From NCBI GenBank assembly GCA_950097015.1, contig CATNEN010000002.1, positions 7,130,001 to 7,194,000 of the forward strand: DNA of 64,000 nt, given 5' to 3'. Below, in pieces: positions 1 through 64,000 of this stretch; the first letter of the stretch is position 1, and each line of letters begins with the position of its first letter. Below the pieces are notes generated by a model. It searched no databases, was not told the origin of the DNA, and was given only the letters and a program-made list of their open reading frames with translations. Position numbers and translations under genes: made by a program. Origin of the DNA: Macrostomum hystrix (taxonomy: Eukaryota > Animalia > Platyhelminthes).

Positions 1-2178
1 CAAAGTTTCCAAAACCTTATAATTCTTTATAAAGCTGGAAAGCTATAACCTTAGACAATAGATTCGTATTGAAGAGTAAGCAAAAAGGTTTGGATCTGAA
101 ATAAAGTGTGCATAGGCCTATAAAGGGTGTGATAAAGGTATCACCTATAAAGGGATTGCATTAAATAAACAAGCCTGTGCAGGGTGAGGAAGAAATGAGT
201 AGGCCCCTAATTCCATAGTGAGTGTGTGGGTAACTAATACCCTCCAATCCATTGGTAGCCCTACATTGGGACTGGAAATCATTAAGACTTTGTGTCACTA
301 ATATAACCAGTGCGAAGAAAAATATACATAGGCCCCTATATGACTTATTCATATTAATAAGTAGAAAAAAGTGTCTTACTGCTCGGACACTCACATGCTA
401 CAAATCACAATAAAGTTAACAACTCTAATATAAAAACTTTATGTGTTAGGCCTATACTGGTTAAATATTGCTGAAGTTAAATAAAAAGAAAGAGCCCTCC
501 AACATATACAAAGCAAGTTGTAAATCCAATGTGATCTGCAGATCTGTCTATGTGAAATTTGACACATGTAAAAATATGAACAGATATATAAGAAACTAGG
601 CCTAACTTTAGCTATAGTTAAAAGTTGCTCAAGCCTGAACTCTGATTGGCATGAGTAATGCATCAATATATATGTAATATATATAATACAGTCCAAAAAC
701 TGGGGAACCAATACAGTTGCATAAAATCTTCCAGTAATCAAGATTGCTATATATTTACGCCTAAATGCTTGATAGAATTTTAGTACAGAGCATGACCAAT
801 AGGCCTAAATCAAGTTAACTATAGGCGCCTACAGATCCAGCAACCATGTATGGATCGATGGTCTTTTAGTAAACCGCAAATCCTAGTTGATGGCCTCAAG
901 TTGTCATCCCTAACCAACAGATAGATTCAGCGCATAGGCTAGGCCCTACTGTAAAAAAATGAATTTGATCCAAGAAATATTGAGATCACCAACAGAGAAT
1001 ATGGAAACTCGACTCGAAAAACTGATCAAAACTCGAAACTCATGCTGACAATCAAAATCTGCATGAATCCTCGACCGTCCAGCTGGTTATTAATTTGTCC
1101 TGGCTGCTGGCAGTAAAAATATAATAAACCTCCAGAGATGTGTCCAAAACCTCTCTATGACCGTATGCGCTAATACAACGGCATCATAGTAAACGGTGTC
1201 AGACCATTCAGAAAACTTGAATATATTTATAATGCTAGAATGTTGAAAGCTTGAAGCGAGCAGACATTCAGATATCAAGGACATCTAGAATACTCTTCAA
1301 TGTATCTTATGAAGAGTATTCTAGATGACGATGTAGTATCTTATGTACTTCTGCTCACTTATGTGTTCATTTCAATTTAATCTGAATTATCCAGATCAGT
1401 TAACGAATTTATAGTTAAGCTATATTCACCGGAAATTTATTGTTATGATAAACAAAAAGTATTATAGTCGAACCCTAAGTTTAAATTTCCATAAACTTTT
1501 CATTGTCATATTTATTTATTAAAAAATCGTTTACTCATAAAGAGTGTCTGACTAAAAAATAGACTTAAAAGAGGCAACCTATAGTTACCTGGCATTTATT
1601 GTATATTTTTGAGATGATCTTTTCCAAAACATAATGTAAACAAACTGTGGAATCTGTTACTATATTATTACTATTACTCCTTTCTGTGCATTACACAACG
1701 AGTTTTGTAGAGAATTCTTTACATGAGCTATAATATGTAATAAGTTTTGTGATTTTTTTCGACAGCTAACTAATTTGCTAGTTTTATACTGAGATTGAGA
1801 ATGACATTCGTGTTTTTTCGCTAAATTTTGCAACCCTAAATATATCTGACTTTAGTCTAGGAAGCCCTTTAGCCACAAAACTTATGATATGCGATTTTTT
1901 ATTATGCAGCAAGCGAGGATCAGTTTTTTGTGATTCCATATATATGCACTTAAATAATACATATTACATAATACATGAATACATAGTTAACGATTTTTAT
2001 CCTTAATTTAGTTTTTAAAATATAAAATGTTTCATTTGTTTCAATAATATTTTATTTTCGAGTAGCTAAGGCTTTTTGATTAAACATATTTGTTGAGTCA
2101 AAGTCTCTTAAAAATATTTCAGTACTATTATCCTAGCAAGAAACTTCAGCAGCAGGAAAAGTTTCACGATTATCGGAG

Positions 2179-3415
2179 ATGTCTGGCTATAAGTGCTCCC
2201 TGGAACTGAACCTAGAGTTGGTGTCGTCGCCGGGCACCCACCTGCCCAATCGGGACCTGCTCTATGTGGTTGTCGAGGCATTCGGCCAGGCTAAGAGAAC
2301 TCGCCTTCTCGACGCCGTATTTCCCCTCTGCGTCCACGAGCGCTTCCGATTTGAGCGCTGCTTCTGGACGGCCAGGGACGCGCGCGAGGTTGCCGACCTC
2401 ATGGCCGAGGCTGTGGTGACCGTGGAGCTGCGACAGGTCACGGATGTCTACCTGGGCGGCTGCCTGCTGGCCTACCTCAAGACCGACGCCTGCAGTTTCT
2501 TCCAGCCGCCGACAGCCGGCGGCAGCTTCCGGTCCGGCGATCGGATGGTGAGTTTCCTAGAATTCCACCGACATTAGCCAGCAATCCAAATTAAAGCTTA
2601 AATAGTAAATGAGAAGAACACAAAACTCACAGGTGACGCTGAATCGAACCGTCGACTTCCCCGGCCCCGGCCCTCGCCTGGAATTTGACACGCGCACCGT
2701 CATCGAGGAACTGCCCGGTGGTGGTGTCGGCGACCGCGGTAACACCGACACCGGCCTGCGCCTACTGAACGGAGACGGCAACTCTCGCCGACCTCGAGCG
2801 CCGCAGACGGCCGGAGGCTTCGATCGCCAGACGGTCTCGGCTGCGCTGCGCACTTCAAAGACGCCGCCGCCGCCGAGAAGCCGCAGCCCGTCACCGACTC
2901 GCCGACTTGGCGGTGGCGACCGGCCGCCGTTTGTGGTCCGCCACGTCGACGACTCGCTTGTCGGCCGGAAGCCAACTCTGCATGACAACTTCCCGGACAA
3001 TGGCCGCCGCAGCCGCCACCGACTCCGTTCGACCTCTCCGTCGCCCCTGCTGACATCCTCAACGAAACGACGCAGCCGCTCCGCCGCTGACGGCCTCAAC
3101 GATAGCGGCCTGGGCAAATCCGGCAGTCGACGCGCCCGAACGCCGTCGGGATCGTCGCCGACAAAGTCACTGACTCGTCGCTACCCGAGCCTGACATCGC
3201 TGCCACCGGCGCCCTCGACGCTATCGTCAAGCGCCCTGTCGCCGTACTACCCGTACTACCCGTACTATTACGATCCGTACTACTATCAGTACTATCCGTA
3301 TTATTACTATTATCCGTACTACCGGCGCTATCGCTATCCGCAGTACCTGGACGACTTGGACTGGCTCGAGCTGGACCTCCGCATGGCCCGGCTGCGCAGG
3401 CTGGGTGTCTATTGA
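2179..3415 (+). CDS. SPATA6: SPATA6-like protein (spermatogenesis-associated 6 N-terminal domain), 2 exons, Tyr-rich C-terminus
   Basis: Exon 1 is 2179-2547 (ATG|gtgagt) and exon 2 is 2633-3415 (cacag|GTG); they join in phase 0 across an 85-bp intron. The peptide ...VSSPGTHLP..LYVVVEAFGQAKRTRLLDAVFPLCVHERFRFERCF...VELRQ...DRM|VTLNRTVDFPGPGPRLEFDTRTVIEE follows the SPATA6 domain pattern (..PG..L...IYL.I..FGQ.K.T.....FPL....M.FEK.F ... P.LEFST..VI.E). Confidence 0.85.
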
Positions 3416-4664
3416 AACGTCACATTTGAGAAATTGCAAAAGAAATCGCAGATCAACACTCGCGAGCGGAGCTTCCTTAGTGATAAGCCTGGCAATGTTT
3501 TGCGCTGTTTAGAACTCAATTTTCTCAACTGATTTTTTCATTTCTGGAGTTCGATGGAGCTTTATAGGTTGAACATTTTCATAGCGTTTTTGCATAGAAT
3601 ATAATATATGCGTCTATCATTCTGTGATATTGGAAGCTAGTATTAGTTATACTTACTAATGAGTATTAGTATTAGTTATACTTACTTACTAATATATTTA
3701 GCAACTATTATGCGCGTCTAGCACTACTGCTCTAGCACTCATGTAAGTAGGTAATTTAGTGAATAATTATTTTTTTGAGAGTTATTCGAATTCTCGTTCA
3801 TTATTTTCAATGAAATAAGCTCGCTGATCCATTGTGTCCCATTGTACGTAGCTCAAACCTAGAAGCCGTGGCTCTGCTCTTTTGCTTTACTTTACTTTAG
3901 TTTTGAAATATAATTATCGGATTTTGTCGAAAACGTGCGTTGAATATAAAAGTCCATTGTTTCTTATCTTCATCCGTCCAGTCTCTCGTCGATATTCAAG
4001 ATTATTTTATGATATTTTTGTTAATTTATAACTCTGTGATCCTTTACAGTTTACACACTGTGCGGTCCATGCAGTTTTTACACAAACAGAAAGATGAAAA
4101 TTTTACAGTCACGTGACATTAACCTTTGGGTTTTCCCCGTAAGCGTTTCTAAAAATAGAAACAGCTTAGGTGAAAAACTCTATGGCCAATCAGAATATCT
4201 TTGTTTTTTGATGGTGCAGTCAGCTGGTCTGGTGCCAAAAATCATTTCTATAAAGGGCCGCGCATTCTAAGTAAACTCATTGCAGTATCATTGCAGTGTG
4301 GTATGCATGCTTCTCATCTCTTGTATAGTTATTATTTTAGTAGCAAATTTATCATTATATATATAGATAATAATGTTGTACGTAGGCATTATTTTCAATT
4401 ACTCGCAGCGCCGGAAGCATTACGCATCGATGGCATGCGGTTTTCATTTAAAGCGACAGCGCTTTATGCATTCCTAACTAGTTCTATTTATGATTTTATA
4501 TTTTCCTTAGCTGCTATTCTCGTAATACAACATTAGAGAGCCTATATTTTTCAAGAAAATCTGTTTATCCAGCCTTTTCAATGTAAGGCCGTTGTTTATT
4601 GAAGACTTGTTTCATTAATGTGGCTAAGGATTGGAGATTTAGTTTTGGTGCAGAGGGTATAAAG

Positions 4665-5646
4665 CAGGGGCGACTAACTTATAATGTGCGGGCCACGGAG
4701 AGACGGCGGGCCGCATTAACTGTAGGAATATGAAAAGGGGAAGAGACGCGTCACCGGATAGATGAGACAGGGAGAGCTGAGACGGGAGACACGGGAGAGA
4801 TTAGACTATCCATCTCGATGGTAAGACAAGATACTTATAGGTGTTGGAAGGGTCGTAGAGAGGGTGTAGAGAGCCATGATGAGGGTGTAGAGAGTCATGA
4901 AGAGGGTGTAGAGAGTCATGAAGACGGTGTAGATAGTCATGAAGAGGGTGTAGAGAGTCATGAAGAGGGTGTAGAGAGTCATGAAGAGGGTGTAGAGAGT
5001 CATGAAGACGGTGTAGATAGTCATGAAGAGGGTGTAGAGAGTCATGAAGAGGGTGTAGAGAGTCATGAAGAGGGTGTAGAGAGTCATGAAGAGGGTGTAG
5101 AGAGCCATGAAGAGGGTGTAGAGAGCCATGAAGAGTGTGTAGAGAGTCATGAAGAGGGTGTAGAGAGTCATGAAGAGGGTGTAGAGAGCCATGAAGAGGT
5201 GTAGATAGTCATGAAGAGGTGTAGAGAGTCATGAAGAGGGTGTAGAGAGTCATGAAGAGGGTGTAGAGAGTCATGAAGAGGGTGTAGAGAGTCATGAAGA
5301 GGGTGTAGAGAGTCATGAAGACGGTGTAGATAGTCATGAAGAGGGTGTAGAGAGTCATGAAGAGGGTGTAGAGAGTCATGAAGAGGGTGTAGAGAGTCAT
5401 GAAGAGGGTGTAGAGAGCCATGAAGAGGGTGTAGAGAGTCGTAGTGATGTTATAGAGTCCCTGGAGAGTCAATGGAGTTTACCAACAGGTCTTATAGCAC
5501 CAAATACGAGCGTAAGACTTCATTCCATTAATAGAGTTTAAACATTATACATTATATTTGCACTAGCAGAGGCAACAGAAATGCGAAATAATATCACAAA
5601 TATTGACCAATTTATCTGCGGCTAAGAGACAGGGTTATGGACCCCG
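4665..5646. mobile_element. Possible degenerate hAT-type MITE enclosing a 21-bp minisatellite
   Basis: Left end CAGGGGCGACTAAC with a subterminal GCGGGCCGCA; right end TGCGGC...GTTATGGACCCCG. The imperfect 8-bp flanks are GTATAAAG and GTTAAAAG. Confidence 0.35.
4858..5440. repeat. 21-bp minisatellite (GAAGAGGGTGTAGAGAGTCAT)n
   Basis: Tandem units are directly visible and explain the periodic EEGVESH / MTLYTLF ORFs. Confidence 0.95.
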
Positions 5647-6720
5647 TTAAAAGATTAACGACAGATGTTGAAATAAGAGGGAAAGGAGTTTCAGAAATGC
5701 GCCACTGTGTAGTAAGAAGTGAAAATGAAACAAAGACTAGTCCTTGTGTGTGGCGACAGCAGTTGCGCACATGCGCGCCATGCGGAAACAAAGACCGCAG
5801 CCGGTGAGGCCGTCCCTGCTGTTAGAATTATTGAAACAGTTGTGGCCCAACTGCAGCAGAGAAGTGGACCGCAGATTCAATTATGACCGAAAACTGCGAG
5901 CTTGGGGGGCTGGGGTTGGTCGGGATTCGAGCACTCAGCAGCTGTCGATTCGGCGCGTTATGGACAGAAGGCGCGCGGCCCGAGGGGATTTCTCAGATAA
6001 GCTCACGTGTCACAGCCCCTCCCCGATCCCTGGGGCTTTGACTCCTCCCACTTTGCGCGCCCCCACTCCCATTATCCTAACCCAATCCCACGCAATCTGT
6101 CTAGCAAACAGAAGAGGGTCTCGCAGTGGATGGCAGGTGTCAGATTGGGTGACTCCGGACTCGCTAATCGCTGCTGCTGCTACGCAGTTACATTCTAGGG
6201 AAATTTATTCTTAATTCGACAAAGTTTAGCAAATTTAGGATCACCGGAGCAGTCAGGGAGTTACTGACAGCTAGAATCACAAACACAGCTGGCGGGTCAT
6301 TGGGTGGGCAATATGGGGATCGAGAAGGTTGTCAAAAATAGCCGCGGACACTTGGGGAAGAGCAGCAAAAAGATTAGGAAAATAATAATTTAAAAGACAG
6401 ATTGTGAGGAAAACAGAAGGATAGAGAAAATCAGAAAAGAATGGTACGAGTAGTAAAATAAGTTTCTTGCTCAAAGATGCAAATTGCTTGCCTAAGGCTG
6501 AAATACGAACTCGCGACCTCTCGTTCGTTCCTTCAGAGTCAGTGACCATTCTTCTTAAAAAAGCGAAAGGATGAATGACTGAAAGTGGTGAGGCGTGTAA
6601 GAAGGACTGCGTGAGGGAATGATGCATTAGTGAGGTCATGATAGGCCATTGGGTACCGCTGAATACACTTCATAACCCAAATCATACAGCGAACAAGCAT
6701 GTGAGCAGCCTATGCTCTTA

Positions 6721-6785
6721 GGTCACGTCATTGGACAGCCAATAAGACGCGGAGGGAGGTTGCTGAGGCCACAGCTTTAAAACGG
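6721..6785 (+). promoter_or_regulatory. Putative core promoter of the HLH gene (CRE-like, CCAAT boxes, TATA-like)
   Basis: TCACGTCA at 6723-6730, ATTGG at 6730-6734, CCAAT at 6739-6743 and TTTAAAA at ~6776-6782, about 80-140 bp upstream of the ATG at 6864. Confidence 0.3.
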
Positions 6786-6863
6786 TTTGAATTGTCCGCC
6801 CCAGAACTGAAGCGGACCCAGCCTAATCTAAGCCCGAGAAACTCAAAGGTACCAGGTGCAACA

Positions 6864-7569
6864 ATGATTCTTGTGACACAGGGCAGCGTAAGACTGGAAT
6901 CCGCTTTCGGGCAAGTCGAAGATCTGGAAGACGGGCCGGAGGTGTCTCAGAGCTTCCAGGTTCTGTACCGATCCATACCTTGGCTGCGCGAGTCCAAGCT
7001 GGTCGCGAGCTCGAATTCTCAGCGCGGCCGGCTGCAGATCCTTCGCGCCGCCATCGACTACATTCAGCAGCTGCAGGCGGAGCTGCAGGAGCTGGGCGAG
7101 GAGGCTCAGCGGCTGCTGCAACTGCGAAAACCGTTGCGCACCGTCAACAATGCCACGGAGGAGCGGCAGGAGCGGCGGCGGCTGCGGTGGCGGCGGCGGC
7201 TTCAGCGACGCGAGAAGAGGCGACTGCTCCAGCGACCGAAATCCGCGGTGAGCTCAAAGTCTCCTCAAACTCACAGCTGGCTTTGGTGAACCTCTGCCTT
7301 TCAGCTTTCACTCACCCTTCACCCTTTCACTCACCAATCACTCACCCTTCACCCTGTAAAGTCTCACCCTTCACTCTGCAAAGTCTCACGCTTCACTCTG
7401 CAGTCTCACCCTTCATTCTGCAAAGTCTCACACTTCACTCTGCAAAGTCTCACCCTTCATTCTGCAAAGCCTCACCCTTCATTCTGCAAAGTCTCACACT
7501 TCATGTTACTTGAAATCAAACTAAACAAGTTATCATCTACCCGCATTTCAGCCAGCCAGCCTGCAATGA
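6864..7569 (+). CDS. Id/extramacrochaetae-type helix-loop-helix protein (no basic region)
   Basis: Helix 1 is EVSQSFQVLYRSIPWL and helix 2 is RLQILRAAIDYIQQLQAEL; acidic residues (EDLEDGP) precede helix 1 where a basic region would be. First ATG is at 6864. A likely intron runs 7248-7551 (GCG|gtgagc ... tttcag|CCA), and the last exon PASLQ* ends at 7569. Confidence 0.65.
7300..7505. repeat. Short intronic minisatellite (TCACCCTTCATTCTGCAAAGTC-like)
   Basis: Degenerate tandem units lie inside the predicted HLH intron. Confidence 0.8.
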
Positions 7570-8797
7570 CCACTTCGGCAAGACTCCATCGGCATAAACG
7601 GCAGGCAGTTGTTTTGTCTTAGGCAAAATCACTTTAATCAACAAAAGTCGTGTCATATTTGTTTCTTAAGCCAATGATTTTATGAAACCTATGAAGAATT
7701 TCGTCTTATTTTGTCAACATACGCATTGGTTCGGCCTGATAGCTTGTACATACAAATAAATTCAGCATAGCTACATAGCATGTGTTCTAACCGTTCTGTA
7801 CAGACAATCTCGAATGAGGCTTTGCTGCAATCACTTTGAATTTGGCAATATTTTCTCCGCCAGGACTTCATAGCTGGCATGCAGATGAAATTGCAGACTG
7901 GGATTTCCTGGGGGATAAGTGGATGGGAGCCGGCTGCAGACCCCCTGTCCACTGAGCAGTCCAGATGCCGGGCGGGCAGTCTCTCACACTCCGCCTGGGA
8001 ACCAAGCTGGCGTCCCAGCTGCTAATTCTGGGCCGAATCTCCCAGCTTTGCCGACAGACGATGCGGACTGACGGAAACCAGGCGGAGGGGAGGCCGCGGT
8101 GGGGAAATATTAGAATTAGCTGGCGCTACCTCACCCCACATGCTCACAGCCATAGCCAGGCTTCGAGTTCTGAGCTCTGTGGCAGGTGGGTCCTGTTCAG
8201 TTCGCAGCTGCGCCTTCTGCCACCCTTCGCCAACCCCCAAAGCCCCGCCCGGCCTTCAGTTCTGGCGCTTCTTCTAAAAGCAAACGCGGGGTGCCGGGGG
8301 AAGTCCGCAGCAGCTGGTCGACGTCCCCCCGCGTGCAAGATCGAAGCGGGCGAATTCCGCGGGTGGGAAAAGCTGGGGTGGCGGGTGGGGGCTGGCGCAT
8401 TGCGCGAGCCGGCAACGAAAGCTAAAGCAGGCAGGCTGTATCCAAAGCTTGGCTGGAACACCTGTGCCGAGCTCAGCGCTGGAGACCCAGGCCACCTGGA
8501 GCTACCCCAAGCCCCCCTCCTCTACACTGGCTTGTGTAGCCGAGGGCGCAACGTTTGGGTTGCTGTCTAAATACGGCCATTGTTGTGCCTGGCTGAATCA
8601 ACTGCGGAAATCTGTTGCTGGTTTAGGACATTGCGCGCGGTTTGAACTAGCAGAGCATGGCTTTTTTGCGATAACTCGATTGGAAATCGCTTTGGGAAGA
8701 TGGGATCAAATGTGTGGCAGGATAGGGGTTGAGGAATGGAGAAGGTCAGAGGACTCACTTCTCTGGTGGGTCGAACCTAAGGCCCCTTGAAATCCCG

Positions 8798-10031
8798 TGC
8801 CAACTCAGGCCCTATGAAATACCGCCACTAACTCAGGCCCTATGAAATACCGCCACTAACTCAGGCCCTATGAAATACCACCAACTCAGGCCCTATGAAA
8901 TACCGCCACTAACTCAGGCCCTATGAAATACCGCCACCAACTCAGGCCCTATGAAATACCACCAACTCAGGCCCTATGAAATACCACCACCAACTCAGGC
9001 CCTATGAAATACCACCAACTCAGGCCCTATGAAATACCGCCACCAACTCAGGCCCTATGAAATACCACCAACTCAGGCCCTATGAAATACCGCCACTAAC
9101 TCAGGCCCTATGAAATACCACCAACTCAGGCCCTATGAAATACCGCCACCAACTCAGGCCCTTTGAAATACCACCACTAACTCAGGCCCTTTGAAATTCC
9201 GCCACTAACTCAGGCCCTTTGAAATACCACCACTAACTCAGGCCCTATGAAATACCACCACCAACCCAGGCCCTTTGAAATACCGCCACTAACTCATGCC
9301 CTATGAAACACCGCCACAAACTCAGGCCCTATGAAATACCACCACTAACTCAGGCCCTATGAAACACCGCCACAAACTCAGGCCCTATGAAATACTACCA
9401 CTAACTCATGCCCTTTGAAATACCGCCACTAACTCATGCCCTATGAAACACCGCCACAAACTCAGGCCCTATGAAATACCACCACTAACTCAGGCCCTAT
9501 GAAACACCGCCACAAACTCAGGCCCTATGAAATACCACCACTAACTCAGGCCCTATGAAACACCGCCACAAACTCAGGCCCTATGAAATACCACCACTAA
9601 CTCAGGCCCTATGAAACACCGCCACAAACTCAGGCCCTATGAAATACCACCACTAACTCAGGCCCTATGAAACACCGCCACAAACTCAGGCCCTTTGAAA
9701 TACCGCCACTAACTCAGGCCCTTTGAAATTCCGCCACTAACTCAGGCCCTTTGAAATACCGCCACTAACTCAGGCCCTTTGAAATACCGCCACTAACTCA
9801 GGCCCTTTGAAATACCGCCACTAACTCAGGCCCTTTGAAATACCGCCACTAACTCAGGCCCTATGAAATACCGCCACTAACTCAGGCCCTATGAAATACC
9901 GCCACCAACTCAGGCCCTATGAAATACCACCACTGACTCAGGCCCTTTGAAATACCGCCACTAACTCAGGCCCTTTGAAATTCCGCCACTAACTCAGGCC
10001 CTTTGAAATACCGCCACTAACTCAGGCCCTT
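8798..10031. repeat. 28-bp minisatellite (AACTCAGGCCCTATGAAATACCGCCACT)n with 25-bp variants
   Basis: About 1.2 kb of directly visible tandem units. Confidence 0.95.
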
Positions 10032-11106
10032 TATAACGCAAGCCCAGCTCAGGCCGTTTGTAATACAATGAGTCCCAAGCTGTTAAAACTGGCGCAAACC
10101 TCTAAGATGCCGTTTATTTCACCCACAGGCACCTTTGTAATCATGAGGACACCAGAAGCCTTCACATCTCTTGATCTCAGCTTCAAAAAACTACCTTTGA
10201 ATTCTCTCTGAGGGATCAGTTCAGGCCTCCTAAAAGGTTTCGCTATCATGGATCGCACTTCACTTTACTCCTTTGACTTGGCTAGGAATAGGCTGAGTTG
10301 AAAATCGAGCTCTAAAGGGACACTTGAGAAACTCAAACACAGAAGGTTAAAATCACACTCGGATAGTCACGCAGGAATGCGCGCATATGTTGAAGATTTC
10401 CCGCATAGCAACATAGAATGCTCAAATAATTAGGCAAGTCAATCTGGACGGCTAATTGTCACCTGCAATTAACAATAAATTGATTCGTAGCTCAAAATTA
10501 GGCCTAAATGGGAGCCAGATGTGGATATTCCTGGATTGCACAACAGGCTCAGAGACAACTGACTTGTCTTTTGTTAGAGACTTGAGATATTTCAATGGCA
10601 TGGTGACTCGCATCACTGAGTATTAGTAGATTGTTAAGGGGGTCGACTCTCGCACCAAGACTTTGGAATTTGTCATACAATTTTCGCCCCCCCATCGAGG
10701 CACAGTGAGATTTTTAAACAAGCTGACAATGTGCTCAGTGTGATCAGAGGCCCTGAACCATTTCGTTTTTTGCCGATTGCATTAATCCTAAGCCTTGCAG
10801 CTCAAATAAAATGATTAAAAAACCAAAACACAGGCCTCACAAAGTTACTTAAGTCATCTAAAGAAGAAAATGAAAAAAATGTCATAGTAAAAAAAACTTT
10901 GCGTTAAACATTAAAGCAGTTTATATTTACAATGAACCATGATTAGAATTAAAAGCCTGAATATTTGCATTGTGCATTCACTATACAATACAGACTTGCC
11001 CTGATGTGATGTTACTACTCACAGCCGATCGGCAGTAGTAGTGTTAGCGTTTCTCGTGACCATTCTCCAAAGCAAAGCGACCGATTTCTCGGCTAAACGT
11101 CGGCCT

Positions 11107-13437
11107 CTACGGCTCGCCGATCTCCTCGACAGCGTCGCCCTCCACGGAGCTACAAGGCGTCAGCACCACCATCAGCGGGCGCACCGTGGAGGCCAGAATG
11201 TCAAACGGGTGGCGCTGCCTGAAGGCGGCGGACTTTGGCGGCTGTCGCTGCCGCCCACCTGTGCAGGCGCGGACGGCCAGGTGGCGCCATGCGGGGGCCA
11301 GCAAGCGGATGACGTCATCATTATCTGTTGCGTCATCAGACTCGAATTCCTGAGCGTTGCTGGAGTCATCGGCCGGGACTCCATCAGCGGCGGCGTCACC
11401 TCTCGCCTCCTGGTCCACGCTGGCTGCTGCTGCTGCTGCTGCTGGAGCAGTCAGGCACCTGTCACAGGCATGAGGTGGCAAAATTATGATCAATACTATG
11501 AGAATCCAAGATCTTATTTTAAGTCCCTCATCGCATCTCTTCGAAACTGAACATCCATCTATTAAGAATCCAATATCCCATCTCCTGACAAAATAAGATC
11601 CCATCTACTGACAATCCAAGATCCCATCTGCTGACAATCCAACATCCCATCTACTGACAATCTAAGATCCCATCTCCTGTCTATCCAAGATCCCATCTCC
11701 TGTCTATCCAAGATCCCATCTCCTGACTATCCAAGATCCCATACCATCAGAATGAAGTAGCCAACCCAGGTGGGTCTAGAGCATTATTTCCGAGTTGTCC
11801 ATGGTCCCAGATTTCTTACCTGTCCGACGCGTCGGCCAGCGGCAGGAGGTCGCGGCGCAGGCGTCGCTCGCAGTGCAGCAGCTGGCTGGCGTTGAGCAGC
11901 GGGTATCGAACACAGGCCAGCAGCCGGAGGAGACCAGCTCGGTCCAGTCGGGGTCGCCGGCGGAGCAGCCATGCGGCGAGGCCGTCAAAGATGGCCGGCT
12001 CCGGGGCGTCGAGATTGTCGTCGGCTAGCAGGCGCTCCAGAAGGTCGGACAGCTCGGCTGGCACAGGTAGGAGGGCGGCGGCGGCACGGCCTCTGCGAAG
12101 CTCGTCGCCAATGTCGACGAGGAGGTTGAAGCGGGCCAGGCGGCTGACCCGCAGGTCGGGCAGGCAGGCCAGGCGGCAGAGCTGGTGCGGCGCGAATTCG
12201 CCGCGGGTGGCCAACGGCGACTCCGGCCCGGCGGTGTGGCTGATGCGAAGCAGCTCCGAGATCCGGCCGCTGCACAGCTGGATTAGGCTGGACACCTGCG
12301 CAAATCAAGATGGGAGGGGACTTTCATAAACTGAAACGGGATCCAGGGATACAGCATCAGACTTCTGCTTCATAGGTCGAGAGTTCGAATTTTGAAACTT
12401 AGGGAAAATTTGTCTACTTGGGAAAACGACTGAATGAGATCTTAAATCATTTTAGATGGGATCTTGAACCATTTTAGATGGAATATCGAGCTATTTAGGA
12501 TGGGATATTGAGCTATTTAGGATGGGATATCGAGCTATTTAGGATGGGATATCGAGCTATTTAGGATGGGATATCGAGCTATTTAGGATGGGATATCGAG
12601 CTATTTAGGATGGGATATCGAGCTACTTAGGATGGGATATCGAGCTATTTAGGATGGGATATCGAGCTATTTAGGATGGGATATCGAGCTATCTAGGATG
12701 GGATATCGAGCTATTTAGGATGGGATATCGAGCTATTTAGGATGGGATATCGAGCTATCTAGGATGGGATATCGAGCTATCTAGGATGGGATATCGAGCT
12801 ATTTAGGATGGGATATCGAGCTATTTAGGATGGGATATCGAGCTATCTAGGATGGGATATCGAGCTATTTAGGATGGGATATCGAGCTATTTAGGATGGG
12901 ATATCGAGCTATTTAGGATGGGATATCGAGCTACTTAGGATGGGATATTGCTATAAACACCGAGTGGCAAGCTGGTGACTGGCCAAGCCATACCCCGTAC
13001 TTGTCGGCCAGGCGGTGCACTTCAAGCAGTTGGTCCGCGGAGTCCAGGGCCACCCGGCCTGTGTACATGAACCGCAGCACGTCCTCGAAGCAGCCGGATG
13101 TGCGGTCTTCGCCACAGTCGTCGTCCTGCTCTTCCTCGAGTCGCACGCAGCCGGAGCCAGACTCCAGCCAGTCGCCGGAGAGCATCGCCCGGAAGACGGG
13201 GCTGGCAGCGGACAGCACCAGCCGGTGCGCGTACAGCGTCCGGTTGCCTAGCAACAGGCGGATGTCGGCAGTGCGGCTGCAGTTGAAGAGGCTGCCGATG
13301 GGCGCCTCGGCTCGCAGCTCGCCTGACGGAGCGGCGAAACGGCGAGGCGGCGAGGGGCGCACGCCGACACGGGACATTGGAGGAATTCTAGGATCGATTT
13401 TTTCGGATGAATTAGCAATATCCAGCAACAATGGGAG
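11107..13437 (-). CDS. BTB/POZ + BACK domain protein
   Basis: Exons are 13437-12994, 12295-11820 and 11458-11107, all with GT-AG junctions in compatible phase (DKYG|VSSL; SDR|CLT). BTB motif: ADIRLLLGNRTLYAHRLVLSAASPVFRAMLSGDWLES...FEDVLRFMYTG...LADKYG. BACK motif: LERLLADDNLDAPEPAIFDGLAAW...LLACVRYPLL. The first in-exon ATG is MSRVG at ~13377. Confidence 0.85.
11530..11745. repeat. 23-bp intronic minisatellite (AAGATCCCATCTCCTGACTATCC)
   Basis: AAGATCC recurs at 11664 and 11687 (period 23), inside BTB intron 2. Confidence 0.85.
12480..12945. repeat. 22-bp intronic minisatellite (GAGCTATTTAGGATGGGATATC)n
   Basis: Near-perfect tandem units inside BTB intron 1. Confidence 0.95.
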
Positions 13438-13749
13438 CTGGAAAAACAGAAGGCATGTGCTAATGAGAAGAACAGGCCGTAGAACAGCTTCGCTAATAAT
13501 GGAAAGGTATATAATATTGAGAAACTATTTTAGCTGTGTAACAGAATCGGTTATACTTTGTTTTCTTTGTGAGTTCATAATCAATTTATTATTAATATTC
13601 TAATCAGTAAACAAAAGCGCAACGTGGATTGAATTCTAGACGGAAATTTATTGATACACCAAAATAAAAAATCACAAATCCAAATGATATAATAGGATAG
13701 AAAATCGATAGTTTGCAATCGAATCCAGAAGCCAGAATGGACTCTGAGT

Positions 13750-14404
13750 TCAGTAGAACAGCATCTGGAAGGTGTCGACAGATCCCACGGACCAGTCTTT
13801 GACGGGCTGGTCCATGGCAGTCCTGAGCGCTGCGACCCGCTTTGAATTGGTCAGCAGATCAGAGAATGGAAACCAGAAGACGGCCAGATTGGCCACTGGT
13901 GCCATCGGCAGCAGCAGCGGCACCAGGCCGGTGGAGAATGACGTCACGGAGCCCCTGGCCAGGTCAATCTCCATCATGTCCAGCCATCTGCAGTGGCCAG
14001 TCAGATTTAGCACAGTTAACCGGCCAGCCTTGCGATTGGTTGAGCCGATCAGCCAATCACAGCCGAAGCGTCGCTCGCGGTTCAAACGGTCCACAGCCTT
14101 TACCTGATTTTGAATAGCAGAAGCCGATATGTATCGAAAAAGCCAAAATCTAGAGTAAAAGCTTATGAAAACTCACCATAGAGTCAACAGTGTCTTCGTA
14201 GCTGCCAGACTTCCGGTCGATTCGCCAGACCTCTCGGTAGCTGTGCACCCGGTTTAAAAACGGAAACCAGATCGCAGGCCGCAGCCAAGCCTGAATGGTG
14301 GCCTGCAGCAGCACAAACCACGACACGCGGCCGGGAGGCTGCGAGTCCAGCCGCGAGTCTCCGGCGGCTGACGACGATGTCGATGAGGTGGAAGCTGGCG
14401 ACAT
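13750..14404 (-). CDS. Uncharacterised ~190-aa protein, 2 coding exons, DUF1499-like C-terminal motif
   Basis: Exon 14404-14177 (ATG|gtgagt) and exon 14103-13750 (atcag|GTA) join in phase 0 across a 73-bp intron, with GC-rich codon usage. The C-terminal FSDLLTNSKRVAALR recalls the DUF1499 SDLGVNRKRIEALR motif (by eye only). Confidence 0.6.
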
Positions 14405-14609
14405 TTCGCTTGGATGCTTTAACGCTGAAATTCAGGATTTTCCCCTCAGATAATACATTAGGCCGAAATCGACTACTGAGTAAGTAGAAATAGAGGAAAA
14501 TGGGTAGCGAATTGTCTTCCAAGATATTAACTTCTGTATTCTGACCTGTCTTCTGACCTGCGGTTTCTTCTTGCTTATTCTCAATTCTGGAAAAAAATGA
14601 GATAGTTCA

Positions 14610-15155
14610 GATGAGACAGGGATGAGATTAGACAGGGATGAGATGAGACAGGGGAGAGATGAGACAGGGATGAGATGAGACTGGAATGAGAAGAGACATG
14701 GCTGAGATGAGACAGGGGAGAGATGAGACAGGGGAGAGATGAGACAGGGGAGAGATGAGACAGGGATGAGATGAGACTGGAATAAGAAGAGACAGGGCTG
14801 AGATGAGACAGGGATGAGATGAGACAGGGATGAGATGAGACAGGGATGAGATGAGACAGGGAGAGATGAGACAGGGGAGAGATGAGACAGGGTAGAGTTG
14901 AGACAGGGATGAGATGAGACAGGGTAGAGTTGAGACAGGGATGAGATGAGACAGGGGAGAGATGAGACAGGGATGAGATGAGACAGGGATGAGATGAGAC
15001 AGGGATGAGATTAGACAGGGGAGAGATGAGAGGGGAGAGATGAGACAGGGATGAGATGAGACAGGGATGAGATTAGACAGGGGAGAGATGAGAGGGGAGA
15101 GATGAGAGGGGAGAGATGAGAGGGGAGAGATGAGAGGGGAGAGATGAGACAGAGA
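14610..15155. repeat. Purine-rich (GAGATGAGACAGGG)-type minisatellite
   Basis: Directly visible degenerate tandem units. Confidence 0.9.
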
Positions 15156-15550
15156 AGACACGGGAAACGTTAAAAATGTAGCAGTCAAACATAAAAAAGT
15201 TGTTCTAAGCACATTTAGAATAAATTTAACAAACAAGAGACATGAAAAGTAAAGGTTGGTTTTTAGCACTTGAAAAAACGTGTATAGTGAAGCATGATTT
15301 TAATTTAACCACCAACAAAAAATATTTTCAAGGCACAAATATCACTAGATTAAAAATTAACGGACGGATTTGAGAAAAAGATGTAGCACAATAAAATCAA
15401 AATAAATATATAAACAGTCAAAACTACAAAATAGTTCAACGAGATTCGCTACAAGCTACTAATGTCAAAGGTCAGTAGTATCTATCACTATTGTTATAAA
15501 TTATCACTTGAAATTTATCACTCTTTTAAAAAGAGAAAAGTGTTGTTTAT

Positions 15551-18500
15551 TTAGCTTTGCGTCACCACCCAAACTGGGAGAAACTGGTCCAGGTAGCGGG
15601 GATCCGGGTAGCTGTTCTTGGTCACCACCATGAACCGGAAGTGATCCAAGCGCCACGCCTTGTTGTCGCCGTATTCGGCGCTGTCGCCTGGTCTGGCAAG
15701 ACGGCGCCAGCTGAAAATTTGGCATTTAGGATTTAGGATCTGATAGAGTGACAGTGTGAGGATCTGATAGAGTGACAGTGTGAGGATCTAATAGAGTGAC
15801 AGTCTGAGGATCTGATAGAGTGACAGTCTGAGGATCGGATAGAGTGACAGTCTGAGGATCTGATAGAGTGACAGTCTGAGGATCTGATAGAGTGACAGTC
15901 TGAGGATCTGATAGAGTTACAGTCTGAGGATCTAATAGAGTGACAGTGTGAGGATCTGATAGAGTGACAGTCTGAGGATCTGATAGAGTGACAGTCTGAG
16001 GATCTGATAGTGACAGTCTGAGGATCTAATAGAGTGACAGTCTGAGGATCTGATAGAGTGACAGTCTGAGGATCTGATAGAGTGACAGTCTGAGGATCTG
16101 ATAGAGTGACAGTCTGAGGATCTGATAGAGTGACAGTCTGAGGATCTGATAGAGTTACAGTCTGAGGATCTAATAGAGTGACAGTGTGAGGATCTGATAG
16201 AGTGACAGTCTGAGGATCTGATAGAGTGACAGTCTGAGGATCTGATAGAGTGACAGTCTGAGGATCTGATAGAGTGACAGTCTGAGGATCTGATAGAGTG
16301 ACAGTCTGAGGATCTGATAGTGACAGTCTGAGGATCTAATAGAGTGACAGTCTGAGGATCTGATAGAGTGACAGTGTGAGGATCTGATAGAGTGACAGTC
16401 TGGGGATCTGATAGAGTGAGTCTGAGGATCTGATAGAGTGACAGTGTGAGGATCTGATAGAGTGACAGTGTGAGGATCTGATAGTGACAGTGTGAGGATC
16501 TGATAGAGTGACAGTGTGAGGATCTGATAGAGTGACAGATCAAATCTGAGGATCATAGAGAATGACAGCTCAAATCTGAGGATCATAGAGAATGACAGCT
16601 CAAATCTGAGGATCATAGAGAATGACAGCTCAAATCTGAGGATCATAGAGACTGACAGATCAAATCTGGGGATCATAGAGACTGACAGATCAAATCTGAG
16701 GATCATAGAGACTGACAGATCAAATCTGAGGATCATAGAGACTGACAGATCAAATCTGAGGATCATAGAGAATGACAGCTCAAATCTGAGGATCATAGAG
16801 AATGACAGATCAAATCTGAGGATCATAGAGAATGACAGCTCAAATCTGAGGATCATAGAGAATGACAGCTCAAATCTGAGGATCATAGAGAATGACAGCT
16901 CAAATCTGAGGATCATAGAGACTGACAGCTCAAATCTGAGGATCATAGAGACTGACAGCTCAAATCTGAGGATCATAGAGACAGACAGCTCAAATCTGAG
17001 GATCATAGAGACTGACAGATCAAATCTGGGGATCATAGAGACTGACAGCTCAAATCTGAGGATCATAGAGACTGACAGCTCAAATCTGAGGATCATAGAG
17101 ACTGACAGCTCAAATCTGAGGATCATAGAGACTGACAGCTCAAAACTGGGGATCATAAAGACAGACGTAACCCCAAGTACACATTCAAGAAACCAACTTA
17201 GAATCCTTGAGTATAGTCTTATCGATGAGCATCTGCAGCAGGTTGGGGCAGATTTCTCCGAATCGAACTGCACAGGAAGTGTCAAGCAGATTATCCAAAT
17301 CCATGAGATCTAGCACAAATGGTTTGCCGTAGCTGCAAGTGGAGAGTGAGAGGTAAAGAAGCAGACAAAAGTACACAGGGGGAGCTGCTAGAAGACAGGA
17401 AATACAGCTAGAAGCAACGCACCGCAATGCGCCCATGACAGCCAGGCGCAGTTTGTTGACCTCCATATCCGCTGGGTTGAGTGCGTTAGCATAGTTTGTG
17501 TCCCTGTATCGCAGGAAGGTGCACGCCATGCCGCTGGGGTCCACCAGCAATGGCCAGCGGTTGCTGTCCCGAATCCGGTTGCCCACATCGCGCAGCAGGA
17601 TGTCGTCCAGTTCGCGAATGTTGGCGCGGATGCCAGGGCGGGATTCGTCTCCGGGAGGCTTGCCGTCTTGGTCTGTTTTAGGGTGAGGTGGGGCTGAGTG
17701 GCGTACGACTCACACTGAAGCTCCTGAGTTCGAATCCACGGCAGGGCCACAATTTCCGTAATTTACTAGTAAAATTATAAAAACTTTACTATTCCACATC
17801 CTATTACTACCACTGAAAGTAGTGTAGTTTGGACGTTAGTTCGGCTCAAACCGTATATACAGCGCATTTATGCACTGTTTCATTGTCGAATGACATCAGA
17901 ATTACAACAGGACTACTTAAATGTTTGCACAATAACGGCGCTTAATATATATATTATCATGATTTTTTATTGTTTTTAATTTAAAAATGATGTTGTAGCC
18001 TTGTGGTTAGGGCGTCTGACTCACGACTTGAAGGTCGGGGGTTCGATTCCCGACTCCACTTGAACAATTCGTGGAGTGGAGACACTTTAGCAAGACACTT
18101 TACTCTGCATTGCTTCAGTTCAACCAGGTGTAAAACGAGTACCAGCATCAGTTTGGGTAATTGATGGTGGGTGTGGCATCCCAACCAGTCCATGGACTGA
18201 ACAGCTGTACGCAGCCTTCAGATCAGTAGGCCCGATTGGGGCAGGTGTAATCAATTAACCCTAACCCCTAACCCTAACCCTAACACTTTCCACCTTTACG
18301 ATGAACTAACTTTCAATACCATCCAATAGCAATTGGTTAAATAGTTTTGGAGATACAGAAAAATGAAAATTTGGGTATTTGAAATACCCAGTAGTCTTTC
18401 TACTGATAAGTGCTGTGTAGTGAAGTTTTTTTGCTAATAAAAATTTCGAAACATATCGGCTCACCCTCGGCCGCCTTCTCCCTTCGCTGCAGTCGCAGCA

Positions 18501-20495
18501 GGGCCAGCCGCTCCCGAGCCCGATCCTGCCCGGCCCTGGCCAGATCCAGCTCAGCCTCGGCGTCGTGCACGGAGGCCAGCGTGGCGGGCGCCACGGCGGT
18601 GCGGCCCTCGGCAGCCGCCAGGTCGTGCTCGTGAATGCGCTTCTCCAGGTCGCAGGAGGCCTGGCGCCAGCGCAGCTCGGCGGCCGCGGATTCCCGCTGG
18701 GCCGCTTCAATCTGGGCGTCCAGGGAGGCCATCTCGGCAGCCTGGCGTTTGCGCTCCTCCTCGCGACGGGCCGCCTTGGCCTTCTCAATCTTGCCTAGCA
18801 ACTGCTCAGTCTGGCCAATGTCCCACGAGTCTAGGAGGTCTCTGCCAAAGCGAGAGCGAGAATTCAATTTAAACTACTGTAAGTTTCTTCGGCGCACTAC
18901 TAAGTAAATAGTAAGTAGTATTTATAGATTCTTTTAAACGCACATATAGCCACTGAGTAAAGCTCGCAAAAACGTTTAGAGCACATGGAAGACTCAAGAA
19001 GATAGGACTCTGAGAACTAGGATCTCAAGATTCTCAAGTAATCCAAATTTCATCGCAAAGTTTTGCGTTCTTGGAGTCCTATCATGAGTCATCGATGTAC
19101 TCAAAATGTGTCGCCCTGAAGGGCGCGAATTGCACGACAAGCCCCAAGCCTTCTCTCCGCGGCTGCGCCACAAATTAATGTGGCCTCGCCGCGGAATCGA
19201 GTTCAGGCACTTTGGTGCGAGAGGCAAACGCGTTAACCGCTCTGCCACTCGACCCTGTTGATCGCTTTATGGTGCATGCCAAATACACTTCGGACTGTCT
19301 TAGAGGCCTGAGAGACCCTATCTCAGCTACCTCACCTGACACTGTCAACTGCAGCGACATCGCGCGCCGTTTGGGCGTCCTCGGCGTAGATCCTGGGGTC
19401 GGCGCCGCCAGCCAGCAGTCTCTCGCAGGCGCCCACGTGGCCGGCGAAGGCAGCCCGGTAGAGCGGCGTCCTGCCGAACTGGCCGCGCCTGTTGGGATCG
19501 GCGCCGCGGTCGAGCAGGAAGCCCACAGAGTCGGGGTCGCCGCCGCTCGCCGCCTCGGAAAGAGGCGAATTGCCGTTGGCGTCTTCGCAGTCCAGCAGCT
19601 CCAGCTGGTGACGATTGCGCAGAGCGCGACCGACTGCGTCTTCGCGCGACAGCCCGGCCTGGGTGTCCAGGGTCTCTTGCTGCGGGCCAGTGATGGGAAC
19701 AACATGGGATCAACAGGGATCAGATCGGGTAGGGGTGAGATTCGGATAGTCAGGTGAGAGGTTCGGATTGTCAGGTGAGAGATTCGGATAGTCAGGTGAG
19801 TGATTTGGATTGTCAGGTGAGAGATTCGGATTGTCAGGTGATATATTTGGATTGTCAGGTGAGAGATTCGGATTGTCAGGTGAGAGATTCGGATTGGCAG
19901 GTGAGAGATTTGAGTTGTCAGGTGAGAGATTTGAATTGTCAGCTGAGATTTCAAATTCAAAATTTGAAGAACCTCCGGATGAGTTTTGAGTTCGGCTGCT
20001 CACCTCCCGCAGCAGGTTCTCCATTTCGGCAGTCTCGCCGTTGAACGCTGCCTCCAGCATTCGCTTCCGCCGCCTGAGCTGTTCGGCGCGTCGCTTTTTC
20101 TCCTCCTCCTCCTTGGCTCTCTGGCGCTCAGCGGCTGCCTGCTGCATGCGCACAACGGCAACGAAGGCCTCCTTCTCCAGCTGCTCCATGCGACGCTCGA
20201 AGTCCTCCTTGGCTAAGCGCAGCGCCTTTAACTTTTTAACAGCCAACTGGCTGCGATACCAGCTCTGGATGGTCAGGGCTGCCTTCGACAGGCGCGGATC
20301 CGCCTGCTGCTGCTGCTTCGGTTGGTCCTTAGACGGCTGCTGCTTGGCTGCTGTTCCGCCTCTGCCCCGCGTAGCTGGACCGCCCCGACCTCTGATTGGT
20401 TGACGGCTGCCGCCGCCGCGTGCCGGTGCAGCTGCGGCTCCCACGCGACCTCCTCGACTGCCAGAGCCCGCCGCCGCAGGTGCTAGTTTGGCCGG
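15551..20495 (-). CDS. IQANK1: IQ motif and ankyrin repeat domain-containing protein (IQANK1-like); 5' exon not located
   Basis: Exons 20495-20004, 19679-19336, 18841-18463, 17672-17423, 17332-17198 and 15710-15551 all splice in compatible phase. The protein has an IQ motif (AALTIQSWYRSQLAVKKL), ankyrin repeats (NGNSPLSEAASGG; GRTPLYRAAFAGH) and a coiled coil. The C-terminal signature LDDILLRDVGNRI...WPLLVDPSGMACTFLRYRDTNY...GALR|YGKPFVLDL...RLDHFRFMVVT matches IQANK1. AATAAA overlaps the stop codon. Confidence 0.88.
15740..17160. repeat. Compound intronic minisatellite: 24-bp unit then related 30-bp unit
   Basis: (GTCTGAGGATCTGATAGAGTGACA)n at ~15740-16535 is followed by (AAATCTGAGGATCATAGAGACTGACAGCTC)n at ~16535-17160. 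Confidence 0.95.
17989..18285 (+). mobile_element. tRNA-derived CORE-type SINE with a (TAACCC)n tail
   Basis: A-box-like TAGCCTTGTGG at 17996, B box GGTTCGATTCC at 18040, and a CORE-like block (TTAGCAAGACACTT..TCTGCATTGCTTCAGTTCA..CAG.TGT). A homologous copy lies at 22592-22855. The tail TTAACCCTAACCCCTAACCCTAACCCTAAC is at 18255-18285. Confidence 0.8.
19188..19255 (-). mobile_element. tRNA-like head of a second SINE family
   Basis: The minus strand reads GTGGCAGAGCGGTTAACGCG...GAACTCGATTCC (A-box and B-box-like). Acceptor and anticodon stems do not pair properly. Confidence 0.5.
19740..19950. repeat. 21-bp intronic minisatellite (GTGAGAGATTCGGATTGTCAG)
   Basis: Tandem units between the IQ and ankyrin exons. 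Confidence 0.9.
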
Positions 20496-20809
20496 CTGAA
20501 AGAAGATTCGAACCATGGACCACAGTATCTGTTTTGAAAAAAATTAAAACTTTCCATCATAGTTTTGCGAGCCGGGACTAAATCCGGATTTAACGATATA
20601 AACAATAAACGACGGAAGACCCGAACTTTCATGCCTTTCTTTCTTCTTGAATGATCTGGCAAAAATAAAACGCATTGTATATATATTACCTGTTTTATTT
20701 GCTCAGCCTCTACTGTTCGCTGGCGTGAACAAGAGCCAGAACAAGAGCAGGTTCACGAAAAAGTACCGACCGTACTAAACACTGCTGTAACTCAGAAGTA
20801 AGCGTTAAA

Positions 20810-21130
20810 GTACAAGTAGTAGTAAAAGTACAAGTAGTAGTAAAAGTACAGGTACTGATAAAAATACAGGTACTGATAAAAGTGCAGGCACTGATAAAAG
20901 TACAGGTACTGATAAAAGTACAGGAACTAGTAAAGTACAGGTACTGATAAAAGTGCAGGCACTGATAAAAGTACAGGTACTGATAAAAGTACAGGAACTA
21001 GTAAAAGTACAGGTACTAATAAAAGTACGGGTAGTAGTAAAAGCACAGCTACTTGTAAAAGTACATGCATTAGTAAAAGTACAGGCACGGGTACTAAGTA
21101 CAGTTGCAAGTACAAGTACAGGTACTAAGT
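20810..21130. repeat. 18-bp minisatellite (AAAGTACAGGTACTGATA-like)
   Basis: Directly visible degenerate tandem units. Confidence 0.85.
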
Positions 21131-21817
21131 AATTCTTAAAGTATTAATTATGTATTAAATGGGCCTACAAAAGCCAAAAGCTCATGTTTCCAGTTTGCAT
21201 TCGTGAACGCTAAAAAAGCGTGATTTTTTTTAACAGCAGACATTTAGGCTAAACAATGTAACTAGTAGGTTTTTTATTATTGCACAAGATTATTAGAACA
21301 GACAAAAAACGAAGATGTTTTTATGAGTAAAAAATAGACATACTTCATTATGAGGAATTGTGCAAACAGACAGGCAGACAGAAGGAAGCAGCAGAATATG
21401 ACATAGACGAAAATGCAGTTTCATGTGCCCTCTCAAATCGATTTCTAATGACTGCGAAGCGGGGCTATTGATTGATTGATTGAAAAATAGTCGATGCGCA
21501 TCAGTTTTGTACATTCAATAGAAAATGCACACCAGACAGCACAGGCAGTCTCAAAGCTATGATGCTAAATTGAGTTCGACAAAATCGATTTAATTATTCA
21601 AAACAAGCGGTGAAACTACAGCGATGACGAGTTAAAGATTAATTGCGGATTTTTAGGGACTAAGTAATGTCGAGAATCCTCGAGTTGGGATTTCTCATGA
21701 GCAGCGTTTCGTGCCTGGGGGATATTACAAATTTCTAAGATTGAGTGAGTGATATTTATTCAGGCTATCATGAACAAAATGTAAAAAAGCTACTCAAAGT
21801 CAACAATTGACAGTTTC

Positions 21818-24800
21818 TCATAGAGCTTCCAGGGGCACCGTAATGAGCTGCAGGCCGACAGCTCCGTCCGATTCGTCGGTGAGGCTATCGCCAGACCCGG
21901 TGTCGCCGACTCCTCCGGAAAAGCCTTCCAAAGCTGCTGGAGAGTGATCCGGCTCGCAACTCATGCGAGAGGCGCGAAGCTCCGCCAGCAGACTGGGAGC
22001 AGCAGCAGCAGCTGCGGCAGACACTGGATCGTCATCAGCAGGAGAGCCAACTGCATCAGCCAAAACATCGGCATCGTTCTGCTCCGCCTGCTGGCTGGGG
22101 CCGGAGACGAATCTTCCAGTTGTGCGCAGCTGATCCAACACACAGTCTGGCAGGTGGTGCAGTCGGATGCGGACATTGCCCTTAGCGGCGGACATTGCTG
22201 TGTAGTCGGTGCGCGAAACACGAACAGGCGGACTGGCGGAGCGGCCGTGATGCGACAGTTGACTAGATTTTAAATCAACTGGCACCGACTTTGCACTTGG
22301 AGTCGCTGGCGGCTTCTGCGGCTTCTGCTGCTGCCGTTGTTTGCTGTTGCGCGGATTGTCCGCGATAAAGGCGGCGGCCGTAGCAGCGGCAGCAACCAAA
22401 GCGGCCGCTCTTTGACGGGGCAAAACTGCCGGCGGAGAAGGCTGCTTGTCGGCTCGGCCAGCTGGGGAGCTGAAGGGGAGTGGTTTGGAGGGAAGTGGAG
22501 TGAAGGGGACAGATAATAGTATATTGCTCATTCACTAAGCTGCTCCTGTACTAAATTCGATCGTTAAACGTTAAACGTTAAACGATCGGAAACGGGGTTC
22601 GATTCCCGTCTCCACTGGAACAATTTGTGTCCTTTAGCAAGACACTTAACTCTGCATTGCTTCAGTTCACCCAGCTGTTAAATGGGTACCAGCATTAGCT
22701 GGGATAATTGAAGGTGGGTGTGGCGTCCCCCCAGTCCATGGACTGAACAGCTGTACGCAGCCTTCAGATGCGCCGCGCAATAGCTGCGGCTGTGCTGTCG
22801 GCTGCACATCTGACCCGATTGGGGCAGGTGTAATCAATTATTATTATTATTATTAATTTTTATTGTACTAAACTAGCTGCTCATGGACTCAACTAGCTGC
22901 TCATGGACCCAACTAGCTGCTCATGGACCCAACTAGCTGCTCATGGACCCAACTAGCTGCTCATGGACCCAACTAGCTGCTCATGGACCCAACTAGCTGC
23001 TCATGGACCCAACTAGCTGCTCATGGACTCAACTAGCTGCTCATGGACTCAACTAGCTGCTCACGGACTCACCCAGCTGCTTATCAACTTGTAAAACAAA
23101 CACATTCTCAACCCCGGTTTCTCACCTCAGCAAATCGCTTCTTCGCTTCCTCACTGCACCAGCAACAGAATCATCGAATTTGGTGGCAGCGGCTGCAGCC
23201 GGAGCTGTTGAACCAGCCGAATTCCTGGTTCCAGCCGCAGAAGCAGCTAATGAAGAGGCTTTCTTGGGCTGTGCCGCGGGGCCGGAGCCAGAGCGTCGGC
23301 CAGAAGGAGCCGGCGTCGACTTGGTGACAGGCTGAGCTAATGCTGCAGCTGCTGCTTTGCTCGACGCAGAAGGGGCGTCGGCCACAGCTGGAGGCTTGCT
23401 TGAAGCTGGAGTCTTGGACCCCACATTTTTCTTACCGCTGACGACGCCTTTGTCGCTGCCAGTTGGAGTCGGAGTTGGCACATCGTCGGTACGATTTAGA
23501 GCTCGTCGCTTCGCGGAACTTGCTATGGATGTAGATAAATCTGGTTCCGCTGCGTGCCGCTTTCCTAGTCCAACCCGTTGGCTGCCTGATTGCCGCTGCG
23601 GCTTCTGCCGTTGCTTCTGATGCTGCTGCTGCGGCTGGTTGCTCTCTGGTGCGTCTGAACCTTAATACCGTTGGAAGGGTTGGGTAGGAAGCCATTCAGT
23701 AGGTTGGGTAGCGGTTTAGTACGTTGGAAAGCGATCTGGCAGGTTGAAAATCTATTTAGTAGGTTTTGAAGCGGTTTAGTAAGTTTCAAAAATGCGATTT
23801 GATAGGTTGGGAAGCGAGTCAGTAGGTTGGGAAGCGAGTCAGTAGGTTGGGAAGCGATTCAGTAGGTTGGGAAGCGAGTCAGTAGGTTGGGAAGCTAGTC
23901 AGTAGGTTGGGAAGCGAGTCAGTAGGTTGGGAAGCGATTCAGTAGGTTGGGAATCGAGTCAGTAGGTTGGGAAGCGAGTCAGTAGGTTGGGAAGCGAGTC
24001 AGTAGGTTGGGAAGCGAGTCAGTAGGTTGGGAAGCGAGTCAGTAGGTTGGGAAACGAATCAGTAGGTTGGGAAGCGAGTCAGTAGGTTGGGAAACGAATC
24101 AGTAGGTTGGGAATCGAGTCAGTAGGTTGGGAAGCGAGTCAGTAGGTTGGGAAGCGAGTCAGTAGGTTGGGAAGCGAGTCAGTAGGTTGGGAAGCGAGTC
24201 AGTAGGTTGGGAAACGAATCAGTAGGTTGGGAATCGAGTCAGTAGGTTGGGAAGCGAGTCAGTAGGTTGGGAAGCGAGTCAGTAGGTTGGGAAGCGAGTC
24301 AGTAGGTTGGGAAGCGAGTCAGTAGGTTGGGAAACGAATCAGTAGGTTGGGAATCGAGTCAGTAGGTTGGGAAGCGAGTCAGTAGGTTGGGAAGCGAGTC
24401 AGTTGGTTGAGAAGCGAGTCAGTAGGTTGGGAAGCGAGTCAGTAGGTTGGGAAACGAATCAGTAGGTTGGGAAGCGAGTCAGTAGGTTGGGAAGCGAGTC
24501 AGTAGGTTGGGAAACGAATCAGTAGGTTGGGAAGCGAGTCAGTAGGTTGGGAAACGAATCAGTAGGTTGGGAAGCGAGTCAGTAGGTTGGGAAACGAATC
24601 AGTAGGTTGGGAAGCGAGTCAGTAGGTTGGGAAGCGAGTCAGTAGGTTGGGAAGCGAGTCAGTAGGTTGGGAAGCGTTTACACTGGGAGTGGAGAATACA
24701 ATAGCTGAGCAGTAGTTACCTGAAGCGGCTGCACTAATTGACACAGGCGGAGCAACAGGCGTGGCGTCAGTTTGCATCTCGATCGGGATTATAAGTGGCG

Positions 24801-25065
24801 GCGCCGAGTTGTCTATCAGCTGGTGCAGCGTGGACACCAGAGTCATGTCCGTGTCGCAGCCATGGCTCTCACGGCAGTGCCGCTTAACAAGGAAGGCCCG
24901 GTTAGTGATGAAGCTGCACTGCAGACAGCCGTAGAGATGATCAGCCTGGCAGCCCACCAGACTAGCACAGGCTGTCAGACGATGCAGCAGGTGATGATCC
25001 AGAGAGGCGAAGGCCTGGTCGCAGCCACGGCACAGCAGATCAATCTTCTGGTTGGCTGACATCAT
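21818..25065 (-). CDS. C2H2-type zinc-finger protein with long low-complexity C-terminal region
   Basis: Exon 25065-24720 holds CRGCDQAFASLDHHLLHRLTAC and YGCLQCSFITNRAFLVKRHCRESH (donor cag|gtaact). A second exon runs ~23660-23126 (donor AG|gtgaga; its acceptor is uncertain) and a last exon 22469-21818 (ttcag|C, phase 2 compatible). Confidence 0.6.
22592..22855 (+). mobile_element. 5'-truncated copy of the CORE-type SINE with a (TTA)n tail
   Basis: B box GGTTCGATTCC at 22596. The body aligns with 18040-18255 apart from an internal insertion, and it ends GTGTAATCAA(TTA)n. Confidence 0.8.
22870..23080. repeat. 20-bp intronic minisatellite (CAACTAGCTGCTCATGGACC)n
   Basis: Directly visible tandem units. 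Confidence 0.9.
23800..24675. repeat. 20-bp intronic minisatellite (AGTAGGTTGGGAAGCGAGTC)n
   Basis: The period of 20 is evident from the vertical alignment of the sequence lines. Confidence 0.97.
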
Positions 25066-26979
25066 TGCTGATGACCTTACACATACAAGCAGGTTTTGGA
25101 AATTTTAACTGATCACTGAAATTATTGGATTTAAGCGTATTTTGCTTGCAGTTATTTTGGCAACACTCATATCATGATGATACATGTTAGATGTGCTGGA
25201 TAATGTCCAATAACTAATAGCACTTATTCCAATAATGCATGTAGATGAACCAATATCTTAAGGTTCTAAAAAATAAAAAATGGAATATTGGAAAATGGAA
25301 ACTTGCTTTAATTACAGGTCTATTTGAATTGGAACCTGAGCAGACCAGTGTGATTATACTAGTGCTAAATGTTTAAAGCTGGTAACATAATTAAAAAATA
25401 GATTTGCTAGCCTTGCTAATAACAGTAGAACTACCAAGTCGAGAGGAATTCCCCTTGACAATTTTTGTGCTGCACCCAAAAGGAGCAATGCAAACAAAAC
25501 TCATGAACATAGTCAATATTTTTCCCATAAGCACTTGAGCATTTCATACACCCCTTTATACAAATTGGCACTGCGCCTCAGTGCAGCCTTGCCAGGCCTT
25601 CAAAATGTATTAGCATGTCACCCGAATGTGCCTACATTATCTCCAACTTTGGTGGTCACGAACCTTTATCTAGATGGACTGCTAGACCTTCAAATGCAAA
25701 AAATGTGGAAATAGGCCACTAGGCCTACAAACCCCCTGGCACAAACTTCTCCAATTTCACTGCTCAAGCCCAAATATTAGTCACCACCCAATATGGTTAG
25801 CATTCAGGTGTTGCCAAAAAAGCTCAGTTTTGAACTGAAGATGTACCTGTTGGATGTGGCCAGCCACACTATTAAATTTTAGTCTTTCAATTATCAAAGG
25901 CAGGCCTAAAGTAGCTAAAATAGTAAATATATTAAACACAGTAAATAAAAAATGGGTTAGGCCTAGTATAAAAAAGCATAGGCCCTAACCTAAGCCTGTA
26001 TATTTTTAAAAGGTAGGCCTAAAGCCTAAGTATATTTAAAAAGTTAAAAATACTGAAGGCTCTTGACCTGGTTAATTTGTCTTCTTATCTTCATTTAGGA
26101 ATTTAGGATCTAGGATCATTTAGATTTAGGATCAGAAACCATTTAGGAATGTTCTTATCTCATTTAATGGAATTTTAAAACATATATATTATTAAGGATT
26201 GACATAGGTCCCTACCCCTAGGTCTATTTAAAACTAAATCTTACATTTTAGTCCTAACATTAAAATTTAAAAGGCTTTTCTAAGTATATAAAAACTTGGT
26301 TTATAATTATACTCTGTTACTAAACAAGCCGAAGCCACCTGCAACTAGGCTAGGCCTACTTGACCTAAAATATAATACAGTAGGCCTACAATAAAATTCT
26401 AAATTCTAAACCGCATTTATCACCCTCATGTCAAATAAAATAATAAATGTCAAAGCCTACAAAAATAAGCTTCAATACGCTAGATCTCTGAGACTAATAG
26501 TTTATCAGCAAACAAAAATCAAAATGGTGACACAATTTAGCTCATATAGTTCGCAGCAAAGAAATATTAGGCTAGGTCTAGAAAAGCATGTATAATAGAA
26601 AAATCTCCATGCACGACAGCTACATGCATTGTTACCAGCCCTTTGCTATTTACGGGCAAATATTTGTGCCCTATAACGGATGTATAGATGGCTCCATGCC
26701 CGCAAAATACGTTCATTATAATGTGCCCGCTAATTTCTGTGCTCAGAAATGTAAGAATCAGAAACCGAACAAAAAGTTAACATGGGTGTATTTTAGCTAC
26801 AAAGATTTTAGCATTTAGTATTAGCATTTTAGCATTTTAGCATTTAGATTTTAGTATTTTAGCACTAGAAAGAAACATTTTTAGAACTAAAAAATGTGAA
26901 AAACGAAAAACAAGCAACGTTCTTCAGTGATTCAGCATATATACTCCACGTTAGTCACTTGTAAAGGCGGACAGAAGAC

Positions 26980-28416
26980 TCACAGGTAGATCGAAAGCTT
27001 TGTACCATTTTTCTCCAGAACTACAGTAGGCTTCGGTTCGCAGTGTGGCTTGTTGGCCTCGGATTCAGACTTCTTGCACTCGGCAGTCTGTAACAATCTC
27101 CACCATGCGCTCACCCGCCTCAGCAGCATATGCCGACTTCTTGACAATAGCATGTTCAACAACGGAATCTGGCGTCTCAACTCTTGCCGTTCGGCACAGT
27201 AAGTTCTTAGTTCTCTGAAATCATTCGGCTCAGACCTCTCTTTTGACCCAAGGAGAGTACCTTCGTGTACCTCTGCACAGACTCGGCTTTTTTGTGTCCG
27301 GATACAACTTGAATGTGCTCGACAGACACATCACGGGCGGCAAGGTCAGTTATACTATTGGTCGAATGCAGTGATTAGTGTAGCATTTTGATAAGCCAGC
27401 CCGCATGGAAATCGTTTTCATCATGGAATCCAGCGTGTTTTTGCCCAACACCTCCTTGTTGGTGCAGACTTACCATTCACCAATCTGCCACTTCGCACGG
27501 GGGCGAGGGAACAGCGCTGTTCCCCCTGCCGGTAGCCTGCTTAGGTAGAGCTTAAGTGCCTGAACGGGGCATTTTGGGTCGCCAGTCAGCGCGAAAATTC
27601 CAATCTGCTTCATGCTTCCAAGACTGACAGCTTTCACACACTTCTCCTTTTTCTCCTTCAGCAGATCAACGAATTCCACGCCACTGGCATCCTTCCCGAA
27701 GACAATGTCTTTCCTGTCTAGTCCCCGGATCGCCTCCCTGCCACGGAAAGCAAAGTGCGACATGAGCAGGTAAAACACCTCGTCTTGCAGAGTCGTCGGG
27801 GTGGATCGGTCAAAGTACGACTGTAGTTGCGCCTAGTCCTCATCTTCGATGGCTGAAAGCCGGAGGACACTAAAGTAGTCTGCTTCTGGCGTAGGCTTCT
27901 AGTTATTGCCGCCTTGTAGGTTGTATCGAATTGAGCAAAAGCTGGATTCCCAATGATACCAGTTCCTACGGTAGATAGCAGGTGCCTGTGCAGACTGGCG
28001 CGAATGCAGGCCAAAGATGGTGGAGCGTAATTTGAACTGTCAGCCTTTTGCAGCCTCACGAAAAACAGTCGCAAATATTCGATAAGATATTTCGTCGGAA
28101 TGTCTCTCATCGCAACAGCAACGCCAACGTCCTTCTTCAGGAAGGCTTCAAACTTTGCGACCTGCTGAGTAGTTCGTGCAGCCGTAGATTTCACTTCAGC
28201 ATCAGTCTCCGCATCCCGCACTTCCTTCAATTGCTCCTCGGTGAGTGTAGAGTCCTCTCAATCAAATCCCATCAAATCGCTTGCCTGCGCTGCAGTAAGT
28301 CCGGTATGCGAGCCGACTTTGTCGCTTGGAGCAAACGCAGAGGAGAAAACAAAGTCGACCTCTTCTTTTGTTAGGCCACAGATGTCGTCTTCTTCTATCT
28401 TGTCCCAGCGTATCAT
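26980..28416 (-). mobile_element. Decayed Crypton-type element: DUF3504 tyrosine recombinase pseudogene
   Basis: Stitching frames gives YLIEYLRLFFVRLQKADSSNYAPPSLACIRASLHRHL, YFDRSTPTTLQDEVFYLLMSHFAFRGREAIR, CPVQALKLYLSRLP, LGKNTLDSMMKTISMRAGLSKCYTNHCIR and SGHKKAESVQRY. These carry the R...HxxR...GH...Y pattern of tyrosine recombinases. There are several stops and at least two frameshifts. Confidence 0.85.
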
Positions 28417-28439
28417 GTTTGTGTGTCGACGCGAATTAA

Positions 28440-28570
28440 AATATATATATAATTAAAATATATTAAAATATATATTATAATAATATTAAAATATTAAATT
28501 ATATTAAATTATATTATAAAATTATATTAAATTATATTAAATTATATTAAAATATGTTATAATTAAAACA
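28440..28570. repeat. AT-only low-complexity (ATATT)-like tract
   Basis: Almost pure A/T degenerate microsatellite just upstream of the Crypton ORF. Confidence 0.9.
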
Positions 28571-28990
28571 TATAGAAGAGCCCAACTGCATGGTCTGTCT
28601 GGGAAGCTCGTCCACTCAACTACTTTAACTACGAAGAATTAGTCTATGGTCAAAAGCCTCACTAGCACTCTATAGTCACGGTAGAGATTTAGCGCATCCA
28701 ACAAAAAAATCCGTCCACTTTTTCCTCCGATTTTTCTTAATTACCCTACACCTAATGTATGTTTAATGCTGTGAGTCGATATGCTTTTCGAGTGTCCTCG
28801 AAATGTCCACTGATATTTTAGTGGAGTCTTAGCATTTTTCCTTGCCTAGTTTTTTATAAATAGCAAAAAACAGGAAAGAATAGTATATTCTAACTCCCGA
28901 ATATAGTATATTCTTAACTCTATTAACTCCCGAATAGTCACTGAAACACAGGGCAGCTGCGAAAAGAAGGTTACTTATAATAAATCAGAG

Positions 28991-31900
28991 TTGATTATCA
29001 CCAGTTGGAACATAGATGGACTGATGCTCAGTGGAGAATGCAAAATGGAATCACCATGTTTCCACGAACATATTAGGAATAGAGACATAGTTTTCCTCTG
29101 TGAGACCCACGCCAAACAGGAGCAGCTAGACTCAAACACGCTGATAGATTTCACCTGCTTTGGAGCAGATGGAATCAAGGCAAGGGGAATCAACAAAGGT
29201 AGATTATCAAATGGCATGGTTTTCCTCGTTAAAAATAATATTGCAAAGAGAACCACATTAGTGCACAAATCTGACTTCGCTCTGGTACTAAAAATAAAGC
29301 AAAAGCAGTCTGAAGAACCCCTGTATATCTTAGGGTGCTATATCCCACCGGAAAATTCTAAATACTACAAAGAAGATATATGGGAGGAGATTAAATATCT
29401 CATCCAGCTCTTCTCAAGAGAGGGCTCCGTATTAACAGTAGGTGACTTCAATGCACGAACTGGCACATTACAGCCCAGCACTAGGGATAAGTTTCCCAGA
29501 CAGAATCAGGACTCTGAGAAAAACAAGCATGGATTAAGACTGATGGAAATGTGCTCCGAGACCAAGAGCACGATTCTGAACGGAATGACTCAGGGTGACA
29601 TTATGGGAAATTACACGTTTAGTAGCACACTAGGCCGAAGTACCATAGACTACGCTATTGCATCCATGGATAAAGTGGATATTATAAAAGACTTCTTTAT
29701 TCATCCTCAAAGCTTTCTGTCCAGACATTGCCCGCTAACAGTCACTCTGATCTTTCCTGATCATGTCCAACCAGAACACGCAAACCAGGAAAAACATGAA
29801 TCCTTCCCAATGCCTCCAAGATGGGACACTGAAACGCAGGGAAGTTACATTGAGGCATTGAATAACAAACAAAGCGAAGAAATAATTAGAAAGTTGCAAT
29901 CTATCGACGCACACGATGGAAAATCCCTGGAAAATTTGTTCTCGAGCTTGACCAACCTGCTTAGAGACTCAGTGGCAGAAAGCTGCGCAAAGACAATCAT
30001 TCCGAACAAGTTCTGGACAAATCGAGACGAGACACTAAGAAACTTGAGCAAATCATTAAAGTACGTGGCCAGGAAAAAAAGACGTAGACCAACTGACAGC
30101 GCGCTGGCATCAGAATATAATGGGCTAGCGAAAAAATACAAACAACAGCTCAAGAAACTTAAGCAGATGGACATAAATGACTGCATTCAGAAAATGGCGG
30201 CTAACGGAACCTCAAAGGGATTCTGGTCCGGTCTTAGAAGAGCAGAAGAGTTGCTGTTCCCCAGCAGGAGACTTAACAGATCTCAAGCCCCAATCGCTGA
30301 CATCGCGGACAACCTAACCAAAGTGTTTAACGCACATCCTTTTTCGGGAACCCAGCCGCGTCGCACAGATGAAGCAGTTAGTCCCGAAGATTTAATTAGC
30401 TGCGTAGATCTCGATAGAGCAGTTAAAAAGCTAAAGAGAAGAAAGGCTGCAGGAATAGATGGTATAACAAATGAGCACATTATCTACGGACAAGAGAAGC
30501 TAAAACCCGTACTTCTGAAGCTTTTTAACGCAAGCGTAAGACTCGGCCAGACTCCTGCACAGTGGTCAAATGCCCTAATCACACCGATTTATAAAAAGGG
30601 TTCCCGTAGTGACCCCAAAAACTACAGACCCATAAGCGTGCTGCCTGCCCTGGCTCGCCTGTTTGCCTCACTTATCTATGAAAAGCTAGAAACTCATATT
30701 CGCACCCTCGACTTGCTTTCAGCCAGTCAAATAGGAAATAGAAAGGGCTACCGAACTTCAGACCACATTGCCACTCTCTTGACGTTGATCCACAACAAAA
30801 AGCGTCGCAAAAGGCCATTTCACTTAGTGTTCTTTGACTTAAAAAGCGCATTTGACATGGTCCACCATCCAACACTTTTCCAACGACTTAGGGAGTTAAA
30901 GGTCAGCCCAGAAATAATCGAAGCAATACAAAGCATGTACTCAGGAGCTAAATTCCAACTGAAGATCTCAGATGGCCAAGCAACTAAGGCAAGGAGCATA
31001 ACAAATGGAGTAAGACAAGGCTGTCCCCTATCCCCTCTACTCTTCTCACTCTATATAGATCCTTTGAGCACAATGCTAAGGGATTCATTTCGCAGCGACA
31101 CCTTCATTAAAGATGAACAAATCAACAACTTGCTATACTGCGATGATTTAGTGATCTTTGGAGAGAATCCTCGAGAGTTGCAGAAGGGCCTCGATAAAGT
31201 GTCAGAATTTTGTCAGAGCCACAAGCTAGAAATCAATATGCAAAAAACTAAGGTTATTAGCTGTTGCCCTGACCCATCAAAGACGGCTAACAAACTATTT
31301 CTGCAGGGACAACTGTTAGATAGCGTCAAAGAATGGAAATATCTTGGCTTTCACATCAATGCTAAAGGAACCGTGGATTCCCATGCCACAGAGATTAACA
31401 AAAAATGTGGATATCCTATTCTTCTCTTAAGGAAATTAGCCAGCCATGGGGCGGTCAGATACAATCAGCTCATGCTGTACTGCACAGCAATGATAGAAAG
31501 CATAGCTCTGTACGCCTCTGAGGCCTGGGGGGCTTTTGTCTCGTGGAACCTGGGTCCTTGGGACCGCTGTCTTTTTGAAAGAGTAAACATCAGGTGCTGT
31601 AAAGCCATACTACAAGTCAGCCAAAATACGGATGGCAACGGGGCCCGCTCGGAGTTAGGCAGATTGCCTTTATTATACAACATCCAGAAAAGAAGCATTT
31701 CGTACTGGGCCTCCATAACAAGCCGGCCGGACTCCATAATTTCCAAGTTATTGGCGGACCAAACATACAGTGATGTTGGAATCAAAGCAAAGACCAACAA
31801 TGAGGTTATGCTGAACTGCAGAGGCATTAGTCCTGCAAAAGCAATTGGAAACCACAGGAAAAATTTCGTTTCTCAGTTCGATACCCATTGGAGACAAAGG

Positions 31901-32335
31901 ACACAGAACTCAAGCAAGCTAAGTCACTTCTATTACTCCTTTAAGCAATATTATTCAGCCGAAAAATATTTACAACAAATATACAACCCGGAGTGGAGAC
32001 GTACCATAGCCTCGTTTAGACTAGGAAACCATAAGCTAGCTTGCGAAACATTGCGAACTGCGAGACCGAAAATTCCGTATGCAAATAGATTATGTAGTAA
32101 GTGCAAAACAGAAGTTGAAAACGAGGTCCACTTCCTTTTTAAGTGCACTTGGAATAAGTATAGCGCAGTACGTTCGAAATTTGAGACGGAAGTTTCTGGG
32201 AAAACCCCCAATTTCATATCCTTAACAGCAGAAGAAAAATCTAACTACATAATGGCTCAAGACGATAGGGAAACCGCTGAAGCTTTAGCAAAATACATCA
32301 TAGAAATATCTAAAATAAGGGAACAGCTGCCCTGA
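28991..32335 (+). mobile_element. Non-LTR retrotransposon ORF2 (APE endonuclease + reverse transcriptase + C-terminal Cys/His motif), probably CR1/L2-group
   Basis: Uninterrupted 1114-aa frame. APE motifs: SWNIDGL, FLCETH, VGDFNAR, STIDY. RT motifs: KAAGIDGI, NYRPISVL, FFDLKSAFDMV, GVRQGCPLSPLLFSLYI, YCDD, KYLG. The C-terminus has RLGNHKLACE...CSKC...ENEVHFLFKC. Confidence 0.95.
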
Positions 32336-32588
32336 GACTACGAGATTTTACTAGCATTCAACAATAGATATTTCATAATTTGTTTTATCCCTGGCGTCCC
32401 TTGTGTTTTTACTGCTCTTATTTTTAATACCTTTGCTTTCCCTTCCCAGCTCGATATTTGATTCCTACTTAACTTCGCTTTTTATGTTGCTTTTCGTTGT
32501 TCATTTAAATGTGTTGTTAAAAAATATATATATAAAAAAATCAGCACCCATAGATGGCGTGCGCGTTTTAATAATAATAATAATAATA

Positions 32589-32698
32589 ATATTAGTACCC
32601 ATATGCTTTTAGGGCAAAAATCGGAAAGCCAGAGGCCGTTAGGCCGTCAGGCCGTTAGCATCCGATTTTTGCCCTAAGTTAACAATGGGTACTAATAT
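32589..32698. mobile_element. 110-bp palindromic MITE-like element adjoining a (TAA)n tract
   Basis: ATATTAGTACCCAT (32589-32602) pairs with ATGGGTACTAATAT (32685-32698); TTAGGGCAAAAATCGGA (32609-32625) pairs with TCCGATTTTTGCCCTAA (32661-32677). Confidence 0.7.
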
Positions 32699-34544
32699 AC
32701 TATTGTTGGACCAAACGTCTGGGTATCTTCAGTATAGATCGGCCTCAATGAGTGGAACGCGGCTGTGGGTTTGTGTTTCACTGAATGTGAGACTATCAAA
32801 ATGCAGGCGTGAAACGGACTGTGAAAACCCTGAGAATTCGGTACACCTAGCCGTGCTCTGTTATTATCTTTCATCTTTCATTTCATAGCTTTTATAGCTT
32901 TTAAAACGAAAATTACTTCTTTCAGAAACGCTTTCTCTTATTTAGCAATTGAGTGTAGAAAGTAAATAGCTCGTTGTTAGCACCGTGATTATCATCACAT
33001 TCATGCAGTCGTCCATATATGCACGGCACTGACCAGTCTGCTGTGAATCGTTCGATCCCGGCTTTCAGCCTCTTATAGGCCGGTATGCCTGACACTGACA
33101 ATGGAGACAGATATGATAGCCAAGCAGCGTGTCCAGATCCAGATCTTGCTCACATGTGGCTCTGGGTTTAGGGTATATTATAGCCAATGTCTTTTAATTT
33201 CGCTGCAACGCTTCATTTTTTTGTCCCCAGAAACTGAGTATCCCCAATCGGTAATGACCCTTTCCACCTTCGTGATTTACTACTATGGCGTGTGTGCTAC
33301 AGCTCCAAATAAAGTGCTATCGACGGGGCTCGCTTGGGACGCACTATAACAATATTGTGGAACGTAGTTTATCGCGGAACCGAAGATAAAGCCATTGCAT
33401 AATTGGGATACCTAATACATGGCTATTTGTACACTTGCATATACTTTGCTTAACTCTTCGATGCAAAGCGAGCAGATGATTTTCTGATTTTTATCGACAA
33501 ATTGCGAATTAGGAAGCGATCAGTTGCATATTTGATTGCCTGCTTAGCATTAGCTTCACCAATGCTTGAGATGACTCTTAAACGTTCCTCATAACGCGTA
33601 GCAATTTCGATGCCAGAAAAATGCAGAAACTTGTATAACTACGAGTTTAGTTATACAAAACTCCTCAGGTTTCACTCGTAGAATGCAGGAAAAATGTTTA
33701 TAATTAATCATAAGATTGATTAGAGAACAAAGCTATAGCCTGTAAAGTGTATTCCTAATGCAATGATTCACACTGGTTGTGCGCTGTATTTTTTAGAGAA
33801 CGCTCTCCTAGAGCTATAGTGCTTCTCTAAGCGATTGCAAAGCAACAGAAAATGCCACACCATTACACAGTTCTTCCATGCAAGTTCCAACCATGCAAGC
33901 AAAGACAGCATCCATCCATTATGCATTGGGCAATGCTAGCAGCTCTACTCAGAGAACTGCATTCTGTGGCACTTTGGCACATTCTTTAGCTCAGAAACTG
34001 CAAGGCATGCACATACATAGACCAAAGTTCTATACTTGTCATGTCCGAATGGCTTTCAAACATGCTCATAGAGCAAAATAGGCAGGGGATTTCAGAACGA
34101 TAATGCGGACCAAGATAGTTTTATTGTATAATGAACGGTTTTGTGTTCTCAAATTTCTTCTAAAGCCCCATTTCATTTTTGTCGGAAACAGTCTTTAAAT
34201 ATTTTAGAAAACTTTACTGAGATTTTAGTCAATGCTATTCTCTACTCTGAGGATTCGGCTTTGAAAATGCAAGAATTGTAAAGCATAAAAACACTTAAAA
34301 TTAGATAGATGAATGGCAGGCCAAATGAATGTTAAGAAAGTGTGTCTGATACGAAACTTCTTATTTCAATTTAACGCATTAGGTCAAATTTGCGGTTTTG
34401 GTGAGTTCAGTACAAAGACCAGCGGCGGAGTGAGGTGGGTGTATTTTGGGCCCTGCAAAGTGAGGTGGGTACAATTAAGTTGTCGGTGAAGTAGGTGCTG
34501 TCATTCGTAGGGTCATTCAGAAGCTGAGTCAGCAGCGAGAGTGC

Positions 34545-35443
34545 TTAAAACACAGACGGACACTCGCAGATGTAGCCATAAGCTGCGTTGCAGTGAGTAT
34601 CGTCCAGACCGCTGTTGAACGGAGCGTACAGACTGGCGCAACCCTGCCCCGGAGTTCCGGCGTCCGGCTGGAACGGCTCCCAAATGTTGTGGTCGATGGT
34701 GGTGTTGCAGGCGTCCCACACCCAGTTATCCTTCTTGTTGGCACTGCTAACTAGCTGATGGCCACCAAGGTGGTAGTTGATGCCGTTCGACTTCAGCGAT
34801 ATCAGCCAGGCCAGCTCGTCTGAGTCCTGAACGTCGGCCAGTTTAGCGAGGCCACCATCAGCGGCGCAGGCAGCTTTAGCGGCTGAAGATGTGAACGTAG
34901 GAGAGCTCACTACCTTGTAGGAGGTGCCATTGCTGTGGGAAAGGGTAGGTAAGAAAAAAGAAAAAGAAAGATTTTAAAGAAATTATTTAAGAAAAAATAG
35001 TTACTAGAAGCAAGACTTCGCGCCTACCGAGAATGCGAATATCCGGCCGGACAAAGACTACCAGGAGCTGCGCCAGCCAATCGACGCACGAAAATTTTGC
35101 CGCCATCGCTGCCGCAAGCAACCGTCGAGTCCCTGACTCCGTGGCTGCACTTGTCGAACAGGAACAGCCGGCACCGGCAGGCATTGAGAGGCTGGAAAGC
35201 CTGACAGCGATGGTTGGCGGTGCAGAGCAGAGCGCACTGTTGGACGCCGCAGAATCCGTTCAGAACTCGCTGAAATTCCGGCCTGACTCCGCATGCGACG
35301 CCAGCGCCAGCAACTTCATCGAAGCTCTGGCGCCATCTGCCCTGCTGGTCGGAGCAAGCTGCCGCACTATGCGGTTGCCTTGACAACACGAGCAGCAGTA
35401 GCAAATGCGATAGAGCAATTCTGAGAAGGAGTGAATGTGACAT
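34545..35443 (-). CDS. Secreted PAN/apple-like + C-type lectin domain protein
   Basis: Exon 35443-35028 has a signal peptide (MSHSLLLRIALSHLLLLLVLS) and the PAN-like Cys pattern QQCALLCTANHRCQAF...CRLF. Exon 34932-34545 has a CTLD (YKVV...AAKAACAADGG.LADV...YHLGG...WVW...WEPFQPD...CASL...LDDTHCNAAYGYICE). The phase-2 junction CG|C is compatible. Confidence 0.85.
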
Positions 35444-38424
35444 TGGGCTTCTAGCAGAGTAATTTTGATTAGGGCTTGACAATTGCCTCATTAGCAATTG
35501 TCAATCACTTTATCTCATGTTTTACCCGGGACAGCTAGTGGTTAGCTTTTGTGTGAGCCAATGCGAGAGAATGGTAGCCTTGGGTCGTAAATTGCTCATA
35601 CTCGTAGAAGAAAAATGTGTGAGTTGGGAGATGTGTGAGCCCTCCCCACTCCGCACGCCAGTAGCTTGCTCACAAGAATCTTGCCCACCAGCAGCTTGCT
35701 CACTAGCATCTTGCACTCGAGCATCTTGCCTACCAGATTCTTTCTCACTAACATCTTGCTCCTAGCATCTTACCCACCTGCAGCTTGCCCAAAAGCATCT
35801 TGCACACCAGTAGCTTTAGGGCGGTCCGGGAGGAACGCAGCGGGAAGGCGATGTCGCCCATTCCTCTAAACCCTGAACGATGAGAATGGGTGGTGGGCTG
35901 ACGTGGCGTTAAGGCCAGGAAAAAATCCCTGGCCGCGTCACAAAACCATCAGGTAAGTTAAAAAGATCCCTCGAGGCTGGCTCGACACCGAGAGGGGTAA
36001 CCGCCAGCGACAGGCATACTCCCCTGGAAAAAGGCACTGATGGGAAAAATATCAGTCTGTTGTCACAAAAAGTAGTCAGTAGACAGCATTTGGTGTTAAG
36101 TAGCTGGCCAATTAAAGGCTCCAATTATCGTATATAACAGTACTTCGCATCAGACAGTTTGGGAGATACTGCCCCTGCTCAGACAGCATCATACACCACG
36201 GAAGCATTGTGACCAGCTACAAGTGAGTTTTGATGATGAAAGTCTTCAAATAAAAGCATTTTTGCTGCACGCGCTATGCATTTGACATTTTACTGAATTG
36301 TGAGTTAATTTTTTCAGTGAAGTGATGTGGAGTGTGCTGCGGGAATCGAGTGGGAGTGTGAGCCAGCATAATTTTTCAAATTTTTAAGTGTCTAATAATT
36401 GCGACCCACATAGCAGCTGGCCGCAAACACGATCATTAATCTTAGGGCCGGGTTTTGGGCGGCGGTGAATTAAGTAGCCGTCGAATCCCTTCTCCCTGGA
36501 TCTGTCTAGACCCCTGTAGGAATGACTGATCGCGTCCACAGCTTTTATTGTATGAGTAGTTTAGGTCATAATTCTCCTCCAAACCGCGATCAGATATAGG
36601 GGATCACTCGGGCGTTATGAGTGATCATTAATTCTTCATGTCCCCACTTCTTTACAGTATTCGAGCCCAGCTCGACTTTATGACCTCCCTCCTTTAGATA
36701 CATGTAAATGTCACTGTAGGCAGGTCGGCGCCTGCGCTTCCCATTGTCCTGGCGGAGTAACAATCATTGGCCGACTGCCGACGGCTGTTCGAGCAGAACA
36801 TCTGTCGTTTCCCGCAGTCGGTTCATTGGGTAATCGGGGTGGCCATCGCCGCTTCGATTCCCCGTTGACAGGCTGGCGCGAATGTGGGTTGCTTTGATGG
36901 ATGTCGGGATTGGCGTGCTGCAAGGCCTATTTAAGCAAGCGCGCTGCGCTGCTCCCTCTAGGACCTTTTTCTCCCGCCGGCTCTTCCCCTTCTCCCCTGC
37001 CGGACTTACTTTTGCCGGGCCGGACTCCCACCGGACCCAGAGCACCTTTCCGGACCCACGTAGGGCATAGACCCCTGAGCCTTGAGCTCCGAGCAGATAG
37101 TGCAGGCCAATTGCCTGCTTCCATCCCCTAAGCGCAAGCCACCTCTTTAGGTGAGCTCCAAATTGAGCCTCTGAGCTCCCAGTGTGTTGGCCCCTGCCAA
37201 CTCGCAGAAGTTTCCTCCCTCTGCCTTACTGTCTTGCCCATCCTTTCTCCCCGAGAACAACGGGACTGCAGCACGCGGCCAAACGAGATCCAGCTAAGTA
37301 ATCCGCGCAGCGGTTTATTATTGTTAATCCTAAGGGACATTTTACTTTTAGTTAGGCGACACTTAGCGGGAGGGGAGCTAGGAATTGTTTAGCCTAATAA
37401 ACCATCTAACTTACCGCCATCATTTAACTTATTGGGCTGCTTTTAAAACCAACTTAATTATTTTACTATGTCTCTTTTTCACCTTTATTTTATCGTTAGA
37501 CAGCCCTCGATCATGAGTGGCTAATTCATTAGGGGGTGGGCTCTGGTGATGCCTAGCTGACAGCTGCGGCAGGAGGACAACTGTGAGCGCGCATGAGAGT
37601 AATAAGGAGCTAGGGATTTGCGAGTAAAATGCGGAGTGTAGCATGTGTTTCTCTGCTAGGGGTGGGGAATTCCTTGGCGGGTTTTTCCTCTCTTCCTGGC
37701 GGATCAAGGAGTACGTGTCAAACTCCCCTGCCAATTGAGTTTCTCCTCTGTTCCCCGCCTTTCGCAACTGCCGCCACGGAAGCGAGGGCGATGATCAATT
37801 AATCTTTCGCTTGCATAATCACTCAGCCAGAGTTCTGCTTAACCTCTCCTGCCTCTGATTTCCTCATCTCACACAGATTCGGATTTGCTAGTTATTTAAT
37901 GTGTAGGCTGCAATCTAATGTAAGGAATGTGCCTGATGTTTCACGAGTAGGTTTCCGGCTATGGATCTTCATTCGAGTTCTGAGTACCACCTTTCTAGAC
38001 CACTGTAGCGCAAATTCAGGAATCCCCTGGTGAGGCGTGTCTCGATCCATTCTGGGGTCTTCACCCTAGTCTAAAACGGAAGTTACAGAAGGCTCTATTT
38101 TTCGGCTTGTCTAAGATCTGCGTGACAAACTAGGAGCTGCGAGCTCCGGGGACCCAAGTTCCCAAATGTCTGCGGTGGCAACGTAGGCGCATTGGGTGGT
38201 GGCGCTACCCTAGATCAGTTTCCGCTTTGCCGATAGCCTTTCCGCATTTCTAAGACAAGAGCCTAGGCCGCGTCGACCACTGCTACCAAGGTTAGGGGTC
38301 AGTTACGAACATGCTACTGATGACAGTAGGCTACATAGCCCTGTCCTATCCGCTTGCGGGTAGTCCGACATCTATTTAGACTTTTAGCCGGTTTCGAGCA
38401 CTGCTTGGGGTAGGCACGGCAGTC

Positions 38425-39627
38425 ATGCCTGTGGCCTATGGGTTGAGTGGGACTGGCCAGCCTGAGGCCGAGAGGACCACTCCCTGCATCCACTGTCTCT
38501 CCCTTCATCTCTCCCTTCATCCCTCTTTCCGCGGCAACTCGCGAGACTTTGCGGTACGACTTCTGACTCTATCGCCATCCCCACACTCCTTTTCCTTCAC
38601 GAGGACAGATCATCGGATTGCAAACCCGCAACTATTTCAGAAGCTGTTTCTCGTATTCGGACTCATCTGGCCACTCGGATGCTGCAATCCTGCCGAATGG
38701 CAACGACTGGAAACCAGGCAGTGCCTGCCGGAGCTGCTGGCCCTCCAGACAGCGTTTCTGCGTAGCCAAATCGAATGCGCAACCATCGGCAACCAGATTA
38801 GCGGTCTGTTGGTGGCCCAGTTCGACTCGGACACTCGCCAGTGCTCGCTGTTCAAGTACATTGTCGTGTGCCACCTCATCAATGGACAAGCCAGCAATGG
38901 GATCAACGCACTGCACAGCTGTGCTGCATTTGCCAATGCCAGAGCCGTCAGCTTCATGACGCTGAGCAGGAAGCTGATGAGCAGTGTGGGCTCGAAGCTG
39001 CGTGCAGCGTGGGTGATGAGTGACGATGAGGAAGCCAGCAAGAGCAACTTGGTGTGCGGCGAGACGCTGCTGTGGCAGTCGGAGTCAGTCGAGTTCAGCA
39101 TTGATGGAGCCGTGCTAAATGGACAGTCGTCCAAGATGTCGCTGGAAGGAGTGGAGTTCGGCAACCCGCAGCAGGGGCTGACGTGGCTGGTCAGGCTCAA
39201 GCGAGTGGCTACGGCGGGACCGATTCTTTCGAGCTGCGACTGCAGCACCAAGACGCCTGGAATCTGGCTCTGGGACGGAGCTCCCAATAAGAGAGGCCTG
39301 TACTTCTTTAGGAATGCGCCAACGATTACGGCATATAAAACTGACCCGGGAACTAACACCTACGATCCGAATGTGTTCGTGGAAGTCGGCGTCAGCTCGG
39401 TGTCGCCATCGGACCGAGTCTTCTACTCAAACTCAGGCTTTGTGTCCGAGAGGAAAGTGTCTTTCAGCGATTCGGCTATTGGGTCGAATCTAGCGTTCCG
39501 TTGCGTCATAATGGGGTTCATGCACGGAGACACCCGGATGCTGAGCGGCACCGTACGCGCCGCGGCCATCGTGAACGACACGATGACAGAGGAGGAGATC
39601 CGCAGCTTCTTTGGCATGGTCCGCTGA
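38425..39627 (+). CDS. Probable secreted protein: degenerate PAN-like region + concanavalin A/LamG-like lectin domain (true start uncertain)
   Basis: 400-aa GC-rich frame with a hydrophobic segment LFLVFGLIWPLGCC and SQIECAT...FDSDTRQCSLF. The C-terminus (GAVLNGQSSKMSL...TWLVRLK...LSGTVRAAAIVNDTMTEEEIRSF) resembles LamG3/pentraxin-type ends. A possible splice acceptor lies at ~38603-38608. Confidence 0.6.
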   Translation: MPVAYGLSGTGQPEAERTTPCIHCLSLHLSLHPSFRGNSRDFAVRLLTLSPSPHSFSFTRTDHRIANPQLFQKLFLVFGLIWPLGCCNPAEWQRLETRQCLPELLALQTAFLRSQIECATIGNQISGLLVAQFDSDTRQCSLFKYIVVCHLINGQASNGINALHSCAAFANARAVSFMTLSRKLMSSVGSKLRAAWVMSDDEEASKSNLVCGETLLWQSESVEFSIDGAVLNGQSSKMSLEGVEFGNPQQGLTWLVRLKRVATAGPILSSCDCSTKTPGIWLWDGAPNKRGLYFFRNAPTITAYKTDPGTNTYDPNVFVEVGVSSVSPSDRVFYSNSGFVSERKVSFSDSAIGSNLAFRCVIMGFMHGDTRMLSGTVRAAAIVNDTMTEEEIRSFFGMVR

Positions 39628-40180
39628 GTCTGAGTTGAAGAAGCTCCATGAGGTCGAGGGGGGACCGTAAATGATTTTCAACAACATTATAATTTTTTTT
39701 ATTAGAAAGCTGAATTAATCGGTACATTCTGTCTGAAGCTCGTGTGTCTGCCTGTTTTACGAAGTGAGCTGTGCTTAAAATAAGTTGAAAATCTGTGACT
39801 AATCAAACTTTTTATCGATTGCAAGATTCTAACGCAACGTTAGAAGAAAACTTCAGTATCTTGCAAGTAAATCACGAAACTCCTTTAAACCGAGCTGACA
39901 CCTGTAAAAACGGCTCTGTAACTGAAACAGGCAGACAAACAATTTTTAGTTAAAATGCACAGGATTCATTCAGCTTTCTAATAAAGCAAAAGCTGTGAAA
40001 AATCTGTTGAATAGAACTGAGTTAATCCACGTTTTCTCCACGTTCTGCACGAGAACTGCCCATCTCTCCAATCGAAATGGGAGACAACCAGTCACGCACA
40101 CTTATTTCCTCGATACGATTGTAACTGGCCTCCGAGTTGTAACATTTCAATTACCACATTTTGAAACATTTCCACTCACT

Positions 40181-40453
40181 CTGGTCACACCTGGACTCAA
40201 GACCTACCATGCAAACACTCTGCTCTTCTTCATTCTGGAGAAGCATTGCACGGACTCCAATGCTTTGCAGCCTCAGAATCTGATCTCACTGCTGAAGGAG
40301 TCTCTCGACATGATGCTGAGCTTCATCGACTCAAGCAGGTCACCCGATGAGTGCATGCCGCACTTCTTCATGTCCGACTCTCCGGTCCACTTCAAGAACG
40401 CTGGAATCGGCGGCGACTTCGACAACACAAAGTCGAGGTTCGAGACCGACTAA
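40181..40453 (+). pseudogene. Orphan Mab-21/cGAS-like C-terminal helical-domain fragment
   Basis: GLKTYHANTLLFFILEKH...QNLISLLKESLDMMLSF...CMPHFFMSD follows the Mab-21 family motif SYHLKTLLF..CE...NL...L..L...L...CPHYF. No N-terminal nucleotidyltransferase exon is evident nearby. Confidence 0.5.
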
Positions 40454-40569
40454 GAGAGCCGAGAAGCGAAATTAGCAGAGTGGTTGAGTAGATGAATGGA
40501 CCCGTGAGACCTCTGCAGTCAGAGAACTTCTATTTTCACCAGTTCACACTGCTGCCGTTGACTGCGGAG

Positions 40570-40870
40570 TGAACTTTGCGGGGCAGAAGTGTCTGAGGGG
40601 TAGAAGTGTCTGAGGGGTAGAAGTGTCTGAGGGGTAGAAGTGTCTGAGGGGTAGAAGTGTCTGAGGGGTATAAGTGTCTGAGGGGTATAAGTGTCTGAGG
40701 GGTATAAGTGTCTGAGGGGTAGAAGTGTCTGAGGGGTAGAAGTGTCTGAGGGGTATAAGTGTCTGAGGGGTAGAAGTGTCTGAGGGGTATAAGTGTTTGA
40801 GGGGTAGAAGTGTCTGAGGGGTAGAAGTGTCTGAGGGGTAGAAAGTCTGAGGGGTAGAAGTGTCTGAGGG
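40570..40870. repeat. 17-bp minisatellite (AGAAGTGTCTGAGGGGT)n
   Basis: Directly visible tandem units. Confidence 0.95.
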
Positions 40871-41310
40871 GCTGGTGGTCCGATTCAAAGATATATTTCG
40901 TGCATGGCTCATACGCTCTCCTATGCGCACAACTTCACCAGTGCAAGAGAGGCTAAAGTCAATATAAAGTAAAAGTTTTGATCCAAGGCAAGTTAATTTA
41001 CGTCTATGGGTGTACTAGATTTAGATTTACCCCGTACTTAATTTGATGCGTATTTAAAAATATTTTTTGCTTGCCACTCTTGCTCACTCTTATCACTCTT
41101 AAGGTTCGATTCTGAGTTAAAATGGCAACCGTCTTTACTCTGCTGAGTCTGGGTTTCGTCTGTGCCCTTTTGGCCTGCATTACGAAACGTTGGAATCGCG
41201 GCGGACTGTTTGACTTGCAGGGTACGATATTGCTGAGTTGCTGAGATAACAAATGAACTTTTACACTCAGAATATAGTAGCCCGTTTAACTTTTACGTTT
41301 CCATTTGCAG

Positions 41311-42575
41311 AAAGGAGTTCTGCTGGCGATATTGTCAGAGTCATAGCCATCATCGGCACCGCTTTTTTGGGGGTTAGCCTGCTGTTCGAGTTGCTCAGGA
41401 TTATGGTCAAGAAGTTGAAGCAGAAAACTTGTATCAACGTAATGATCCTGATTTGCTGCATTATCAGCGGTGAGTACAAATCCTTGTTCCGCTAAATTTG
41501 CCCCGTGTTTAAGCCACAGCGTGAACCTTTCTCTCCCAGATTTTACGGCCCGCACCCACTACCCCAACTCTACAGCCCGCACCCACTACCCCAACTCTAC
41601 AGCCCGCACCCACTACCCCACCTCTACAGCCCGCACCCACTACCCCAACCCCAACTCTACGGCCCGCACCCACCACCCCAACTCTGCAGCCCGCACCCAC
41701 TACCCCAATACTTCGGCCCGCACCCACAACCCCAATACTTCGGCCCGCACCCACAACCCCAATACTTCGGCCCGCACCCACTACCCTAACTCTACAGCCC
41801 GCAGTCACAACCCCAACTCTACAGCCCGCACTCACAACCCCAACTCTACAGCCCGCACCCACTACCCTAACTCTACAGCCCGCAGTCACAACCCCAACTC
41901 TACAGCCCGCACTCACAACCCCAACTCTACAGCCCGCACTCACAACCCCAACTCTACAGCCCGCACTCACAACCCCAACTCTACAGCCCGCACCCACAAC
42001 CCCAATACTTCGGCCCGCACCCACAACCCCAATACTTCGGCCCGCACCCACTACCCTAACTCTACAGCCCGCAGTCACAACCCCAACTCTACAGCCCGCA
42101 CTCACAACCCCAACTCTACAGCCCGCACCCACTACCCTAACTCTACAGCCCGCAGTCACAACCCCAACTCTACAGCCCGCACTCACAACCCCAACTCTAC
42201 AGCCCGCACTCACAACCCCAACTCTACAGCCCGCACTCACAACCCCAACTCTACAGCCCGCACCCACAACCCCAACTCTGCGGCCCGCGCCCACCACCCA
42301 TCAGTAGCCGCACCCACCATCTAAATTGTAAGGCCAGTTCCGACGACCCCGAAGTCTATTTGAAAGTGATCTTTTTATGTCCACATGTCTCGAAGCATTT
42401 GTTTTAAGCGCTATCCTTGTATGTGCACCCCGCAGTTCTAGCGCTGTTATCTGGCCTCTGCATGTACGCCCGGTACTACACAACAGGCGGCTACAGCCTC
42501 TGGCTGCTGACTGCCAGCACTGTGTTCGCTACGGAAGCTATGATTGTGAACATCATGCAGTGCCGTCGCGGTTAA
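41311..42575 (+). CDS. 3' exons of a claudin/PMP22-like tetraspan membrane protein
   Basis: Exon 41311-41469 (tttgcag|...AGC G|gtgagt) and exon 42436-42575 (ccgcag|TT...TAA) join in phase 1. They give IVRVIAIIGTAFLGVSLLFELL...INVMILICCIISV LALLSGLCMYARYYTTGGYSLWLLTASTVFATEAMIVNIMQCRRG*, with three hydrophobic helices and a GYS.W motif. The first exon was not found. Confidence 0.6.
41545..42300. repeat. 27-bp intronic minisatellite (CCCCAACTCTACAGCCCGCACTCACAA)n
   Basis: Tandem units explain the TARTHNPNS pseudo-ORF. Confidence 0.95.
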
Positions 42576-42616
42576 GTTTTGTTTTAGTTTGAACAGGCTA
42601 TCAATATTTGACATTC

Positions 42617-43619
42617 TACTATTGGTTTTTAACTTCTATTTTAAACTAAGTAACTTCAATTTCGCCCGGCGGTTCTCCGACTGGTGTTAGTATTTCCATT
42701 TCGCCCGCGGGGAGGGGGATGCTCATGTGTACCCGATTATTAACTTCAATTTCGCCCGCGGGAGGGGGATGCTCATGTGTACCCGATTATTAACTTCAAT
42801 TTCGCCCGCGGGGAGGGGGTTGCTCATGTGTACCCGATTAGTAACTTCAATTTCGTCCGCGTGACCGGCCTGCCCAAGTTAGAGTAAATCAATTTCACAA
42901 AAGTAACTTCTATTACGTCTTGCATTATTTTCATACGGCTTCAAACATTAATATAGGCCATGATGGGTCTGTACTTTCAAAATATTTTTGGACGTCTCAG
43001 GCAAGACACCAAGTGGGAGACAAACAACAAAAAGAGTTCGTATTGTCGCTCCAATAAGATTGGAGCCTTAGGAGCGGCTGGATGTGAAAGTATTGGCGCT
43101 ATCCAATTAGCAGATTTTTTTGTCATTCTGTGTTATAGGGTCATAAATTCACAGGGCCATAAATCTCTCGACACTCGAAATAATTATCATAATTGCATTG
43201 CAGTGGAGTCGGTGGCGGCGTCGGCGTCGACGAAGATCAAAGACAAGGACATTGCCGGTATTTCACAGAGCGGACGCAAAAACAAATCGCTGGGCTGAAG
43301 AGACGAAATCTCGCGGGCGAAATTGAAGTTAATAATCGGGTACACATGAGCATCCCCCTCCCCGCGGGCGAAATTGAAGTTAATAATCGGGTACACATGA
43401 GCATCCCCCTCCCCGCGGGCGAAATTGAAGTTAATAATCGGGTACACATGAGCATCCCCCTCCCCGCGGGCGAAATTGAAGTTAATAATCGGGTACACAT
43501 GAGCATCCCCCTCCCCGCGGGCGAAATTGAAGTTAATAATCGGGTACACATGAGCATCCTCCTCCCGCGGGCGAAATCGAAGCTACTTAGTTTGAAATAG
43601 AAGTTGAAAACCAATAGTA
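42617..43619. mobile_element. Foldback-like element: long inverted arms made of 51-bp tandem units
   Basis: The left arm (42617-42861) and right arm (43312-43619) are reverse complements. Both have the outer TACTATTGGTTTT.AACTTCTATTT.AAACTAAGTA block plus 51-bp units (AACTTCAATTTCGCCCGCGGGGAGGGGGATGCTCATGTGTACCCGATTATT); the spacer is ~450 bp. Confidence 0.8.
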
Positions 43620-44558
43620 TTAGAAAGACAATTCAAATCGACAGGACAAAGACTGAAAGACATTGGCTTATTATACTTGCTGCAATATTTTCAACCGAAA
43701 CATAGAAAAAAACCCTAAGATATTTTTTTTATTTACCCTTTAACTCCAAATGCTTTTTCTTCCTTCTAAAATATTTAATGCGCTTTTTAGATTGGCGAAT
43801 ACTCAGAGTGAATTATTTTATATTGAATTTATTTTTGCATGACACCTCTCTCAGTTAGTCTGAGTACACTTTTAGCTGCTGCATGCCTTAGACCTGATTC
43901 TGATGATTCCCCCACTTGCCCCGGGCGAACATCTCTGTTTTCAGTTGAAACTTCATTTATTTGCATCGGTGCAAATACACAGTTCATTTCACTCGCGCGT
44001 AGAAAATATTAAAACGCTGCTTCTAACTGCTCAATAGTCTAAATCAATAAACTTCACTTTACTTCACCCAGAGCTCAAATTTAATTTGACCATAGCCATT
44101 AAATCATTTTTGCGGGCCTAGCGATGAGTTTTCAGGGCGTCAATGAGAAAACTTTTGCCTTGAATTTATCGATTGTCGCGGCCGCTCTCTCCAGCGCCCT
44201 GTGTGTCGCTAGGGCGGCCACCCCAACCTTAGGTTTTGACTAGCACTTGCGCTGGGCCGGGGGCAGTGTGCATAGGGCTTAAGCTCGTGTACACGCGCCG
44301 GCCTATAAATCACAAACTTTTGGGACGTGCTGCACGTTACCTGTTCTCCGTCAACTAAAAATATATATTACGTGGCTGCGATCGCCACACTATGGTAATT
44401 TTATTTTATTTTTTAATAACAAATAAAGATTAAACATAGAAACATGCGCATTCAAACAGCGACAGCAGTTATTTCTCACAAGCACGAAATAAACAACCAG
44501 TTAGTAAAAGTTAGTCTTATTAGCACTTCATTATCGAAACTATCAGACTGCAGGTAAA

Positions 44559-45855
44559 CTAGTCCTTCGCGCCGTGGATCTCGAACTTACAATTTTGAAA
44601 TGTTCCGGAAAAATTCACACTGATCGATTGTCCTGGCGACGGCGACTCAGCTTTTCCTTCGGCATGATGAACATTGCAGTTAGACATTGTTTCCTTTATC
44701 GACGTCACACCAGTAGGGCCCACACGTTTAACGCCCATGGTCGATGCACTGGCATCGACGGACAATGCTTCTGACATTGCTCGAAAGTCGGCGTCTCTCC
44801 TCATCCTGAAGTAACATTCCACACTCTCCGGCTTCCTGTGTCCCGCACTTTTAGCAATCGCTGAATTCGAAAATGCGTGCTTTTTTTAATCGTAACGTGG
44901 GTTACGCGAATACAATGATTCATGTAACGCTTAGAGAGGCCGAGATTATTCGACAGTTGAGTCATAAATTGATCGATCGTATTCTTGCCAACCGTACGGG
45001 AGACACAGTACCAGCGCTTATCTGATGTACCTTTCGAAACGTTGACACACTGCTTCGAGAAAAGCGACTGCAAGGCACATTTAGGCACTGCAGGTACATA
45101 TTCAAGGCAGCATCGGGACAATTTTGATTTTCGGAATCCGAATACATGCGTGTCTGCTTAGCATCATGTGATTCGGTCTTCTTCAGAGATGCCTTCGAGT
45201 TCTTACTTAGAAGGTCATGATTCAGTGCGACATAGGCACGGCCTTCAGAATCTTCTAAAAACACGAAACTTTCCTTAGTCAGCGTTGGTAGAGTTTCTCG
45301 TCCACGCAGTCCAAAATAATAAATTAGATGAAACATGACCTCCTGCTGCAGTATGACACCATTTGACCTATCAAAATAGCCCATGATTTTCTGCAGGTCA
45401 TTATTTTCAATTGCAGCAAACCTGTCTCGGTATTTGGGTTGATTGGCTAGCTTGTACTTGTGAACCATCGATACTAAAATTCGATTGGCATTACGCGAAA
45501 GCAATGTCCGCAATAATATTTATATCTGGACGGTTGAGACAGAAAAAGCGACGCAGTCCGGCTAGAATGCAGATCAGACTTGCTGGAGCATAGTACTGCT
45601 CGTCCTTTGTTCGCAGTCTCGAATAGAAGAAGCGTAAATGTTTGCCAAGATAGACTTTGGAATTTGTAACAGTTCAGTTGACAGCTTGCTTGCTTCCAAA
45701 AATCTCTTGAAGCTGTTCACATTTTCCTCGATCTGCCGTGCAGAAGAATCGGGCATGCCATCTCGCTCAAGCTCATTCAACATTGCGTCCTCCAGAATGT
45801 CTTGTATCTCCTCTGAATCTATCTTGCGCGCGAATTTCTCGCTTAGTTCTTCCAA
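44559..45855 (-). mobile_element. Second decayed Crypton-type DUF3504 tyrosine recombinase pseudogene
   Basis: Frames give FAAIENNDLQKIMGYFDRSNGVILQQEVMFHLIYYFGLRGRE, CPDAALNMYL, WY...VGKNTIDQFM..LS..LGLSKRYMNHCIRVT and GHRKPESVECY, with several frameshifts. Confidence 0.85.
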
Positions 45856-46484
45856 ATACCGACTGTTTGATTCTGATTATATCCAAGCTAACACTTCGGT
45901 TGACATACTGGAGACAATTTCTCAAAATTGTAAAAATTAATTTAATGGTTGATCATGGGTTAGACCGTCAAAAGAGCTAAATCCTGGCAGAGTTTAATCT
46001 ACAGCCAAGGACAACTTAATAACTCAGGACCGGAAACGAGCCAATTCATGGCGAAAAAAGTATGAGGCTCGTTTAAAAGCATTGTTCTATGGCCCATCCG
46101 TATGCGCATGCTTTCAGTTGCGAATGTATACTCGTATCATATTTGACTTTTTAATAGGCAGTCAGAAGGCGGGTGCAGGGTCGGTTTTCTTAAATGTTGA
46201 ATAGTTTTATTACATAAAAAACGTCGTGAAAATACACAATGGGAAAGCTGTACATGCAGCACATGTATAACGAAACTCGAGAAAAATTTACGATTCTTTC
46301 TTCATCTGAACTGCAAACAGAGAGGAAAATAACAGTCACATAACGGGACAAGAGCTGACTATGATTAATAGTAAAGTGACTAGCAAGTTTTGCCCCCCTT
46401 CGGGGAGCAGAAATATTTTGATTTCGTCCAGTATACACTTTTTAGCAGCTGCATTTTCAGCCTTTTTACGCTACAATGATCAGT

Positions 46485-47450
46485 TGACAATGATCCCCCA
46501 GTTGATAAAGATCCCCCAGTTGACAATAATCCCCCAGTTGACAATGATCCCCCAGTTGACAATGATCCCCCCGTTGACAATAATCCCCCAATTGATGATG
46601 ATCACGCAGTTGATTATGATCCCCCAGTTGACAATAATCCCTCAATTGATGATGATCACGCAGTTGACAATGATCCCCCAGTTAATGATGACTCCCCATT
46701 GATGATGATCCCCAGTTGACAATGTTCCCACAGCTGACAATGATCCCCGAGTTGACAATAATCCCCCAATTGATGATGATCACGCAGTTGACAATGATCC
46801 CCCAGTTAATGATGACTCCCCATTGATGATAATCTCCAGTTGACAACGTTCCCCCAGTTGACAATGTTCCCACAGTTGACAATGATCCCCCAGTTGATGA
46901 TGATCAACAAGTTGACAATGATCCCCCCAGTTCACAATGATCCTCCGGGTGATGATAAACCCCCAGTTGACAATGATCCCCAGTTGACAATGATCCCCCA
47001 GTTGACATTGACAATGATCTCCCAGTTGACAATGATCCCCCAGTTGACAATTATCCCCCAGTTAACCATGATCCCGCATTTGATGATGACTCCCCAGTTG
47101 ACAATTATCCCCCAGTTGACAATTATCCCCCCGTTGACAATGATCCTCCAGTTGACCATGATCCCCCAGTTGACGATTATCCCCCAGTCGACAATTATCT
47201 CTCAGTTGACTATGATCCCCCATTGATGGTGATCCCAGTTGACAATGTTCCCCCAGTTGAACATGATCCCCTAGTTGACAATGATCCCCTAGTTGATTAT
47301 GATCCCGCATTTGGTGATGTTTCCCCGTGACAATTATCCCCCAGTTGACAATTATCCCCCAGTTGCCAATGATCCTCCAGTTGACAATGATCCCCCAGTT
47401 GACAATTATCCCCCAGTTTACCATGATCCCCCAGTTGACGATTATCCACC
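46485..47450. repeat. 18-bp minisatellite (GTTGACAATGATCCCCCA)n
   Basis: Tandem units produce the LTMIPQ / NWGIIV pseudo-ORFs. The same array recurs at ~62900-63770. Confidence 0.95.
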
Positions 47451-47454
47451 AGTT

Positions 47455-50400
47455 CTGGTTTAGCTATGATTCAAACGCTGGGTTAGCCATGATTCAAACT
47501 CTGGTTTAGCCATGATTCAAACTCTGGTTTAGCCATGATTCAGAATCTAGTTTAGCCATGATTCAGACGCTGGTTTAGCTATGATTCAAACTCTGGTTTA
47601 GCCATGATTCAGACGCTGGTTTAGCTATGATTTAAACTCTGGTTTAGCCATGATTCAGACTCTGGTGTAGCCATGATTCAGACTCTGGTTTAGCCATGAT
47701 TCAGACTCTGGTTTAGCCATGATTCAGACTCTGGTTTAGCTATGAGCCATGATTCAGACTCTGGTGTAGCCATGATTCAGACTCTGGTTTAGCCATGATT
47801 CAAACTCTGTTTTAGCTATGATTCAAACTCTGGTTTTGCCATGATTCAGACGCTTGTTTAGCTATGATTCAAACTCTGGTTTAGCTATGAGCCATGATTC
47901 AGACTCTGGTGTAGCCATGAATCAGACTCTGGTTTAGCCATGATTCAAACTCTGGTTTAGCTATGATTTAAACTCTGGTTTTGCCATGATTCAAACTCTG
48001 GTTTAGCCATGATTCAGACTCTGGTTTAGCTATGATTCAGACTCTGGTGTAGCCATGATTCAGACTCTGGTTTAGCCATGATTCAGACTCTGGTTTAGCC
48101 TTGATTCAGACTCTGGTTTAGCCATGATTCAGACTCTGGTTTAGCCTTGATTCAGACTCTGGTTTAGCCATGATTCAGACTCTGGTTTAGCCATGATTCA
48201 GACTCTGGTTTAGCCATGATTCAGACTCTGGTTTAGCTATGATTCAAACTCTGGTTTAGCCATGATTCAGACTCTGGTTTAGCCTTGATTCAGACTCTGG
48301 TTTAGCCATGATTCAGACTCTGGTTTAGCCATGATTCAGACTCTGGTTTAGCCATGATTCAGACTCTGGTGTAGCCATGATTCAGACTCTGGTTTAGCCT
48401 TGATTCAGACTCTGGTTTAGCCATGATTCAGACTCTGGTTTAGCCATGATTCAGACTCTGGTTTAGCCATGATTCAGACTCTGGTGTAGCCATGATTCAG
48501 ACTCTGCATGGTTTAGCCATGATCCAGACTCTGATTTAGCCATGATTCAGACTCTGGTTTAGCCATGATTCAGACTCTGGTGTAGCCATGATTCAGACTC
48601 TGGTTTAGCCATGATTCAGACTCTGGTTTAGCTATGATTCAAACTCTGGTTTAGCCATGATTCAGACTCTGGTTTAGCCATGATTCAGACTCTGGTTTAG
48701 CCATGATTCAAACTCTGGTTTAGCCATGATTCAGACTCTGGTGTAGCCATGATTCAGACTCTGGTTTAGCTATGATTCAAACTCTGGTTTAGCCATGATT
48801 CAGACTCTGGTTTAGCCATGATTCAGACTCTGGTGTAGCCATGATTCAGACTCTGGTTTAGCTATGATTCAAACTCTGGTTTAGCCATGATTCAGACTCT
48901 GGTTTAGCCATGATTCAGACTCTGGTGTAGCCATGATTCAGACTCTGGTTTAGCCATGATTCAAACTCTGGTTTAGCCATGATTCAGACTCTGGTTTAGC
49001 CATGATTCAGACTCTGGTTTAGCTATGATTCAAACTCTGGTTTAGCCATGATTCAGACTCTGGTTTAGCCATGATTCAGACTCTGGTGTAGCCATGATTC
49101 AGACTCTGGTTTAGCTATGATTCAAACTCTGGTTTAGCCATGATTCAGACTCTGGTTTAGCCATGATTCAGACTCTGGTGTAGCCATGATTCAGACTCTG
49201 GTTTAGCCATGATTCAGACTCTGGTTTAGCCTTGATTCAGACTCTGGTTTAGCCATGATTCAGACTCTGGTGTAGCCATGATTCAGACTCTGGTTTAGCC
49301 ATGATTCAGACTCTGGTGTAGCCATGATTCAGACTCTGGTTTAGCCATGATCCAGACTCTGGTTTAGCCTTGATTCAGACTCTGGTTTAGCCATGATTCA
49401 AACTCTGTTTTAGCCGGTGTGCTATGATTTATGATATTTTATTTACGAAATGAAAAAAATAATATAAAATAGTCTTCAATCACTACTGGCTGAAAATTAG
49501 TCTAAATGATTTGATGCAGTGCAGAATCGAACCCTAGCCTAGCCTAACCTATTCCTAGTGCCTACACATCGGCTATTCCGACTGTTGGTTAGTGGGTGCA
49601 AAAATCAGCCTTATAAAATGAATTCTCAAAGTTCTGGCTTTGTACAATGAAGTAAGAAAATAGAGTACACTCAGTCTTGCGGTTGGTTGTGTACATTTAT
49701 TTCCAATTTGTCTCCAGAGTGCAGGCTTCAAATTCAATCAGCTAGGGGTTGTTGCGCAATTTGACGATGCAATTCTAATTCAGTGGCAGTGAGTAAAATT
49801 CTCAATAGGCCAAGATGGTTTGACCTTTGAAAAATCATGTTTTTCGAATATTTAATCCCTTTAGCAATAAAGTTAAGCTTAATAAAAATACGTGTATAAT
49901 TGTCCCCATATTTAGCATCTTTTGGTGAAGAAATGGTGAAAATCGGTTGAGCCGTTCGGGAGAAAATCAATTACAACCAAGCAAGCATTTCATTTTTAGT
50001 ATAGTGGCCATGATTCAGACTCTGGTTTAGCCATGATTCAAACTCTGTTTTAGCTATGATTCAAACTCTGGTTTTGCCATGATTCAGACGCTTGTTTAGC
50101 TATGATTCAAACTCTGGTTTAGCTATGAGCCATGATTCAGACTCTGGTGTAGCCATGAATCAGACTCTGGTTTAGCCATGATTCAAACTCTGGTTTAGCT
50201 ATGATTTAAACTCTGGTTTTGCCATGATTCAAACTCTGGTTTAGCCATGATTCAGACTCTGGTTTAGCTATGATTCAGACTCTGGTGTAGCCATGATTCA
50301 GACTCTGGTTTAGCCATGATTCAGACTCTGGTTTAGCCTTGATTCAGACTCTGGTTTAGCCATGATTCAGACTCTGGTTTAGCCTTGATTCAGACTCTGG

Positions 50401-53400
50401 TTTAGCCATGATTCAGACTCTGGTTTAGCCATGATTCAGACTCTGGTTTAGCCATGATTCAGACTCTGGTTTAGCTATGATTCAAACTCTGGTTTAGCCA
50501 TGATTCAGACTCTGGTTTAGCCTTGATTCAGACTCTGGTTTAGCCATGATTCAGACTCTGGTTTAGCCATGATTCAGACTCTGGTTTAGCCATGATTCAG
50601 ACTCTGGTGTAGCCATGATTCAGACTCTGGTTTAGCCTTGATTCAGACTCTGGTTTAGCCATGATTCAGACTCTGGTTTAGCCATGATTCAGACTCTGGT
50701 TTAGCCATGATTCAGACTCTGGTGTAGCCATGATTCAGACTCTGGTTTAGCCATGATTCAGACTCTGGTTTAGCCTTGATTCAGACTCTGGTTTAGCCAT
50801 GATTCAGACTCTGGTTTAGCCATGATTCAGACTCTGGTTTAGCCATGATTCAGACTCTGGTGTAGCCATGATTCAGACTCTGGTTTAGCCTTGATTCAGA
50901 CTCTGGTTTAGCCATGATTCAGACTCTGGTTTAGCCATGATTCAGACTCTGGTTTAGCCATGATTCAGACTCTGGTGTAGCCATGATTCAGACTCTGCAT
51001 GGTTTAGCCATGATCCAGACTCTGATTTAGCCATGATTCAGACTCTGGTTTAGCCATGATTCAGACTCTGGTGTAGCCATGATTCAGACTCTGGTTTAGC
51101 CATGATTCAGACTCTGGTTTAGCTATGATTCAAACTCTGGTTTAGCCATGATTCAGACTCTGGTTTAGCCATGATTCAGACTCTGGTTTAGCCATGATTC
51201 AAACTCTGGTTTAGCCATGATTCAGACTCTGGTTTAGCCATGATTCAGACTCTGGTTTAGCTATGATTCAAACTCTGGTTTAGCCATGATTCAGACTCTG
51301 GTTTAGCCATGATTCAGACTCTGGTGTAGCCATGATTCAGACTCTGGTTTAGCTATGATTCAAACTCTGGTTTAGCCATGATTCAGACTCTGGTTTAGCC
51401 ATGATTCAGACTCTGGTGTAGCCATGATTCAGACTCTGGTTTAGCCATGATTCAGACTCTGGTTTAGCCTTGATTCAGACTCTGGTTTAGCCATGATTCA
51501 GACTCTGGTGTAGCCATGATTCAGACTCTGGTTTAGCCATGATTCAGACTCTGGTGTAGCCATGATTCAGACTCTGGTTTAGCCATGATCCAGACTCTGG
51601 TTTAGCCTTGATTCAGACTCTGGTTTAGCCATGATTCAAACTCTGTTTTAGCCGGTGTGCTATGATTTATGATATTTTATTTACGAAATGAAAAAAATAA
51701 TATAAAATAGTCTTCAATCACTACTGGCTGAAAATTAGTCTAAATGATTTGATGCAGTGCAGAATCGAACCCTAGCCTAGCCTAACCTATTCCTAGTGCC
51801 TACACATCGGCTATTCCGACTGTTGGTTAGTGGGTGCAAAAATCAGCCTTATAAAATGAATTCTCAAAGTTCTGGCTTTGTACAATGAAGTAAGAAAATA
51901 GAGTACACTCAGTCTTGCGGTTGGTTGTGTACATTTATTTCCAATTTGTCTCCAGAGTGCAGGCTTCAAATTCAATCAGCTAGGGGTTGTTGCGCAATTT
52001 GACGATGCAATTCTAATTCAGTGGCAGTGAGTAAAATTCTCAATAGGCCAAGATGGTTTGACCTTTGAAAAATCATGTTTTTCGAATATTTAATCCCTTT
52101 AGCAATAAAGTTAAGCTTAATAAAAATACGTGTATAATTGTCCCCATATTTAGCATCTTTTGGTGAAGAAATTGTGAAAATCGGTTGAGCCGTTCGGGAG
52201 AAAATCAATTACAACCAAGCAAGCATTTCATTTTTAGTATAGTGGCCATGATTCAGACTCTGGTTTAGCCATGATTCAAACTCTGTTTTAGCTATGATTC
52301 AAACTCTGGTTTTGCCATGATTCAGACGCTTGTTTAGCTATGATTCAAACTCTGGTTTAGCTATGAGCCATGATTCAGACTCTGGTGTAGCCATGAATCA
52401 GACTCTGGTTTAGCCATGATTCAAACTCTGGTTTAGCTATGATTTAAACTCTGGTTTTGCCATGATTCAAACTCTGGTTTAGCCATGATTCAGACTCTGG
52501 TTTAGCTATGATTCAGACTCTGGTGTAGCCATGATTCAGACTCTGGTTTAGCCATGATTCAGACTCTGGTTTAGCCTTGATTCAGACTCTGGTTTAGCCA
52601 TGATTCAGACTCTGGTTTAGCCTTGATTCAGACTCTGGTTTAGCCATGATTCAGACTCTGGTTTAGCCATGATTCAGACTCTGGTGTAGCCATGATTCAG
52701 ACTCTGGTTTAGCCATGATTCAGACTCTGGTTTAGCTATGATTCAAACTCTGGTTTAGCCATGATTCAGACTCTGGTTTAGCTATGATTCAGACTCTGGT
52801 TTAGCCATGATTCAGACTCTGGTTTAGCCATGATTCAGACTCTGGTTTAGCCATGATTCAGACTCTGGTGTAGCCATGATTCAGACTCTGGTTTAGCCTT
52901 GATTCAGACTCTGGTTTAGCCATGATTCAGACTCTGGTTTAGCCATGATTCAGACTCTGGTTTAGCCATGATTCAGACTCTGGTGTAGCCATGATTCAGA
53001 CTCTGCATGGTTTAGCCATGATCCAGACTCTGATTTAGCCATGATTCAGACTCTGGTTTAGCCATGATTCAGACTCTGGTGTAGCCATGATTCAGACTCT
53101 GGTTTAGCCATGATTCAGACTCTGGTTTAGCTATGATTCAAACTCTGGTTTAGCCATGATTCAGACTCTGGTTTAGCCATGATTCAGACTCTGGTTTAGC
53201 CATGATTCAAACTCTGGTTTAGCCATGATTCAGACTCTGGTGTAGCCATGATTCAGACTCTGGTTTAGCTATGATTCAAACTCTGGTTTAGCCATGATTC
53301 AGACTCTGGTTTAGCCATGATTCAGACTCTGGTGTAGCCATGATTCAGACTCTGGTTTAGCTATGATTCAAACTCTGGTTTAGCCATGATTCAGACTCTG

Positions 53401-56400
53401 GTTTAGCCATGATTCAGACTCTGGTGTAGCCATGATTCAGACTCTGGTTTAGCCATGATTCAGACTCTGGTTTAGCCTTGATTCAGACTCTGGTTTAGCC
53501 ATGATTCAGACTCTGGTGTAGCCATGATTCAGACTCTGGTTTAGCCATGATTCAGACTCTGGTGTAGCCATGATTCAGACTCTGGTTTAGCCATGATCCA
53601 GACTCTGGTTTAGCCTTGATTCAGACTCTGGTTTAGCCATGATTCAAACTCTGTTTTAGCCGGTGTGCTATGATTTATGATATTTTATTTACGAAATGAA
53701 AAAAATAATATAAAATAGTCTTCAATCACTACTGGCTGAAAATTAGTCTAAATGATTTGATGCAGTGCAGAATCGAACCCTAGCCTAGCCTAACCTATTC
53801 CTAGTGCCTACACATCGGCTATTCCGACTGTTGGTTAGTGGGTGCAAAAATCAGCCTTATAAAATGAATTCTCAAAGTTCTGGCTTTGTACAATGAAGTA
53901 AGAAAATAGAGTACACTCAGTCTTGCGGTTGGTTGTGTACATTTATTTCCAATTTGTCTCCAGAGTGCAGGCTTCAAATTCAATCAGCTAGGGGTTGTTG
54001 CGCAATTTGACGATGCAATTCTAATTCAGTGGCAGTGAGTAAAATTCTCAATAGGCCAAGATGGTTTGACCTTTGAAAAATCATGTTTTTCGAATATTTA
54101 ATCCCTTTAGCAATAAAGTTAAGCTTAATAAAAATACGTGTATAATTGTCCCCATATTTAGCATCTTTTGGTGAAGAAATTGTGAAAATCGGTTGAGCCG
54201 TTCGGGAGAAAATCAATTACAACCAAGCAAGCATTTCATTTTTAGTATAGTGGCCATGATTCAGACTCTGGTTTAGCCATGATTCAAACTCTGTTTTAGC
54301 TATGATTCAAACTCTGGTTTTGCCATGATTCAGACGCTTGTTTAGCTATGATTCAAACTCTGGTTTAGCTATGAGCCATGATTCAGACTCTGGTGTAGCC
54401 ATGAATCAGACTCTGGTTTAGCCATGATTCAAACTCTGGTTTAGCTATGATTTAAACTCTGGTTTTGCCATGATTCAAACTCTGGTTTAGCCATGATTCA
54501 GACTCTGGTTTAGCTATGATTCAGACTCTGGTGTAGCCATGATTCAGACTCTGGTTTAGCCATGATTCAGACTCTGGTTTAGCCTTGATTCAGACTCTGG
54601 TGTAGCCATGATTCAGACTCTGGTTTAGCCTTGATTCAGACTCTGGTTTAGCCATGATTCAGACTCTGGTTTAGCCATGATTCAGACTCTGGTTTAGCCA
54701 TGATTCAGACTCTGGTTTAGCTATGATTCAAACTCTGGTTTAGCCATGATTCAGACTCTGGTTTAGCCTTGATTCAGACTCTGGTTTAGCCATGATTCAG
54801 ACTCTGGTTTAGCCATGATTCAGACTCTGGTTTAGCCATGATTCAGACTCTGGTGTAGCCATGATTCAGACTCTGGTTTAGCCTTGATTCAGACTCTGGT
54901 TTAGCCATGATTCAGACTCTGGTTTAGCCATGATTCAGACTCTGGTTTAGCCATGATTCAGACTCTGGTGTAGCCATGATTCAGACTCTGCATGGTTTAG
55001 CCATGATCCAGACTCTGATTTAGCCATGATTCAGACTCTGGTTTAGCCATGATTCAGACTCTGGTGTAGCCATGATTCAGACTCTGGTTTAGCCATGATT
55101 CAGACTCTGGTTTAGCTATGATTCAAACTCTTGTTTAGCCATGATTCAGACTCTGGTTTAGCCTTGATTCAGACTCTGGTTTAGCCATGATTCAAACTCT
55201 GGTTTAGCCATGATTCAGACTCTGGTGTAGCCATGATTCAGACTCTGGTTTAGCTATGATTCAAACTCTGGTTTAGCCATGATTCAGACTCTGGTTTAGC
55301 CATGATTCAGACTCTGGTGTAGCCATGATTCAGACTCTGGTTTAGCTATGATTCAAACTCTGGTTTAGCCATGATTCAGACTCTGGTTTAGCCATGATTC
55401 AGACTCTGGTGTAGCCATGATTCAGACTCTGGTTTAGCCATGATTCAGACTCTGGTTTAGCCTTGATTCAGACTCTGGTTTAGCCATGATTCAGACTCTG
55501 GTGTAGCCATGATTCAGACTCTGGTTTAGCCATGATTCAGACTCTGGTGTAGCCATGATTCAGACTCTGGTTTAGCCATGATCCAGACTCTGGTTTAGCC
55601 TTGATTCAGACTCTGGTTTAGCCATGATTCAAACTCTGTTTTAGCCGGTGTGCTATGATTTATGATATTTTATTTACGAAATGAAAAAAATAATATAAAA
55701 TAGTCTTCAATCACTACTGGCTGAAAATTAGTCTAAATGATTTGATGCAGTGCAGAATCGAACCCTAGCCTAGCCTAACCTATTCCTAGTGCCTACACAT
55801 CGGCTATTCCGACTGTTGGTTAGTGGGTGCAAAAATCAGCCTTATAAAATGAATTCTCAAAGTTCTGGCTTTGTACAATGAAGTAAGAAAATAGAGTACA
55901 CTCAGTCTTGCGGTTGGTTGTGTACATTTATTTCCAATTTGTCTCCAGAGTGCAGGCTTCAAATTCAATCAGCTAGGGGTTGTTGCGCAATTTGACGATG
56001 CAATTCTAATTCAGTGGCAGTGAGTAAAATTCTCAATAGGCCAAGATGGTTTGACCTTTGAAAAATCATGTTTTTCGAATATTTAATCCCTTTAGCAATA
56101 AAGTTAAGCTTAATAAAAATACGTGTATAATTGTCCCCATATTTAGCATCTTTTGGTGAAGAAATTGTGAAAATCGGTTGAGCCGTTCGGGAGAAAATCA
56201 ATTACAACCAAGCAAGCATTTCATTTTTAGTATAGTGGCCATGATTCAGACTCTGGTTTAGCCATGATTCAAACTCTGTTTTAGCTATGATTCAAACTCT
56301 GGTTTTGCCATGATTCAGACGCTTGTTTAGCTATGATTCAAACTCTGGTTTAGCTATGAGCCATGATTCAGACTCTGGTGTAGCCATGAATCAGACTCTG

Positions 56401-59400
56401 GTTTAGCCATGATTCAAACTCTGGTTTAGCTATGATTTAAACTCTGGTTTTGCCATGATTCAAACTCTGGTTTAGCCATGATTCAGACTCTGGTTTAGCT
56501 ATGATTCAGACTCTGGTGTAGCCATGATTCAGACTCTGGTTTAGCCATGATTCAGACTCTGGTTTAGCCTTGATTCAGACTCTGGTGTAGCCATGATTCA
56601 GACTCTGGTTTAGCCTTGATTCAGACTCTGGTTTAGCCATGATTCAGACTCTGGTTTAGCCATGATTCAGACTCTGGTTTAGCCATGATTCAGACTCTGG
56701 TTTAGCTATGATTCAAACTCTGGTTTAGCCATGATTCAGACTCTGGTTTAGCCTTGATTCAGACTCTGGTTTAGCCATGATTCAGACTCTGGTTTAGCCA
56801 TGATTCAGACTCTGGTTTAGCCATGATTCAGACTCTGGTGTAGCCATGATTCAGACTCTGGTTTAGCCTTGATTCAGACTCTGGTTTAGCCATGATTCAG
56901 ACTCTGGTTTAGCCATGATTCAGACTCTGGTTTAGCCATGATTCAGACTCTGGTGTAGCCATGATTCAGACTCTGCATGGTTTAGCCATGATCCAGACTC
57001 TGATTTAGCCATGATTCAGACTCTGGTTTAGCCATGATTCAGACTCTGGTGTAGCCATGATTCAGACTCTGGTTTAGCCATGATTCAGACTCTGGTTTAG
57101 CTATGATTCAAACTCTGGTTTAGCCATGATTCAGACTCTGGTTTAGCCTTGATTCAGACTCTGGTTTAGCCATGATTCAAACTCTGGTTTAGCCATGATT
57201 CAGACTCTGGTGTAGCCATGATTCAGACTCTGGTTTAGCTATGATTCAAACTCTGGTTTAGCCATGATTCAGACTCTGGTTTAGCCATGATTCAGACTCT
57301 GGTGTAGCCATGATTCAGACTCTGGTTTAGCTATGATTCAAACTCTGGTTTAGCCATGATTCAGACTCTGGTTTAGCCATGATTCAGACTCTGGTGTAGC
57401 CATGATTCAGACTCTGGTTTAGCCATGATTCAGACTCTGGTTTAGCCTTGATTCAGACTCTGGTTTAGCCATGATTCAGACTCTGGTGTAGCCATGATTC
57501 AGACTCTGGTTTAGCCATGATTCAGACTCTGGTGTAGCCATGATTCAGACTCTGGTTTAGCCATGATCCAGACTCTGGTTTAGCCTTGATTCAGACTCTG
57601 GTTTAGCCATGATTCAAACTCTGTTTTAGCCGGTGTGCTATGATTTATGATATTTTATTTACGAAATGAAAAAAATAATATAAAATAGTCTTCAATCACT
57701 ACTGGCTGAAAATTAGTCTAAATGATTTGATGCAGTGCAGAATCGAACCCTAGCCTAGCCTAACCTATTCCTAGTGCCTACACATCGGCTATTCCGACTG
57801 TTGGTTAGTGGGTGCAAAAATCAGCCTTATAAAATGAATTCTCAAAGTTCTGGCTTTGTACAATGAAGTAAGAAAATAGAGTACACTCAGTCTTGCGGTT
57901 GGTTGTGTACATTTATTTCCAATTTGTCTCCAGAGTGCAGGCTTCAAATTCAATCAGCTAGGGGTTGTTGCGCAATTTGACGATGCAATTCTAATTCAGT
58001 GGCAGTGAGTAAAATTCTCAATAGGCCAAGATGGTTTGACCTTTGAAAAATCATGTTTTTCGAATATTTAATCCCTTTAGCAATAAAGTTAAGCTTAATA
58101 AAAATACGTGTATAATTGTCCCCATATTTAGCATCTTTTGGTGAAGAAATTGTGAAAATCGGTTGAGCCGTTCGGGAGAAAATCAATTACAACCAAGCAA
58201 GCATTTCATTTTTAGTATAGTGGCCATGATTCAGACTCTGGTTTAGCCATGATTCAAACTCTGTTTTAGCTATGATTCAAACTCTGGTTTTGCCATGATT
58301 CAGACGCTTGTTTAGCTATGATTCAAACTCTGGTTTAGCTATGAGCCATGATTCAGACTCTGGTGTAGCCATGAATCAGACTCTGGTTTAGCCATGATTC
58401 AAACTCTGGTTTAGCTATGATTTAAACTCTGGTTTTGCCATGATTCAAACTCTGGTTTAGCCATGATTCAGACTCTGGTTTAGCTATGATTCAGACTCTG
58501 GTGTAGCCATGATTCAGACTCTGGTTTAGCCATGATTCAGACTCTGGTTTAGCCTTGATTCAGACTCTGGTTTAGCCATGATTCAGACTCTGGTTTAGCC
58601 TTGATTCAGACTCTGGTTTAGCCATGATTCAGACTCTGGTTTAGCCATGATTCAGACTCTGGTTTAGCCATGATTCAGACTCTGGTTTAGCTATGATTCA
58701 AACTCTGGTTTAGCCATGATTCAGACTCTGGTTTAGCCTTGATTCAGACTCTGGTTTAGCCATGATTCAGACTCTGGTTTAGCCATGATTCAGACTCTGG
58801 TTTAGCCATGATTCAGACTCTGGTGTAGCCATGATTCAGACTCTGGTTTAGCCTTGATTCAGACTCTGGTTTAGCCATGATTCAGACTCTGGTTTAGCCA
58901 TGATTCAGACTCTGGTTTAGCCATGATTCAGACTCTGGTGTAGCCATGATTCAGACTCTGCATGGTTTAGCCATGATCCAGACTCTGATTTAGCCATGAT
59001 TCAGACTCTGGTTTAGCCATGATTCAGACTCTGGTGTAGCCATGATTCAGACTCTGGTTTAGCCATGATTCAGACTCTGGTTTAGCTATGATTCAAACTC
59101 TGGTTTAGCCATGATTCAGACTCTGGTTTAGCCATGATTCAGACTCTGGTTTAGCCATGATTCAAACTCTGGTTTAGCCATGATTCAGACTCTGGTGTAG
59201 CCATGATTCAGACTCTGGTTTAGCTATGATTCAAACTCTGGTTTAGCCATGATTCAGACTCTGGTTTAGCCATGATTCAGACTCTGGTGTAGCCATGATT
59301 CAGACTCTGGTTAAGCTATGATTCAAACTCTGGTTTAGCCATGATTCAGACTCTGGTTTAGCCATGATTCAGACTCTGGTGTAGCCATGATTCAGACTCT

Positions 59401-60462
59401 GGTTTAGCCATGATTCAAACTCTGGTTTAGCCATGATTCAGACTCTGGTGTAGCCATGATTCAGACTCTGGTTTAGCTATGATTCAAACTCTGGTTTAGC
59501 CATGATTCAGACTCTGGTTTAGCCATGATTCAGACTCTGGTGTAGCCATGATTCAGACTCTGGTTTAGCTATGATTCAAACTCTGGTTTAGCCATGATTC
59601 AGACTCTGGTTTAGCCATGATTCAGACTCTGGTGTAGCCATGATTCAGACTCTGGTTTAGCCATGATTCAGACTCTGGTTTAGCCTTGATTCAGACTCTG
59701 GTTTAGCCATGATTCAGACTCTGGTGTAGCCATGATTCAGACTCTGGTTTAGCCATGATTCAGACTCTGGTGTAGCCATGATTCAGACTCTGGTTTAGCC
59801 ATGATCCAGACTCTGGTTTAGCCTTGATTCAGACTCTGGTTTAGCCATGATTCAAACTCTGTTTTAGCCGGTGTGCTATGATTTATGATATTTTATTTAC
59901 GAAATGAAAAAAATAATATAAAATAGTCTTCAATCACTACTGGCTGAAAATTAGTCTAAATGATTTGATGCAGTGCAGAATCGAACCCTAGCCTAGCCTA
60001 ACCTATTCCTAGTGCCTACACATCGGCTATTCCGACTGTTGGTTAGTGGGTGCAAAAATCAGCCTTATAAAATGAATTCTCAAAGTTCTGGCTTTGTACA
60101 ATGAAGTAAGAAAATAGAGTACACTCAGTCTTGCGGTTGGTTGTGTACATTTATTTCCAATTTGTCTCCAGAGTGCAGGCTTCAAATTCAATCAGCTAGG
60201 GGTTGTTGCGCAATTTGACGATGCAATTCTAATTCAGTGGCAGTGAGTAAAATTCTCAATAGGCCAAGATGGTTTGACCTTTGAAAAATCATGTTTTTCG
60301 AATATTTAATCCCTTTAGCAATAAAGTTAAGCTTAATAAAAATACGTGTATAATTGTCCCCATATTTAGCATCTTTTGGTGAAGAAATGGTGAAAATCGG
60401 TTGAGCCGTTCGGGAGAAAATCAATTACAACCAAGCAAGCATTTCATTTTTAGTATAGTGGA
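47455..60462. repeat. Higher-order repeat: 23-bp minisatellite (GCCATGATTCAGACTCTGGTTTA)n blocks alternating with six copies of a ~593-bp segment
   Basis: The segment copies lie at ~49415-50007, 51653-52245, 53661-54253, 55646-56238, 57631-58223 and 59869-60462. Spacings are 2238, 2008, 1985, 1985 and 2238, all differing by multiples of 23. Confidence 0.95.
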
Positions 60463-62805
60463 CTAGCTGCCCTTCGCTACCCTCTGGGTAGCCTACCTTG
60501 AGTTCTTATCTTATCAGTGCGTTATCAAAATGATGCAATCATTAAAATTGGCACTGGAGGCCTCACTGTGCACAAGCTGAAAACAAGAATGCATTAGAAA
60601 AGCCTATTTAAAACTGTTTTTCGAATATTTAATCCCCTTGGCAATGGAATTAAGCTTAATAAAAATACGTGTACCGATTCCAGCCCAATTGCGATCTTTT
60701 AGTGAAGGAATTTTGAAAATCGGTTGAGCCGTTCGGGAGCTAGTCGATTGCAAACATACAAACATACAAACATACAAGATTTTCATTTTTAGTATATTAG
60801 ACTAGCTGCCTTCGCTACCCTCTGGGTAGCCTCCCTGTGAGTTCTTATCAGTACGCGCGTGCGTTATCAAAACTGGCTCTGATGCAATCATTAAATTTGG
60901 CACTGGAGGCCTCACTGTGCACAAGCTGAAAACAAGAATGCATTATAAAAGCCTATTTAAAACAGTTTTTCGAATATTTAATCCCCTTGGCAATGGAATT
61001 AAGCTTAATAAAAATACGTGTACCGATTCCGGCCCAATTGCGATGTTTTAGTGAAAGAATTTTGAAAATCGGTTGAGCCGTTCGGGAGCTAGTCGATTGC
61101 AAACATACAAACATACAAGATTTTCATTTTTAGTATATAAGACTAGCTGCCTTCGCTACCCTCTGGGTAGCCTCACTTGAGTTCTTATCAGTGCGTTATC
61201 AAAATTGGCTCTGATGCAATCATTAAAATTGGCACTGGAGCCTCACTGTGCACAAGCTGAAAACAAGAATGCATTAGAAAAGCCTATTTAAAACTGTTTT
61301 TCGAATATTTAATCCCCTTGGCAATGGAATTAAGCTTAATAAAAATACGTGTACCGATTCCAGCCCAATTGCGATCTTTTAGTGAAAGAATTTCGAAAAT
61401 CGGTTGAGCCGTTCGGGAGCTAGTCGATTGCAAACATACAAGCAAGCAAGATTTTCATTTTTAGTATATTAGACTAGCTGCCTTCGCTACCCTCTGGGTA
61501 GCCTCCCTGTGAGTTCTTATCAGTACGCGCGTGCGTTATCAAAACTGGCTCTGATGCAATCATTAAATTTGGCACTGGAGGCCTCACTGTGCACAAGCTG
61601 AAAACAAGAATGCATTATAAAAGCCTATTTAAAACAGTTTTTCGAATATTTAATCCCCTTGGCAATGGAATTAAGCTTAATAAAAATACGTGTACCGATT
61701 CCGGCCCAATTGCGATGTTTTAGTGAAAGAATTTTGAAAATCGGTTGAGCCGTTCGGGAGCTAGTCGATTGCAAACATACAAACATACAAGATTTTCATT
61801 TTTAGTATATAAGACTAGCTGCCTTCGCTACCCTCTGGGTAGCCTCACTGGAGTTCTTATCAGTTCGTTATCAAAACTGGCTCTGATGCAATCATAAAAA
61901 TTGGCACTGGAGCCTCACTGTGCACAAGCTGAAAACAAGAATGCATTAGAAAAGCCTATTTAAAACTGTTTTTCGAATATTTAATCCCCTCTGCAATGGA
62001 ATTAAGCTTAATAAAATTACGTGTACCGATTCCGGCCCAATTGTGATATTTTGGCGAAGGAATTGTGAAAATCGGTTAAGCCGTTCGGGAGCTAGTCGAT
62101 TGCAAACAAGCAAGCAAGATTTTCATTTTTAGTATATTAGACTAGCTGCCTTCGCTACCCTCTGGGTAGCCTCCCTGTGAGTTCTTATCAGTACGCGCGT
62201 GCGTTATCAAAACTGGCTCTGATGCAATCATTAAAATTGGCACTGGAGGCCTCACTGTGCACAAGCTGAAAACAAGAATGCATTAGAAAAGCCTATTTAA
62301 AACTGTTTTTCGAATATTTAATCCCCTTGCCAATGGAATTAAGCTTAATAAAATTACGTGTACCGATTCCGGCCCATTTGTGATCTTTTGGCGAAGGAAT
62401 TGCGAAAATCGGTTGAGCCGTTCGGGAGCTAGTCGATTGCAAACAAGCAAGCAAGATTTTCATTTTTAGTATATTAGACTAGCTGCCTTCGCTACCCTCT
62501 GGGTAGCCTCACTGGAGTTCTTATCAGTTCGTTATCAAAACTGGCTCTGATGCAATCATTAAAGTTGGCACTGGAGCCTCACTGTGCACAAGCTGAAAAC
62601 AAGAATGCATTAGAAAAGCCTATTTAAAACTGTTTTTCGAATATTTAATCCCCTTGGCAATGGAATTAACCTTAATAAAAATACGTGTACCGATTCCGGC
62701 CCATTTGTGATCTTTTGGCGAAGGAATTGCGAAAATCGGTTGAGCCGTTCGGGAGCTAGTCGATTGCAAACAAGCAAGCAAGATTTTCATTTTTAGTATA
62801 TTAGA
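60463..62805 (-). mobile_element. Tandem array of seven ~335-bp non-autonomous mini-Helitrons
   Basis: Units begin (plus strand CTAG) at 60463, 60802, 61143, 61474, 61815, 62142 and 62479. On the minus strand each reads TCT(A/T)ATATACTAAAAATG...GCTACCC-AGA-GGGTAGC hairpin, GAAGGCAG, CTAG. Each contains a (CAAACATA/CAAG)n microsatellite near its 5' end. Confidence 0.85.
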
Positions 62806-64000
62806 CTAGCATGTTTTGCCCCCCTTCGGGGAGCAGAAATACTTTTAATTCGTCTAGTATATACTTTTTAGCAGCTGAATTTACAGCTTTTTATAGCTAC
62901 AATGAACCCCCAGTTGACAATGATCCCCCAGCCCCAGTTGATGATGATCCCCAAGTTGATGATGATCCCCTAGTTGACAATTCTCCCAGTTGACAATGAT
63001 CCCCCAGTTGACAATGAACCCCCAGTTGACAATGAACCCCCAGTTAACAAAGATCCCCCAGTTGACAATGATCCCCCAGTTGACAATGATCCCCCAGTTG
63101 ACAATGATCCCACAGTTGACAATGATCCCCCAGTTGACAAAGATCCCCAGTTCACAATGATCCCCCAGTTGTCAATGATCCCACAGTTGAAAATGATCCC
63201 CCAGTTGACAATGATCCCCCAGTTGACAATGATCCCCCAGTTAACAATGATCCCCAAGTTAACAAAGATCCCCCAGTTCACAATGATCCCCCAGTTGATG
63301 ATGACTCCCCATTGATGATGATCCCCAGTTAACAATGTTCCTCCAGTTGACAATGTTCCCCCAGTTGACAATGATCCCCCAGTTGATGATGATCACCCAG
63401 TTGACAATGATCCCCCAGTTGACAATGATCCCCCAGTTGACAATGATCCCCCTGTTGACAATGATCCCCCAGTTGATAATGATCCCGCGCGTTGACAATG
63501 ATCCCACAGTTGACAATGATCCCCCAGTTGACAATGATCCCCCAGTTGACAAAGATCCCCAGTTCACAATGATCCCCCAGTTGATGATGATCCCCCAGTT
63601 GAAAATGATCCCCCATGCAGTTGACAATGATCCCCCAGTTGAAAATGATCCCCCAGTTGACAATGATCCCCCAGTTGACAATGATCCCCCAGTTGACAAT
63701 GATCCCCCAGTTTACCATGATCCCCCAGTTCACCATGATCCCCATTTTGATGATGACTCCCCAGTTGACGTTGATTTTTCAAACGCTGGGTTAGCCAAGA
63801 TTCAAACTCAGGTTTCGCCATGTTTTAAACCCTGGTGGGCTATGATTCAAACTCTCGTTTTGCCATGATTCAAACTCTGGTTTAGCCATGATTCAAACGC
63901 TGGGTTAGCCATGATTGAAACTCGGTTTTTGCCATGATTCAAACTCTGGTTTAGCCATGATTCAGACTCTAGTTTAGCCATGATTCAGACTCTGGTTTAG
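62806..64000 (-). mobile_element. Second copy of the large Helitron (element B), 3' portion, continuing beyond the window
   Basis: Plus strand CTAGCATGTTTTGCCCCCTTCGGGGAGCAGAAATA at 62806 matches 46380. It is followed by the same 18-bp and then 23-bp arrays. Confidence 0.8.

Follow-up and report, generated by a model that had tools for sequence, protein, structure and literature searches.

Non-autonomous Helitron1-type elements joined into a one-way train in Macrostomum hystrix, probably by end-on insertion and growth in place

Within a 64-kb window of the Macrostomum hystrix genome (the whole stretch of 64,000 nucleotides analysed here), a train of Helitrons runs along the minus strand from position 64000 down to 46380, covering 17,621 bp and running off the window edge in element B. 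We think it probable that this one-way train of non-autonomous Helitron1-type elements was built in two stages: end-on insertion of elements, then growth in place. The second stage is shown in part by the array itself, which contains one imprecise join that was copied stepwise and a set of mosaic mini-elements. The locus is another case of Helitron trains and of Helitron-derived satellite formation. Two known routes lie next to each other in it, as exact joins of unlike elements and as an amplified block in which several 5' ends go with a single 3' end and whose history is legible from variants of a 23-mer.

On the minus strand, the train opens with element B, of which only the 3' part is included, and goes on through seven mini-elements (M1-M7) to block A. 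The positions given in a preliminary description of this DNA hold, with the 3' end of B at 62806, the minis at 62805-60463 and A at 60462-46380, all on the minus strand. The features are as follows.

62806-64000, minus strand: B, 3' part only (continues beyond the window), with a 23-bp minisatellite at 63778-64000 and an 18-bp minisatellite at 62899-63769
62818-62834 and 62806-62809, minus strand: terminal signals of the B 3' end, hairpin and CTAG
62479-62805, minus strand: M1, 327 bp; begins with TC, ends with hairpin and CTAG
62142-62478, minus strand: M2, 337 bp; M1-like 5' part, M4/M6-like 3' part
61815-62141, minus strand: M3, 327 bp
61474-61814, minus strand: M4, 341 bp; identical to M6 in sequence
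61143-61473, minus strand: M5, 331 bp
60802-61142, minus strand: M6, 341 bp; identical to M4 in sequence
60463-60801, minus strand: M7, 339 bp; hairpin 9 nt 5' of the CTAG, CTAG|TCC join to A
58224-60462, minus strand: A1, intact 5' end (TCCAC...), 588-bp head, about 72 units of the 23-mer; 3' end absent
56239-58223, minus strand: A2, 1985 bp; 5' end without its first T, 23-mer array; 3'-truncated
54254-56238, minus strand: A3, 1985 bp; like A2, differing by one substitution
52246-54253, minus strand: A4, 2008 bp; like A2 with one extra 23-mer
50008-52245, minus strand: A5, 2238 bp; like A2 with eleven extra 23-mers
46380-50007, minus strand: A6, 3628 bp; head without its first T, followed by arrays of the 23-mer and of the 18-mer, the latter at 46481-47454
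46392-46408 and 46380-46383, minus strand: terminal signals of the A6 3' end, hairpin and CTAG, the sole 3' end in block A
44367-46379 (ends approximate), minus strand: frameshifted Crypton-type tyrosine-recombinase element outside the train, recognised by ORF matches and end motifs

The terminal signals recur along the train. Eight joins read exactly CTAG|TC with zero bases between the units; the preliminary description had extended this to all units, but the five joins inside block A lack the CTAG. The numbers of ends differ accordingly, with 13 5' motifs against eight CTAG|TC joins. All 13 copies of the 16-nt 5' motif fall within the array (0.99 expected with up to three mismatches), and the TC start is found in all seven minis and in A1, while A2-A6 are without the T. 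At the other end, 7-bp GC stems are present at nine of nine 3' ends, 8 nt upstream of the CTAG (9 nt in M7), just as the hairpin had been described. Single hairpins are modest, reaching only z about -2, so the evidence is their recurrence at every 3' end. A hairpin combined with CTAG|T is found nine times in the array and never in window positions 1-46379, where shuffled sequences put the chance level for hairpin and CTRR|T at about 1.25 per 46 kb. A T at 46379 directly follows the last CTAG of the train; the host base at its upstream end lies past the edge of the window.

This terminal anatomy, together with a lone relative of the same 5' design, supports well the earlier assignment of the units to Helitrons. 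The relative, carried by a contig of a metagenome of unrelated origin, features TC, TATACTA, a TGTY microsatellite and AACGGCT..ACCGATTT, and its 5' end sits directly 3' of a host A (A|TC), which supports the 5' boundary of the train elements. It was found by a pattern looser than the exact 24-nt 5' core, which had no match among metagenome contigs; three viral and eight genome matches to the looser pattern have neither the TC start nor the microsatellite and were dismissed as chance. Canonical Helitrons (Helitron1; Helraiser/Helibat1; lepidopteran Hel-2) share the 5' TC, an AT-rich box, a tetranucleotide microsatellite and a GC hairpin near the CTAG, and the non-autonomous elements of lepidopteran Hel-2 are described with TC, a tetranucleotide microsatellite and hairpin-CTAG (PMC4344730). 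In contrast to these, the flatworm family carries 23- and 18-bp minisatellites and is without Rep/helicase in the 64-kb window; the array lacks coding capacity, and an Rfam search of it gave no match. No TIR or TSD was seen for the train elements, no stable fold-back in the first 100 nt of the element, and no pairing between the 3' and 5' ends of the minis. Helentron/Helitron2 elements are marked by subterminal inverted repeats, insertion at T|T and the lack of TC/CTAG ends; the train differs from them, its ends being TC and hairpin-CTAG. The train is made of genuine non-autonomous Helitron1-type elements, in which the family is new and the arrangement already known. Related Helitrons were absent from window positions 1-46379 and from a 20-kb Macrostomum lignano locus reached through a host ORF; this ORF shares 57% of amino acids and 69% of nucleotides with its M. 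lignano paralogues, and the locus is not syntenic. For a LINE ORF in the window, only distant kin were found.

How are the units related to each other? The minis and A have their first ~165-190 nt in common (86-89% identity) and diverge thereafter, while A and B share their 3' end (85 of 94 nt, 90%) and both minisatellites. The two families proposed earlier therefore survive as two types of 3' end, but they have parts in common and there is one 5' lineage as far as the window shows. A single Rep could serve both 3' types, because the 5' end is common and is indispensable to Helraiser (PMC5876387).

Block A had been taken for one large element, a reading that its ends contradict: it has six 5' ends (60462, 58223, 56238, 54253, 52245 and 50007) and a single 3' end. 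A1-A5, at 1985-2238 bp each, consist of the 588-bp head and 61-72 copies of the 23-mer, break off within the 23-bp minisatellite and give way to the next 5' end; together they make up 10,454 of the 17,621 bp of the train (59%). The five internal joins read ...AATCATGG|CCACTATAC, where CTAG and hairpin are absent, the T of the 5' TC is lost and one base of microhomology is possible. The breakpoint is identical in 5/5 and at most 2 nt from the 5' end; because all five share it, the join was formed a single time. Its multiplication left traces of its own. Only 2 substitutions separate A1 from A6 over 2238 nt and the heads of A1-A6 vary at one site in 587 nt, yet A2-A5 carry a different common base at head position 73 from A1 and A6, and their lengths differ by 23, 230 or 253 bp, multiples of 23 bp. 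With the outer units in one base state and the four inner ones in another, neither a single burst nor the integration of one circle can be the source. Judging from these patterns, block A would need duplication, mutation and then further expansion, provided that haplotypes were not mixed in the assembly. We also considered that A had inserted into a copy of its own array, and rejected this because the target differs from A|T and the array does not resume past 46380.

The seven minis, 327-341 bp in length and starting on the minus strand at 62805, 62478, 62141, 61814, 61473, 61142 and 60801, have a different kind of history. Apart from the pair M4/M6, they differ from each other by 6-20 substitutions plus indels (2-6% divergence). 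Their 5' halves fall into two blocks, M1-3 and M4-7, and their 3' halves alternate between short and long along the array. Among the site pairs, 83 of 253 are incompatible, and the incompatibility rises with distance (r 0.40, permutation p 0.0004); together with the half-unit groupings, this identifies the minis as recombinant mosaics, although the mosaicism could already have existed among the source copies before insertion. The exact tract shared by M4 and M6 does not amount to a dimer of 672 nt but measures 403 nt, starting 35 nt before and stopping 27 nt after the unit junctions. By its extent, the tract would suit the placement of a whole unit or one conversion event equally well.

The preliminary description had offered growth of a rolling-circle concatemer as one origin of the array. 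As a single event, this is not supported: the minis are mosaic and up to 20 substitutions plus indels apart, at 2-6% divergence, and the A units differ stepwise in a SNP and in 23-mer count, so that neither block derives from one rolling-circle burst. Conversely, B|M1 and M7|A1 join unlike units with base precision and therefore are not products of tandem duplication. In the first of the two stages that we propose, a Rep/helicase acting in trans would add whole elements at one site. The target would most simply be the A|TC of a resident 5' end, so that the CTAG of the newcomer comes to meet the TC of the resident. The window would require three or more insertions (of A, of at least one mini and of B), among which A would be the oldest and B the youngest. 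In the second stage, one imprecise break-and-join would have set the middle of the 23-mer array beside base 2-3 of the 5' end in block A. The position of this join, at most 2 nt from the nick site, points to an event started by Rep and imprecisely repaired: probably Rep made a nick or transposition stalled, and template switching or a terminator-less circle then led to the repair. The resulting 2-kb unit multiplied to six over several steps, as indicated by the base states of A1/A6 versus A2-A5 and by the lengths in multiples of 23 bp, and the minis would have been further added to and shuffled through unequal exchange or conversion.

The biochemistry of Helraiser offers parallels for precise and for imprecise events. 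The transposase makes precise and reversible cuts at its own 5' end and at the joined ends (PMC5876387), and its preferred target is A|T (PMC4778049). Precise junctions were found in only 49% of sequenced Helraiser circles (PMC5876387), and alternative ends without hairpin and with short overlaps are produced as well (PMC4778049). The precise cleavage of joined CTAG|TC ends by purified Helraiser can also be turned to a different account, in which Rep recognises joined ends and cuts them again, and Helitrons go in at G|T, either at the 3' ends of residents or at CTAG|TC joins already present inside the train, the minis being mostly separate insertions from different source copies. This account would explain the 2-6% divergence among the minis, as well as the identity of M4 and M6 across a different M5, with a tract of identity that stops near unit junctions; the tract fits placement of a unit between existing units at a G|T target, not just growth at the 5' end. 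We nevertheless regard it as unlikely. Single conversion accounts for M4 and M6 too, and 5' halves grouped in neighbouring blocks with alternating 3' halves are what exchange in place is expected to leave. Moreover, GT is not among the main alternative Helraiser targets, which besides the preferred AT are TT, AC and AA (PMC4778049), so the insertion at CTAG|T suggested in the preliminary description is not required, even if the order M4-M5-M6 is compatible with it.

Could the train have been built elsewhere, by 3' read-through or as a rolling-circle concatemer, and inserted as one or two composite blocks? Helraiser takes up 3' flanking DNA in ~12% of events (PMC4778049), the common 5' end of A and the minis means that one Rep could mobilise both together, and, as far as this is summarised in PMC12628747, terminator-less circles have been held responsible for arrays that combine several 5' ends with a single 3' end (Xiong 2016). 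But one burst should yield identical copies, whereas the minis are up to 20 substitutions apart and the inner and outer A units differ in base state; in addition, the origin of the unlike joins would merely be shifted to another locus. Such a composite origin seems to us improbable. Still less credence is due to the idea that the assembly itself created part of the copy numbers, through an expanded or haplotype-mixed repeat affecting chiefly the six near-identical A units. The heads with their one variable site would suit it, but the A units have distinct 23-mer counts and variant orders, each mini is distinct, and repeat expansion cannot create joins between unlike units.

Finally, we would like to place end-on insertion followed by growth in place into the context of known Helitron arrays, as both stages have published precedents, in maize, bats and plant centromeres. 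In the r1 region of maize, unlike Helitrons lie head-to-tail (Du et al. 2008, PMC2267711), and in Myotis insertions that abut each other are described (Grabundzija 2016, PMC4778049). These share with the flatworm train the exact CTAG|TC join of different elements; the explanation given for them is that insertions followed one another, and the route through A|TC is named. However, they show pairs, while the train shows at least nine 3' ends in succession. For the second stage, the closest likeness is with truncated Helitron arrays of plants (Xiong, Dooner and Du 2016, summarised in PMC12628747), which in that summary combine several tandem 5' ends with a single 3' end, like block A with its six 5' ends and one 3' end. 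Compared with the arrays as summarised there, the A join drops the 5' T and the A copies change stepwise, not in one burst. FoHeli elements of Fusarium also have multiple 5' termini (PMC5148889), but their repeated unit is below 200 bp, against 2 kb in block A. Satellites borne by or derived from Helitrons or Helentrons are known from oyster, Drosophila (DINE-TR1), Xenopus (Heli2Xen) and Hydractinia (a 372-bp subtelomeric repeat) (PMC12628747, PMC12001565, PMC11934779). In common with these, the train has minisatellite arrays between conserved ends and small whole elements forming a 330-bp satellite-like run; unlike Helentrons, its ends are of the Helitron1 type (TC, hairpin-CTAG), without subterminal inverted repeats.

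Tentatively, and with the odds somewhat against it, Rep in this flatworm may actively prefer resident Helitron 5' ends or look-alikes, so that most new copies would end up in mixed trains, tens of kb long and running one way. Integration would then follow a rule directed at ends and not the chance use of any A|T. Should counts across the genome show that Rep chooses resident 5' ends far more often than the A|T background would predict, this would bear on how Helitrons choose their targets and on the origin of heterologous tandems.

The downstream flank touches on the same question. After the last CTAG of A the sequence reads TCACTTTACTATT..., resembling another CTAG|TC join, and a third, recombinase-bearing Helitron was therefore considered past 46380, with a TC start and a CTAG at 44240. 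This candidate was rejected: no hairpin precedes the CTAG at 44240 (z +0.65), the AACGGCT-ACCGATT 5' box of the Helitron family is absent from 44240-46379, and size and end motifs are those of free Cryptons. The ORF pieces of the flank match 460-aa DUF3504/integrase proteins over their full length, and free relatives have motifs like ACTATT..CATAG and CATAG a short way in from their ends. From these matches, the train stops where a broken Crypton begins with its left end. This left end, which would be the first landing site of the train, differs from the Helitron 5' end by 2 edits in 12 nt and 4 in 17 nt, a likeness noticed post hoc and seen in 0.2-6% of control sites, varying with length and control; it gives a weak hint of 5'-like target choice.

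The Helitron train stops at the left terminus of a Crypton-type element, and the window contains the following other features along with it:

44367-46379, minus strand: Crypton-type tyrosine-recombinase element, frameshifted, DUF3504/integrase-like
~27000-28700, minus strand: second Crypton-like recombinase remnant, broken and distinct from the first
28991-32335, plus strand: LINE ORF of 1114 codons, endonuclease and reverse transcriptase
32579-32707: imperfect palindrome of ~130 bp, shortly beyond the LINE
42617-42864 and 43309-43619: 51-bp repeat in two inverted arrays
38425-39627, plus strand: ORF of 400 codons
41100-42570, plus strand: three short exon-like pieces, found by eye
2179-2577 (SPATA6-like): minisatellite apparently within an intron or gene
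12931-13431 (BTB): likewise
19710-20516 (IQ-motif gene): likewise

The recombinase adjoining the train is ~40% identical to marine relatives of 460 aa. The second remnant shows 28% identity to this group and has the motif CCATAGAC as well as an AT-rich minisatellite upstream. A 4-kb metagenome contig (L020:554-3817) carries a tandem pair of Crypton-type recombinase genes that are unlike each other. In a JGI metagenome contig (L004:1-100) lies a solitary Helitron-like 5' end, designed as in block A and the mini-elements of the train and directly preceded by a host A.

The LINE ORF appears intact, its closest relatives being only 25-29% identical, and the nearby palindrome could be a small MITE. 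The inverted arrays bound a ~1-kb segment, which is a foldback/MITE-like element.

The 400-codon ORF, whose family has no Pfam match, has relatives both in M. lignano (PAA88331.1, 57%) and among small metagenome proteins. Read by eye, the exon-like pieces, interrupted by a 27-bp minisatellite, may encode a small hydrophobic membrane protein. Minisatellites with 16-30 bp repeats are numerous across 4859-42299 (one per 3-4 kb), each spanning 0.2-1.4 kb and unrelated to one another; several in the window apparently lie within introns or genes.
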